A model generated the notes under the pieces. The model was not told where the DNA came from. It made no database searches and saw only the letters and a list, made by a program, of their open reading frames with translations. Source: Fimicolochytrium jonesii (lineage: Eukaryota). From it: a stretch of 64,000 nt of DNA. Of this stretch, positions 1-64,000 are shown one piece after another (position 1 is the first letter of the stretch; every line of letters starts with the position of its first letter). The position numbers and the translations under genes are program-made. Location of the stretch: assembly GCF_025526975.1 (NCBI RefSeq), contig NW_026515670.1, positions 1,116,001 through 1,180,000 of the forward strand, written 5' to 3'.

Positions 1-508
1 GGGCGCTGCCGCGCTGGCCGCTGCTTTCTTGTAGACAGATAGACTTCATATCGGCGTAGAGTTCGCACTGTGATAGATCTAGAAGCTCGCCATTTTCGCC
101 TCTTTGTAGTTGCGCGCTGGTTGCGCTTCCGACGATGTGATTGGCGTAGTATATCGCAAATCTAGAGACCCTTTAGTTGGCATACCACTCTTATTATCAT
201 AGCCTTCAGCCGTTGCTGTAATTATCGACTTCATAGATTGATATCTCCTCAACGTTTCTGGCCGTCTTGAAGGACAATGTTTATGCCGCGAAGTTGCGCG
301 ATTTCTCGATCCGTTCGACTCTCGATCTTTTGCGGATTATCTTTCCAAAGCATGACCCAGGAAGCTGACCCTTTATGTTATGGTAAGTTCAACCGATGTC
401 TTCATCTTTTGATGGCCCCAGCCCTCGATATCGGAGAGTAAACCATTAGGGCAACGGTAGCAGACCTAGCAGAGACCACCGCAAACCGGCAGCATCTCGA
501 AAACCAGA

Positions 509-1303
509 ATGTCCGTCGCGGTCATCCATGGTGCCAGCCGAGGCATTGGCCTCGCCCTCGCTTCCCAGTTCCTCCGCCGAACCAACTTCGACGTCGTAAC
601 CACAGGGCGGAGCTCACTACCACCGCTGCCGGACTCCAACGGGCGCCATATGCATATCGAAACAGACCTCGCAAACGATCAATCAGTCGCGCGTGCCGCC
701 AAATCCGTGGCGGATAAATATGGCAAAGTATGCATCCGTGCATTGGTGTGCACGGCCGGGTACTTGAAGCCAGAGAAGACTATTACGGCGATCGACGTGG
801 AGGAAGCGGAGAAACATTTCAAGATCAACGCGATCGCGCCTATGCTCGTTGGGAAGCACTTTTCACCCTTGATCCAGTTTCCAAAACGTGGTGGGACTTT
901 GGGAGGGAATTCTGCATCGCTGGGGAAATCAGCTCCTGCAAGTGGAAAGGACGATGAACCGTTCAACCTGCCCATCTGGGCGCACATCTCTGCGCGTACG
1001 GGCTCTATAGGAGATAATCGGCTGGGTGGATGGTATTCATACCGCATGAGCAAAGCGGCCATCAACCAATTGACGAGGACGCTGGCTGTCGAGCTCGGTC
1101 GCAAAGGAGCCGTGGTAGTATCGCTGCACCCAGGCACGGTTCGAACAGAGCTGTCGCGGAAGTACATCACGCACTTGGCGGAAGGCCACCAATTGTTCGA
1201 TCCTGACCAGGCGGCGGAGAAGTTATTTGACGTCATGGCGGGATTGGGCGAGGCTGAGAATGGGAGGTTCTTTGATTACGCACGGAAGGAAATTGTTTGG
1301 TGA
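509..1303 (+). CDS. Short-chain dehydrogenase/reductase, CsgA/C-factor-like, single exon
   Basis: Rossmann motif GASRGIG, catalytic YxxxK (YSYRMSKAA), SARTGSIGDNRLGGW and LHPGTVRT motifs typical of C-factor-like SDRs; intact 264-aa ORF. Confidence 0.9.
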   Translation: MSVAVIHGASRGIGLALASQFLRRTNFDVVTTGRSSLPPLPDSNGRHMHIETDLANDQSVARAAKSVADKYGKVCIRALVCTAGYLKPEKTITAIDVEEAEKHFKINAIAPMLVGKHFSPLIQFPKRGGTLGGNSASLGKSAPASGKDDEPFNLPIWAHISARTGSIGDNRLGGWYSYRMSKAAINQLTRTLAVELGRKGAVVVSLHPGTVRTELSRKYITHLAEGHQLFDPDQAAEKLFDVMAGLGEAENGRFFDYARKEIVW

Positions 1304-1722
1304 AAACCAGAGCTGGTCGGATCCCTTGTTCTCGACGCTGTCCCATTGTAACATGTTTGCGAACTCCGCCAAACCCATCCAAATACGTATACTTCATGTC
1401 GTAATCATTGAAGTAGTCCGACCTGATACAAGTGATGAGCACGTTGATGTAAACTCGATCGTAGATCAACCCGGGGAAACTACAATAAGCGCAGCCCTGC
1501 CTTTCAGTTACTGTCGATGTTGGGGGGCAGATAAATTTCGATTAAGTTTGATTTACTTCGAGTACGCGAAGGCCGAACTGCCATTTTTGGAAGGTAGGTA
1601 TAATATATACAGTGACGGCTCAAGGAGAAGGTTTCTTTGAAGGATCGAAGTGCCAAACTTGGGTCGTATCCGGGTGCTAAACAAAACCAGTTAATACTGT
1701 TCACCGAAAATCCAGAGCAGAA

Positions 1723-1800
1723 TCGAAGTTGCCAAACAAAACCACAGCATTGTTCAGTCCGTCGAAGTTGCCAAACAAAAACACAGCATTGTTCAGTCCG
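1723..1800. repeat. Tandem duplication, 2 x 39 bp
   Basis: tcgaagttgccaaacaaaa(c/a)cacagcattgttcagtccg at 1723-1761 and 1762-1800, one mismatch. Confidence 0.9.
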
Positions 1801-2169
1801 ACGGGATGCACGAGTCCACTAGGCACCTAACATCTAAAAATAACCTAGGTGCGAGACCCTCCCGAGAGAGCCTGCTGCAGTATGAGTCGTTCCGCCACAA
1901 TATTTACAGCCCATGTATAAAAGCTGCGACACGCCCGGTGTCCGTCTTCCAATCCATCATCCAACACAACACAACAAAAAGCCTCCGTCTCCGAGTTCAT
2001 CTCTTCGCCCGGTGTCATAAAACACACCGACAAAACTTCCAGTAACCGACCTCCTCCCTCGAATACCTCGACGGAGTACCTATCAATCTTTCGCAACAAA
2101 TACCTTTCGTGAGCCAGACCGACCGTCTCGCTCCACCTTTGCGTAAAAACACCACAGCACATACAAATC

Positions 2170-2328
2170 ATGCCTCGTCAAGCGCAATCTCCCACCTCCC
2201 CCACCGCCTTCGCCAGTCGCCGTCCACAATCGGCCTCCTCGCAAAAGGCTATCGCCATGCCCCAACGCAAGATGATCTGCGCCGCCCCCGCCCAGAGGGG
2301 TGAGGTTATCATTGCCGGCTGGAAGTAG
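2170..2328 (+). CDS. Putative small protein (52 aa), unknown function
   Basis: MPRQAQSPTSPTAFASRRPQSASSQKAIAMPQRKMICAAPAQRGEVIIAGWK*; A-rich context (acaaatcATG), C-ending codon bias, TATAAAA at 1916-1922; below the ORF-track cutoff. Confidence 0.45.
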   Translation: MPRQAQSPTSPTAFASRRPQSASSQKAIAMPQRKMICAAPAQRGEVIIAGWK

Positions 2329-2798
2329 AATCAGACATTAGCTTGTGAAGTTCCCCACCTACTTTTTCTTGCTTCTTTTGACACACAATCCGTAATTGTG
2401 CTCTTCCATGCGACGTAACTTAGACAATAAAATACCCCGCTTTGCGTGCGAAACAACAAACATGTTGCAGTGCCTGTTTGCATATTCGAATTGACACTAA
2501 TACGCGCTGTCGAAATGAGATGTCATACGTAGCCTGGCTACGTCTCTCCACAACGCGGCACCGTCCCTGTCCCCGAACCGTTCGGTTCAGCGCAAGAGTT
2601 CCACAGCGACGTAGGTTTCGCTATAAAACTCCCAGGAAGCGGGACACTTCTTTGACCGAGCGAAACCTTGTCTTACCTCCTCCTTCCTCCTTCCTCCTAT
2701 TTCTGACCCTACCTGACCCTACCTGTCCTCCTTCAAATATACCAGCACAAGCTTTTACTTGTTTTGGAACACTTTGTGAACACTGTCAAGCTGCGGAA

Positions 2799-5700
2799 AT
2801 GCGAGACGATGCTATCGGTGAGATTTTGTTTCAATAATCTTTGAAGCCATTGACAGGTAGCATTGCGAAACACTTCCTGAACATCCGACCTCTTTCCTTT
2901 CCTGGTTCTCCAGCTGCCGGATGGGGAGCCGAGCCCAAGTTCACTCCCGACGGAAAATATGTGCAAACGTACATTCCTACGCCGGCTTCGAGTCCTGCAC
3001 GCCCCTCTACACAGAACAAAACCTTCAACATTCTAGGAGCTGCCAGTCGCAGTGGCGAGAATGACATCGCGCCTATGCCGTCTTCGACGCTACGCCTGTC
3101 AAACATACAGGAGACCGACTCTCTGACAGTCATATGTAACAATCTTTCGAAGTTTGGTCAAATTGATAAAATCGAGCTCGAGAAGAAACCGACAAAAGAA
3201 CATGGCGGGTAAGTGCTGAAGAAGAATCAACCCACTTCCGACACGTTCAATGGAACACGATAGACTCACTGTTTCGGTAACGTCAGGTCGGCTATCATCA
3301 CTTTCGTACACATTCAGCACGCTATAGATGCTATGTCTCGCAATGGCAATGGGCGACTTAGCGGCCGGGTACTGGAGTATTTCCATCCTGAACGTCCCGC
3401 ACAAATACGAGGGAGCTCCAGGATGCGTTCGCTGACACCTAGCCGGGGTAGATCCGAAACTCCATTTATGCCCAATGCAAACAATTCTGCAGGATACAAC
3501 CGTGCCCCGACGCCCCAGAGTGGATTCCAAGTAGCTAACACGAGTGCAAGCGCTGCTGGCAACCGTGCACTGCCGGCACCCGTGAACGATGTGTCACATA
3601 CGGATTCGCCTGCCAACGGGAGCCCCAGTCCGGAGAAACGAGCGCGCACTCTCCTTATCCGCAATGTGCGGCCTAACACAAGGAACATGCTATTGGAAGA
3701 GTTCTTCGCAGAATTCGGGCAGTGCCGTGTAATCAAGGTCGACAGTAATTGGTGCGATCAATATTTATGGGATGTTCGGTGGCGAGCAGAAAGCTCATCA
3801 CCTAGAACTCCCTTTCTTCTCTAGTACGGAAGTCGAATTCGACACTGAGAAGAATGCCAAAGCGGCCAAAGCTCTCGATAACAACATCTTCAATGGGCAA
3901 CTCATCAGGGTTTTGCTCGCAAACAGCATGGTCGAAAGACCATTGCCCCGGTCTTCCAGATCACCAAAACCTGAGTTGGCAGCCTATATAACGGCGCATA
4001 AAGCTGCTGATGTGAGTCTCGGAAGTGTGAAAGATTCTTGCATACTGCTGCCATGGCTGACATTACTTTACCAGCAGGCAACTGAAATACCCAAGCAGAC
4101 GGACTTACAAGCGGAAGAACTTCACGCGGAAAAAGACCAACCGGATCCACGCACTGTCCATCCCGCGGCAATGCAAGAGGAAAAGGAGGATGTGAACTTA
4201 TCGAGGGAAAATCAAGCTGAGGAATCCCGTACAGCAAACGAGCCGCCTGCTAGTCAAGTTTATCCGGCGTCGGTTACTGAAGATCAAACTCACACCCACT
4301 TGACGGCCGTGCACCCCGCGACAGCTGTGGCAACCATAAACAATACCAAAGCCGATGGCAATCCGGAGAAGCGGGCAAGACAGGATTCCCCGCCTTCAGA
4401 AGAAGGAAATGAGAATCGACAAACGACGCGGCCTGTCAGCAAGAAAGCCAAGCAAGACGAACGTCCGGAATCCGCCAAACCGACGACAAGCACTCATGAA
4501 AGTCAAGCGTCTATCTCCAAAAAGCGAAGCTTTGACGACGATTCACGTCCCAGCAACCCATCCGCACCTCCGGAGGCTGCCCAGGAAAGCGGCCGCGACC
4601 GTCCTATGATGCAAACCGCACGCCCGGTTATTGCTACCAAACGGTGGACTTCAGTGGACTGTCGTCCTTCTCTGTCAGGAGAAGAGCCCTGTTTGGAAAC
4701 TGTGATGGGAGATAACAACTCGACTCGCACCTCGGAGATCAACATGCGCCCCGAAGAGCATGACAACAGCTCTGAAAAGCGTGATAATACCAGGATGTCG
4801 TCGTTTCACGAACAGACTGTGTCAAGACCGGCCCAACATCATGTGGAGCTCGCGCCGGCCTCGGCTTCCAAGAGGATTTCGACTAGATTCGCAACGATGA
4901 CAGCCCCTTTGGCGCATTCAGAGTCGCGCAATCATGTTGAAAAGGATAGCTGTCGAATCAACAATGCTGTCGAGGAAGGAAAGCCCTTGCAGACCACGGC
5001 ATCATCGGCTAATCAAGGGGGCAATGTTCGACAGTCTGCAGCTGTATCGGTAAGAGTATCTGTTCCTCGACATGCAGCTTCGACGCTGTTCAGCGGGAAT
5101 CGCGCACCCGCCTCGGTGTCCAACACGGTGCCAGCATCGTCAATGGCAGTCGGATTTCCCGAGGCTCCACATGCACGGGCAAACGAAGCGTCCCAACAAG
5201 ATGTTCCGACACAGCCCAATGACACAGGTAAGGACTGCTTTCCCCGGCGATTGCTCATTGCTTCCCATCGCATGATCCGGCATTGGCTGAGAGCCGACTC
5301 AAAACATTCAGGCACATCTTCTGCTGCCTGCGATACCAACGAAGCAAGCGTGAGTCTCAACAAAGGCCGCGTCCTCACCCTTGCTGACGGCCGTGGGCTT
5401 GGCGAACGTAAACGCTCTCCATCTGCGAGCTCCGAGGAAATCTTGGCGCCCGAGCCTCCCGCACCGCAAACTACCGCCGTTGAGACCCCCGCGACGGAAC
5501 CCAACCGCACTATGTCGGAAGGAACCGAGCATAAGCGTCGAAAGAAGTTGAGCTGGAGCGATGACGCGGATGCTTGGACCACGCCAGTGTGGGAAGGGGA
5601 GCTCGTCCTCTCTTTGGGACATGGCAAGTCATTGGGAAAAGTTAAGATGCTGGCACAGCACCCACGATCTACGACGGTGGACATGGGGCAGAGGTAAACA

Positions 5701-7457
5701 GCACTCGAAGTCTTACAAATAATCAGTGTCCAAGCATTTAAATGCCTCTTCTCTAGGCTTACGCTGGAAGTTTCGGACGAGGAAATCATGACCGTCCAGA
5801 CCAAACTTTTGGATGATCCCCGGGCGCGAGTTTTCTTGATGCAGTCGGTTTGTGGAAACGTCCTCGGGGCGAACTTCGTGGATGCCGAGGGACTTATCAA
5901 AGTAGGTTGCATTGAGGCTTTTGCTGTGAGGCCATGGATGATAGCTCATCACAAAGCTTTCCCGCGGTCTAGGTTGGTCTCCTCTGCCTGGCTGGAGACC
6001 AAGTGTTCTGCGTGGTCCCGAGCATTGCCTTCACCGATCCGCCCGCCAGCGTTGGTCGATTTACGGCTCAGGGAAGGAATAAAAGCGCTTTCGACAAAAT
6101 GCTCGTAGCTGTCTACCTGGATCGCCGAAAGCCAATGCCGCAGATGTCTTTGTCTCGAGCGTTCGACACTGAACATTGGCGGCTGACTGCCGTGATTGCG
6201 CCCATTGGATGGACAAAGCAAAATGCTTCGGGGACGGATGACGACGCTGGATGGTTCGAGCCTACTTCACAAATGCAGCAAACCTACCACAAGGTATCAC
6301 AAAGGCAGCAAATCTCGTACCGCGATCGCGATATTCGTAGTGTTGCCAAGTCCAACGATGAGGGCGGGGTTTTCGAACGAGCCATGCAACAACGCCATCG
6401 CTTTCTTGATCCGGATGAGCATCACGTTCCTGACGAGACACATGCATTCCGACCGGAGAAACATGCAAAGTATCCGAAATTCCCTGCTATTCCCGACATC
6501 TATCAAATGGAAAACTGCACAGAGCGCGGACGAGAAGTCAAAGGGTTAAGGCCTATCGATCCCCACATGCCTCTGCAAGACTTCTGGCGAAACAGTAATC
6601 GCATGTTCGTGTTTACCGATGTCGATTCTGGCTTCATCAGTCTGTCGAGATGGATGAGGCAGCAGTACAACGCCACTTCGATCAAGCCATCCGACAACGT
6701 CGATGTAGTCATGGTTCAGGATGAGGAGGTTACCAGCCCACCCGCCTTCGATCCTCAACTCGTCCCTGACACTCCGAAGCCAGCAATGGTCGTTGCGCCA
6801 TCTTCGCCGCAGCCTCCCTTCAAGACCACTGGTGAGTTCGATGTTACGAGTGCCTTTCCGGTGGCCACAGTCCGCCCATATATATTCTCATTGCTAGCTT
6901 GGCGAGGGATTAAACGAATCGGGCGCGTCATGATACGGCTAGCCTTCTGGACCTGCATTGCGGCAGGATGTCTCCTCCTCGCCGTCTTAGCGGTTGATGC
7001 AACGTTGGAGGGTCTGGTCGTCCCGCTGCTGTTTCGCTCTTCGGTGGACTGATGATGATCCTGTGCTTCAGCAGTGCGCCCGATGTCAAGCTCCGAAGCG
7101 AACAAGTACGGCCAACCGAAACCCAGGATGAGCGCAGATTTCCGAACACCTGCAACTCCACCGCAGAGGATCAGGACGACCCCAGCTATATTGAACAAAC
7201 CGGGCTCAACCGTCAAAGTCGATATTCAACAATTTCCCCTCAAAATCGAAAAACAGCAGATTCGAGAAAGAATCCAACGCTTGCAAGATTTGATTTCTCG
7301 CAATAGAAGCGCAATGCAAGGTGTTTCCGATGCCACCAGCCCCGGCGCCGAGTTCAGAGACAAATGCATGGAGACGGATATGGAACTGAAGTCGAGGATT
7401 CTCGAATTGCAGAGTCGCCTCATCGCTCTAGAGTCTTCAGAATCTGGCGGCTTTTGA
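2799..7457 (+). CDS. Large multi-exon RNA-binding protein: two RRMs, long disordered region, putative SPOC-like domain, C-terminal coiled coil
   Basis: RRM1 (STLRLSNIQETD...FGQIDKIEL / SAIITFVHIQHAIDAM, split by a GTAAGT intron at about 3209) and RRM2 (RTLLIRNVRPNT...FGQCRVIK / EVEFDTEKNAKAA...LIRVLLA); VWEGELVL near 5590; terminal exon 7074-7457 is coiled-coil-like. Start and 3' exon structure are uncertain and this could be two genes. Confidence 0.6.
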
Positions 7458-7807
7458 GGGAAGCTTTTAAAGGTTTTCATTTCGAGGTTCACCTCTATCA
7501 GCAGTCTATTCGAATTATGTATAGCGTGGGGTCCGGGCCGCAGAGCGATCATCAAACAAACGATTTCGATGATCGAGCGGGGTCGGAAGGGTTGAGGCCT
7601 TTGGAAAGGCCTACAGCATTCGGCGTATAGTGGGCAGTCACTGACTGCATCAGCGTAGCGTCACATTTCAGATAGCCCAAAAAAGCAGGCTACAAACCAT
7701 GCAGTTTGAGAAGTTGTGCCCATTCATATATACATATTTTCGGAATCAATATGAAATCAAGTGCGGTAAAGGAGGCAGATATACAGATGTTACAATTCGA
7801 TATGCGT

Positions 7808-10800
7808 TTATGACACCATATGTCGCGTTCCGGCAATCGCTGGGGCAGAGGGAGATTTGCTCGAAGGTTTGCTCGCGTGCTTCTGATCCGATGGCAATTT
7901 TTTGTCAGCCGGCTTCTTGTGGCTGAAGATGTGAGACAGCCAGTGTGGTAACCTGGACGTATGATGCTTCTGGGGGGACTGGAAACGAGATGTGAGATGT
8001 GAGGAGCCAGAGAGTGCCAGATTCTTGCTTACCTTGACATCCTCTGCGTTGTTGAGTGGGTTTGCATATGGTCGCAAAAAGTATGATCAGCAAAGATCAT
8101 AGGACCTTAAGGGATGTTTGAATCACATACCCGAAGACTTGCTCCCTGCCGGCGTTATCAAATCCTCAAGCTTGCCCACAGTCTTTAGCTCCTCTTCAAT
8201 CTCGTCTGCGAAAAGCTGCTCCAGATACGGCACTAAGGTTGTTTCGCAAGGAGTGATATGTAATGGAGGGGCTGGGACTTCGGTCGCCTTTCCATTCGAC
8301 AGACCAGAGGATTTTGAAGAAACCATGACGTTGAGCACTTGGCCGGAGCCGGTCTTAGCCACTGACTTCCGGTCCGTCGGCGTAGGCGTCTCGGCCTTCT
8401 CAGCGGCACTTGGATATGCCAGAATCGGTTCTGGGGGCCGAAGAGACTCGTGGAAAAACGTGCGTGCCCATGGATGTGCCAATATCTGATCTGTAGTCAG
8501 TCGTGTTTTCGGGTTCTTGTCCAGCATTCCTTAGGGGTACAATGTTATCACAACGTCTCCCAGTTCCGAGCGGCAGGATACCATCTACCTGATAGAAGGT
8601 TCTTCAAATCTGGCTGAAATTCCGCTGGCATTTCGAAATTCCCTTCCACGATTTTCTCATATAATGTGAGCAGATTGCCATCTTCGTCGAACTCGAAGGG
8701 GTATCGTCCGGTGAGCATGTTAAATCTAAACAGATGCGAGGAGAGTGTTAGATGTGCCAAACGACAGGTTGCATTGAAGGAAAGCTTTGCTTACAGTGTC
8801 ACTCCACACGCCCATACATCAACTACCCCAAAGGACCAGAACGTAAGTACAGCGAAAGGCTGGACAGAAGTACACCCTCGAACATTACCAGCCTCGCCGC
8901 GTGCTTGAGCGACTCCCTCAGCAACTTCAGGCGATAAGAATTGATGAGTTCCGGCAAAGGAAGTGACGTCCATCGGAGCGTCACTGTATGTGGAGAATTG
9001 CTGGGAAATCGAATTTTCCAGGTCAGTAAACCGAGAAGCTTGGTCAGGGAGTGCTGGCAACCCTGAATACCTCAGCGATACCGAAATCGGATATCTTCAG
9101 CACATTGTCAGGCGTAATTAGCATATTTCCAGCCTTGATGTCTCTATCTGTAAATGTCAACTGATCAATACAATGGCTCATCTTGGCAACATCGCCATGG
9201 ATATCTAGATTGGTAACTCACGTACGACTCCTTGCGAATGTACATATGCCAGTCCTTCTATCAGTTGCACAAAAAAACTAGTGCCCGGGATCGTCAGCAA
9301 AGGTTCCCCTCGTGCTTCTGCATCGATCTTCCTACCCACCGATGTGCTCTAGGTATTGGTAGGCGTTTCTCGTCCGCTTGTTCGAGAAGGGTTTGTAGTG
9401 CACACGGGCAGTACTCAAACACTAGATACCATTTCAGTATCTCTACATCTCGCTCAGCTTCTGTGCCGTCCTCAAACCGCCATGCAATCGGTTCTTCTTC
9501 GATGCTCGAAAACCAATTAAATACCCCAAAGTTGCCCTCTTCATCTTCAACTTTGCAATACACGTCGATGAGGCGAATGGTATTTCGATGTTTGAGTCGG
9601 CGCAAAAGTTTGATCTCCCGAATGACGTTTTCCACCCCGTTCGGCATTTTTCGTAAACGTTTTTTGTTGATGACTTTGATGGCGACTCTTTGCAGAGTCT
9701 CAGAGCATAATCCCTCCTTCACTTTCCCAAAAGCGCCCTTTCCAATCTGCTCTCCCAACAGATAGCGGTCGATCAGTTTCGCCTTCGTGGCCTCCTGTCT
9801 CCAAACTACTTCCGACGAATCAATCTTATGGATGAAATTGTTGCTAGCATGCCGCTGACACAACATGAGATACTCGTAGTAATCGGGATTTGCTCGATGA
9901 CTCTCATCCATGTCTCCCACGACCGACATGGCGCGGCTGTGAAACGCCTGCGATGGTGTCCCCGTCTCCGGTTGTGACACTACGCTTTCTCTTAACGGGC
10001 TGGGTCGGACAGCATCATTCGGGTGAATTTTCTCTGCTACTTGCTCGTCACTGTTAGCTCGTTGGGCGAGGCGGGTATTGCTACGGGAATTATTTCTCCC
10101 ATTATTGCGGGGCAGACTTGACGAAGCGTATCGCGACCCAGAGGCCTGTTCAGCCGCCGACTCTCGAGCTTGTCTAGCTAAAGTGGCTCTAGCACTTCCA
10201 GCTGCTGCCAAAGCACCCATGCTCACGCTCGCAGCCAGTTTCCCACTCTGTGAGCCTGAATTACGCTTTCGGGATCCTGTCCCCTTTGACAACCCTCCCA
10301 GGCTTCCACTGCGGGGCATCGAAGAATGACTTGCTTGATGTAGCGAGAGACTGCCACTTCTGCTCCCGTTGCTTCCATCTTTCCGATCAGTTACCATACT
10401 TCCATGTCGGGAACGCGAAGACATATCGCTGAGTGAACCGCCAACCAGCACTTCCTTCCGCGGGTACATTAGAATGATTGGCTTCTCGTGTCCAGTGCCC
10501 GATGCGTCTTCACCATCGGCGTTGGCTCCTGGAACCTGCATGCCTAATTGGCTAACATCTACTGCCGACATTCTACGCTGCACGGCGGACATGAGAGCCG
10601 CTTTCCCTTGAAACGTCGGTCGTCGCGAGGAGGTGTTACTTCGCGACTGTGCGGGCTGCGTAGTGCCGGAACCCATTTGACCACTGGCTCGGCGAGAATT
10701 GGTTTCTGTAGATGTCGCGCGAGATGCGCCAATGCCGGGGCCTCCGATCACGAAGTCGACTTTGCTTACATCTGGCACCGATAGACGGCTATTGCGCTTG

Positions 10801-11237
10801 CCAGCACCATTACCGAACCCAATTCTGTCACCGCCTTGTTCCGCTGCCGTGTGGTTTACAAGCGGCATGGAGCCGAGCTGCTCACGAAGCTCACGTATCG
10901 CCACACGTCCACGGACATCGTCCAGTGATTGCTGGCCTTTCGTTATGGTCTCCGACTGCCCTTCATCTTCTGGCAATGGTATATTTGGCTTGTCAACGGC
11001 GGAAACAGAATGTAGGGATGTAGCAGTGGATTCCGACAAAGGTGCCAATTGAGGCCTCCCCAGCTTCCAGTCGGCATTCTTACTGCCTATTGAATCCGAG
11101 CTTCCGAGCCGAGCGACATCCCGATCACTAGCCTTCCAGTCGACATTCTTAATGCCTATTGAATCTGAGCTTTCGTGCCGAGCGACGTCCCGATTACTGG
11201 CCGTCAGTGGACTTGCGGAGATGTTTTCTGACGCCAT
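7808..11237 (-). CDS. STK11: Ser/Thr kinase, LKB1/STK11 orthologue with long N-terminal extension (multi-exon)
   Basis: FIHKIDSSEVVW...KAKLIDRYLLGEQIGKGAFGKVKEGLCSETLQRVAIKVINKKRLRKMPNGVENVIREIKLLRRLKHRN closely parallels the LKB1 N-lobe; spliced HRDIKAGN, DFG, VDVWACGVTL and the post-kinase TLVPYLEQL motif. Last exon inferred. Confidence 0.88.
11064..11201 (-). repeat. In-frame tandem duplication (2 x 69 bp, 23 aa) in kinase N-terminus
   Basis: ASNRDVARHESSDSIGIKNVDWK / ASDRDVARLGSSDSIGSKNADWK. Confidence 0.85.
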
Positions 11238-11451
11238 GTCCCCTTCAAAGCAACTATATGCGACTACCGGAGGGGTTAGCTCTCCAGAGCTGATCTACGC
11301 TGCTGCTCTAAACTCGTCAGAAAGCCTCGTTCTTAATTCCAAGTAGATGCACTAGCACGAGAGTGTAAATGTCAGATCCTCCCAAAGTTAGACGTAACTC
11401 CGCCGCTTACCTAATCTTACGTAATCGCGACCAAGGCTTTGAAACTTTCGC

Positions 11452-14264
11452 ATGTGTCGAGGACGGCAATGGAAGGCGGAATGTGAAGACCGCAAGAGCA
11501 AGCATTCCAAGTCCTCCAACAAGCTGCCAGGCAACAAGTACCCCCTCCATAGCGAACACAGCTTACGCTAACCTACGAGGAGCCTCCGAACAGAATGCGG
11601 AAGAAAAGTAATTGGCGCAAGACGCCAAACCCGTCAAAGCTCGCCCCTCATGAGACACAGGAGGAGGTCGACCTCGACGATGAGGACATGCAGCTGTTCG
11701 AAGAGTTTGGAGGATACACTCGCTTCTTGACGACACTGAACCCCGAAGACCTCACGAAGAATGAGGTGCTTGACGGACCTAACGCGGTCATGCGAGCGAA
11801 AGGAAGTTTCCGCACCGCTCAGGGAGAGGACTCTGACAAAGACGAAAAGGAGGACTCGGACGCAGAAGCTAGCTATGAGCAGCGACCTAGGTCTATACGG
11901 GCAGAGTGGAAGACGGAGGAGAAGACGATGCTGCCTATTCGGGGTCAGGATGGTGCGCTTAAAATGCAGCATATAGTGGTGCAAGGCAACGGTATGTGAC
12001 CCTCACCTACAATCTTCGACAAATACTCTGGTACTGGTTCTCATAATGCCGTGATATCTTAGTATCACAAGAAGATGCCGCAGAAGTTGATAGCGAATCC
12101 GATACAGAAAAAACAGCACAGCAATTGAAGGCGAAGAAAGCGGCGAAACCAAGAACGAAGGACGCCCAGAAATCCGACACTCCCAAAGTACTAGAAACGG
12201 CTCAATCTCGCCAAGAGCGCATCGTACATGCACAGGAAAAGTTGGCGGATCTGGCATCGTCCATCATCGAGGATCCCGAAACGCAAATAGCGCAGTTGAA
12301 GAACCTGCGCCAGATTGCCTCGGACAAGGACGTGCAGATCCGGAAGATTGGTCTCCTGACCCAACTAGCTGTTTACAAGGACATTATCCCAGGATACAGA
12401 ATACGACAGTTGACTGATGCGGAGCAGGGTGTGGCTGTTACGAAAGAGGTCAAGAAGCTCCGACAATACGAGGAGACTCTTCTCTCGAACTACCAGGCGT
12501 ATTTGCAGATTTTGGAGAACACTGTGCAAGCAACGGTGAAATCGACAGAAGAGGCTGAACAGTCGTTACTGGTTGTTGCCATTCGATGCATGGCTGACCT
12601 TCTCACCTCTGTTACGCATTTCAACTTCCGGTTAAATCTGATGACGGCGGTGGTTGCGCGGATGACATTGAAGAACCCGCCTGCAGTGTCGGCGATATGC
12701 TGTAACGCCCTGTGCACGGTGTTCGTAGCGGACGAATCTGGTGAAGCGAGTTTGGAAGCGGTGAAATTGATCTCGAAAGCCATCAAAGCAAAGCACTATC
12801 AGGTTCAGGAGGAGGTGTTGAACACATTACTACGCCTGCGATTGAATAAGGATGCCAAAGCAGACAAGAAGGAGCGGAAACTAAAGCACTACGATGACAA
12901 AGATCGCCATAACGACCGCAAACGGAAGAAGAACGACAAGCACGTGTCCCGTAAGATCCGGAAAGTGGAGAAGCACAACAAAGAGATTGAGAAGGAGCTG
13001 AAAGAAGCCGAGGCGGTCTATGATCAGGACGAAGTGCAGAAACGCCACACTGAGACTCTGAAATTCGTCTTCCTGATCTACTTCCGCATTCTGAAGAATG
13101 CTTCCAACTCGCCGCTCCTGCCGGCGGTACTGGAAGGTCTCGCCCGCTTTGCGCATCTCATCAACGTCGAGTTCTTCGCAGACTTGTTGGAGGTTCTGAA
13201 AAAGATCTCGTATGAGCAATATCAGAGCTACATTCAGGGATCGGCCGCCTCGACTGCGGATACCCGATCTGCGTTCCACTGTGTGATTGCTGCCTTCCAG
13301 CTGCTGAGCGGACAGGGAGAAGCGTTGAATCTGGACCTAAAGGACTTTTACAGCTCCATGTACAGTCAGATGATGCGGTTAGCGATGAGCCCTGGGGCCG
13401 CATTGGCGATTGCAGGGACGAAGAGGGATAAAGACCGACGGGAGAGGCATGCTGCGAATACCACGGAAGTTGTGCACATGGAAACTCGGTCGGGGAGCGA
13501 GATCGAGCTGGCGTTGCAAGGATTTGAATTGCTGTTTTACAAGAAGCGAGCGGTAAGCTTTCCTTTTGAGTGACCTTTCAGACAATTGGGACTGGCTCTG
13601 ATTCCTCTGTGCAGGTACCAGTTGAACGAGTGGCCGCCTTTGTTAAGAGATTAGCAACGATCGGCCTGCATCTTCCCGCACATGCTACGCTGGCATGCCT
13701 CGCCATCATTCGTTCCCTCATCATTGTGAGTTGCAAATCGCGTTTGTAAATTGACACCTTCACCCGGTTACTGACTTACCTCATCCCTTACAGCGCTTCC
13801 CGCGTCTGGAGAGTCTAATGGACGCTGAAGGACGGATAGGCACAGGAGTATACAGACCGCTCCTCGAAGATCCCGAACTTTCGAATCCCTTCGCCACAAA
13901 CATGTGGGAGCTTACACTCCTGCTGCATCACTACCATCCCACCGTCCGAACACTCGCCAAACACGTCGCCGGAACCGTGTCGATAACACAGAAAGGCGCA
14001 ACTCAAGTGCAGAACGTGCATAAACCATTACCGGGTGACCTCGCGTGCCCACCTCGGGAGTTCCTGACGCGATATGACCCCAATCCGTTTGCGGCTACTG
14101 ACAGGCCGGAAGCATTCCGCTTGGCACCGGCCACAGAGATACCAGGCGCCATTGCGACGGTGTTGAAGAAGATGCAGTCGAAGGGCATCAAATACGTTGA
14201 TGGGCCGTCGGCGATCATGGCGAGCGAGTTTCTGCAGAAATTAGAGAGTCGTGTGGGGGCGTGA
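11452..14264 (+). CDS. NOC3: Nucleolar complex-associated protein 3 (multi-exon)
   Basis: LLTQLAVYKDIIPGYRIRQL, THFNFRLNL, IYFRILK, LEGLARFAHLINVEFF and DPELSNPFATNMWEL are Noc3/CBF-domain motifs; introns near 11993, 13553 and 13726; start codon approximate. Confidence 0.9.
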
Positions 14265-14379
14265 AAGCACTCTCATTGACGGGGTATTTGTATAATAGAT
14301 TCTTATAGAAGGCAGTCATGGGCGTTCTAGTAATTATTTAGCTGATGTAGTTATCATAGGTGGGGCCTACAGTGTATAT

Positions 14380-15357
14380 TCACGGTGGGTCCTTTGCTGA
14401 TTGAGGTTGTTTGAAGTTCAAAACATTCAATTTTGCCTGTAATGTTGCTACGGTGTTTTCCCTTGCTTTGAGCAGCCGCTCTCCTTTGATTTGTGTCATG
14501 TCCGTATACTGTGGGGGTGCGCCGCTTGGAGAAGGTGCGATATTCTCGAGACGGCGGATCTCGTCGCGCATGGACGCTATGACTTTATCCTTCGCACGGA
14601 GTTCGTCCTCAATTTCGGCAACGGAGCGCCCAGGGTTTTGCGGCTGTTGTGGGGCCGACACCATTGTCTGTGGTGATGCTGGTGGTGGAACTCGGCCTGA
14701 CATCCCTCCGAATAACGGCGGGGGCACAGCTGGAGCCGGAGGGCCAACCCAGGCGCCTTTCCTCAAGCACTCCATCGCAACATTCTCAATATGCGTAAAC
14801 CGTATCGGCCCCAACAACGTTCCTCCATACCACCTCGAAACTACAACCAAGACATCGACCGCCTGCCACTTTTCCAACAACTTCACCACCCGCGACCCCG
14901 CCCACTTTTCCCCGTCGTCATCCCATCCAGTGACAGCACGAAAGTCGTCCGGTCCACCAAGACCGCTGCGTCCCGATTTGAGCGCTAAATATCTCCAGGC
15001 GCGGACGTTGTGGGAGGCGCCGGCAGCAGGCGGATGAGTTGTGATATGGCGGGACACGCGTTGAACGTCTTGTTCGGAGGTGACCTCAGCTGCTTGAGCG
15101 AAAAAGGTCGAATCGCGGTCATTGACTTTTCCCGAGAGGGTGATGGGTGGGAGGGCTGTGGATGTAGGTTGAGGTGATGCGGGTTTTGAAAGAGTCCAAG
15201 GCGTGGGAATTTCTGCTCGCTGCTTTTTAGTCGGTGGTAATTGGTTAACTGTGCCGGTGGCATCGATGTCACTGGCTAGCGCTTCTTCGGCGGGACGCTT
15301 GCTTCCCAACCTCACGGACGCTCCAGAAACGCTCTCCTCTGTAACTACTGCGTCCAT
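14380..15357 (-). CDS. IMPACT/YIH1 (UPF0029, ancient domain) family protein lacking RWD domain
   Basis: DRDSTF, ASHNVRAWR, DDDGEKWAG and VVVSRWYGGTLLGPIRFTHIENVA motifs; likely start MDAVV at 15357; C-terminal coiled coil. Confidence 0.85.
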   Translation of the reverse strand: MDAVVTEESVSGASVRLGSKRPAEEALASDIDATGTVNQLPPTKKQRAEIPTPWTLSKPASPQPTSTALPPITLSGKVNDRDSTFFAQAAEVTSEQDVQRVSRHITTHPPAAGASHNVRAWRYLALKSGRSGLGGPDDFRAVTGWDDDGEKWAGSRVVKLLEKWQAVDVLVVVSRWYGGTLLGPIRFTHIENVAMECLRKGAWVGPPAPAVPPPLFGGMSGRVPPPASPQTMVSAPQQPQNPGRSVAEIEDELRAKDKVIASMRDEIRRLENIAPSPSGAPPQYTDMTQIKGERLLKARENTVATLQAKLNVLNFKQPQSAKDPP

Positions 15358-16510
15358 GTTGCGTTCCGTAAAATGCTTCCGAATCAGGATCCCCTCTGAG
15401 GAGTCAACATCAATACTGTACGTACAGTACGTAAAGAGGTTGTCCAGGAGCAGCCGGAGGCTCGAAATGAAGTGGGACATGAGAACACGGGAAAGCTGCG
15501 AAGTGGCTTGCATGTCCATATGGGTAAACCCGCCAAGGAAAGCGACAAGAGGCATTTGTCATCTTGGGCAGATCCGAGGGATGTGGCTGTGACCTCGGTT
15601 TATAATATCAACGCCGGGGGTGGGACTGTGGACAGGAGGGGTACCGGCGGTATGGGCGCGCCGTCCCACCGATCCAGCGTCCCAATGCAATCTCGATCCG
15701 ATCCGGGCGGCCGTTTGTTTCCTGCGCAGCGCTGCAGATCCCTGCCTCCTGACTTTTCCGACGAATGCCCATCCACAAGAACCGGCCCAATTGCATGCGG
15801 CTTTGACATCACTCTTTGCGCAGGGCGGGCCGGAATTCGATGAATGCGCATTCTGAATCTTTTGTTACGAGGACTCTCCGGCGGCGATGCAAAAGAGCCG
15901 ATGGGTGGGCGGAGGGGGCCCATTTCGTGCAACGGGTAACCGTATGACATGCGTGTAATGGTGATGATGGCCCCCCCACACCGCTTCGTTTCTTGCTGAG
16001 GAATGAGGCGAGCGCCATGTGTATACATATACTGGACGATACGTACGAGGCCCGATCGACGATTTCATTTCGCTTCAGGCGCTCTCAAAAAGCAGCCTCC
16101 TGCCCGTGAACTGGAATGGCACAATATGAAGGGAGGTTCGGACGGAAGCCGTCCCCCATCAAGAGAATGACTGCTGGTAATATTCAACCAGATATCTCTC
16201 TATTCACATATACATGCTAGCGGACCCGATCGTACAGCGCTACGCTCCGATTGACCCAAACCCCCAGTTACGGCAATCCACTACTTGCTCGGAGCCCCGC
16301 TCTCTTCCATAGCTTTCTAATACGTACAAATACCTCGCTGTCCGGCTCTACCCCTTCTCAAAATCGCTTCGGACACCTGCAATATCCTGCAACATCTTCT
16401 GCACTGAGTGTACCTTTCACTTTCGTGGACGTTTCTTCAAATTCATCCCGACACCTTGATTGATTTACTGTAACACTTGCAACGCTCAAAGCGAGCCATC
16501 ATCCTTTGCG

Positions 16511-19474
16511 ATGCACAACTACAATCACGACGATTCCAAGACCTTGACGGGCAAGGTATGGTATTCAGGGTGTACATTTAGTCGTGATCTGACTCCCTCA
16601 TCTATGCGGGCGGATGTGTAACCGTTTCTGTCGTTCATCCGCATTTAGCCCCGCAAGCGACTCACACAATCTTGCGACCGCTGCAAGGCAAAAAAGCGTC
16701 GGTGCGACGGCGGCCATCCATGCGGCAACTGCAAGAAGGCTCAGGCAACATGCACCATGCTCATCGAACAAAAGAAGCGCGGCCCCAAACGTAATTCCAT
16801 AACCACCACAACAGTATCTTCAGTGACACCAAGGAACAAGTCCACAGCAAAGATCGGCGAGGCGAGCAGTTCATCATCGATGCACGCCCAGGAGCCGACA
16901 TCCCCCTCCGTCGAGTCTGAGGACGCAATGTCTGAGGACGAAGAAGAGGAAGAGTACGAGGACGACCAAGGCACTGAGGAAGCCGAAGACGTTGAAGAGG
17001 AAGACTACGAGCTCCAAACCACACCTCAAGATACCAGCGACATGGACATCGTATACATCAACACTCCCGAAGTCGTGGACGAATCCTCACCACCATCAAA
17101 TCCTAATCGAGACTCCTTCTTCGGCGAGGGTGATGACGCCGATAACAGTAGCTTCTTCCGCGAGCTCGAGGCCTTTGGCCCAATCGTGATGGATACCACT
17201 TTACCTAGCGGTGACGACGGATCGCGCCGTGATTCCCTCTTCAGCGACGAGTTCAATTACGACATGCTGCCAAACAACTTGCAGCTGTTCGATACCGTAG
17301 GCTCGCCCGCGTTCCCATCGTCCAACACGCCAATGTCGGGGTCTACGGCCGACTACTTGAGTCAGATTCTGGGAACACCCAGCAATCTGATGAACGCGGC
17401 TGCTCTCAACGCCATTGCCCCTGCGGAATGGATTTGCGAATCTATGGCGCCGACGAACTCGATCCCTACGGTACCTCAACCGCCACTCTATCCAGCGGCG
17501 GCAAGCCACTCGACCGACATCATGGGAGATCGCGCAATGTTCCCCAGTATACCCACGTTCCCAATGAAGCCCGATTTCGCACCCCGCGCAGCGACGTGGA
17601 AGCTGTCTGATCTCAAGTCCGACGATTTGCAACTGCCTGCCTCCCTGGCCACCGGTCTCCCAGACGACTTCCACTTGCACGTCATCACATTGTACTTCAC
17701 CTACTTCCACCCATCATACCCAATCATCGACGAGCCCACCTTCTTCAAGTCGTTGCTGTCGCTGCGCGCTCGCTCCAGGCTCGCGACCGGTACTCCCGAT
17801 GACAGCTCGCCAAGGTCAATGCATCCCAGTATCGAGGGCTCCAAGCAAGATGACGCAAGCGGCAAATTAGGTGTCTTCGACGGCGCATCCGAGGCTCTCC
17901 TGAACGCCATCTACGGTATCGGCACCCTCTACTCCGCTCACCCCCACGTCGCCTCGGTCGGCGGCCGCATCCCTCTCAGCGAGCGCTTCATCCAAGTCGC
18001 TCGACGATCCCTGCGAATCGGCTCCGACGCCATCGCCCGATGCCTCATCGACACATGTACATTCGGATGTACAGTCAACACCCCGAGCGAGATGGAGCTC
18101 CTACCCGGCACATGGCGGATTGCACAGAAGCAGCAGCTGGCATTCGACAGCCCTTACTCGTCGTTGTATCACGTTGCGAACGGTCGTCAGGCGCCTACGG
18201 ATACTCAGCCGGCAGGCAAGCAGGCGAAGAAACGTGCGTGGTGGGGTATCTTCTCCCTCGATACGTTCACGGCGCTGTGCACCGGGTACGACTTCCTCGT
18301 CGATGAAGCGCGATACATGGGCGCACTCCTTGACACTGAATCGTTGTGCCGAGTTGCGACGCATACCCTCGCTGCAGAGAAAGCGGTCCAAGACTCGCGA
18401 TACGGGTTGACCTTTGCTCCGTCCGGTATTCAGATGTGGGCGTCGCCTGAGCAGGAAAGCTCGGTGGTCGACACGACACCCGAACTGGTTTGGGACGCGG
18501 CAGGTCTTGGGTCGCCTCGTTGCACTATCTTCCAATTCTCGTCGGAATGTACATCGGGGTACAGTGCCGCCCAGCAACTGTCGACACCTGCCGAGAGCAG
18601 CGCTGACCAGCTCGTGACTTCGCTTTCCGACGTACAGCCGCACATCAGGTTGTCCATCTTCCTTCGCAAGATCATTCGGGGTACCACGCAGGCGAACCAG
18701 AATACGCCAGCGCAGGTGGCGGCTCTGCACGGCAAATTGATGCGCTTATCGACTTCGTTGCCGCTGGACGTCAGGCGGTATGTGGCGATCGGTCAACCTT
18801 TGACGGCAACCGATTACGTCAAGCATCTCTCGCCTACTTCCGTGCACACCATCCTCCTCTTCCTCGCGTCGCTTTCCGTCCTTCACCAAATGCGTCTCGA
18901 GGATACGTCCATCATGCACGACACCACCGTGCTCGGCGCGACCGCCACAGGCACGTCCGTCAACACGTCAATGACGAGCCTCGGCGTCTGCTGTGCAGTG
19001 TACACCCGCGCGGTCGCTCTCCTCGACTCCATCTACGCCGCCCGCTTTGCCACATCCCTGAACGACGGCCCAACCGACAACGGCACCCTCTCGGCCCTCT
19101 CTGCACCCGCGCCGCCATACCCACCCCACGAACTCGTCGCGCTGCCCTTCACACCCGTCTTGCTCGCCCTCACCGCCATCCCCGTCCTGTCATCCAAGCA
19201 TGGCCAAGTCCTCGTCAACGCGTCCGTCGGCCATATCGGCACCGCGCCGAGCGATCTTCCCTGTCTCGAGCGGGGGATCTTACCCGCACTCGACGACATT
19301 GCGATGGTCTGGCCACGTGCGAGCTGCTACGCTGCTACCTTGCGCAGCTGGGCGGAGGTGGTGCGTGAACCTGTGGCGGTAAAGAAGACGAAGGTGGCCG
19401 ATACAGCTTCGTTGTTGTGGAAGAAGTGGGATGGTTCGTCAATGCAGAGGATCAATGTGGCATTTGATATTTGA
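16511..19474 (+). CDS. Zn(II)2Cys6 fungal transcription factor with middle homology (Fungal_trans-like) region
   Basis: Exon 1 16511-16555, intron 16556-16648 (GTATGG...TTAG), exon 2 encodes CDRCKAKKRRCDGGHPCGNCKKAQATC; later LYFTYFHPSYPII and KRAWWGIFSLD. Confidence 0.92.
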
Positions 19475-20199
19475 AGATGTAGTTTCTCTTTTATGTCGTG
19501 TATATACTTTTTTGTGCGTCTTACATTTTGGGAGAGTCCGATGAGGACTTATGGTTTTGAATGCGAAACAAGAATACCTTTTGCACAGACTGATCGCTTT
19601 GATTGATGCGCATGCATGAAACCGTCATGGGTGGTGGGATGCCTACTCTCTGAAGTCTCACTCCAACGCGCAGTCGGTCTTACATACTTGGAGACCAGTT
19701 CGGACCTCGTCATTTCTCCCAGCCCCCATGCACTTCGCGTCGAAGGGATAGTGGTAACTGCACATTGCCATCATATCAGCGCTAGGACTCTCATTGTTCC
19801 CACGGCTTTCCTCATCGACCTGTTTCATCTAACTCACCGTCTCCGGAGGACGTTGTAACAATTGGAACCTCAGCAATGGTGAAGACGACATTCGCCAAAA
19901 CGGTCGTCGCCTGTCGCTTCGATACTGGGAGAAACAGCTGCTGGGAGTCCAATCTTGCAAAGCGTGCCAAGTTCCTTCGAGAAATTCTTTGGAGGATCTT
20001 CGAAAGTGTAACCGGCGGTAAACCGGCGTGTTGAGGGAATCCCGGATCCCCGGATCACGGTGTCCTCGCGAGTTCACGCCTCGCCGCAAGCCAAGCCCCG
20101 TCACAGCCCGTCAATTCCCGCTGCAAAGCAGGGCACTCCCCAAATTCTCCAACTCTCGCCGCCAAGGATGGCACCGCCCACCCTTCGCATACACAGATA

Positions 20200-20405
20200 T
20201 ACAGTAGGCTGCCAGATATCAGGTTACGACGCCCCAACGACACATCATTCCGAACATAGCCACCGGCTCAAGTTGCCTACCCCCATGCAAATCCTTGAGC
20301 ACGACCGCTAGCCCAGGGCAGGACTGACAGCTGGCCGGTGACTTCTGGGGTTGCACAGGGAGGCTCAACAACCCGTCGTAACCTGATATCTGGCAGCCTA
20401 CTGTA
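20200..20405. mobile_element. MITE (non-autonomous Tc1/mariner-type), about 202 bp plus TA duplication
   Basis: Perfect inverted repeat tacagtaggctgccagatatcaggttacgacg (20200-20231) / cgtcgtaacctgatatctggcagcctactgta (20374-20405), i.e. TA + 30-bp TIR starting CAGT. Confidence 0.85.
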
Positions 20406-20536
20406 CAAGAGAGCAACCTACCACCCGGGGCTTGCCGCTAAACTCGAAGTCTCTTCTCCCTCGCAATTGCCGTCACTTCGTTACTGTACAAAGTCACTCC
20501 GAATATTCGAATACCACTCGACCGTAACTCATCGTC

Positions 20537-21318
20537 ATGGGCGCCAGCCAATCTTATCAGAACATTCCGCTGCATGCCTCCAACCCTCCAATCGCCGCGG
20601 TAGATACCCGCTTCATTCTCCCGAACCCAGTAACCCTCCTCCTGGTCGAAGTACGTCTTGTCTCCACCTTATTTCGTTGTTTACGATCGTTCTAACTCCT
20701 TGTAGAAACCATTTTCCTTCTCTGGAGATGATTTTTCTATCAGGGATGCAAATAACGGGACACCTTACTTCAAATGCTCGGGGCGGGCAATGTCTTTGTC
20801 ACAAAAGAAAACGTTTCTAGACGCCTACGGGAAGCCGGTGTTCAATATGAAAAGGGAACGGTTCGCCTTTCTCAAACCTAGCCACTTCCTCTTTCTTGGG
20901 GAGCATTCGGAGACAAAGCTCTGCGAGATTCGATCGTCTTTTGTTGTTCTCAAAGCAAAGTTGACGGTAGTGTTCAAGAACTTGGTGGATGGCACCAATG
21001 TCGAGCTGGGGTTGAAAGGGAACTGGTTGGCAAGGGACTGCATGATCTGGGCGGATTATGGATGCAAGGGAGAAGCGAACAGAAAACCTATCGCTACCAT
21101 CAAAATGCCTGTTCTGAGGACAAACAACCTGATCTTTGGCAAGCAGTACGTACTTTCCTTCTTGAGGATCTTGCGTATACACCGCGTACTTACATAAAAA
21201 ACTTTGACCTATCATCAGAGAATACTGGCTTACAGCCGCACCAGGAGTGGATATCGCGCTGCTCGTCGCCATCTGCATCGCTTTAGATGAAGCTGCTCAC
21301 GACAGAAAAAGGGAATGA
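20537..21318 (+). CDS. LURP-one / tubby C-terminal-like (scramblase-related) protein, 3 exons
   Basis: MGASQS start; KPFSFSGDDFSIRD, SLSQKKTFLD, LKGNWLAR and EYWLTAAPGVDIALLVAICIALDE after splicing GTACGT introns at about 20651 and 21146. Confidence 0.88.
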
Positions 21319-22444
21319 TGTTGTGACGTTCTCAGCACGGCCCGTGCTTGTTCTTTCTATACCGGCGGCCGTCCCAGCCTGTATCCGTCTGAACCGCACA
21401 AGTTAAGACCCTTAGGTTATGTTTTGGAAGAAGAAGCAGATGAAGGATTGGCAGATGTCTACCGGCAATCCAAGTCGGCGTAGTATATGTACTGGAGCAC
21501 GAAGCACGAGTCATGTAGTGTATGAAAGAATGTAAAGTATATAGCATAGATGGAGCACTTTTTGGCGTAATAACATTTTTGTGAAAAGCAGGATAGGCGG
21601 CATGGTTGATTAGATATCTCAACGTAGGCTGCTTCTACAAACAAGGAGACGCGCTGTCGATTTTCCGATGCCTGTCCCCACAACTACTGACCCCAGTCAC
21701 TTCAACAAAAGACAGAGGGATACTGGGTGAACAGCACCCGCCGGCAGCCGTGTCTTCATATCCATGGATCCAGGACTCATCCCCCGCTCCAGATATTTAC
21801 AATTGCGTGGAATGTTCGATCCTGGCCAATTGAGACATGGCTCAGTTCTTTTTGCCTGTCCTTCATAGGGTCTTACGGGTTTGTGTCTCTTTGTCCTGTC
21901 CTTCATCGTGAAGACAATGCCCAACTGAGAAGAACTTCCTTGGTCCTTGTCGAGAACTCATTGACTAGCCCGAGATGCACAGAATCGTAGACTGGCCGGG
22001 AGGAACGGCTTCGGCTGGGGGACAGCGAGAATTGACTTACAAGGGCAGGCACCTTCACTCTGCAGCACCCTCAGGCTACAAGTTCCATCCACCTCGATCC
22101 ATGTATCTCTAGATATGGCGCCCTGTCAGTCGTCCCGCCATTGTAATTTAGGAGCACATTTAGAAGCACAGCGCGGTTGGAGAATTATTAGCTAGCAGTC
22201 GGACGTGACGCCGCGGTCGCCGGGGAAGACGACGCAGGTTAGGGGCATTGCAACAATCGACAGACGGGGTAGCGAAATTAGTACATGAAGTAGATGAAGG
22301 CCTACTCACATCTACGCCTGCTGCGAGACGTTTCTCGTTCACCTCCTACGCCGGCTTCGCTGTCTCCTTTAATTACACTATGCCACCGCCGAGCCCATAT
22401 CTGACGGTCAAACAACCACATACTCCCTTCACTGGGGCCTATTC

Positions 22445-23320
22445 TAGACACGCATCTCCTCCGCAAACCGTTTTGCGCCATTTTCAGCTACTGGCGCATA
22501 CGCTGGGAGTGCTCCCGATGCACCGCCGGATGATGGTGGTGCTGGAGGGTAGATCGGCGAGGAATCTCCAGGGGTTAGTTTTGGCAGGTAAGCGGGCAGC
22601 GGCTCTGGTGCGAGTGATTGAGCGAGGAGAGATGCGGATTGGGCGCTAAAGGCGTAGAGTTCAACCGTCTAAACAGAAGAGGTAAATGAGGCCATACGTC
22701 ACCCCAACCCAACCCAACGCACGACTCACCGACTCTGGATGACTGGTCCCTTTGTCAATATACCGCCACATCATCCCCCGAGCATTATCCACCTTATTGA
22801 AATCATCCGACAACTTTTCGGTCGTGCTCATGGCGGAAAGGATCGCGCGCCGACGCAAAGTGCCCCCGATGACCAAAGCGAGGAACATTCCTAACATGCA
22901 GGCGCCGACTTGTATGATTCCGCTGGATAGTTGAAACAGAGGGGTTGATTGTTAGCTCGTAGACGGGAGTAGGGAGAGGGGAGGGGAAGGGTATGCGACA
23001 TACGAGGGAGGACCGGCAGGATTCATTAGCTCGGGTCGGGAGCCCGTCATTACTGGCACGATTATGGCCAGGAGGACGATCAGCACGATGATGGCGGGTA
23101 TGCCGTACAGGATCCCCGGCTGCACCCTCTGGGCTGAAACATTAAGTTCCCTCCTTCTCCCCTCAATCCACTCCGTCGTAGGGCAAATCAGTCCACTTTC
23201 TGCCAGCTGTCCGCGCGCAAACGGTGAATTTAAATCACCCAGCCCGGCTCCAGTCTTCTGCTTGAAGGTTCCCCTGGAGAAGCTGGGGGTACGGAGGCGA
23301 AGGGATAGGATGTGTAGCAT
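22445..23320 (-). CDS. Hypothetical small membrane protein (2 hydrophobic segments, Pro-rich C-terminus)
   Basis: GILYGIPAIIVLIVLLAIIVPV and LGMFLALVIGG hydrophobic stretches in successive minus-strand ORFs joined by plausible introns; no recognisable family; ends approximate. Confidence 0.45.
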
Positions 23321-24094
23321 TTCTTTTTCTGTGTGATTATTATGGTGGATGGCGTGGAGGAAGGCAAGGGATCCGTTTTCATATATATAGAATTTTGAAA
23401 TATGGTTTGCAAGTCAAACTTCCTGAAAGCGTGGCGTGGACGCGTTCTGTGGTCTCGACGTAATGGATTATGGAGTGGGCGGGGGTCAAGCTGCCAACTT
23501 GCCAAGTTCCCCAGGTGCCAAAATGTGACCATTGTGGAACCTACTGTGAACACTACTGTACCTTAATAAGGGGGCCATACGCACGGTCTTCATGCGACGG
23601 GGCGTTAATTTACGGTGCGTTATGCCATATGCACATTCACATATCTACATATGATAGGAGGGAATGAAAAGGACGCTGTTCCGGAACCCACCGTCCAAAC
23701 TTTGTAGCCCATCTGTGAAGACTTGGCAGCCAATTTCACAGTCCTGACGGTGAACTTTACAACTGTTCACGAGATGACCAGTACAGTACGTACATACTTA
23801 CACATGACATCCTAACCATTGACTACTGTACAACAAAAAAATGCGCCCAGCGCTAATCTTACAGAAGCGACTTACGCCGGTAAAGGGAGAACAAAGGTCA
23901 AGTGAGAAGCTAGCTACATTACATGTACAGTACTCCCAGCCTGCATCCCATCTATGTTTGACCTAGATTGTCTATGTGGTCTGATAAGCTGTCCTAGAAA
24001 TGCATACGCCGTCGTGGTAAAGATGGTCGTGATGAGAGTGTTGAAGAAGGAAAATATGGTCGAGTGAAATTATCGAGGTTGGTGTGAAGGCATC

Positions 24095-27000
24095 TCACTT
24101 CTGCTGAGAGTCTTCGGTGCCCACTGTTCCAGGGGTCTTCGGAGACTGTAAAGTCGTCGACGGGCTACTCTGCTGAAGCACCGCGGATAGCGGTGGCTGA
24201 GTCGACGCACGTGGACGTTGGTGCGGCGTCGGTGGCATCTGCATCTGGACCGGGAAGTAACCCAGATTATGCTGCGGTTGCGCAGACTTCTGCCTGCCCA
24301 TCCCCGGTGATGACGCCAACGCGGCCGACGCTGGCGTGAACGGGTACGGCGGGTACCACATCTGTGACGCACGAGCGTCAGGTGGATAGAGGGGCGGAGG
24401 TGTGCCTGTCGGTGTCCTCATGAGTGGAGGTGTACCGGTTGGAGCCCTCATGAGGGGAGGCGTACCGGTCGGAGTCCTCATGGTCGCAGTGCCATTGGGG
24501 GGTGAGAAGGGTAGTGAACTGGCGGGCGCAGAGAAAGGCGCACGTCCAAAATCTGCTGGATGGCCGGATGAAGATGCCCTAACCGGCCGCGAGCCTGGAG
24601 GCGGTGGGCCAAACAGAGGTGGCGGTATTGCGATGGAGGGCCGGGGTGCAAATCCAGCGGAATGAGGCACGCTTGGGTTTCGCGATGGCGTTGGTCCAGG
24701 AGTAGGGCCAGAAGCAGACATCGACTGTCCTTGGCCGAACGCGCCACGCTTGCGGTCTTCTTGTATCGTGCGTTCGCGCATCCATTCCTTCCATGTCTTC
24801 ATGAAGATCCCGTTGTGGTCGAATTCTCCGTCCCGGCGTGAGTGGTCCGCGGCTTTCCTGCCTTCTTCTCCAGTGACGACGCGTGTTTCACCCCATGAGA
24901 AATCATCGACTGTAGGAGTTTCAGAGACACGATTAGTTCAAACCCCAATAATCGACTGAATATGACACCACACTTACAATGCCAGAAAGAGTAAAGCGGT
25001 AAGATAAATTGCCACACCGGCAAAGCCAGAATGTAAACGAAGAACCACCAGATATACTTCCAGCTCCTAATCGTCAAGAGAATCATCATGGCTGGTAAAC
25101 AGATAATCGCTCCAAGCTGAATGATCGGCAACAAGACATCAAAAGTCAGGGTCAAGTTTTCGTGAACGAGGCGGAAGATGGTAATGGTGACAATGTAGAT
25201 CATATAAGCGAGCGCGGCAGGGAGCAACACTGAACCGATGAGTTCCATGAAGATGACGAACTGCATACTGAAGCAGAATGTTCCGCAAAGGTCACGGACC
25301 AGCACCAACTCGAGGAGGTTATGCAAGGTACTGTTGATCCATCGACGGCGTTGACTGAGAAGGACGCTGAAGGACGAGGGTACCACCGTCTTGCAGAGTG
25401 CCTGCGGTACAAAGACGTTGCGGCGCTTGGGGAAGGCTTTCAACATCAACGTGGTTAAGAACCGATCTTCTCCAAGAAGCAGCAGATTCTTGTCGTGCAA
25501 AGACTCAACGACGTTCTCAGAGTATTCCTCCACAACGTCCGGATTCGCCAGAATCGGGACCCAGAGATCGTTCTTGGGCGCTTTGATCCTGTACGCCGAG
25601 AAACAACCTGGAAGACACGTGACACCTCCAAAGACCGACTCGAAGGCCTTGGACAGGTGATGCGAGATGTAGTACTCGTACACCTGGATCATCGTCACCC
25701 AGCTCTCCCACTTGTTCCAAATCCTCGTTTCCCCACACACTCCCATGATCTTCGCATCGCGTTTGAAGCAGCAGACCAAATGGGTCAAAGAGTCCGGGTA
25801 CACTCTCGTGTCAGCATCGACCATCATCACCGCCTCGTAAACATCCGGGTGCACACCGGTGATCGTCCAGAGCTTGTGGAAGATATCAAACTCCAGCTCG
25901 GTCATGCGGTCGTCGAACATGACCTTGGACAAGAACTGCATAAGCAAGATCTGCGAGTCCCGTTTGCCTCTGTTGCCCGGCTTTGTCGATTTGTTGGATG
26001 GGTCGCGCTCTTCCTCGTTTCCGCATTTGACGACTAGGATCATGGGTACTCGGCCTTTTTTGCGATTGGTGAGCGTTCTTGACATGGAGTTTGTCGAGGA
26101 TTCGTCTGTTGTCGAATGGGTCGCGTCTCGGCCGGTCGCGTCTGTCAGGGCATATGCGTACCAACCCGCATACACTTTCGCGTAGTTCTTTCGCTTGGAG
26201 CCATTGGCGACAGCAACGTAGGTATATGCGTGTGGACCATGTCCGTTCTTCGGATCCTCATCCTTGAATCTCCGATCAATCTCCATCATATCAATGAGGT
26301 ACTCAGGCGTACTTCTGTCGTTACCGGATCCCTTGACGTTGCCATCCGCCACGACGAACAGAGTCTTGTGCGTTGCGGGGTAGTAGGTGCGGGCCAACGA
26401 GTCGAGCGTAGCTCGTAGCGAGGCTTGATTTTCGGAGTAACAAGGTACCATGATGAGAGTATGCATCAGAGTCGGGTCGCTCAGGATCGGATCAGTTTGC
26501 GTTTGGGTGGCAGCTAGTTGCAGGTCGCGGAACCGTGTCAGAGTGCCCATCTCTGGGATTTCATTCTCTACCGATGGAAGCGTCGGCTGCATGATTTTGC
26601 CGTCGGGAGCACGAATCGGTGTCACAGTCTTCATCGAACGCCTCCTCGGTTCCAATGGAATTGGTGCAGAGTCTTCCGTAGGGCTGCTTGGATCGGACGG
26701 ATTGGTGATGTGGAGACTGCTCAAATGACGTTCTTTGCCCTTTCCTTTCGCATTGTCGCCCAGAGGTACGATCTGAATGGACTCCACATTCGATTTCGCA
26801 GCTCCAGAGTTGGTGACGATAGGTTGAGGCTGCACGGCCGTTATCGATGCATTACCCTCCTTCCGCCGACGCTTTAGATCGGCAGCGACGCGTGAGTCTT
26901 TCCCGTTCTGTCCCATCCTCCATCCAATCAGCCATTGGAAGAGCACCGCTAGCAGAAACTTGGCCAGGACAGTACCGAGGGTGAACCCCAGACAGATGTA

Positions 27001-28326
27001 GAAGATCACGGTGCTGAGGACGCATCCAAAATTAGTGGCATCGACTTGTGCGATCCGAAACACTTCGTCTAAGCACACAGCCGTGTCTTGGATATCAGCC
27101 GACTGAGACAAGGCCTTCGTGGCGTCCATCCCGGCGTGATTGCGAATGATTGACATGATCTTCGGATCAAGGACATTCTCGATTTCGTTGATGCGGGAGA
27201 TATCCCACACCTTTCCGTTGAAGATGAGGCGTCTTTTATCCCCTTGTACGTCTTGATATTGGAGGAAGAGATCGGCTTTCTGAGCGCTACGGACCCTTTC
27301 AGCGATGCCCTGCACGCCCTGGGGCTGGGAGTGGCATGCGAACGGCGCCGGACCGCCTTGTGCCGGAGTGTTGGTGCCTGGTGGCCAGACGCCTGGTATT
27401 GTGCAGGGGAGTGCAAACGTGGCGTCCTCGGTCCGCTTCATCTGTTTGGCCCGCTCTTGGCAGCCGGACGAGACTACTGGGAACAAGTGGCTCAGATCTT
27501 TTCCAGCAATCTGTGTGTGATCAAGATAGGATTACAGAAGTTGGATAGATGAGTTAATCTGAAGAGGGAAAAAAAAATCAAACAACAGCATCACTTCACT
27601 GACCTGTGGGTAATCGATGACAGCGCGTGCGTTTGGATGGGGGTTCCCGTTCCAGATAGAGAGTGCCTGGCGAGTATCAAAAGCCTTCCCGCGAATGGCA
27701 AACATGTACTGCACGCTCCCGCCTGTCAATTCTTTGTAGCCGACCGCAGGCAAGCCCCCATTGGCCAGGCAAGCGACTTGAGTGAAAAACAGAGTCACGA
27801 ATCCGATGAGCACCATGATCAGGAAGATGATGATACAAAGAGCGAGTTTCTCTCGGAACGCCAATTGAATTCCCCTATCCCGCATTCCACAACAACGAAG
27901 CATGGGTGCGGGCAAGCAGCAAGTCAGTGTCTTGACGATGCGACGCCACCATCCTCCGGTCTGCTTATTCAAAACCACATGTTGGCCCCCACGTGTTGAT
28001 GTCACGGACGCCCGTCGTCCGGCCATAGAGATCGTCGACCCTCTCCGGCGATCCATGCTCTTTCGCCCGTGGGTGATGGCTCGATCGCTGCGTATCAGAG
28101 ACTTTTTCCTCGTCGGCCTGTTGCCGGCTGTTGGTGTTAAGGGTGACCGTGTGAAAACCGGCGGAGACTGGCTGACGGGGTGAAGCGGCGGAAGGCCAAG
28201 CGCTGAAGCTCGAGGAAAACGGCCAGCCTGGCCCGTTTGAACAGAGAGACTTTGAGCATTGCGAGGATTGTTCGGGACGAGGGTTTCTGTGGAGACGCTC
28301 GTTGCTTGACCCCTGCGTATCTCCAT
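24095..28326 (-). CDS. Chitin synthase, division 2 (class IV-like, no myosin motor domain)
   Basis: FREKLALC, CYSE, VVADG, NRGKRDSQ, VDADT, QVYEY, VTCLPGCF, LGEDRFL and QRRRW motifs; cytochrome-b5-like segment (IFNGKVWDI...HAGMDATKA); introns near 27530-27600 and 24910-24977. Confidence 0.95.
24392..24481 (-). repeat. Coding tandem repeat, 3 x 30 bp (MR[T/A]PTGTPP[L/P]) in chitin synthase tail
   Basis: MRTPTGTPPL MRAPTGTPPL MRTPTGTPPP in the ORF translation. Confidence 0.85.
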
Positions 28327-29385
28327 TGTTGAAGGGGTGCGTCGCTCTGCTACCGTCCTCTTAAAGGGTGTGGGGACAGTTACTCCGTGTTCTCTCTTGG
28401 AACACCCGCTCCCTCCACTCGCTGTTCCGCGTAATTATAAAGTATACAGTGCTGCTGTTGGGGAACCTCGCAGCTGCCTGGTGGAGAGGGCCGTTTGCGA
28501 GCGGAAATGACAATTCTGCACTTCGTGCGGAAACTGGGTTGCCCTCCGCGACTAGTCTATCTACTACAGATTTGACAATTCCCCCAAAACGTTCCAGCGA
28601 GTTCAGGTCGACCTGAAGGTTATGCTTCAACTAACTAACTTCGTTCTCTTTTTTCCCATGTCTGTCCGTTTCTATAGGACGGCTGCACGGCGAAACTAGC
28701 CGGTTCGTGGCTGGCCAGTAATAATGGGAGACTTTGGGCGAAAGATCGACCGCCTGCCCTTTGGTACGGTCTGTACGGTACCACATTTCCATCCAATTTA
28801 ACTGAAGAGGCCGCTTAAGGCCTGGCTGGCACCCGACTGGGCGGTATCCATGTCCAGCGGCAAACTTGTATGGCAGAAACCCCATGATCCCGTCCGCCGC
28901 CAACTTGAAGGAGGGGACGTTTGGGACCACAGGTCCCGGCTGGTTCTGGGTTTGGGTGAGACAGAGCGCCAAGTTCCAACCCGTCCAACTGGTCAGGTCA
29001 AGGCTATACTATGGTGTAGGTATATAACCGGTAAGGTCCTCCCTCGTCTGCATCACGTGACTCGTTTACCACAGTGTTAAGAATCGGCCATTACGCCCAG
29101 CGTTACACCACATCGTGATGTCACTGCGCATTGTCACCGCGAGCGCCCAACTATTCTCCACTACTGACTATCGACACTTCGCATGGCCACTTTCCCACAG
29201 GCTGCTTGCTTGAGCCTGCACGCTGGTGGGCGATAACAAAGTCTTGGAAAGCCCCTCTGCTTGGATAGAGAGTCTTCGTTCCCTTCTAAACGGCAACGTG
29301 GTCACTGTTGTCATTTGCATTTAGGAAGTAGTGCGTCCAACGACGTACATACATATGTGGGTGTGGGCCTGCTACGCGCTGAGGA

Positions 29386-32124
29386 ATGAGTTTGCCCACG
29401 AGCGCTACTCCTTCATCAGACTGGCGGACGCAAGATACTGACGAGGCAAGAAGAAGAGGGAGGCCGCGCGCCAACACCTCCAATTCCGCGAACCTTCCCA
29501 GTTACGGAAACGTGAAATGGAACTTGAAGGACCGGTATGCACGTTTGGTAACGGGAGTCGCGTGACAGAGGCTTCTTACTGACCTCTACGAGTAGTAGGC
29601 CTACGGAGTCGCCGAAGCGTAGGGAAAGCGACTCGGACGCAGATAACGGAAATGAGGACGAACTCGAGGCTATAGAGGGCGATGTGTTTGGGGACTCGGA
29701 CGAGGACCTGGACGAGGACCGCTCTCAGCAGCAGTCAGTAGCGAGCTATAGGCACTCGGCTGGGAACCTGCCAACTACCGCTCGGTCTCCAGTTCGGTCA
29801 GATACAGATTGGACCCAACATCCGGTGTGGAAATACAACATCACCGTGATACTGGAAAACAAATGGGTCAAGCGCTTGTTCTTGGCCGCCCTCCTTATAT
29901 CGGTGATCACGATGTGCCTCGGAACTGTGGATGCGATTCTGAGAGATCCGGCTCTAGTCACGCTGGTATATGGAATCGAAGCCACATGTCTGTCGTCTGT
30001 ACGTTTGTAGTGTCATGTTAGTGATTCTCTGACTACTGTAGTGATGGCTCACCAGACGAACCGTCCACGTAGTTTACGGTCGAATTACTACTTCGATGGG
30101 CCGCAGCGACGAATATTCGACAAATATTCAGCATCCAACGCCTTATCGATGTATTGACAGGTGAGTTGGTTCCGGTGCACCTCCACGAAAGCCGTATAGG
30201 TTCACCCACGATTTCACCAAACCAGTACTGCCTTTTTACATCGATGTTGTCCGCGCGATTCACACTCACCGTGCTCTGCCGGTATGCACACTTTATATGC
30301 CGTGTTGACCACACTGGAATTTGACGCACATCTTCGAATTCCCCCTTCAGGAAACTGCGTACGCAATCGAAACCGGGGCCTGGGTGCGAATTTTGGATCT
30401 CGTAAAGCTCTTAAGATTATTCCGATTCTTTCCCAAGAGCAGCAAGGTTTGAAACTATGTTCATCCGTTGATTATTCTTGGGAAACTCCTACCGACGACT
30501 TCCGCGTATTTCACAGTTGATGTTGATGTGGCGCGCATTCTGTAAGTGTTCATTTAAAGCGTCAACTCGAGCTTTGGTCTGACTTCTCTATCACCCTTGT
30601 TCCATCAGCACAATCATTGGAAGGTAGGGTCATCAATCATTTGGCCACATGAGTCATATCAGACAGTAGAGAATTCACTCGCGGAATAAAGGTCTTTGGG
30701 TCCTGTTCCTCTCCCTCCCGCTTCTCATCATCACGTTTTCCACGATGATATTCTATGGTGAGAAATTCCGCGACTCAAAAATCGTCATCACTTGGCTTTC
30801 TCACGGCTTCGATTGTCTACACCGATCTTTCATATAGCGGAGCAAACTGCGGAATTCTGGGATGAAAATGCCCGATTATGGTTTTATGAACATTCTGAGC
30901 CTTTGAAAGTTTCGCCGTTCCAATCAATCCCCGAATGCTTCTGGTTCGTAATAGTGACGCTGACGACCATTGTAAGTCAGTCTGAGCTCAGAGTCGTAGA
31001 ACGCTTTGATCACCGTTTGAGCTGGAATTCACGGTCTGAATTTTTCTTCATAGGGATATGGCGATGTGGTTCCGGCAACGTTCCCTGGACGATTAATTGC
31101 TGGAGCTTTGATGATCATGTAAGAGGAGCTGTCTGCTGATGATGGCAAACCGCGCATGTTCAAACGTTGACATATGGTTCCCTCATAGGTCCCTCTTTTT
31201 GGTGGCATTTCGTAAGTGGATGCATGTGTGCCATTCAATGCGATGAGGCCGCTCACCATACTCCACACTTCTTAGCTTTGACTATGATCACTTCGCAATA
31301 TACCCTGGTAAGCCCTTTATACTCTAATGGGAGGGACACCCAACTGACTCGTCCACGAATCGCTGCAGGTCGCCAATAGATACGCGGAGAGTCGAGAAAA
31401 AGCCAGAGAAGCACGGCGGGATCGAAACAGGCTAAGGAAGGTCAATTCAACATTATCTATACTATCAAACGTATCCACAGGACAAGCGTCTATCGTCGGC
31501 ACGGTTCGGAGCAAGTTTCGTGACTGGAAAGACGTCGTTAGCAAAAACAGCGCGAGGAGTGATGGGGACCTCAATCTGCGCCGGATAAGGACCGCACCTG
31601 TCACGAACGGCCGCGACAATTCGTTCCGCGACAATTCGTTCAACAGAGACGAACGGCCAAAGGAAAGCAGTACACTGAATCGCAAAACGCGTGATGTAAG
31701 CCGGTCGGAAGCCGGTTCGAGAGTCGACGGCGAACCGAACCGCACGCCCTTCGATCCTGGAATATCCTTCGGAACCCTCAACCGCTCGCGCTCTACCCTT
31801 GTCCACAGCGCGTCCGTGCCCAACCTCACGAACGAATCCATAGGAGACACCTTTCGCTACCCCATGCACCGGTCCTTCGGCATAGGCGGTAGCTCCGGAT
31901 CCTTTCGATCCCCTGCCAACCGACCCGCCAGTCACGAGACGATCGAGATCATCCCGTCACCACAGGGATCAGGTAGTACCAGCAGCAATCTGGCCCAGAT
32001 TGAGCTTGTAGGCCCGTCTAGCATTCTTGGGGCAACGACAAATCCGTTACCGAAGACGTTGCGAATCAATGTGCGGGATCAGAGACATTTAGACAGCATT
32101 TTGCGATATATAGACAGTTTATGA
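29386..32124 (+). CDS. Voltage-gated (6TM, Kv-like) potassium channel, many short exons
   Basis: S4-like VRILDLVKLLRLFRFF, pore helix FQSIPECFWFVIVTL, filter TTI|GYGD split by intron 30972-31053, S6 GRLIAGALMIMSLFLVAFPLTMIT; start approximate. Confidence 0.88.
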
Positions 32125-32842
32125 GATGAATGATTAGACCGGGCTGATGCCCGCGAACTATTTTGGGGACATCCATAACACATGCTTGCCCCGACGTTCT
32201 ACCGCCGGTGGTGAAATGACTACAGACGACATGATCGAACCTCGACAGCTGTCGATTTTCGTGGAAACGAAATCCGCTCGCCATGTTTTCTGGGACAAAT
32301 GTTTTGGCATAGAACATGAACAGCATTGTGCAAATCAGGAAAGCTCCGTACGGGCATCATGAGCGAGCTGGTTAGCTCTCAATGCTGCCATGAGACTCGG
32401 CGCTTTCCCTGATAGCAACATGCACCAACTCGGTCATCCTCGCGCTGGTTCCGCTGACACTGGGAATCGGGAACACATTCTGTGCCCCACCAATTTTACT
32501 TTGAGGATGAGGCCCGCTGGGTCCATATGCCGTGCAAAAATAGCATGGAAGGGCTGCAAACGACGTCTTCACAGCTGAAATACCATTGTGCCTGGCATAC
32601 CCATCCTCCCTGGTCAATGATCAAGCCAGAGCACTCTAACTCCCAACGATGGCACTCTAATCTAGTGATAAAGATCATGTCATTTACACAGTCACGCATT
32701 TTTGGAGTGAATGATCCACTTCAATTTGGGGTGCTATTGAGGAAAATGGGAGGGCCAGAGCAAACCTGCTACCTAAACATACGCAGCCCATGTTGGGGCC
32801 TATGCTGGGGTCCAGTACACAGACGATTAAATTGTCCTTAGC

Positions 32843-35800
32843 TCATTTCAATCGTGACGCGGCACCGTCGTCCGCGAACATCCCGCCAGAATCGATGAAC
32901 CGCTTGATTTCCGGCACCGCTTGCACAACTGAGTCCGGCATTGCAAACACCAGCGTGACGGCCGAGTCCATCTCCACTAACCGCACTTTGACCGTTTTCT
33001 GGAAGATGGTGAAGTAGACGGCGACGAGGCCTATTAAAGAAAAGGCGAATATGATGTTCATTCCCAGCTTTCCTTCCGCGTTCCTAGCATTGTGAGGGAT
33101 CACAGGTTTGTCAGTGGAATGGACATGTACAAGGCGTACGGAATTGCATTCTCACCCGTCCAAGATAATAGTCTGAAACTTTTTTCCCAAGGGTATTGAA
33201 ATTCCATTATTGAAATGCATTATTGAGCCAGCGCCAGAACCTCATCACGCCTCACCTTCTTGTCCAAGTTATTGAAATTATCAACCTGCCAAATGTTTTT
33301 TTTACAAGAAGGAAGACGTCAGTGGATACATGGTCAGTGGGATACATGTGCAGAAGTCCGGAGTACACACCAGACTCGGCATCAATTCACGCATGTAATC
33401 CAAATGATCCATGCCCTCCTCAATCTGTCCCGACCTTAAATGCCCCTCTAAATTCTGCGCGGCATTGAGGAATAGCTCTACTTGGGTATCGAGGCCGGCC
33501 GTCTTATTTCCGCAGGCCGGCTGGCATGGGGCATCTATGCTCAGGAAGGTGTGCAGTTCTGGGATGGTCGGCAGAGCGATGCAACCGATGCCGCGGATCG
33601 ACCTCCAGTGCAGATTTTCCAAGAGCTCGACCCGGTTTCGGTACCACATGAGTGGTTCTAGGAAGGGAACCCGATCAGGATGACATTGCGTACAGCGCTG
33701 CCGAAGCTCTTAGCGTACGTACCATACGGCAGCCAAGTTGCGTTGTCGACCTTGAGTGCTTCATTTGCGTAAAACAAAGTCGCCTGCGCAAAATAGCGCC
33801 TTCCACCATTATAGTTCATCGTATGCGCATATTTGATGGAAAGACTTGCCCGAATCTGCAAGAGTCACGAATGAATCACCGGCTTGACCTCATCGCTTGA
33901 AGAGACTACTTACGATCGGCACAATCAGCAGCGCTAGAGCCGGTAGCGTCATGATGCCCAGCCCTAATCCATACATCAAGTAATACTTCCGAGTGGCGCT
34001 TTTCTTGGTAAGCTTATCTGTGTCGGTCGTAGCCATCGCTCGCGACGAGTATTGCTGCGATCCTTTTCGTTTTTCTAGCCCCGGTTCGGAGCCGGATGCT
34101 TGCATGCCCTCGTCGGAGATTTCATCTGAAATGGTTTCGATCTGCGAAGAAGGTTTGCGACATGAGTGAAGGGCTCATCTCTGATCAAAGAAACTAAGCT
34201 TCATTACCTGTTCCTCAAAGTCCGTGAGGATGTTGATCAATGTCTTCTTTGGTATCAGCAAATACATTTTCAGCGTTCTGATCTGCTCTGCTTCTGTCCG
34301 CCGGACCATCGGCCATAAGACCAGTATCCCCCAGCCCAGCATGCAGACAACGCAAAGGGCGAGAAGGACGTAAAGAATGTACTGCACGGTGATGAGCATA
34401 GTGCCATGATGGATACTTAGGGCCAGGGTCCTCTTACAGTATTTTGCATCGTCGCACTCGTCCACTTGTTCTCCATCGCCTCGATAATCGTCATGTAGGC
34501 AGGCCCGAAGTCGCCAGCATTATCAAGAAAAAATCGAGCGTAATTATCCGTGGCTGCTTGACCCGATGCAAACCAGTTGTAGTCTGCGGTTGATGAGAAT
34601 TTACGACAGTTAGATTTTGATACCCTGAAAGGACATTCAGTCGTAACTTACCGTTCTTCATGAGCTCCTGCCCATATATGAAAATGAGCTTCGTCATTCC
34701 CAAGGAGTTCGTCATCACTACGTGGCGCCACACTTCGGGAAAGGTGGCTTCCTGCGTCAAGCATCGGTGGGTCAAAGGATCGTCCCGGAAACGCGTATCA
34801 CAGGGAGACTTACTCGGATTGGAATGTTATCCTCATCATCTACATAGGCTTCCAGATACGGGATGTAGAAGAGGGATATATTCTTGATGTAATCCTTGAA
34901 AACGAAGGTGGTCTGATCATATACGGCATGCGCCTCTGTTACATTGTTGGCCGCCAAATCCGGGATGCGGGCCAATTCTCGCGTGTGCCGGGCCAGAACC
35001 GTGCTGATGTGTGGTAGACGAGAGCCGCGGACGAACCCGCCAATGGACGATTCTAGCACGACAGAAGTGTTCACCATTGTGGGAAGCACGGGCGTACAGG
35101 ATTAAGAGGCCGGTTCACTCTACCTGCATCGCTGAAGCTCCAGTGACCTATGGCGTAAGCAACAACCACTATCATAACATATAGGACTGCCGCGATCCGC
35201 TGATGGCGATCCATAGAGTTTACGGGCGCTTTCAGTCGCGATTGAAGTTGGCCGCGGTTTGTGATCTACGGTGTGACGCGTTAGTACACCGTCGTCCTCC
35301 AGGCGGCGCGAAGCGCTCATCTAACCCTTTTCTTCATTTCGCGCTCCGAAGCTTTGGAACTGCCGCCGTCCGATTGAGCGACTCTTGGCGCTGCGTCATT
35401 ATCATAGCCGGGGGATCCGAATCTTGCCCCGATCACTTCCCTATCTGGCGCTATTCCTTCCTCGGTAGTGAAAGCAGTAGATCGTTTCCTTATTTGCTGC
35501 GATTCCGATCCTTCATGGACTGACTCAGGAAACATAGATCTCAATTTCGAAGGGAGCCCTATCACGGCAACCTCATCATCCGATGCATCTGCAGCGACGC
35601 TCTCGCCGAATACTGTGGAGAGTTTCCGCGTAACCTCCTTCGATGTGGGAAGTTCCGTATTTCCTTGCCCTAGGCGTCCGGCGACATTGCTTACAGACGT
35701 CATTTGTGAGGCCATTTGCGAGGGCATGTTGCTGGGCACGTTGCTGCCTCTTCGGCCAGAACGTGCCGAGTTCCTCGTAGCCATCAAGTACGAGGTGCCC

Positions 35801-38093
35801 TGGCGAGACTCAATTTCCTCGATATCATCAGCTATGGCCATCAACCTGGCAGCGCTGTCCTTGTCATTCTACATATACGAATGAGATTGTGATCATGCGC
35901 CGCGACTTTACAAGTAAACCAGCATACCTTGACTTGTAACAAAAAGGAGGCATACATTCGGAGAAGCTCCTTACTCTTTGGCCAACGTCCGATCAGCTTC
36001 TTATAGTAGGCTGTAGCCCGTTGCTCGGCTTCACTGATCCGCTGTAGGAAAATTGGATACGTCTTCGGATCTCTCCCTCGCTGTCCACTTCGGACATGTG
36101 ATAGAAAATTTTTGATCTCAATCAGTGTGGCCAAGTGATCACGGCGAGCGCCATTGGACATCGTTTGGAACTCTACAAATGAGGAACTGAAGAGACGATG
36201 TCATGAACTCGTCCGTCGACGCCCAGCCCGAAATAGATGTCAAACTCACATATTCATGGTTGATGAATTCAAACCCTCGGCCTTCTTACTCTGCTCGAGC
36301 AATCTGTCCTGCATGAAAATGAAGAACCGGGCATCGAAGGAGGGATGGAGGATTTTGGCTTCAGCGATGATGTGTACCGCATCTTCTCCCACGCTCGAGT
36401 CGGTAAAGGCCTCAAGGTACTCGGCATATCTGTCACAGTAGGATGTTGAGTAGACCGCGGAGACTTTCAGTGCGCATTGGCTATGACTTACACCAGGCGA
36501 AGCATAGAGTTTTCCGGAAACTGATCGAATCCTTCGTTGAATATCTCTTCCATCACGTAGAGGGCTTCCTTTGAGCGATTCTTTCGGACAAAACGACAAG
36601 CAAGCTCTACTTCGCCTACATGGCGAAACACTGCGATGGGCTGCGAAAGGAGATCATCAGTAGTCGGCGACTTTCACCAGCATTGTAATTCGAAGCGGAA
36701 ACGCACCTCAGGCACCGTTTGCGTCTTAGCGATCTTGCCAATGTTGTCGAATATGCCTTCCTCAAATGTTTCCTCCCGATCCTTCAAGTCCTCTGATCCG
36801 CCGCTCAAAGCGCCCGTCTTCCGGATCTCAGGATTTACTCCTGATTCCATTTTTTCCAACTTCCCATTCAACCCCTTCTCGGTTTGTTGACGTTTCAACT
36901 TAATCCGATCGTACACTCGGTTGACGGTGTTTTCGAACACCTTCCGGCAGGTGAACACTCCGGCAACCGCTCCAGCAACGACCGCGATGATACTGAGAAC
37001 CGGCATCGCTAAACTGTCGACATTGCCAACAGTCGAGATGAAGCTGATGATGGAGGCAAAGAAAGCAGCGCAGAATAGGCCGGCTCGGAGCTCGTTGTGC
37101 ATGGAGCTGTAGAAAGGCTGAAACCTCACGACTTGGAACGTCATGAATAACGTGACGGGTACGAGAACGATGGCCTTCACGTCATCCTTTCCTTCGGGAA
37201 CGATGAAAATGTGACAGAGTAGCACTCGAGCGAGGGCATACGTAAAATCGACTCTGTAAAACGTTCATATCGGTGAGGGGCAATCGAGGCGAACAGCTCG
37301 ATTGGCAACTCCATACCTTCCTATCGGAACTCGCGCATCTTCGGAACCCGGCTTGGGTGTGATTCTAACATATATCAATGACATGACCAAATTGTACGGG
37401 ACGAAAAACAGCAGACAGAAGATGGCCAAGACGGTTTGCGCTCCTGTGCTCCCCGAAAAACATTGTACTTCTGGGTATGCCTTCAAAGTTCCTTTTGAGC
37501 AGGAGACGGCTACAAGCAGGATCTCCAAGAACGGGATGAACAAAACCGTCCCAGAGAGAACCGTGACGATCCGTATGGTCTTCAACGCGTAAAGAGACAC
37601 TCCGGTGAACTGCAAGATAGTCCATTATCAGTTGATGAACTTGTTTCGTAGATGCCCTCCTGCATTTGAGCATAGCCTACGTACCTCTCCATTGCCAAAT
37701 GACCGAGCGACCTGGGCCGCCGAGAGGATAGTGACAGCAACAATTCCTATCACAATCGCAAGCAGGATCTCGAATGCTTCATGAGCTCCCGGGCGATAGC
37801 TCAGAGGATTTGTGACATATTTAGCCCAATCAGGCATATGCGAGAAAAAGTGGTGCTCGAAGGCGAACGAGATAAGCTGCATATCTTCGAAAAATGTGAT
37901 TGCCGTCGCGAGTCCATTATGAACTTCGTTGTCGGTTACCATGCTAAACAGCAAGGAATAGGCCACCGCCTCGGCCTTTGCCTGAAACATCAACCATATA
38001 TTTCAGCGATAGCTTCTGATACAGGTGCGATGGCCATGATCTTACCATCCAGCTCGTTTCGATAACAGCACCTTTCATCCGGTTTTCAGCCAT
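32843..38093 (-). CDS. Large polytopic membrane protein, TmcB/TmcC (tiny macrocysts)-like
   Basis: N-terminal multi-TM block (FFEDMQLISFAF...VLFIPFLEILL...QPFY), TPR-like helical region (AYYKKLIGRWPKSKELLRMYASFL), then two TM-loop-TM modules ending LLIPK and FAMPD; many introns. Family assignment from recalled similarity. Confidence 0.65.
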
Positions 38094-39212
38094 GGTCGGG
38101 AATGGAATTTTGTCGGCAACGAAAAGCAAAATGAGGGAGACGCTGGATGACGTCTGATACTGCCTTGCAGGCCTTCTTATCTGGTGCCGATGAGAGACAC
38201 GAAGATGGGCCTTCGCTGTTTAGCAGTCTATGCCCACGTCGAAAATGTCCATCGAATAAGCCACGCATGTGGCCCCTTCTAAACCTAACGGTCTCCTTAT
38301 GTAATGGCGAGCACATTTCAGACTCGCTCTGACTTCTAGAAGAAGGTTCCTTTGTCTGGTCCACCTTATGAACGGCGGAATCGCCGATTATAATGCAGGC
38401 GGACCTTTTCTACGTACCTCCGACAACCTTGTAAACTCAAAATGCTGTTTGCCTGTCCCTGAGGTCGGCCCTAAATCCATTCATAGCTATATCTGCTAGT
38501 GTTGCTATTGTATTGGAACCTGCTTATGCTTCATGGCTTCTCGATAGATCGTGATCCTTTCATTTCCGAGAGGAGGCGGGATCGGGGTTTGTTCAAACTA
38601 AATCGACAGCGCGAAACGATCTGCCCGTTGTCCAAACGGACCGGGAAGCGGGTTCTCGGTCCGCTGCTACATAATGCTCGGCTCGGTTAGGTGTCAACAG
38701 AGCAGCATCTGGGTTCATCTTCGCTCCCCAGTCGCTGCCTTATTATGCACCAGGTTGAGATGATGGACTGCCGGTGGCTCTGGCGGGGGGCTGATGGAGC
38801 GAATTCACTGGGCGTACGTGTGCCGCGAAGCTCGATGAACAACTTCTCAATAAGCGGGTTGAAAGACGGTCAACGTGACTTGATCATTTTCCTTGCGTGG
38901 GAACATCCGGTGTAAAGAAGGAATTTTCTGCATAACGATATTATTCGCGTGCAACAGCGTGTTCCCCACCACCACTGAGCTACATATACAATAGATATGT
39001 AAGGAGTCTTGTCGAGTCGACCGACACGCATCTCATACAGTACACTCAATGTGGTTGAGAGCCGCGTAGACGAGAGAACATTCGTGGCGAGATCGCAAGC
39101 CCCAATCAAAAAGCCATACTATTGACATATGAGGAGGTCAGCCATGCGCAAGTCATACTGTCTATCTGTCCGACTTCTGATAGCGAGGAATATCATTAAA
39201 GTTTCCCAATCC

Positions 39213-40805
39213 TCAACGGGTGATCTCCTTAACTGCGGGTGCAGCACATTTTCCCTTCCCATTCTTTGTTCCCCATCCATCGACCACATCCAAAGCGGCA
39301 CCTAGCGCCCATCCCGTTTCCACTCCATTGATCTTCTTTGCTGTTTTGAGGATGCGCTGATCTGGAATATCGTATCCCACGCTCAACAGGCCGTACATAA
39401 AGCCGAGATCGGTGCACCATTCAGGGTCGCTGAAGAGTTCGACAATTTGCTTGGGAAGTGTGCCATCGGCTGTGAGTTTCGCGAGATCTTGTGGTGTCAG
39501 CTTGCCCGAGCATACTTTCTCGGCCGCTGCGCGCAGCTCACCGACCGAGAATCCTTTTTCCGACGTTTCGAGACCAAACGGTTCAGCGAATTTGTCGAAA
39601 AAGTACGAGAAGGCGTAAATATCGTTGTCGGCGAAGCTGGCCGCCAGGGACGGCTGGTAGACACCGTTGAACGAACACGAGGGCGGTGATGTAGAAGTTT
39701 TCGGCGCAGGGCAAGTTGCCTTATCGAATAGTTTCGTGCGAATGAATGCGGCACATGCATCATGATCGGTCCCCGACCCTTCAATGGTATGGATAGTTCC
39801 CGCATCGTCAAGATATTCGTCTTTATGCCCAATCGCGTAGCATGGCCATTTCTTGCTAGCCACTCCTGCCTGCTTGACACGATGGCGCCCCTGCATCAAC
39901 CCATACCCGTCATACGAGTGTTGATACAGGATGTACTTGTGTGGGCCCATCTTCAGCTCGTACTTGTGATCTCCAGGTTCCATCGGGGTTTTCGCGTCAG
40001 GCTCAAACACGATTTGTGTGGATCCACCGCCGAGGTCCATGATTGCGGCGGTCGGCAGTTTTTCCTTCTGGCCAAGCCTTTTCAGGAGATAGTTTACGGT
40101 AATCCACGCGTAAACACCTTCGTCCTTGCCCGCCATGATGGTAACCCCATTTTCAACGAGGGCAAAGGGCGACTCTTTCTCCAGCTTTCGACGCACAGCG
40201 TCGAGGATCATATCACCTTTGCCGTCCTTCAGCATCCGCAAACCAGCAGTAGCCTTTAACGTAACCGGGGTGCAAGCACGGAGACGTTCGGGAACGCTCT
40301 TCAATGCCACCTCCAACAATGGATCAAGCGAGTTTGCCGCTTCCTCGGGCGTTTTGAATTTGTCAGAACTTAATCCTGGCTTTAACTGCTCGAAAACTTC
40401 GTCTTCCAATGCTGGCGATGGCCCGTGGCAGTGGTTGAACCGGTAAACGTGAAGGCGCGAGCCCGTAGATCCCGCGTCCATAACAAGGGCGTACTGAATT
40501 GGTGGCCGGTCGGGTTCGGGATTCGGGCATCCATTCAAGGCAGAGCTCGCTTTCGAAAACGAGGAGGATATGTTATGTAGCCCTCCGCCTTTCACAAAAG
40601 CCTGCAATATGAGATAGCCTCCTATGGAGAACAACACTCCGCACAAGAAGGCTCTTGGTACGGACAAGCCGCATACGCGTGGCGGCCGCTTCAGGAACTT
40701 CGACGATCCATCCCTGTGTTTACTATGGTGCGGGAGAGCCGTATAGTCGTGGGAGTGTCTACTCCGCGAATGTGGCTGCCCGTCACCCTGCGAAGTGAAA
40801 ACCAT
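39213..40805 (-). CDS. GDA1: GDA1/CD39 family nucleoside diphosphatase (Golgi GDPase-like), single exon
   Basis: Single N-terminal TM; apyrase conserved regions DAGSTGSR, ATAGLR, EGVYAWITVNYL, DLGGGSTQ and GWALGA. Confidence 0.9.
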   Translation of the reverse strand: MVFTSQGDGQPHSRSRHSHDYTALPHHSKHRDGSSKFLKRPPRVCGLSVPRAFLCGVLFSIGGYLILQAFVKGGGLHNISSSFSKASSALNGCPNPEPDRPPIQYALVMDAGSTGSRLHVYRFNHCHGPSPALEDEVFEQLKPGLSSDKFKTPEEAANSLDPLLEVALKSVPERLRACTPVTLKATAGLRMLKDGKGDMILDAVRRKLEKESPFALVENGVTIMAGKDEGVYAWITVNYLLKRLGQKEKLPTAAIMDLGGGSTQIVFEPDAKTPMEPGDHKYELKMGPHKYILYQHSYDGYGLMQGRHRVKQAGVASKKWPCYAIGHKDEYLDDAGTIHTIEGSGTDHDACAAFIRTKLFDKATCPAPKTSTSPPSCSFNGVYQPSLAASFADNDIYAFSYFFDKFAEPFGLETSEKGFSVGELRAAAEKVCSGKLTPQDLAKLTADGTLPKQIVELFSDPEWCTDLGFMYGLLSVGYDIPDQRILKTAKKINGVETGWALGAALDVVDGWGTKNGKGKCAAPAVKEITR

Positions 40806-40973
40806 GGCGTTTACTAGAAGTAGTCCTGCTTGGTGGTCCTTCTGGATCTAGGACAAGTTGGTCTCTACGGCGGGTATCTACAGGACTACCCCGCTGTCGC
40901 AATAGCACCTCAGAGCTCCTCAGAGAGTGGACGGAACTGCGGCGCTGGGTAAGTAAATTGGGTGCTTGGTTGA

Positions 40974-43900
40974 ATGCCTTTTTGGAGTCGTTCAAGTCTG
41001 TGTTCAAAGTCCAGCACCAGAGTCCAGACTCTCGATCGAGAGGCGACGCGTCCATGTGGCTCTTGCAATGCCAATACTTCTAATGCTTTTACTCAAGAGT
41101 CAAATCCCAGCAGTTCGAAGGCAGGGTCGAAGGAGACCACCCTGAAAGAGAGGGCTGGAGGTGCTCTCAACGTGCGAACCTGCGCGTATACGACGTTCTC
41201 TGAAGTTCTTTTCATGTCGGGCACCTTGGCAGCGAAGTTGCAAGATGATGCCCCTTTGCGAAGATCTGATGCAAAGGAAGTCGACCCGGCTTATGGGGAG
41301 GGGCACCACGTGAAAAGGGAGGTGACGGCATCACCAGCCGTCTGGTGCGAAACTCGGCAAGAGCTTTGCGAAGGCACGCCCTACTTCAGGTCCTATCAAA
41401 GTATGATCCTCGAGTTCCCACGAGTTCCTGAGTCCCGTTGGTCAGCCTGACATATCTCTCTCTCCAGGTGGGTTATACCACCTGGACGGCATAGCTAAGG
41501 GTTATCTAATAGACGGATTTGCTGCGGAACGGGACGTATGGGCTGGAAAAGTTTTCGTCAGTCACGGTGGAGGAAAGCAGCGCTCAGGAGGCCAGGAGGA
41601 GCAACACAACGCGATGCAACAGATGAGCACCATTGGGGCACATTCATCGGCCGCCCCCCTGAGAGGATCACAAGAAGAAACGGATTTATCGATCCGCATT
41701 CTCCGCAACACTTGGGCAAAAGCTCTGCCTTTGATTGTAATCATGGGGTCGCATTATCCGTTAGCAGATTTTGTGATGCCGGCGAGATATGCGGTCCTAG
41801 GCTGGTAAACAACGCACATCGCTTTCTCGTCCTTGATTGCGAGATTGATCATTATTCGCAAAGGTGGATGATCACCCATATATGGACTGAAAAGGAGTTC
41901 GTCAACGTTGAAGCGGATGTTGCGGATGGTGAACGACCCTATAACGTTCGCGTCAAGTGCCGTTTCCAATGGCTGGACCAGAATTTGCATGAGCCGTGGT
42001 TCTTGAAGCCGAACGCGAACAGGTCATGCTTAGCAAGACCAAAGCTGCACACTTGTAAAAAGTGTAAAGCTGTATCTCCGATAGTCTATCACGTACCGAT
42101 GTGCTTGGTGCGGACTTGCGACTTTTTCTGGAAGGTCTTCTCGGAACGCGACGGACGGTGGGCGGATCCGCAGAAGCTGTCTTACAACGGCGACTTTCTC
42201 CGACCATTTCAACTCCCGGGACGGTTTAGGTTCGTGCCGCATTGTCTCTTTTGTGGCTTCGTTTTGACTCACGCCCTCCAAGTCCGAAGCTGGACGTCAA
42301 ACCCATATTTCCGATCGAGATCTCGGAACAGTACGCCCCTCGTGCCGTTCACTGTGAGCTATGCGGTCGCATTTCGCAACGCGTAGAGCTCACAAGCTGG
42401 ACATGCGCCGTGTGTAATTATGTCAGTGTGGCAGCGGCTATCCTCAGACTGACGAATGCAGCTGATTAAACTTTCATTAGGCGCCCAAATCATATTTTAA
42501 AGAGCAATACCCAGTCTCTTTGCTACGAAGATCGCTCCCCGGTTCGGTAAACTTCAAAAATGAGGTGCCTGGCTGCTTATATTTATTGCCGAATAGTGGG
42601 ATAGAGGTTGCGCGAGACCGGGTGGAAGACGGCACATACGCGCATGGTCTGGACCGCGTTACGTACCATCTACCGACTGGTGGTCGAATCGTCCATATAC
42701 TGGCAACTGAAGAGCACCCGCTGTCGATCAACGGTTGGAAACTCTGGGGGGACTACCAGAGGAAGGTGTCAATGAAGAGATGCAAGTTTGTCACTCATAG
42801 GGGTGAGAGCAGTCAGTTGACTCCCATTCCTGATGTCCCCTGACGCCTCATGTTGTGCTTTAGTCAAAGGCTTTCTGACTCAGAACTTCCTTCACAACGC
42901 TGGAGAGGTATATAATTTTTCGATCGCGATGCCATCGTGTCCTTTCGAAACGGCACCGGAAGAGGTTGAGTTTGCTCGAGACATCCTTCAGCAGGTCTCA
43001 CCGGAGAGCCCGATCAATGAGCTTTTGTCGATTTTCTACCTGGAGGGTACGCTCGCGGGGCCTCGATCGATAACACCGAACTAAATGACAAACCACATTG
43101 TACTTTTAGGGCAGAAAATGGCCTATCATGATGATGGGGAGAAGGAAGTGTGCGGACCAATCATTGGATGGAGTATAGGATCGGATTCAGCCATGAAATT
43201 TCGGAAGAAGATGCCGAAACGGAGGCCGGAGCAGATGCAGGGCTTGATGAAGCCTAACCTGGCATCAACTTCAGCATTTGTACAGACTGCTGGGAAAGAG
43301 GCTGAGCATTTACCAATAGCAGCCGCGGCAGCAGAATCCGACTCGCCAATGTGTGAGCAGCGTCCGTTAGGGCCTATTCATTTCTTGGAAGAGGATGTAC
43401 GGCGTCACAAAGCGGATGCCATCTTGGTTAAGTTGCTCACAAAGATGGAGCACTGTGGGGACCAACTGGGACAGGTCGGTCAAAAGCGTCCGAGGAGCGG
43501 CGCACTGGAGGTGGATTGGCTCCCAACCGTATCTTCGATATCCGACATGGATTCTATGGTCGTCTTCGAAGGAGGAACCACATGTGGCACATATCACGCC
43601 GTTTCAACGCCCGAACCAGGCTCACATGGGTCGCCCTCAGCTTCATCATTCAAAAGGCACAATGGGGCGCCGCCTCATTCTCGAAGCCGTCACCCAAATG
43701 AACCCTTTGGTCGCGCCACCGGTCCGCCTGACCCCATGCGCATCGCGTCGATCGTCAATGGACGCCCATCCTCGCCTCGGACTCCTTCATGTATGCCGGA
43801 CGACGAACCTTTCCCGTTCGCGTTCGTACCTTCGTTTTCACTCAGGGATGGACAGGACACGGACGTTTCGGGCGAAGCATCAATGCGTTCTGAGGACGGG

Positions 43901-44268
43901 ATTGGGGGGGAGAAAGGATCTGCGCTCAACACCACTGCCTCAGCCCTTGATCCTGGCCGTGACATCAAGGTGCGGCCCCACAATCCCATGGTCCTCAAAC
44001 TATTGACAAGACATGGGGATCTAGTGATTATGGTTTGTAGCCATCGGCTCAGTAATCTATTTGAAACCATTGCGTGATTGACGCTCTTATGTCACAGCAT
44101 AATACAGCAGTACAGACACATTACGAGCACTCGGTGCAGCCCCATGGCTTGCGGCTATGCGTCACAGGCAGGACTTTGGTGTCGGCGGGTGGATCAGCGC
44201 CAGCGGCTGAACCATTTGAGGCGGCTGAAACGTATGGGCTCAAGGTCAACCCTGCCCCAGTGGTTTAA
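40974..44268 (+). CDS. AlkB-type 2OG-Fe(II) dioxygenase with N-terminal SRA/YDG-like and Cys-rich regions (multi-exon)
   Basis: WCETRQELCEGTPYFRSYQS, FVSHGGG, RYAVLGW, CRFQWLD; CxxC pairs (CKKC, CELC, CAVC); dioxygenase motifs NELL, YHDD, WSIGS, HGDLVIM, YEHSV, RLCVTGR. Start may be 41214. Confidence 0.75.
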
Positions 44269-45043
44269 CCATGTGAGGCCAACACCAATCCGCCCCACCA
44301 ATCTTCTGGAGGAAACCAGAGCCCGCAGAGCCCAGTTTGCCATAAGATGGCAGTACAGCATAGGATAAAGATCTTGCGTGAGGTGCAACCCCTAGCGTAA
44401 CGAGATAGATAGTTTTGTGGTGATTCTACATGACTTGGCTATGCAACAATGATTCTGTGTAAATACACCGAAAACTCTTTTTATGGCATACACCTGCCTA
44501 CATTTGAAAATATGAAAGGCATGGCGACTAGTCGCATGTGGAATGAATCGTGAGAGCAAACGGTGGGTAAAGGACCATGTGAAGAATGAATGTGGTTTCC
44601 AAATAGCTATTCAAATTTCTACATCGAGGTCATATACGGAGGCGTACAACCGACAGAGACATTATTACATGTTGTTTTCCCCGTCAGGATCACTTTCAGG
44701 TTCGCAATCAAGGTCAGCTCCAGCTTTCGACCTACTCTGCTGTTACTGTTTGCCTTGTTTTCGCGGGTCAGCCATGCGCACGGCCTTGTCCGTGTATGTA
44801 CATGCGCCATCTGTCGCCCTCCTTCCCCCCTCCGCATTCGAGAAAAAATCTTCGGTATGGTGGATATGGTATCACGTTTGTTGAAGGGGTTGAGCGTGCA
44901 TATGACCAACTCTACTACAAGGCACGAGAGAGCTCCGGAGGCATTTGTGAGGGGGTGGTAGTCGTCGGGGTTGAGAACGATCGCAGGTAGGGAAAGTGGA
45001 TCCCCTTGGTTGCTCCAATGGCTGACCTTCAGTAGGAACATAA

Positions 45044-45587
45044 TCAGTGGGTAAAGACAGGGTAAAGAAGGCCCTGAACGACCTCCAACTCATTCTCAGA
45101 AGGTTGAGACTTTTTTGGTCTGCCAGATGGTTTCTTTGACTGGTATGAGGTTGCGTTGTTCGAATCCTGATTGCTGTAAACTTTGATAGTCCTCTTAACA
45201 GCGGTGAGGCTCACGTTTTCCAGTCTCGCTATTTCACACTTATTCTTGCCTGCTTTATGCAGTGCAACTATGGCTGCCCTCTTCTGTGGGGTGAGAGGCT
45301 TCCCCATGCCGTCGCTCCAGTGTTGTTGCTGTCTGTGGTAAGGTATCTGTGGCAAGATGTTGGCCAAGATGGGAGAAAGGGGATCTCGCAATTGCGGTGG
45401 TCAACCATCCTTGCTGGTGAGGCACGGGGTGGGCGCAGCTTTATGGACCTAGACCAGTCAGTTACTAACTACGTAAGTGTCCATAAAGCTGTGCACCCCC
45501 CCATAATTGAAATCAAAGTCGGTGAGTATGGCGTCGCGGCAGTCGCTGGTTTAATTCGGGCGGGTAGCTTTATGGACACTGACTGTA
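45044..45587 (-). mobile_element. Truncated Tc1/mariner-like transposon: one terminal repeat plus N-terminal HTH of transposase
   Basis: End reads TA|CAGTCAGTGTCCATAAAGCT on the minus strand (45587 leftwards); ORF MGKPLTPQKRAAIVALHKAG...EIARLENVSLTAVKRTIK...SGRPKK is a paired-like HTH plus GRPK motif; no DDE domain or second TIR seen. Confidence 0.75.
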
Positions 45588-45775
45588 TATGTGTGTGTGT
45601 ATACTACGCTCGCTCCATCTCCTATTGCACGTACGCTGGGAATCACTAGGGGAATCTAGCACTAACAGCCTCTTTGTCCCCTATAATCCAGGGTCATTCC
45701 CCACCATGTGCAGGAATCCACACATCGCCTTCATAGCGTTAGAGCATGGGCCAGTTCTGGTTGATGACGGCATAA

Positions 45776-48555
45776 TCAAATCGCATCTTTCTGCTTCTTG
45801 TTCCGCTGCTTGGCGCCGCTGATGTTGGGGTTGATGACGCTTGCTGGCGCGGGCTTCGCCGAGTTCTCTGTCGTGGCATTCTCAGCAACTGGCTTCTCTT
45901 TTTCGTCCTCCTCGTCCTCCTCGTCAGACGAATCCACGTCATCTTCACCAACTTGCCCCTACAAGACATGCCAGTGCTCAGTTCGAACTTCAGTACGAAT
46001 GCCTGAATCTGAGAATCACTTACGAATTCATTCCTGCGTCGCTTGTCCTCACGGTAAACCCATCGCTGGTACAGGTAGACAAAGAACACCACGTCGTCAC
46101 GGAGACAGGCGAGACGATGCAGCCACGGCATCTTGATGACGAATGCGAACAGATCGTCTGTAGGAGGAAGGATTCAATCAGTATGGAAATCGAACGACGG
46201 GGGTTAAAAAGCTCGATGTGGTGATGTCTGACGCACCAACGAAAGTGTTCAGAGCTGGTAAGGAGAAGGCTGGTTAGTTGCGGGCTCGAGAGGATTTGAG
46301 AACGGATATTGCAACTTACCCTTGTACATGAACGTCTTCCAGGGCATATGCGCAACAGACTTCAACTTGTAGTTGACGAACAATTGCGGTGTCATGGTGA
46401 TGAAGCCTATGGACCGAAGATCAGACATGTATTCGACTATGACCTTGATGCAACGCACTGAACCTACCAAAGGCGTAAACGAAACCAACGAGCGTTCCAA
46501 TGATGTACGAATACCATCCCTTGTGTTCTTCGTAAACCAGCGAGTAGATGGCGTATGCCGCCAGACATGGGTAGAGAGCTCGGGAGACGTATTTGAATGC
46601 CATCTGGATCGACGCGTTAAAACGGTAACCCGTAGACGCACGGAAAACGCGACAATTTACCTCATCGTATTTCTTGGTTTTGGAAGCCAATTTGGAGGGT
46701 TTGACCCGATCGACGAACTCAACGTAAGGAAACTCCGGTTTACGCTGGATGCATGAGTAATTAATTACCGCTTGCGACGACGCGTCAGTAAACGGAAAGC
46801 AACCAACCTGTACGATAACGGTCTTCTGAATCTTCCAGATTTCAATGAGAAGGCCGACGCCGGTGCTGATAATGATCATCCAGCTTGTGTCGTTATCCAG
46901 AAGATATCTGCCAAGGAGCTTTAGCTTTAGAGCCTAGGATCATGGGAGCGAGAGGTACTTACAAGAAGATCACAGCCTGAAAAGCCACGTTCATGGTTAT
47001 AGCCCGGAACGAAAGTCCTTCCATGTCCTTACGCTTACGCCAGAACTGGATGTCTGCAGAACGACACCGATTGAAAAGACGGACATATGAACCTGATTTA
47101 CTGGTCTTCACTTACCATTCTTGAAAGCAAGGATGTCAAAAATGCTGTGCAACATAGACACGAACATCGTGACTCCGAGAAGATAGGGGTTGGTGTCCAT
47201 GAACATCCGCTTCATGTCGTCCGTCTCAGCAGCCGCAACGCCAAGTGTCGTCTGCTGCACGCGAAGGTTTTCCTCCAAGCCAGTGAACACCTGGTACTTG
47301 AAGTACGAAACGGGGTTGTACGAGAGCGAAAGGTTGAGGGTCCTGCGAAGACGTATGTGAGAGAGATCTGAGATAGCCGCGAGTGCATTCTAGCAACACC
47401 CTACTTGACGGTTTCATTGATGGGAGACAACTGATCAGCTGTCAGCCAGAAGTCATTGACGTAGAACGGCGGCTTGTAGTGCACGCCATCGGACTCGAGG
47501 CCGAAGTCTTGGACAGAACGTTTAGTGGAAGGATTCTCCGTCAACATGCATAGGAGGGTTGCTCTCACTTTTCAGCATCAAAGGTGGCGTGGTAGGGGGT
47601 AGGGGTGCCACATGATTCAGCACGTTCAGGGTGACATTGGGCCACCAGTAAGATATGATTGGAACCTGTCCATCCTCTTGCTCTTCCTCGGGCTACACGC
47701 GATGTCAGTGACCTCTCCTCTAGCATAGGCTCCCGCAACAGGCCTACCTCGGGATCAGCTAAGCTTCCTTCTGAGGCCACCAATTTCTTGGTCTTCTTGA
47801 CTTTGCGCTTGGGCATGAAACGGGTGAGCACTGCGGTAAAGGGAAGTTCAGAGGTGATTCACTTTACTCAATGGCGTCAGGCAGCATAAGTACATTTGCG
47901 AGAGTACAAAGGGCTTGGCGCTGGCTCCTCAGGTTGACGCTCAACATTCCCAGTGGGGTTCAGGATGAAATGGGCGTACAGACTCCCGTTTCGTTGAACG
48001 CTCTGTCATCAGCAGAAGCGTAAGCCCGGAAGGAAAGCAGGTTGTTCGAAGTGCGTGTGACCGACCTCGGGCACGTCGATGGTAACTTCCTTCGTTCTTC
48101 CCTTCCACTCTCCGAAGAAAATGTCCTTCTCTTCCCAAACGGGTGTGGCATCCGGGTTGAAATTTTCCGTCTCGGTGAGAAATGCAGAAAGAGTCTACCA
48201 ACGACGCAGTAGTTGAGCCATGCGGTTCACCAGGGGTAGCATAGAGATCTGAACAGGTACTCACAGCTCTGTCGCCAGGCAACCAAGAGGGTTGAAGGGT
48301 CCGGGTCTGGACATGAACCTGGTGGGCGGCCGGCACCGGACCGTCTTGCCCGGTTGGTGCACTGCCCTGTACGACATCTGCTGTCTCCTGGTTTCCTTTG
48401 AAGGCCCTTCCGACGGCGTTGACCGCATATGAAATCAGCAGGATACGGCCGATACTCGTAGCGATAGAGTAGAAGCCGCCGCCACCGGCTTGCTGAGCGT
48501 TGGGAGCGCCGCCAGGAGCAGCAGCAGCAGCAGCAGGTGCAGCGGGAGCGCTCAT
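45776..48555 (-). CDS. CLPTM1: CLPTM1-family membrane protein (multi-exon)
   Basis: DTNPYLLGVTMFVSMLHSIFDILAFKN, GLLIEIWKI, TKKYDE, FITMTPQLFVNYKLKSVAHMPWKTFMYK, MPWLHRLACLRDDVVFFVYLYQRWVY, RRNEFGQ. Confidence 0.92.
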
Positions 48556-49057
48556 TTGAAACAGCTCTGTCTGTGGGATGTGCGGACTTGTGTTGGGAAA
48601 GCCCGAGTGATGGCTGCTTGGGGCTGCGAAAGCTTCGAATGCCCTTCCCAGAAGGACAGCGGACGGACGGACGCGCGCGGAGTCCCTGGGAACCCAGGCA
48701 CCAGGCACAGAGGTAACCATAACCCAGACTCGTCTTACCCGAGAACGATACCGCGGCTCACTGACTGGCATCCCAGCCAACGACAGAGGCAAGAAGCTAC
48801 AACTTTCACTCCTAAGTACAGTATTTTACAGTACGTGCAAAGGACGGGGCCCAAAATATGTGGCCCTTTGGCGCTTTGGGGAACTCATGATACTATTGCA
48901 TTGGCACCTCCTTTTGCATATCCTCAGGTACTGTACTGTATGTCTGTATGTCCACTATACACTCTCTCGCTTTATCTGCTACGTGTGCCAACCCTGAGAT
49001 GCATTCACTGACTTCATATTACTTATATTACAAGCAGAATCTGGAGCAACGTCTCTC

Positions 49058-51205
49058 TCAAGGCCTATCGAGCATCATGAGCGCCGCTTCTTTGTGCGGT
49101 AATTGTATGTTCCCTCGGAAGGAAAAGCCGTGGTTCCCCAGATACCCAACCATCTTGGCATTGTCCGCCCTCGGCTCCAACACGATTCGCTGCGTCGACG
49201 CGCAATCGCTCCATATAAAATCCATCAGGCCCGTCAACCACACGGCTACTCTGTGAGGACCCCGAAAGTCTTCTTCACCCACCAACACGTGCATGCCGCG
49301 GTCGTAAGCGTGGGCGGTGTAGTATCCAGCAAGAAGATCTTTTGCGGCCCAGTAGATCTCAAAGTACGCGAAAGGGGTATCATCGAACATGCCGATGCAC
49401 GGTATGGAGTGAGGAGAAGCGAGGATCTTCGATACGTATGCCGTTTGATGGGCTTCGGTGCCTTCCTCTTGCCAGTACTTGTGAACTCGGGGGTTGCTGT
49501 GCCATCTTGCCAGCATGGTGGCATCGCCAATGGGGTCTGCCACGCGAAAGGAGAATGTCTCGTTGAGCTCGGGTATGAACCGAGAGAACAGGATCGTTGC
49601 TGGTGCGGGTTTTGTAGGGTACTCGACATGCTCTTTCTCGCCATCTCGAGAAGGCTTGCCGGACACTGGGGACGCCGGCGGAGTCAGGTTGGGTGTGAGG
49701 TGCGAGGTCGGCATTGCGTTGGGCGTTGATTGAAGTTTCATCCCTTTAAGGTGTGCTTTGATCGATTCCACTACTTCACCGCCACGAACGCCTAGGACCG
49801 AAAGCAGTGTGTCCGACAGGCCGTGTGTGTGCTCGCAGCATCCTTGAAGGTAGATCGCGGGCTGGAACCGAGATGGGTCAATCACTTGCGCCTTGTAATC
49901 GCGTCCCACCAATAAGTGGGACGTGGCCGGATCTCTCCGCAAGTACGCCATGAGAGGCGCCAGCATAGTCTCATGAGCCGACCGCTCGTAACCTGTGGCC
50001 AAGAACACGGCATTCAGCGTAAGGCTCTCGTAGATGGACGCAGCACCACGTCCGCGAATCAAATGGAGTATCACGCCTCCATTTGGTGCTTGTTCCATGG
50101 CGACCACATTGCGACCAGGAAGAAGCGTGCACTTGCGCTTGCCCGCGTGGGTCGGCAAGCCTTGCTGGTATAGCATTCCGTAAATTGAATCGATGAGGTT
50201 GGAGTTCACTACCGAGTAATTCGTGGCACCGTTGCGAGTGCGATGCGTCTGGCGATCCTGAGCGCTCATTTGGTAGAACTCGTCTCGGTATTCAGGATTG
50301 AAGACCTCGTTGACAAAAGGCGATGCATCAGAGGGACGCAGTGCCGTGTCGCGGAAGATCAGCTTGATTGTTGCGTTAGGGTAACGGTCGCTCAGATCCT
50401 AGGTCGGAAGGTTGATGGTTGCGCCCGAGTGCGTGACAAACATTGAAACAGTTCTCACCATAAAAAGCTCTGCCCCAGACTGCCCTTGACCGATGACAGC
50501 AATGGTGTACGGCGCATCTCGGTCAGGAAGCATACTCTGCACACGGTGGATATATTGCGACGAGTGCGCTACCGCCGGACAGTCACGCGACGAGGTGTTG
50601 TTACTGGCTGCTGCAAAGTACATGCGTGCGAATTCGGGATACTTCGGTTGCCCGCCGACGGCCATAACCAGCGACTTTGTCTCACGAACCGATCGCAAAC
50701 CGGTGCTGGTGTTTTCCGACTCGACGCGAACACGCGAGACGACCCCGGACTTGTCGCACACGACCGGTTCGATTGAAAGAACCCGTTCGCCGTAGGTGCA
50801 GCTGTTATCGAACTTGGCGGCGACCCATGACAGGTAGTCGTTGAACTCTTCGCGATACGGGGTCCACGATCCAAGATTCATGAACGGGACGAGGCGGTCG
50901 TTCTCGTGGAGGTATTTGACGAACGAGAAGCGGCTGGAAGGGTTGCGCAGCGTAACGAGATCTTTGAGGAATGATATCTGCATCTTGGAGCCGTCGAGGA
51001 GCATGCCTCCGTGCCAGCAGAACGATGCTTGCTTTTCAAGGAACTCGACCTTCATGCGGTCAGCTGAAGAAGTGGTGTTGAGGTCTGCCGTGCTGATGAG
51101 CCCCTCATCTGCCATGGCTGTGGCGATGGATAGTCCCGCCGGGCCGAACCCGACGCAGAGGACATCACTGCAGTCGGTTTCTTGGGTCGAGGCTATGGAC
51201 GACAT
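49058..51205 (-). CDS. sidA: L-ornithine N5-monooxygenase (SidA/IucD family) fused to C-terminal N5-hydroxyornithine acyltransferase (IucB/AlcB-type GNAT); about 695 aa, one intron 50399-50458
   Basis: FAD motif CVGFGPAG, WHGGML, MQISFLKDL, NADPH motif GQGQSG, NYSVV, FLATGY, THGLSDTLLS; no stop before acyltransferase motifs WHSNPRV, YFEIYWAAKD, DRGMHVLVGE, EPRADN, LPHKEA. Confidence 0.92.
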
Positions 51206-53363
51206 GGGTATATCTGTCGGTGATTTGTGGGTGTTCTGAGGTGATGAGACGGCCGCTGAGCTTTCGGTTGAAGTGGGGGCAGTGAGAGTCCTCTGTACAG
51301 CTAAAATGCCCTCGAATCGATGAATAGGGACGGCGATGCTTATCCCCGTGTCATATACATATGGAAGAGGTCTACCATTATGCTCTCTGGAGGAACCGTT
51401 TGGGGAATGGATTGCGCAGATTGAAGGATGTGTACTACTTTCAGACGAATGCCTGCATCTCCGACATGCGCTGCGCTGTTCCGCACTCACTCCTCGATCC
51501 CGCCGCCGCCAAATGTTCACAAGACGCTTGCGGTCATCCCGTCCCGTCCGTGTCTTCCCTGGTATCCCAGGGATATGCTTTCCGCAGGTATGCCATCGTT
51601 AACGGACGATGTTGGCGAGGGAACAACCTTAAGCCCACATGGCCCCCGTCGCACCCATTCCGTCTTGCTCAATTTGCAACCAAACGGAACACAGCGCAGG
51701 CATGTGCCCCGCGGGCCTTTGATGCCGGGGATGGATCATCTTTCACGATGAGACGCTGCCATTATCCATATCCATGAAAATCTCGGAATGCGTCTGCGAA
51801 TAGCCAGAGTCGATGCATCTGGCGGCAGGTTTGAACAGCGGCACCACTGGCAGTACGTCATTTTGGTCATGATGTGAATGCATGGTGAGTTGAATTTGAG
51901 GGTCGGCTGGAGTCGACGCTTCCGAGACTCGGAAGCCAGACAAATTCGACGCGCGTCAGTTCGGGATGGAGCGCTACGCGTAGACTTAAGGACTTAATGA
52001 CCCGCGCATGTTCGTGCCGAGCCTCAATCGGCTTGCCAAAAACCTTATTTACCACTCGGGAGTCGGGTATGACTTTGATGTCTCAGCTGAGGGCCGACTC
52101 GGCTGGACGTCGCCGGGTTCCCGCTCGCACTGGTCGCAGCCCTCCTGAATGGCATCGTTTTGAGCATCCGTTTTGGGCTCCCAAATTTGCCCATGCGGTA
52201 AGGCAAAACGTGTCTGCAGCAACTATCCTCCACGTCCATTTTCCAGCAGCGCTTGTCCTTTGGCAAATCCGTCGTACGGGGAGAAATACCTTGCCTCGGT
52301 GTTTGAAAAAAGCATGTCTGGAATGTAGAGCCATGTTCTATCTCGATCTAGCATGGATGAGAAGAAATGGTCGACTATGATTCGGAATAAAACTATTATG
52401 CAGCCCACCCCGACTTATGGCACTGTTAGATGGCCGCATGAAACTCAACGTATGGTAGTAATGTATTGTCGAATGAGATCCAACAAGTGCCCGCGTCTCC
52501 TGCGTAGCAATGACCAAGGCGGCGCCGCCATATTAGTGCATTTAGATGCAAAGCACACCCACTCCCAAGCATCGTATCATTTGTGGTAGCTCTCTGTCCA
52601 ACTGTTATCAAGGACGTAAGCACTTGCAGCTGATGAAACAGGAGTACGAAGAAGCAAAGAAGTCATTGGAACTAATGAAACCTGAGGAGCAGTGGAATCA
52701 GTGTTCTGTGCAAGGGCCTTGTATCGACAAGGCGCCTCTCACCACCAACTGGAGAGCGATTCGACGAACACATGGCGCGTAAGTAGAGGAGAATGAGCCG
52801 ACATATGGTATGACCCACCCACTGCCATGAAATGAGCACGTCTTTTCCTGTCATAAGATAGCTCAATACCTACATCACCGTTGTGGCCAGCCTGAGTCCT
52901 TGGTTCAAAAGGGATGCAGCCTCATTTTGTTCCGGAACCTGGCCAACGTTCTTGGCGAGGCACGCGAAAGGCGGATAGGCCCTTTTCTTCTAAGACCGTC
53001 CCCATTGCACAGAAGCGAATCGACGGTAGTCAGTCTCTTACCCACCACAAGTCAAGATAAGGATGGGTGGAGTTTTCGCTCATTAAAATTAGCCACATAT
53101 ATGAGTCCAAACCATGGTGGATTGGTGGATTGGCCGAACTCTTCCTCATGCAGCTGTCCTCGGACCGCTGTCTGCCTCTGCTTCTGCGGTCCGAAAATGA
53201 CGGGCGCGACAGCTGTCGAAAAACACGTCATTCGCGCCCTCAAACACCGCCGGCTCACACCTGCGTTCCTTCGGTCCTCACTTTGCATAAAGACCACAGA
53301 GGTGACGCCAGCACAACAGAACCCCTGCATAGTACTCCCAGCAACTTGTTAGGACGCAGCACC

Positions 53364-55199
53364 ATGTCGTTAGGACAGTGTTTCCCACCGGCGCCGCGCT
53401 TCGTCCGTCGGACTTGTAGTGCGGACCTCTCCCGTCGCAGTTTCGGCAGCGACTTCGAACCACGCCGGTCGGTAGACTCGGGTCCCGTTTACGTGCAGCC
53501 AAGATCCAGCACCGACCTTGGAAGGCGTCCGCACGCTCGCCCAAGGCGTGCACAGTCCTCCCAACCCATTGTCTGGTCGGTAAGCGCCACTCCGCTGCCT
53601 TCACCGCCGCTGTCGAATAATCATTCGCTGGACGTCCCGCCCACCTACGTAAGTTTGCCAGCGCTCTGCTTCATCCCAGACATCTTGGACGTCAATCTAA
53701 ATTGATAACCTTCGCCCTTTTTACTGACAGGACGTCGCCATGTCCGACAGCGACGGCTCGTCAATGCGGAGTAGCTCTGAGGTCTCTGTTCGAGCTGCTC
53801 CGATGCCCGACCTGCCGGTGCCTTCAACGTTGCCTCAGAGCCCTGATGTTCCGCCGCCGGCGTACCCTCGCACCTCACGGCCGTCGACTTCGGCAGGACA
53901 AAGAGCCTTCAATTCTCCTCCGGACGCCACATGCCTTGTACGTATCCCTGGCGCTGGGGACTTCTTCATCCACCGCGACTATGTGTCTCCCTACAGCACC
54001 ACATTGCGCGATCTTCTAGACCCCCTATATCGCCCGACGCAGCGCACCCTCCGCATTCGTGCAGGGCCTGAAGTCGTCTACTGGGTTCGCGAAGGCGAAT
54101 ACACCGCGTTATCGCCTCCCCGTATGTCGGCGAACTCGCCCAGGACGGCAGCTGGATTTTCGACCGAGCCCGGGACGGCTTTGAAGCGACACAGATCCTT
54201 CTCCGACTTGTTCACCTCTGCCTCCCGTTGGTCTCAATCCCTTCTGTCTCGCCGGTCGTCTACGGCTTCCATACCCGCGGCCGACGAAACTGCTCGCATC
54301 GAGCAGATCATTGGCGGTCCTGCAACCGCTAATTCCTTTGACACGTATACGACTAAATCCGCATTCTGGGCTCATGTAAAACTGCACAAGTCTACCCACA
54401 GTGGTCGTCGCAACTCGCTCTCGCCCAGTAGGCTCAGGAAAGCGGTGCCGCGGCCGATCCTTTACATCGATATTCCTTGTGCTGCTGTGTTTGGCCCGCT
54501 GCTGCATTGGTTGTATACCGGCAGTCAGAGGGACTTGATTGATGCTTTGACGGCCGGTGGGGCTGAGAGCGCTTTCTTTGACTTTCTGAAATGCATTGAA
54601 CAGCTTGGGATCGTGGATGAGGTATACGAGGCGATTGGGGAGTATCTTATCAAGGTATGTTGCGCCCAAAAATCTCCACGGGGGGGATGGCACTGCAAGC
54701 TTGATGTACTCGTCGAGCCTCGACTTTGAACATTCAGCTCATGAACTCCTCCGTACAGAACCCGCATCTGACAGTAACCCACGAGTTCTGCAAAAGGAAC
54801 GTGCCGTTCCAATTACTCCGAACTTTTTTCGCTCGTTGCGATTGGGGCAATACCGATAAGCTCGCGGTTCTGTTGTGGTGGTCGCGCTTTGAGGAAGAAG
54901 AAAACGACTACTTCTTACCCACTTCGTCACCATCTCTCGCCGATGCCATGGCTACCCCGACGCCGTCCATGCGAGCGCTCCTCCGCAACGCATCCGCCTT
55001 CCTGACGAGGCCTGCGACAGCGGATCCCGAGATGGAATTACTCGCGCTATACGTTGATTTGATGGAAGTGCCGGATGTGCATATCGAGGAGTTGAGGAGG
55101 ATGTTGCCACTGGCGTACGATCGAGTAGTTGGGGGCGGCGGGAGGCGGGCGATGTCTCCTACTCGCCATCCGAGAGGCGGCGTAGATGGTTCAACATAG
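53364..55199 (+). CDS. Hypothetical protein with split BTB/POZ-like domain (3 exons)
   Basis: DATCLV...FFIHRDYVSPYSTTLRDLL and IPCAAVFGPLLHWLYTG resemble BTB halves separated by an insertion; GT-AG introns near 53649 and 54655. Confidence 0.55.
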
Positions 55200-55453
55200 T
55201 AGACATTAGACGTTAGAAGGCATGGTGTGGCTCCCCTCTGATATTATCCTCTATAATACGCGCCGGTGAAAGCGGCACCGAGTATCCCATGCGCTGGCGC
55301 CTGGGAATCCTGACAGATGTTCTAGTAGATTCATTCTTTTTTCTCTTCTGTAAAGCGTTTCGCATTTCATTTTCGATATATTAGGTGGCATCTACACGTT
55401 CCAATAATAAGTTAAATCGACCAGTAGTTACGCCCTTGAAAGTGCTAGGATAT

Positions 55454-57150
55454 CTAGGAGACAAGAAACTTGAAATTCTGGTAGAAGGTCAACATTGGAT
55501 TTTCTCCAGACTTTGTCCTCGTTTCGCTGAGGTTCGCATTCCGTTCCAGGAACTCTTGCTGTGTCATAACTGTCGCAGGGGTACTACGTCGACCCTCTCC
55601 CCCAACGACCTTGTTGTACATATCCCTCATCAATTCAAAATTCGTGGGAAAGAAGATGTCGAACCATCCCGGTTGCACAAGGTACGTAGAGCACGGAATC
55701 ATCATGCCTTGATACCTAGTTTGCACGACCGGTGCATCGATGCCCGGAACAGCGTCCGGGAGAGAATCGAAGTCTGAGAGGATAAGACGATGTTTCGGAA
55801 ATCGGGCGTGAAGCTGGTCAAATAGTCTCAGACACATTGTAGGAAGGAATTCCGGCTCTGTGAGATTTGGTGCAAACGGAAGAATGGAGCGGAGGTTGCG
55901 GCGCCATGGATGGGATATGAGGGGCGATCGGTACCCGAGGCTTGCCCGCAACTCTAAGTACCGTTGAATGGTAGGGTCATTGAGAGGTTCATAGGCTTCC
56001 TGGTAATCCCCGTCCTCGTCGATCAGAACGACACCCTGTAGAGGTGCCCCTGTCGCATAGTCGTACCGCACCATGTCGTGGGCAAAATTATCCTGTGTGG
56101 GAAGCTTCTGTCAGAATACGCCCGGGGGAACGAGGAGCCATACCACCTCTACTCACAATGACCTCCATTGCGATAATGAAGCATGAGTCCGGAACTTGTT
56201 CGTCCCACGTAAAGATCGACTTGTTGATGATTTCCACGCAGTTGTGCCTCCGTGTCACGTCCCTTACGTCCTGCCTTTCTGATTGTCTTTCTGCCAGTTT
56301 CGAGCTGATTTCGATGATCCGGTACCTCGTCCGCTCATACAGTTCTGGTTCATACATTTGGATATAATCCAAGATGTTGACCATCAGCGTTCCATTTCCG
56401 GCCCCGACCTCATAGATAATCAAATCTTTTATCCCTCCATCATCTCGCTTGAACTCTGAGACTATGTGCTTCGCTACAGCGTATCCATACCATGGCTGAG
56501 GTGAAGATTAGCATAAACCGTCTACAGGAGTTTGACGAGCTGCAGTCACATACCTTGAATAATTCAGTTGGCGTATGCCAAACCTGCCTGGCAATATCAT
56601 TCGCTTCGTTGAAATCACCCTCCACTTCCCTATACAGCGCCGACAAGTGGTTCATAAACTCATAGCTGTCGCGGATATCCTTAAATCGGATATTCTCGGC
56701 GGGACTGAAAATGAAGGCCTTTTTGGAAAAGTAGCCATAGGATGGGTTGTACAGCGAATCGTCGATGAAGTCCCGCACAAGCATGCGTGCGCAAGAGGGC
56801 GGGTTCGTAGAGGCAGCGGCGTCGATGGCAGTCAAGCGCCGATATGATTCAACTGGAACAGGTTCGTGTTTCGGAGCTCGTCGTTTGTCCATTGCATCCC
56901 TGTTGGCGAGTACTTCCAGTTTAGCGAACCCACAAATACGCAGGATGCGATACAATACAAGTCAAATGACAAAGTAACCCTCTCAAACGCACCAGTAGTT
57001 CGTACGCTGGCAAACGCCAGCGTGGAAGCTCCGCCGTGCACTTGGCCCACAGTTGTTGAAGGTAGAAGGTGCTACTGGCTTTCTCAGGCACTTAATATCT
57101 CTTGGCCGCCGGTGGCAGACGGCGGCGGCACTCCTCCTTGCCGCGTTCAT
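55454..57150 (-). CDS. SAM-dependent methyltransferase, NDUFAF7/MidA family, probably mitochondrial
   Basis: RDFIDDSLYNPSYGYFSK, WHTPTELFK, IYEVGAGNGTLM, DNFAHD, ILSDF, FDIFFPTNF; Arg-rich first exon MNAARRSAAAVCHRRPR at 57150 resembles a targeting peptide. Confidence 0.85.
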
Positions 57151-57635
57151 GGTCCCGCTTCTGTTGTTCCTACTGAAGCCGGTTTGGAGTGCTTTGGTTT
57201 GTTGCTATTGGCAGCGAGTTCGAATAAAATCTGGCCGGCGAGCATTGGGCGAACATCCGTCGCGTTGAAGAGGTCGAAGACACTTGGAGATGTCAGCAAT
57301 GTCGAGCTGCAAACAACGATTCTTGAGAGTCTTCAGGCGTACTGCTATCTTCCAGGAATCATCAGTTGACACATCCAAGGAGGGTCTATCGGTCAAAAGC
57401 TTCAAAAGGCTAGGGCCGAGTTGAGTCATCGAGCAACTGGTAGAACATCTCTCCTCCGGGAGTCCGGGGGAAAAGTGGTGAAAACGGCTCGTCGGTTGGC
57501 CGAGCAAACCGCTCATAAAGCCTACAGCAAGGATACCCTCGATACAGTCATTACGAAATACAGCTTGCAAAGGAAAACGGGGGGAGGGTATAGGATAGGG
57601 CGTAGTAAGAAAGGGAACCGCCCCTGGGCTTTCCT

Positions 57636-58623
57636 ATGAAAGCCTATCGCCCAGACGACCAACGCTACGTGTACGAGTCTGCGTACCAGCAGCGCAAAGG
57701 CTCTCGGTTAGAAAGCGGGACAACGAAGCAGGCGGCGAGCGCTCTATCGTCGCATAACAGCGATGTTGGACCGCCCAGGAAAGATACGAGCGGAGGTGGT
57801 TCGTCGAGACCGCGGTTTCCGGCCTTGGTGGCCGCGGCATCGCTCATCGCACATGTACCGACCGGGTCGAATGTGAGTTTCGTTGTTCCTATGCATGTTC
57901 ACATGCGATGTCTGTGTGGATTGTCGTTTTCGGGACTCAAGAGCGTCCCCTGTCATCAACAGAACCGATATAGTCCCACCACTAATGCAACGAACCCGTC
58001 GGTACCTGCCCCGACCTTTTCTTCCACAACAAGAACAACAACAACATCTAAGGCAACAGTCCAGGGCACCGCAGCAACGAGTTCATTAGTAAGCCCATCG
58101 CACTCCCATCCGTCCACATCCGCTTTCCCTCCCACCGTTCAATACTTTGATACCGCTCCAAACGCACCCGACATCACTAGCATGACCCCCGCCCACTTCC
58201 TTCACTCCTCCCTACCACCAGCCCGCCTCCCACCTCTCCTCCGTCCTCTTCCACCTTCAACTTCATCTCCACTGGAGCTCCGACCGCACTCCTTACCTGC
58301 CGCACATCCAGCCGCTCCATCATATGGTTTCTCGGCGCCGGCGCCACTGCCTGCGATCTCGCCCAATCATCGGCGGCGCTCTACTGATATGGCTTACAGC
58401 AGATCGAGTGAGATAGGGATCGGTGCAAGTAATGGGTCGATAAGCGCAGATGAGGGACGGCAGGACAACAAGTCGAGAGTGCGACGGCTTTTTGAAAGTG
58501 AACGGAAGGGAAGACGGAGGGGATTCTTGGTATGTGTACGTTGCTGTACTGCTGATGTGATCTAGAATCGCGGCTATATGGCTGACCCGTGCACTTCCTG
58601 TAGGACCCGTTCGGATTGACCTG
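57636..58623 (+). CDS. Hypothetical low-complexity Ser/Thr/Pro-rich protein
   Basis: 309-codon ORF with plausible introns (GTATGT near 58529, GCTGAC branch point and TGTAG acceptor); no recognisable domain. Confidence 0.35.
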
Positions 58624-59095
58624 AACCAGTCACATGTTCCGGAACCGGTTTCCGCTCGCACGGACTAGATTAGATTAGCTTCCACGACCCAGTTATCATG
58701 GGGCGAATGTGAACATCTAGATGGGTTAGTTGGGGATATGCGTGCGAGACTACTCTGGGGCGGAGTGCTCGGCAATGTCAAATGATGTGCTATATGAGGT
58801 TTGTGCATGACTTTGAAGAATGTTAAAATCCGACCCTGCCCGCCCATCTGACGGATTTTTCCAGTTCGAGCTGACTCGATAGTCTCGCCATCCAACGACA
58901 GGGCAGCGGGAAGATGGACGGACGCAACATATGCCACCCTTGTATATATGTGCGCTGCTAAAGTAGACTTTGTGTGCAAGACACAAGGAATGCAGCCGGT
59001 AATCTATTCTTGAAAGTCCGCGTGTGCAATGGGACCTTATATTCTACGGGTATACATTACATTCTTTGGGTATGTGTGTCGCAAGCTATGTAAAT

Positions 59096-59909
59096 CTACA
59101 ATTTGCTTGATACGGCTATCCCGCCCTTTCCCTTTGCTCGAACTTTACCTCTTATAAAAAGAGGATCTGTCCTTCTAAGCATCAAAAAGGCCGCAGTTTT
59201 GTGTGGAAGTCTCACAGCGCGAACAAAGGAAACGCCTGCGGTGCAGAGCAGACCGATGAGCTTGCCATGCGTCAAGGAGGGCTCCATAACTAGGCGCTGC
59301 GTTTCGCAACAGTCGGAGAAGATAAACTCAGGTATGGCCTCGATCCAAGCCTGCACGCGGTCCACACCTCGATACTTTGTTTCGCCCACGAGAAGATGGA
59401 CCCCTCGATCGTACGGCTCGGCGGGATAGTATCTACCAAACAGATCATAGGCCGCCCAGTACACTTCGAGGTACATGAATGGTACGCCATCGAACGCGGC
59501 GATGCAGGGAATGCTGTGCTTGGAGGATAGGACCTTGTTCAGGTACTGGCGATGATGGTTTTCATCCCCTCCTTCTTTCCAAAATTCGCTGTTTTCAGAT
59601 GGGTCGAATCAGCGCTCCACCGGCGGAAGGGATATCTCGATACACACGCTACTCTAAAGCATACCTCACGCGAGGATCGGAGTGCCACCTAGTCAACATG
59701 GGGATGTCGGTCGACGGATCAGCGACTCTGATCGTAAAGGTCTCATTGAGTCCCGGCATGAACTTGGTGAATATGAGCGTTCCTGGCGCGGGCTTTGGTG
59801 GGATGGGATGAAGACACGTCTGGGATGAAGCAGAGGCTGGCTCTGCATCGGTGGACACCGACGTGGGGAGTCGCTTCTCACCGATGTTGTGAGCCTGATG
59901 TTGCTGCAT
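59096..59909 (-). CDS. Stand-alone N5-hydroxyornithine acyltransferase (IucB/AlcB-type GNAT; SidF/SidL/Sib3-like catalytic domain), intron 59589-59664
   Basis: Spliced product about 245 aa: WHSDPRVSEFW, YLEVYWAAYD, DRGVHLLVGE, MEP, LPHKTA; collinear with the C-terminal domain of the 49058-51205 fusion. An extra upstream exon is possible. Confidence 0.88.
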
Positions 59910-60896
59910 GTTGTGAAATGGGCTCTACAATAGGATTTGGCGGTGAATGACGCGATATGCAAAGGTGAAGGTGATTTGGCGGTGATATGGGCTCTGTCGC
60001 AGGGCTTGGGATGAAGGTTGGTCGACCGACGAGCGACGACTGATGCGACATGACTTTTCAAGCTTCTCTGACATCAACGACAGTTTCAATGGGGGATTGA
60101 CTTCCGACCTCCTCTGACCAGAAAGAATGCATGGGGTGGGAAGACTCGTTCCGGCTGCGGCCCCTGCATGCGTAGTGGTACGGTCTGGTGTCGGAGGCTC
60201 ACCCGCGTCAACCGAAAAGAACGAAGCGCGACGCGTCCGTATCAAATACGGGAGGTTTGGGCAGCTGATGACCAGGATCATCCCGTCGAGAAAATAACAG
60301 TATGTACAGAAAGTCAAGTCCCAGTGCTTCCGGAATTTAAGGTTTTTTTTGCGTCGTTGAGATCCGGCGGTGTCCCCCCCGGGTGCTGCGCGCGGGCTTT
60401 TGGAAATAAATAATTTCCCCGTTGGTGCTGCGCAGTGGGCATCCCGCATGGAACTCGGACAAGCCTCCAAGTCGGATGGGAGTTGGATCTGGACGGCCCC
60501 AGTCTTCCGCACTTTTGTTCGTTCTGCAAACCGCCAGCGGCCACAGACTCCTCACAGATCCCGTTTCTTTGTCGGAACTCGTAAAGTCACGAGCGTGGGA
60601 CAGCCCCGCAACGGTTCCGAGAACCCAAGAATGGCCATCTTACGAGAACCGGGACAGCTGCTGCTGAGCGTCTCGCCCACTCCCAGGCGGCGCCCCTTCG
60701 CCGTACGAGAAGGTCGAGCGGGGCATACGATGCATATCTTACAAGAGCTTCTGATAGCGACCTAGAAAGCCTCTGTATTTTGCCATACTTTACCATCTTC
60801 AGCACGTTCTCTTGTTTTTTGAACAACATACACAATAGATATAGAGACGTTAAACGACGACAGTGCTATCACACATCATATCATAGTGTGTTCAAG

Positions 60897-63800
60897 ATGC
60901 TGGGCAATAGCGATGTTCGTCATGGCCTTACCACTACTTTCCCGAACTTGACCGGAAAGAATCTGTCTCTCAATGCCTGCGCTGCCGGCAACAGCACGAC
61001 AGCTGTTCTCACCACCGAACAGGTGTTCGATTTGTCTCGACCTCAAACGGAAGCCGCTTGCGAGGCTGCTTACGGGAAGGAGTCGTTCACTGGCATGCTC
61101 AGACTTGCGTATGCGCGGTTGATTAGCAGCTTTGTTGGTGAACAGGAAGTTGGGTTTTATATCACCGAGAGCGATGGAGGACCTGAAGGCCATGCAGCTA
61201 TTCGTGTCCAGTTTGACGCAAGGTCGTCGAACGCTCAGATGAGTGGGCGGTTGCAGCATGGAGGCTGCGTTCCTGATCCGGCGGTCGTCACAGATTGCAT
61301 GCTTTCCATTGACCTGGACGGCCGGCAAGCGGAGTCAGCCTTGGATACAGAGATGCGGGATGGATGTCAGGTATGTCCAGCGATTTACACAGCCGGACGT
61401 TTGCCTAAATATGAGTGCTGAAATGGCTTCGTCCCATGTAGTTTCATCTCCACATCTGCGCCAGCGAATCGAACGACCTTATTACCTTTCGGCTCGCGTA
61501 TCGAGCGACCTTGTTCCCGGAAGCATTTGCTCGTGATATTCTTGCTCAGTACGAGCAGATTCTCTGCTGGTTGATCGCACATCCCCAAACATCCTGCCTG
61601 GCGCATGTCGATTACTCCCGCATTCCGACTCGGGGGTTATCCATTCTCAATCCGACGCCTGTTGAGCACACTTCCAAGAATGCCGTCCAAGTTTGGCCCA
61701 CACTGCTGCACCAATTGGTTGAGCGTCAAGCCGAGCTTCATCCAAAGCGGGTCGCTCTCGAGTTCCTGCACTCTCTGGAGGACAACAGCCGCACGTTGCT
61801 CACCTATGCAGAGCTTAATGATCGCTCCAACCAGCTAGCCCGGCACCTTGTGTCATATGGCGTCTCTTCGGATGACAAGATTCCCCTCTGCATGGACCGC
61901 TCTCCCAACATGTACATCGTTGTGTTGGCGATCTTGAAAGCAGGCTGCGCCTTTGTTCCGCTCGCCAGTGACTTGCCTATCGATCGCTTCGGCTACGTGG
62001 TTCGCGAGGTAGGCCCCAAGTTGATCATCATCGACGGGAGTGCTCCTCGCGCAGCGCTCCAAAAGAATGTCATCGGAAGCGTCCCAATCTTGGATATTGA
62101 ATCGAACTTCGTTGACGACATGCGTTCGGCGCTACCTTCCGGCAATCTAAAAGTGTCCGTGGCCGCCAACAATCTGGCCTACATTCTATTGACAAGCGGA
62201 TCGACTGGCGTTCCGAAATTAGTGCAAATCGAGCACAAAGCTGCTGTGGAATCCATCCTGTCGCACCATGCCATCGTTTCTCACGACGAAACATCAGTGA
62301 TGCTAGCCGTCAGCTCCTACACTTTCGACGTCAGCGTCTTCGATATGTTCTTCCCCCTGTCCACGGGGATTCGCTTGGTATCCTCCTCGAAAGAGTTACT
62401 TCTAAGCAATCTCGAGGAGGTCATCAACAGTAACGGTATTACGCTGATGGAAATGACCCCTACGGTGGCTGGGATGCTCAGCCGCCAAGCGGTTCCCGGC
62501 ATCAAGCTGCTTCTGACCATTGGGGAAATGCTCACTCGCAAGGTTGTGGATGAATGGGCACCAGGAGGATGTCTCCTGCCTCTCTACGGACCGACGGAGT
62601 GCACAATCCATTGCACCTACGCACCCAACTTCTTGCCCGACACGAAGCCCACCGATATTGGCGTGCCTATGGACACCTGTTCAATGTATGTCATGCCGCA
62701 GCAACTCGACGAGGCAAAACCAATTTGCCTCGACGCCTTGCCCATTGGTCATGTGGGCGAGCTCTACGTGGGGGGACACCAAATCGCGCGAGGTTATCTT
62801 AACCGCCCAGAGGCAAACGCGAAATCATATTTCAACGACCCGTACAGCGGTGGCGGACGGATCTATAGAACTGGCGACTTGGTCCGGATGCTACCAAAGG
62901 GCACGCTCGAGATCATTGGGCGTGTCAGTAACGACTCGCAAGTCAAGCTTCGCGGCCAGCGGATTGAATTGCTTGATATCAGCCATCAAGTTCAAAGCGC
63001 GCACGAAAGGATTGAAGACGTGCTAACTGTTGTCGTAGCCGATGAGGAAGGAGCTGGAGGAAAGCTTTTGGTGTCGTACCTCGTTTGCGGGGCAAAGCAT
63101 GGCATGCACACTCTCTTTGAGTATGAAGGACTCAAAGTCTTGCAATCGCCGGTAGTCGAGCAGCTGGTTCAGGAAACCGTCGCCGCGCGCCTTCCTCCAT
63201 ATATGAGACCGAACGCCACGCTTCTGGTCGAAAGTATCCCTAAATCCAGTTCTGGCAAGGCAGATGTCCGACGTTTGAAGGCCGTCTTCTCCGAATACCA
63301 AAAACGACAGATGCGGAAAACCCTCGCATCCGAGACCGAGGCATTGACTAATGCCCTCACATTCGACGATCCTATCGCTGTCATCGTCAGGGATCTTGTC
63401 TGCGAAATCAGCCATACTGCCCCGACATCAGTAAGCCCGGAAACCTCGATCTTCTTCCTTGGCATCGACTCTCTTGCCTCTTTCGCGCTCTGCCGTCGCC
63501 TGAGGGCTCAAGGACTGAGCATCTCTATGTCCCAAATATTGAAGAATCCCACGATTGGCGGCATCGCGGCCGGCGTTCAAAAGGTCGCTGCCGCTCACAC
63601 GACGGACCCGGCGGCCGACAGCTTCAGGCAGCTGTTTACCGAGCAATTGGCTGGCATCAATCGTATTGGGATTGCGGAGGCGTTGAAGACCGATGCTTCA
63701 TCGATTGAAGACACCTATCCAGTCACCCCAGTCCAAGAAGGGCTTTTGACAGAAGCGTTGGCTGACCCAACTGGAAGGGCATTTTACGATCTCATCGTCA

Positions 63801-64000
63801 TTCGCGCCACACAGCCTGAAGCTACGAATCAACTAAAGGAGGCATGGCACGATATTGTCTCCGCGCATCCCATCCTACGCACTGGTTTCGTAGAGGTACC
63901 GCGATCACTCGAGGCTCCGTGGAAGCTCCTGCAGCTTGTCTGGACGTCAGAACAATGCGCAGCTTCTTTCAGCGAAGTAGCCATCGACTCTGAGGATGCG
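60897..64000 (+). CDS. Non-ribosomal peptide synthetase, SidC/ferrichrome-synthetase-like (partial; C*-A-T-C..., runs off window)
   Basis: Exon 1 60897-61370, intron 61371-61441, then an open frame to the window end (absent from the ORF track): LSILNP, ALEFL, LTYAELN, LAYILLTSGSTGVPK, FDVS, YGPTE, GELYVGG, YRTGD, QVKLRGQRIE, SGKAD, PCP LGIDSL, C-domain start YPVTPVQEGLL. Confidence 0.93.

What the first reader, a model, noticed from the sequence alone, without database searches (positions are those of the whole stretch)
49058..51205. Ornithine N5-monooxygenase fused in frame to a hydroxyornithine acyltransferase
Seen: after one 60-bp GT-AG intron the SidA-type monooxygenase reads without a stop through a Pro/Ser/Thr linker (TPNAMPTSHLTPNLTPPASPVS) into a complete IucB/AlcB-type GNAT domain, and the junction lies inside a single exon. 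Known: in characterised fungal pathways these steps are separate proteins (Aspergillus SidA + SidF/SidL; S. pombe Sib2 + Sib3). Inference: a bifunctional enzyme converting ornithine to N5-acyl-N5-hydroxyornithine, possibly channelling the unstable hydroxylamine intermediate.
Basis: partly seen in the sequence, partly recalled or inferred. Interest (0 to 1): 0.88.

Follow-up and report, generated by a model that had tools for sequence, protein, structure and literature searches.

The report
Fused siderophore hydroxylase-acyltransferase in chytrid fungi
A chytrid fungus encodes, in one reading frame, relatives of the two enzymes that moulds and fission yeast keep separate to begin making iron-scavenging siderophores, so it likely builds such chelators with one tethered enzyme, although papers have treated chytrids as lacking this pathway.

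Summary
Confirmed. A minus-strand gene (51205-49058, one 60-bp intron) encodes 695 aa: a SidA-type ornithine N5-monooxygenase, a ~41-aa linker and a SidF/SidL-type GNAT domain, the junction inside exon 2. The oxygenase part is identical to a partial NCBI model from the chytrid Fimicolochytrium jonesii that omits the GNAT. All mutationally tested SidA residues and the GNAT His are kept. The fusion is no artefact: 20 other records from chytrids, Conidiobolus and Basidiobolus carry it; Lentzea has an independent reverse-order fusion. The linker varies from 17 to 158 aa and two models of homologues give no sign of docking, so a flexible tether is likelier than a channel. The oxygenase sits where SidF/SidL have their stabilising N-terminal domain. 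A stand-alone duplicate of the GNAT half lies 8 kb away and ends in SKL (likely peroxisomal, like SidF). Two papers say chytrids lack SidA/SidF homologues; nine paper searches found no such fusion. No RNA, enzyme or downstream-synthetase evidence was obtained. The scan noted this fusion before in two other genomes. New variant of a known pathway.

The parts
50459..51205 (-). Exon 1 of the fused gene (aa 1-249): FAD-binding motif, Lys81 (=SidA Lys107), NADPH motif with Ser243 (=Ser257)
   Evidence: start ATG fits the N-termini of homologues but an upstream exon is not excluded
50399..50458 (-). 60-bp phase-0 GT..AG intron; ends in an in-frame TAG if retained
   Evidence: same splice in NCBI model P0002
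49058..50398 (-). Exon 2 (aa 250-695 and TGA): end of monooxygenase, linker, GNAT domain, all in one frame
49751..51175 (-). SidA-type L-ornithine N5-monooxygenase domain, aa 11-465 (spans the intron); Arg265, Asn279, Asn309, Ser449 = SidA Arg279, Asn293, Asn323, Ser469
   Evidence: PF13434; E 2e-110 to A. fumigatus SidA structures; envelope; residues
49628..49750 (-). Pro/Ser/Thr-rich linker, about aa 466-506, not conserved, predicted disordered
   Evidence: pLDDT < 50 in the homologue model
49067..49627 (-). SidF/SidL-type catalytic GNAT domain, aa 507-693; His619 (=Rv1347c His130, Sib3 His248) and Glu657 (=Rv1347c Asp168)
   Evidence: PF13523; E 4e-40 to SidF 7qf6
59096..59909 (-). Stand-alone 245-aa GNAT gene (76-bp intron 59664-59589), 54% identical to the fused GNAT domain, a duplicate of the fusion's 3' half; keeps the His, changes the residues after the Glu, ends in SKL
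   Evidence: identical NCBI model P0377; groups with the fused GNATs
59099..59107 (-). C-terminal SKL, a canonical PTS1-type peroxisomal signal, on the stand-alone GNAT
   Evidence: SKL/AKL as PTS1 of SidH/SidF in PMC3709128; localisation untested

Best explanation
The gene encodes one 695-aa protein joining a SidA-type monooxygenase to a SidF/SidL-type GNAT domain, which likely turns L-ornithine into N5-acyl(probably acetyl)-N5-hydroxyornithine, the iron-binding unit of a predicted ferrichrome-type siderophore. Shown: the single frame, both folds, the catalytic residues, conservation of the fusion. Inferred step 1: FAD/NADPH/O2-dependent N5-hydroxylation of ornithine in the N-terminal domain. 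Inferred step 2: the hydroxylamine diffuses a short way to the GNAT domain, held on a floppy tether, where His619 drives acyl transfer from an acyl-CoA. Inferred role of the fusion: 1:1 stoichiometry, co-expression and proximity (the covalent form of the Sib2-Sib3 complex of fission yeast), with the probably tetrameric oxygenase standing in for the N-terminal scaffold domain that SidF needs for stability. No targeting signal at the C-terminus, so likely cytosolic. The building block would go to an unlinked NRPS; the SKL-ending duplicate may add a second, peroxisomal acylation.
For: Single ORF and domains. Best solved relatives are ornithine enzymes: SidA 373 bits, PvdA 315, against 155 or less for lysine/diamine hydroxylases. 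Lys107, Ser257, Arg279, Asn293, Asn323, Ser469, whose roles are described in PMC7347517 (passages), are all kept in the window and in 17/17, 19/19, 19/19, 19/19, 18/19 and 20/20 fused homologues with a residue there; GNAT His 18/18, Glu 18/18. His248 of Sib3 is essential, and Sib2 binds the C-terminal part of Sib3's GNAT domain (PMC11424930, abstract and Discussion). SidF's GNAT domain alone is active in vitro but unstable and non-functional in vivo without its N-terminal domain (bioRxiv 2024.08.20.608788). Fusion in 20 records from 10 named genera. Both halves fall in fungal clades beside SidA and SidF/SidL. 28 of 80 metagenome loci have the two genes side by side. Basidiobolus, which has the fusion, shows siderophore activity and a SID-clade NRPS (PMC7466969, passages).
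Against: No enzyme data. No NRPS, NIS synthetase or siderophore transporter among the 90 window ORFs scanned, so the end product is unlinked and unproven for this species. Four oxygenase records of the same clade lack the GNAT (P0036, P0053 labelled partial; P0216 Chytridium, P0218 Cladochytrium not so labelled), and their DNA could not be read, so the fusion may not be universal. The acyl donor cannot be read from the sequence: the fused GNATs are sister to SidF and SidL together. Tetramer formation and cytosolic location are carried over from SidA, not tested.
Confidence: 0.8

Rival explanations
1. True channelling: the GNAT docks on the oxygenase (in cis or on a neighbour in the tetramer) at a defined interface and takes the hydroxylamine directly; the linker only raises the local concentration of a real complex.
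For: Sib2 and Sib3 bind each other through mapped regions; two independent fusions of the same pair, in opposite order, suggest selection for contact.
Against: Linker 17-158 aa and 12% identity; pTM 0.67 and 0.71 are close to the oxygenase's share of the chain (about 0.65 and 0.68), as expected if the two domains are not placed confidently (my inference, PAE not shown, monomers only). In A. fumigatus hydroxyornithine is taken to cross the peroxisomal membrane between SidA and SidF, so it survives free diffusion.
Confidence: 0.15
2. Same chemistry, other product: the enzyme hydroxylates and acylates lysine or a diamine, or feeds a non-siderophore metabolite.
For: Best single-domain hits of the GNAT by score are bacterial proteins labelled N6-hydroxylysine acetyltransferase; SidA can bind lysine (PDB 4b64 title); no siderophore synthetase nearby.
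Against: Oxygenase nests among fungal SidA sequences and scores far higher on ornithine enzymes; in the tree the GNAT groups with fungal SidF/SidL at 100/97, not with IucB.
Confidence: 0.1
3. The frame is continuous but the cell makes two units (early polyadenylation, internal start at Met471/478, or cleavage in the linker), or only one half works.
For: The NCBI model covers only the oxygenase; two Met codons lie in the linker; a separate GNAT gene exists nearby.
Against: That model is labelled partial, with neither start nor stop; no stop or canonical donor follows the oxygenase; both halves are equally conserved (47% and 49%); full-length models exist in many relatives.
Confidence: 0.04
4. 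Assembly artefact joining two neighbouring genes.
For: No reads could be laid on the junction; an open in-frame gap has about 7% chance probability.
Against: The same order and frame in 20 records from other assemblies; no N, no repeat and even GC across the junction.
Confidence: 0.01

Closest known systems
Aspergillus fumigatus SidA (L-ornithine N5-monooxygenase; PDB 4b63, 6x0h)
   Same: Same family and fold (E 2e-110; homologue model TM 0.9 to SidA chains); all tested active-site residues kept.
   Different: SidA is stand-alone; here a GNAT domain follows in frame.
A. fumigatus SidF (PDB 7qf6) and SidL; S. pombe Sib3
   Same: Catalytic C-terminal GNAT domain with the essential His (E 4e-40); sister group in the GNAT tree.
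   Different: No N-terminal oligomerisation domain; the oxygenase takes its place. No PTS1 on the fused protein here (SidF has one), but the 245-aa duplicate ends in SKL and a Basidiobolus fusion ends in AKL.
S. pombe Sib2-Sib3 complex (PMC11424930)
   Same: The same two steps physically linked.
   Different: Non-covalent, two genes, differently regulated; here one polypeptide.
Lentzea GNAT-monooxygenase fusion (P0231, WP_189253289; not found described in the papers searched)
   Same: Both domains in one ORF, beside an NRPS condensation gene and an MFS transporter.
   Different: Reverse order, no long linker, both halves deep in bacterial groups: an independent fusion; 5 of 38 loci examined.
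Bacterial IucB/OrbL-like acyltransferases next to PvdA-like genes; DfoC (PDB 5o7o)
   Same: Neighbouring genes in 28 of 80 metagenome loci; DfoC is a 787-aa siderophore protein with a related GNAT domain at its N-terminus (its fusion to a synthetase is recalled).
   Different: 0 of those 80 loci is fused; DfoC joins the acyltransferase to the downstream, not the upstream, step.

Membership tests
SidA/PvdA L-ornithine N5-monooxygenases | PF13434 domain above the curated cut-off, SidA fold | tested here: met
   210 and 89 bits for the two exons against cut-off 21.3; fold search of the Spizellomyces model, top hits SidA then PvdA
SidA/PvdA L-ornithine N5-monooxygenases | Ornithine-binding Lys107, Asn293, Asn323, Ser469 | tested here: met
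   Lys81, Asn279, Asn309, Ser449 (mapping counted; roles)
SidA/PvdA L-ornithine N5-monooxygenases | NADPH-selectivity residues Ser257 and Arg279 | tested here: met
   Ser243, Arg265
SidA/PvdA L-ornithine N5-monooxygenases | Grouping with fungal SidA in a tree | tested here: met
   fungal side of the branch 98, 90/95
SidA/PvdA L-ornithine N5-monooxygenases | Homotetramer; coupled hydroxylation of ornithine | not testable with these tools
   needs protein
SidF/SidL/Sib3 hydroxyornithine acyltransferases | C-terminal MbtK/IucB-type GNAT domain with catalytic His | tested here: met
   PF13523 169 bits; His619 aligned to Rv1347c His130
SidF/SidL/Sib3 hydroxyornithine acyltransferases | N-terminal solubility/oligomerisation domain | tested here: not met
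   only about 41 aa between the domains; profiles of the N-terminal parts find no such domain, though these profiles are insensitive
SidF clade or SidL clade | Nesting inside one of the two clades | tested here: not met
   fused GNATs form a third group, sister to both (97/84; 86/85); clade labels rest on database names and lengths; no basidiomycete or Sib3 rows were in the set
SidF clade | C-terminal PTS1 | tested here: not met
   fused protein ends in ...DRP; met by the 245-aa duplicate (SKL)
SidF/SidL/Sib3 hydroxyornithine acyltransferases | Acyl-CoA specificity | not testable with these tools
   needs assay
Fungal hydroxamate siderophore pathway | Downstream ferrichrome/fusarinine/coprogen NRPS in the genome | tested here: inconclusive
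   none in 90 window ORFs; no genome held; unchecked earlier notes report such an NRPS in Spizellomyces

The most novel reading that the evidence does not exclude
Hydroxamate siderophore synthesis goes back to the flagellated root of Fungi, where a single fused hydroxylase-acyltransferase made the chelating unit; and this chytrid has re-invented the Aspergillus SidL/SidF split by duplicating the GNAT half and giving it a peroxisomal signal, so that it makes two differently acylated hydroxamates in two compartments.
Probability: 0.25. Interest if true: 0.82.

Novelty: new variant of a known kind. Interest (0 to 1): 0.62.

Why it matters
It corrects a stated absence: PMC3709128 found no SidA/SidF homologue in Batrachochytrium and inferred no hydroxamates, and the 2024 SidF preprint lists Chytridiomycota among groups without SidF/SidL homologues. 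Soil and aquatic chytrids of several orders carry both activities in one gene, which changes who competes for iron in those habitats and dates fungal hydroxamate synthesis much earlier (or shows fungus-to-fungus transfer). It is a natural 'Rosetta stone' for the recently found Sib2-Sib3 complex, gives one polypeptide on which to test hand-over of hydroxyornithine, shows that the GNAT can do without SidF's N-terminal domain, and offers a one-gene source of acyl-hydroxyornithine for engineering. Automatic annotation hides it: this genome's model drops the GNAT and relatives are named only as monooxygenases.

Tried and rejected
No whole genome held, so the downstream synthetase, other paralogues and read support could not be searched. 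Sequencing runs: no RNA holder listed; no reads laid. Pfam scans of 35 + 55 window ORFs gave no NRPS, NIS or transporter: no siderophore cluster in the window beyond the two genes. HGATAR-type sites: 1 in 1.2 kb upstream of the fusion, 2 in 1 kb upstream of the duplicate, too few to claim iron regulation. NCBIfam gave nothing at cut-off. Profiles of IucB/SidF/SidL N-terminal parts found no remnant in 19 fused or related proteins, only the start of the GNAT; a W-x-W motif in the linkers of Basidiobolus, Conidiobolus and Chytridiales looked like a remnant but was not supported. Search for other stand-alone chytrid GNATs of 90-287 aa returned only this genome's own (1 hit among 66 candidates): too insensitive to say the duplicate is species-specific. 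The test of whether the two window GNATs are sisters did not finish. P0276 (Derxia) looked fused but has two GNAT repeats and no oxygenase. A first oxygenase tree without basidiomycetes left the fused group unresolved. PMC8887899, PMC11380514 and PMC2922099 were searched by term and had nothing on this fusion.

Full report
Observation. The gene lies on the minus strand: ATG 51205, exon 1 to 50459, a 60-bp phase-0 GT..AG intron (50458-50399), exon 2 to the TGA at 49058; 695 aa without internal stop. Pfam places Lys_Orn_oxgnase across both exons and Acetyltransf_8 (profile 4-145 of 145) at the end of exon 2, so the junction is inside one exon. Exon 2 has no canonical donor site, and the other two frames of the linker hold stops. 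The window has no N; GC is even and no repeat crosses the junction. An open in-frame gap of this length has about a 7% chance probability, so the frame alone would not settle the matter.

Source and annotation. The oxygenase part is 100% identical to a 464-aa NCBI model labelled partial, from the chytrid Fimicolochytrium jonesii; it uses the same intron and ends where the oxygenase ends. The fusion is therefore missed by the public annotation of this genome.

Distribution. With exon 2 as query, 9 of the best 120 listed hits (1239 hits among 5903 candidates) carry both Pfam domains; all the named ones are chytrids or Conidiobolus. A search of longer proteins added Thoreauomyces (1 of 110). A profile of ten fused proteins against 1.84 billion representatives gave 10 two-domain proteins among the best 150: nine in oxygenase-GNAT order, whose named members are chytrids, Conidiobolus and Basidiobolus, and one in reverse order from Lentzea. 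In all, 20 other records have the fungal fusion, from Spizellomyces, Powellomyces (two paralogues), Thoreauomyces, Phlyctochytrium, Rhizophlyctis, Nowakowskiella, Globomyces, Kappamyces, an unnamed Chytridiales isolate, Conidiobolus, Basidiobolus and metagenome records; several are partial and B. ranarum is cut just after the GNAT begins. Against universality: four oxygenase records of this group have no GNAT (two labelled partial, two not). No named ascomycete or basidiomycete record seen was fused. Of the best 80 of 513 metagenome loci (a quarter of that collection scanned), 0 are fused and 28 have a separate GNAT gene close by; most look bacterial, three fall among ascomycetes. The reverse fusion is a single ORF in 5 of 38 GTDB loci (four Lentzea, one actinomycete MAG), next to an NRPS condensation gene and an MFS transporter.

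Catalytic anatomy. The best solved relatives are A. fumigatus SidA (373 bits) and PvdA (315); lysine and diamine hydroxylases score 155 or less. Counting along that alignment, SidA Lys107, Ser257, Arg279, Asn293, Asn323 and Ser469, whose roles are given in PMC7347517 (passages), are Lys81, Ser243, Arg265, Asn279, Asn309, Ser449, and are nearly invariant in the fused set. The GNAT's best solved relative is SidF (7qf6, E 4e-40); His619 and Glu657 align with Rv1347c His130 and Asp168 and are present in 18 of 18 homologues with a residue there. The matching His248 of Sib3 is essential, the Glu is not (PMC11424930 Discussion). Mean identity to 15 full-length homologues is 47% (oxygenase), 12% (linker), 49% (GNAT); the linker runs from 17 to 158 aa by a wide definition, 54 here (41 aa by HMM envelopes).

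Structure. Two natural homologues were folded, not the window protein itself. Spizellomyces: mean pLDDT 88.6, pTM 0.67, residues 465-508 below 50, top fold matches SidA and PvdA. Nowakowskiella, short linker: pLDDT 91.0, pTM 0.71. Both domains are confident; pTM close to the oxygenase's share of the chain suggests that their relative position is not fixed (inference; monomers only, PAE not shown).

Mechanism. Most likely (0.8) the N-terminal domain hydroxylates ornithine with FAD, NADPH and O2, and the tethered GNAT acylates the hydroxylamine from an acyl-CoA, probably acetyl-CoA in the cytosol, giving the hydroxamate unit for an unlinked NRPS. Two published results make sense of the fusion. 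Sib2 and Sib3 of S. pombe bind each other through the C-terminal part of the GNAT domain (abstract and Discussion), so the fusion is a covalent version of that pair. SidF's GNAT domain alone is active in vitro but unstable and non-functional in vivo; its N-terminal domain gives solubility and oligomerisation (bioRxiv 2024.08.20.608788: abstract, introduction, passages, Discussion). That domain is missing in the fusion, and the oxygenase probably replaces it as scaffold. Fixed channelling is possible (0.15) but the variable linker argues for proximity and stoichiometry instead. All chemistry is inferred.

A second gene. At 59909-59096 lies a 245-aa stand-alone GNAT (76-bp intron), 54% identical to the fused domain, identical to NCBI model P0377 on the same contig. 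It sits among the fused GNATs of Spizellomyces and kin (98/97; 99/97), so it arose by duplicating the fusion's 3' half. It keeps the His, alters the residues after the Glu, and ends in SKL, the PTS1 type that sends SidH and SidF to peroxisomes (PMC3709128, passages). One Basidiobolus fusion ends in AKL and one Powellomyces paralogue has an N-terminus that looks like a mitochondrial presequence (judged by eye). Compartment and substrate are untested.

Evolution. GNAT tree (67 rows: 17 fused-group, 20 hand-picked long GNATs, 21 hand-picked short ones, 9 of 28 locus ORFs after an identity filter): fungal rows form one group (100/97), with the fused group (97/84) sister to SidF-like plus SidL-like rows; without the long Lentzea row and with a mixture model the fused group has 86/85 (two unnamed rows that I had mislabelled were reassigned). 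No basidiomycete GNAT or Sib3 was in the set. Oxygenase trees: the chytrid-plus-Zoopagomycota group has 97 by FastTree on 163 rows but only 71/95 in IQ-TREE on 58 rows; it joins ascomycetes to the exclusion of basidiomycetes (98/98), yet Dikarya monophyly is not rejected (p-AU 0.145). One fusion event is the simplest reading. Since chytrids and Zoopagomycota are not sister groups in the accepted fungal tree (recalled), this needs either an ancient fused copy lost in Dikarya or transfer among fungi; my data do not decide. The Lentzea fusion is independent.

What is known. Nine full-text searches (listings seen) turned up no report of a monooxygenase-acyltransferase fusion; the library lacks most subscription papers. 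PMC3709128 found no SidA or SidF homologue in Batrachochytrium and inferred no hydroxamates; the SidF preprint lists Chytridiomycota among groups without homologues (its supplementary species list could not be seen); PMC2644324 found no ferrichrome NRPS in the one chytrid examined (passages); PMC10500206 names only Asco- and Basidiomycota as producers (passages). PMC7466969 reports SID-clade NRPS domains in Basidiobolus and Conidiobolus coronatus and CAS activity in B. meristosporus (passages). Earlier notes of this scan report the same fusion in two other genomes and a six-module ferrichrome-like NRPS in chytrids; these are unchecked AI notes, and the NRPS was not tested here.

Verdict. Real, intact and conserved; a new architecture for the first two steps of a known pathway, in lineages treated as lacking it. 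New variant of a known kind; interest 0.62.

Noticed in passing
window 59096-59909 (-): Stand-alone duplicate of the fusion's GNAT half with a C-terminal SKL; possible independent origin of a peroxisomal SidF-like enzyme.
   Followed up: partly
L081 5995-7797 (+); also L082-L085: Lentzea GNAT-monooxygenase fusion in reverse order, in an NRPS cluster with an MFS transporter and a KAS III-like gene; not found described in the papers searched.
   Followed up: partly
P0213 (Basidiobolus meristosporus), P0004 (Powellomyces hirtus): Fused paralogues with different likely targeting: C-terminal AKL in one, a presequence-like N-terminus in the other; both species have two SidA-type genes.
   Followed up: no
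P0296, P0298, P0343: Bacterial-looking ornithine/lysine monooxygenases with an extra C-terminal domain of about 200 aa (640-711 aa in all), a different recurring fusion; domain not identified by a call.
   Followed up: no
P0276 (Derxia lacustris): Two IucB-like acyltransferase units in tandem in one 712-aa protein.
   Followed up: no
window 50399-50458: The intron is a multiple of three with its only stop at the acceptor; retention would give a 269-aa truncated oxygenase.
   Followed up: no
window 46000-48600 (-), 55454-56961 (-), 24098-28434 (-), 39213-40847 (-), 16649-19474 (+): Ordinary neighbours: CLPTM1, SAM methyltransferase (PF02636), chitin synthase, GDA1/CD39 phosphatase, Zn2Cys6 transcription factor.
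   Followed up: no
window 45044-45400 (-): Weak HTH_23/HTH_29 match, perhaps a transposase remnant.
   Followed up: no
L066 2430-8768 (-): NRPS-like ORF divergent from an ascomycete-type sidA, the usual ferrichrome cluster layout.
   Followed up: no

What the first reader, a model, noticed from the sequence alone, without database searches (positions are those of the whole stretch)
49058..64000. Hydroxamate (ferrichrome-type) siderophore gene cluster in an apparently early-diverging fungus
Seen: monooxygenase-acyltransferase fusion, second acyltransferase and SidC-like NRPS within about 15 kb, the last two head-to-head across about 1 kb. Known: NRPS hydroxamate siderophores are characteristic of Dikarya, whereas Mucorales make NRPS-independent rhizoferrin. 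Inference: neighbouring genes (LKB1, Kv channel, TmcB-like) point to a zoosporic lineage, where I know of no characterised pathway of this kind. It would reflect either ancient retention or horizontal transfer followed by intron gain.
Basis: partly seen in the sequence, partly recalled or inferred. Interest (0 to 1): 0.85.

Follow-up and report, generated by a model that had tools for sequence, protein, structure and literature searches.

The report
Chytrid ferrichrome-type siderophore gene cluster
A chytrid fungus, from a group that papers describe as lacking this pathway, carries genes for a likely ferrichrome-type iron-scavenging peptide, including a fused ornithine hydroxylase-acyltransferase shared by many chytrids; this would push the pathway's origin back before the split of chytrids and higher fungi.

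Summary
The host is the chytrid Fimicolochytrium jonesii (100% protein matches). The locus has three genes. (1) A SidA-type ornithine N5-monooxygenase fused in frame to an IucB/SidL-type acyltransferase (695 aa); all six tested SidA active-site residues are kept. (2) A duplicate stand-alone acyltransferase ending in the peroxisomal signal SKL. (3) A divergently oriented NRPS 987 bp away. Its first A domain groups with module 1 of ascomycete NPS2 ferrichrome synthetases (100/99) and matches their pocket code at 9 of 10 positions. The fusion recurs in several chytrid orders, in Conidiobolus and partly in Basidiobolus; it was not seen in bacterial or Dikarya hits. Fusion and NRPS have consecutive identifiers in Spizellomyces and twice in Powellomyces. 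Chytrid orthologues keep A domains in the last three modules, including the module-5/6 domains that Bushley et al. inferred were lost from a six-module ancestor. Module-wise trees favour ancient inheritance over recent transfer. Caveats: the public model of this NRPS stops at 1101 aa (split annotation or real break; the rest lies outside the window), no product or expression data exist, and the trees lack basidiomycete and SidC-lineage sequences.

The parts
50459..51205 (-). Fusion gene exon 1: N-terminal half of SidA-type L-ornithine N5-monooxygenase
   Evidence: PF13434 E 5e-62; best PDB match A. fumigatus SidA; splice equals P0002
50399..50458 (-). 60-nt GT-AG intron of the fusion gene
   Evidence: only candidate of 10 that reproduces P0002
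49058..50398 (-). Fusion gene exon 2: rest of the monooxygenase, low-complexity linker, and C-terminal GNAT acyltransferase (AT1) of the IucB/SidL/MbtK type; stop at 49058-49060
   Evidence: PF13434 + PF13523 in one open frame; SidF 7QF6 E 4e-40; the public model P0002 omits the AT part
53739..55190 (+). Intervening gene, BTB-like, not part of the pathway (approximate ends)
   Evidence: no Pfam hit; ESM Atlas first hit putative BTB protein, 0.92
55394..56961 (-). Intervening NDUFAF7/MidA-type SAM methyltransferase gene, not part of the pathway (approximate ends)
   Evidence: PF02636 in two exons; family name recalled
59096..59909 (-). Stand-alone acyltransferase AT2, 245 aa, intron 59589-59664, ends in SKL (PTS1); local duplicate of AT1
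   Evidence: 54% identical to AT1 over 185 aa; sister to AT1 (95/68) inside a 99/97 clade with S. punctatus
59910..60896 (.). 987-bp divergent intergenic region between AT2 and the NRPS
   Evidence: 0 [AT]GATAA sites against 0.59 expected
60897..64000 (+). 5' part of a ferrichrome-family NRPS: partial C, A1 (pocket code DVFELILIHK), T1, start of C1; intron 61371-61441; open at the window end

Best explanation
The locus holds a SidA-type monooxygenase fused to an acyltransferase, a second acyltransferase and the start of a ferrichrome-family NRPS, which together likely make a ferrichrome-type hydroxamate siderophore by a pathway likely inherited from the common ancestor of chytrids and higher fungi. 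Shown: genes, domains, conserved catalytic residues, family placement and conserved linkage. Inferred steps: (1) the FAD/NADPH monooxygenase domain hydroxylates L-ornithine at N5. (2) The tethered GNAT domain, on a flexible ~48-residue linker, acylates the product in the cytosol, probably with acetyl-CoA, giving N5-acyl-N5-hydroxyornithine (AHO). (3) The NRPS, if complete like its orthologues (five T-C units, four or five A domains), loads glycine with A1, a second small residue with A2 where present, and three AHO with dedicated A domains, then cyclises the peptide; one front module would act twice, as shown for SidC. (4) AT2 carries a PTS1 and would supply a second acyl group from a peroxisomal acyl-CoA, as SidF does, or it is a decaying copy.
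For: Monooxygenase: SidA K107, S257, R279, N293, N323 and S469 are all identical in the alignment to 4B63 (positions counted by hand; roles from PMC7347517). Best PDB hits are ornithine enzymes (SidA E 2e-110, PvdA 8e-93) ahead of lysine and diamine enzymes. Both ATs keep the His and acidic residue aligned to Rv1347c H130 and D168 (the numbers and their catalytic role are recalled). NRPS: A1 code matches ChNPS2/FgNPS2 A1 (predicted Gly) at 9 of 10; 0 of 980 A domains outside the clade exceed 5 of 10; the method returns Bushley's codes 10/10 for all four Massarina NPS2 domains. Careful tree, 54 rows: chytrid plus ascomycete ferrichrome A domains form one clade (100/99). Window A1 groups with ascomycete A1 (100/99), chytrid A2 with ascomycete A2 (99/96), chytrid third/fourth A with the ascomycete AHO domain (92/96). 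AU tests reject a chytrid-only clade (p 2e-5) and an ascomycete-only clade (p 4e-10). C-domain tree: C1 of five chytrid enzymes with ascomycete C1 (99), terminal C with terminal C (99). Breadth: 9 of the 120 listed hits carry both domains (7 chytrid, 1 Conidiobolus, 1 unnamed). Of 20 NRPS looked up by name, 13 are other chytrid enzymes, 12 of them inside the clade. Linkage: S. punctatus KNC99503/KNC99504, P. hirtus g02351/g02352 and g04179/g04180 are consecutive. Monooxygenase tree: all fungal rows on one side of a 99 branch, chytrids outside the 41-row ascomycete clade. AlphaFold of the S. punctatus fusion: two confident domains, linker 461-508 under pLDDT 50, pTM 0.62.
Against: The public model of this NRPS (P0257) ends at 1101 aa and loses similarity to orthologues just after the C1 active-site motif. 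No downstream F. jonesii piece was recognised among the 120 and 150 listed hits. No metabolite or expression data. No GATA-box enrichment (0 vs 0.59 expected; 3 vs 1.5 expected). None of the 58 ORFs scanned hit a siderophore/MFS transporter family; intron-rich genes could be missed. A separate bacterial origin of the early-diverging monooxygenases is not rejected (p-AU 0.119). The trees have no basidiomycete and no SidC-lineage sequence (none of the codes searched matched one inside the clade). Bushley et al. state that the 10-residue code alone does not predict fungal substrates. AT2 has EPSLTH in place of the EPRxDN motif kept by most relatives listed.
Confidence: 0.7

Rival explanations
1. 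The pathway is real in chytrids, but the F. jonesii NRPS is truncated after module 1, so this locus is decaying or supplies AHO to an NRPS elsewhere.
For: P0257 ends at 1101 aa with a tail unlike any orthologue. AT2 has a long branch and an altered motif.
Against: 2,556 bp of exon 2 have no stop. The A, T and C1 motifs are intact. Public models of orthologues also break inside C1: P0328 starts there while P0395 of the same species is whole, and P0284 starts with a partial C. The same annotation set cut the acyltransferase off the fusion.
Confidence: 0.15
2. The chytrid pathway came by ancient horizontal transfer: the NRPS from or to an early ascomycete, and/or the monooxygenase and acyltransferase from proteobacteria.
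For: The genes are intron-poor (one intron each in the window). After the fusions, the best hits of exon 2 are bacterial IucB-like proteins (E 1e-51) ahead of the first fungal one (E 1e-40). A bacterial grouping of the monooxygenase is not rejected. Papers report no SidA/SidF homologues in Batrachochytrium and Mucoromycota. Window A1 resembles the NPS2 lineage, which Bushley found only in ascomycetes.
Against: Chytrid modules are sister to, not inside, the ascomycete clades that include Saitoella. The fusion spans several chytrid orders and Zoopagomycota. Chytrid ATs group with an ascomycete SidL-like protein apart from all bacteria (96/98), although long branches meet there. In 39 bacterial loci no ORF holds both domains; the adjacent order is AT then monooxygenase in 14 loci and the reverse in 1. 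NRPS A domains exclude bacteria and Mortierella (100/99).
Confidence: 0.2
3. The enzymes make a hydroxamate peptide whose main role is not iron uptake (intracellular storage only, or an antibiotic or signal).
For: No transporter or GATA signal was found nearby. Dikarya ferrichromes are often intracellular.
Against: Three AHO-type terminal modules in orthologues predict a hexadentate Fe(III) ligand. Most species of all fungal phyla, Chytridiomycota included, are reported to have SIT transporters.
Confidence: 0.1

Closest known systems
Ascomycete NPS2/Sib1-lineage ferrichrome synthetases (C. heterostrophus NPS2, F. graminearum NPS2, S. pombe Sib1; PMC2644324)
   Same: Same A-domain clade, module-by-module grouping for modules 1, 2 and 4, near-identical A1 pocket code, terminal C orthology.
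   Different: Chytrid orthologues keep A domains in all three terminal modules. Known types use one AHO A domain to load A-less T-C units. Most chytrid type-A enzymes have five T-C units, not six.
A. fumigatus SidA / P. aeruginosa PvdA
   Same: Fold (TM 0.87 by target length) and all six tested residues.
   Different: Fused to an acyltransferase; SidA and PvdA are stand-alone.
A. fumigatus SidL / SidF, E. coli IucB, M. tuberculosis Rv1347c
   Same: PF13523 GNAT domain with the conserved His. AT2 has a PTS1, as SidF does.
   Different: Only the ~190-aa GNAT domain is present; the N-terminal domain that SidF needs is absent. AT1 and AT2 have the DRGxH motif of the SidL-like and IucB group, not DRGRH as in SidF. 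AT2's PTS1 arose on a local duplicate, not by descent from SidF.
SID-clade A domains of Basidiobolus and Conidiobolus (PMC7466969)
   Same: Ferrichrome-clade NRPS outside Dikarya; these genera also carry the fusion, in part for Basidiobolus.
   Different: That work covers Zoopagomycota and Mucoromycota, and its main text has no mention of a monooxygenase. The two Basidiobolus NRPS in my tree fall outside the clade.
Sid1 NRPS for AS2488059 (six A domains; cited in PMC10192304)
   Same: Dedicated A domains for each AHO.
   Different: Reported to be of a different evolutionary origin from ferrichrome synthetases; the chytrid enzymes fall inside the family.

Membership tests
L-ornithine N5-monooxygenase (SidA/PvdA) | PF13434 domain with FAD and NADPH motifs | tested here: met
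L-ornithine N5-monooxygenase (SidA/PvdA) | Ornithine and NADPH residues K107, S257, R279, N293, N323, S469 | tested here: met
   alignment; roles in PMC7347517
L-ornithine N5-monooxygenase (SidA/PvdA) | Ornithine hydroxylation activity | not testable with these tools
   needs enzyme assay
Siderophore N-acyltransferase (IucB/SidL/SidF/MbtK) | PF13523 domain with catalytic His | tested here: met
   AT1 and AT2
SidF clade (peroxisomal anhydromevalonyl transferase) | SidF N-terminal domain and SidF-type motif and clade | tested here: not met
   AT1 and AT2 lack the N-terminal domain and do not group with the three DRGRH-type fungal rows
SidF clade (peroxisomal anhydromevalonyl transferase) | C-terminal PTS1 | tested here: met
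   AT2 only (SKL; chance about 0.003 for the consensus); absent from the 13 other early-diverging fungal fusion or partial proteins checked
Fungal ferrichrome synthetase (SID clade) | A domain inside the monophyletic ferrichrome clade | tested here: met
Fungal ferrichrome synthetase (SID clade) | Pocket code like a known ferrichrome module | tested here: met
   9 of 10 with NPS2 A1; control 0 of 980 above 5
Fungal ferrichrome synthetase (SID clade) | AHO-activating module(s) and terminal C in the same gene | tested here: inconclusive
   present in orthologues; outside the window here, and the public model stops at 1101 aa
Fungal ferrichrome synthetase (SID clade) | Product is a cyclic peptide with three acyl-hydroxyornithines | not testable with these tools
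   needs LC-MS/NMR
Hypothetical hexamodular ancestor (Schwecke/Bushley) | Six complete A-T-C modules, orthologous in order, in one protein | tested here: not met
   Two chytrid proteins are (A-T-C)x6, but their A1-A3 group with positions 3, 4 and 5. Type-A enzymes lack a position-3 A domain. Only the union of lineages covers all six.
Hypothetical hexamodular ancestor (Schwecke/Bushley) | A domains retained in modules 5 and 6 | tested here: met
   in chytrid orthologues and, for module 6, Saitoella; not visible in the window gene
Iron-regulated siderophore regulon (SreA/Urbs1 type) | GATA boxes and iron-repressed expression | tested here: inconclusive
   no enrichment; expression not testable

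The most novel reading that the evidence does not exclude
Chytrids keep the oldest form of the fungal hydroxamate pathway. A fused hydroxylase-acyltransferase, later split into SidA and SidL in Dikarya, feeds near-colinear synthetases that still carry the module-5 and module-6 adenylation domains predicted for the lost six-module ancestor. The pathway therefore predates the chytrid-Dikarya split, was lost in Mucoromycota and Batrachochytrium, and chytrids make undescribed ferrichrome variants.
Probability: 0.55. Interest if true: 0.88.

Novelty: new variant of a known kind. Interest (0 to 1): 0.76.

Why it matters
Papers from 2008, 2013 and 2024 treat ferrichrome synthetases and SidA/SidF/SidL as absent from chytrids. 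This locus and its relatives contradict that at gene level across several chytrid orders. They also make a long-standing model testable. Ferrichrome synthetases were proposed to descend from a colinear six-module gene that lost A5 and A6, and in 2023 no extant family member of that kind was named. Chytrid enzymes retain these domains, so the step from colinear to inter-module loading can be studied in natural proteins. S. punctatus carries the same linked pair and has a published transformation method (reference list seen). The fused enzyme is also a single-gene source of acyl-hydroxyornithine.

Tried and rejected
No whole genome is held, so the NRPS beyond 64000 could not be read. Sequencing-run search: none was listed; no evidence on expression. 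Earlier findings: three look-ups returned nothing. Rfam over 44000-64000: 0 matches. Search for short stand-alone relatives of AT2: 1 hit among 33 candidates, itself; weak evidence that AT2 is species-specific. Fusion as read-through of a bacterial operon: not favoured, because gene order in 14 of 39 bacterial loci is the reverse and no ORF holds both domains; long Inquilinus and Methylobacterium ORFs were checked and hold only the monooxygenase. The idea that the (A-T-C)x6 proteins of Spizellomyces 'palustris' and Rhizophlyctis are the ancestor itself: rejected by the A tree. The Chytriomyces NRPS (P0245) and two Basidiobolus NRPS (P0121, P0319) scored high but fall outside the clade. The metagenome scan (80 of 248 loci kept) gave ascomycete-like and bacterial monooxygenases and no fused locus. 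Aminoglycoside acetyltransferase hits to the ATs are far below their cut-offs. GATA/CCAAT scan: no enrichment.
Full report
Observation. Six-frame translation and Pfam confirm three genes. A minus-strand gene (51205-49058, one 60-nt intron, 695 aa) encodes an ornithine monooxygenase and, in the same exon and frame, a C-terminal PF13523 acyltransferase (AT1). A second minus-strand gene (59909-59096, one 76-nt intron, 245 aa) encodes a stand-alone acyltransferase (AT2) ending in SKL. A plus-strand NRPS starts at 60897, 987 bp from AT2, and runs off the window after A1-T1 and the start of C1. A BTB-like gene and a PF02636 methyltransferase gene lie between the fusion and AT2.

Host. Public proteins 100% identical to the monooxygenase and to AT2 are named Fimicolochytrium jonesii, Chytridiomycota, Spizellomycetales. 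Neighbours are fungal (chitin synthase, Zn-cluster factor, NOC3, CLPTM1) and base composition is uniform. The public annotation cuts the fusion at 464 aa ('partial'), which hides it.

The fusion. Of 1242 hits, the best 120 were listed; 9 carry both domains: Spizellomyces punctatus, Powellomyces hirtus (2), Rhizophlyctis, Nowakowskiella, Globomyces, a Chytridiales species, Conidiobolus coronatus and one unnamed JGI protein. Kappamyces and Basidiobolus ranarum fragments span the junction. Gaertneriomyces and S. 'palustris' have full fusions. No listed bacterial or Dikarya protein has both domains within the 245-781 aa searched, and none of 39 bacterial loci has them in one ORF. That these genera span five chytrid orders is recalled taxonomy. 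All six SidA residues with published roles are conserved. AlphaFold on the S. punctatus orthologue gives two confident domains joined by a disordered linker; its best structural match is SidA. This suggests tethering rather than a fixed channel (inference).

AT2. It is 54% identical to AT1 and sister to it, so it is a local duplicate. Its SKL matches the PTS1 consensus given for peroxisomal SidF and SidH; none of the fusions checked ends in a PTS1. It does not belong to the SidF group, so peroxisomal targeting would be convergent. Its altered EPRxDN motif allows either a new acyl donor or decay.

The NRPS. A search of 1.84 billion representatives with A1 ranked large chytrid NRPS first. Of 20 proteins looked up by name, 1 is the window's, 13 are other chytrid enzymes, 5 are ascomycete and 1 is Basidiobolus. 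Twelve of the 13 chytrid enzymes fall inside the clade spanned by named ferrichrome synthetases. The A1 pocket code DVFELILIHK matches NPS2 A1 at 9 of 10 positions and Sib1 A1 at 8; none of 980 outside domains exceeds 5 against the NPS2 code. In the careful 54-row tree (a subset of 133 domains; rows were dropped for run time) chytrid and ascomycete domains group by module, not by taxon: module 1 100/99, module 2 99/96, module 3 98/88, module 4 92/96, a chytrid-only module 5 96/97, module 6 unresolved. AU tests on 40 rows reject taxon-wise clades. The fusion and NRPS have consecutive identifiers in S. punctatus and at two P. hirtus loci.

Architecture. Type A, which includes the window gene, is (A-T-C)x5 in Gaertneriomyces and P. 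hirtus g04180, A-T-C-T-C-(A-T-C)x3 in P. hirtus g02352 and Cladochytrium, and has six T-C units in Dinochytrium. The last three A domains mostly carry AHO-like codes such as DVFDVGAIGK (8 of 10 to FgNPS2 A3; 1 of 980 outside domains reaches 8). Some score lower (Dinochytrium A5 4, Cladochytrium A4 5, Gaertneriomyces A5 6). Type B (S. 'palustris' 7021 aa, Rhizophlyctis 6693 aa) is (A-T-C)x6, but its first three A domains group with positions 3, 4 and 5, so it is not the ancestor in order. Bushley et al. postulated loss of the module-5 and module-6 A domains in both Dikarya lineages. Chytrids retain them, and Saitoella retains A6.

Origin. Module-level grouping means the multimodular gene is older than the separation of chytrid and ascomycete copies. 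Chytrids are sister to, not nested in, the ascomycete clades. The monooxygenase tree (98 of 163 rows) puts all fungi on one side of a 99 branch, but grouping the early-diverging enzymes with the nearest bacteria is not rejected (p 0.119). The AT tree joins chytrids with one ascomycete SidL-like protein (the label is my inference) at 96/98, with a long-branch warning. Without basidiomycete and SidC sequences, an ancient transfer is not excluded.

Main weakness. P0257 ends at 1101 aa, about 90 residues past the window, with a tail unlike orthologues. Models of related genes also break in C1, and the same annotation truncated the fusion, so a split model is more likely than a real break, but this was not testable. 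No product, expression or transporter evidence was obtained.

Literature. Ten searches listed no paper describing a chytrid hydroxamate pathway or this fusion; the library lacks most subscription journals. Seen: PMC2644324 (abstract, passages, sections 15, 26 and part 1 of 22); PMC10192304 (passages, Discussion); passages of PMC10500206, PMC2823734, PMC7466969, PMC8070225, PMC3709128, PMC7347517 and bioRxiv 2024.08.20.608788; PMC8887899 (term search only); PMC13322982 (passages; supplements searched except files 11 and 13-17). The last includes Fimicolochytrium and Spizellomyces genomes in a bulk BGC survey; 'ferrichrome' had no hit in the searched files. Supplements of the bioRxiv paper and of PMC7466969 could not be seen and may show which chytrids were tested. 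UniRef already gives several of these proteins an automatic ornithine monooxygenase label.

Verdict. This is a real locus and a new variant of a known pathway, in a phylum said to lack it, with a distinctive fusion and ancestral-like synthetases among its orthologues. Interest 0.76.

Noticed in passing
P0241 (TPX70384.1), P0243 (KAJ3033198.1): Chytrid NRPS with six complete A-T-C modules and three terminal AHO-like codes; a second chytrid type whose first modules group with positions 3-5. S. 'palustris' carries this type while S. punctatus carries type A.
   Followed up: partly
P0393 (Saitoella coloradoensis, 6115 aa): Taphrinomycotina synthetase (A-T-C)x4-T-C-A-T-C that retains a module-6 A domain; the S. 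complicata model is split in two (P0307, P0394).
   Followed up: partly
P0003/P0395 and P0004/P0392 (Powellomyces hirtus): Two separate fusion + NRPS pairs in one genome, with different NRPS architectures.
   Followed up: partly
P0245 (Chytriomyces hyalinus), P0121, P0319 (Basidiobolus): Large NRPS forming a supported sister group to the ferrichrome clade, apart from the bacterial rows used; product unknown.
   Followed up: no
window 45047-45400 minus: HTH ORF (PF13384/PF13551, below cut-off) followed by broken frames; looks like a decayed Tc1/mariner-type transposon (label recalled).
   Followed up: no
window 43085-44074 plus: Weak 2OG-Fe(II) oxygenase hit (PF13532, E 0.0015) at the start of a 330-aa frame; possibly the last exon of an AlkB-like gene.
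   Followed up: no
   Followed up: no
window 57609-58562 plus: 318-aa low-complexity open frame with no Pfam hit, just upstream of the AT2 stop; gene status unclear.
   Followed up: no
L108, L112, L114, L116 (Enhygromyxa, Nannocystaceae and Myxococcales loci): IucB-type acyltransferase at the C-terminus of 840-975-aa stop-to-stop frames, so possibly fused to another, unidentified domain.
   Followed up: no
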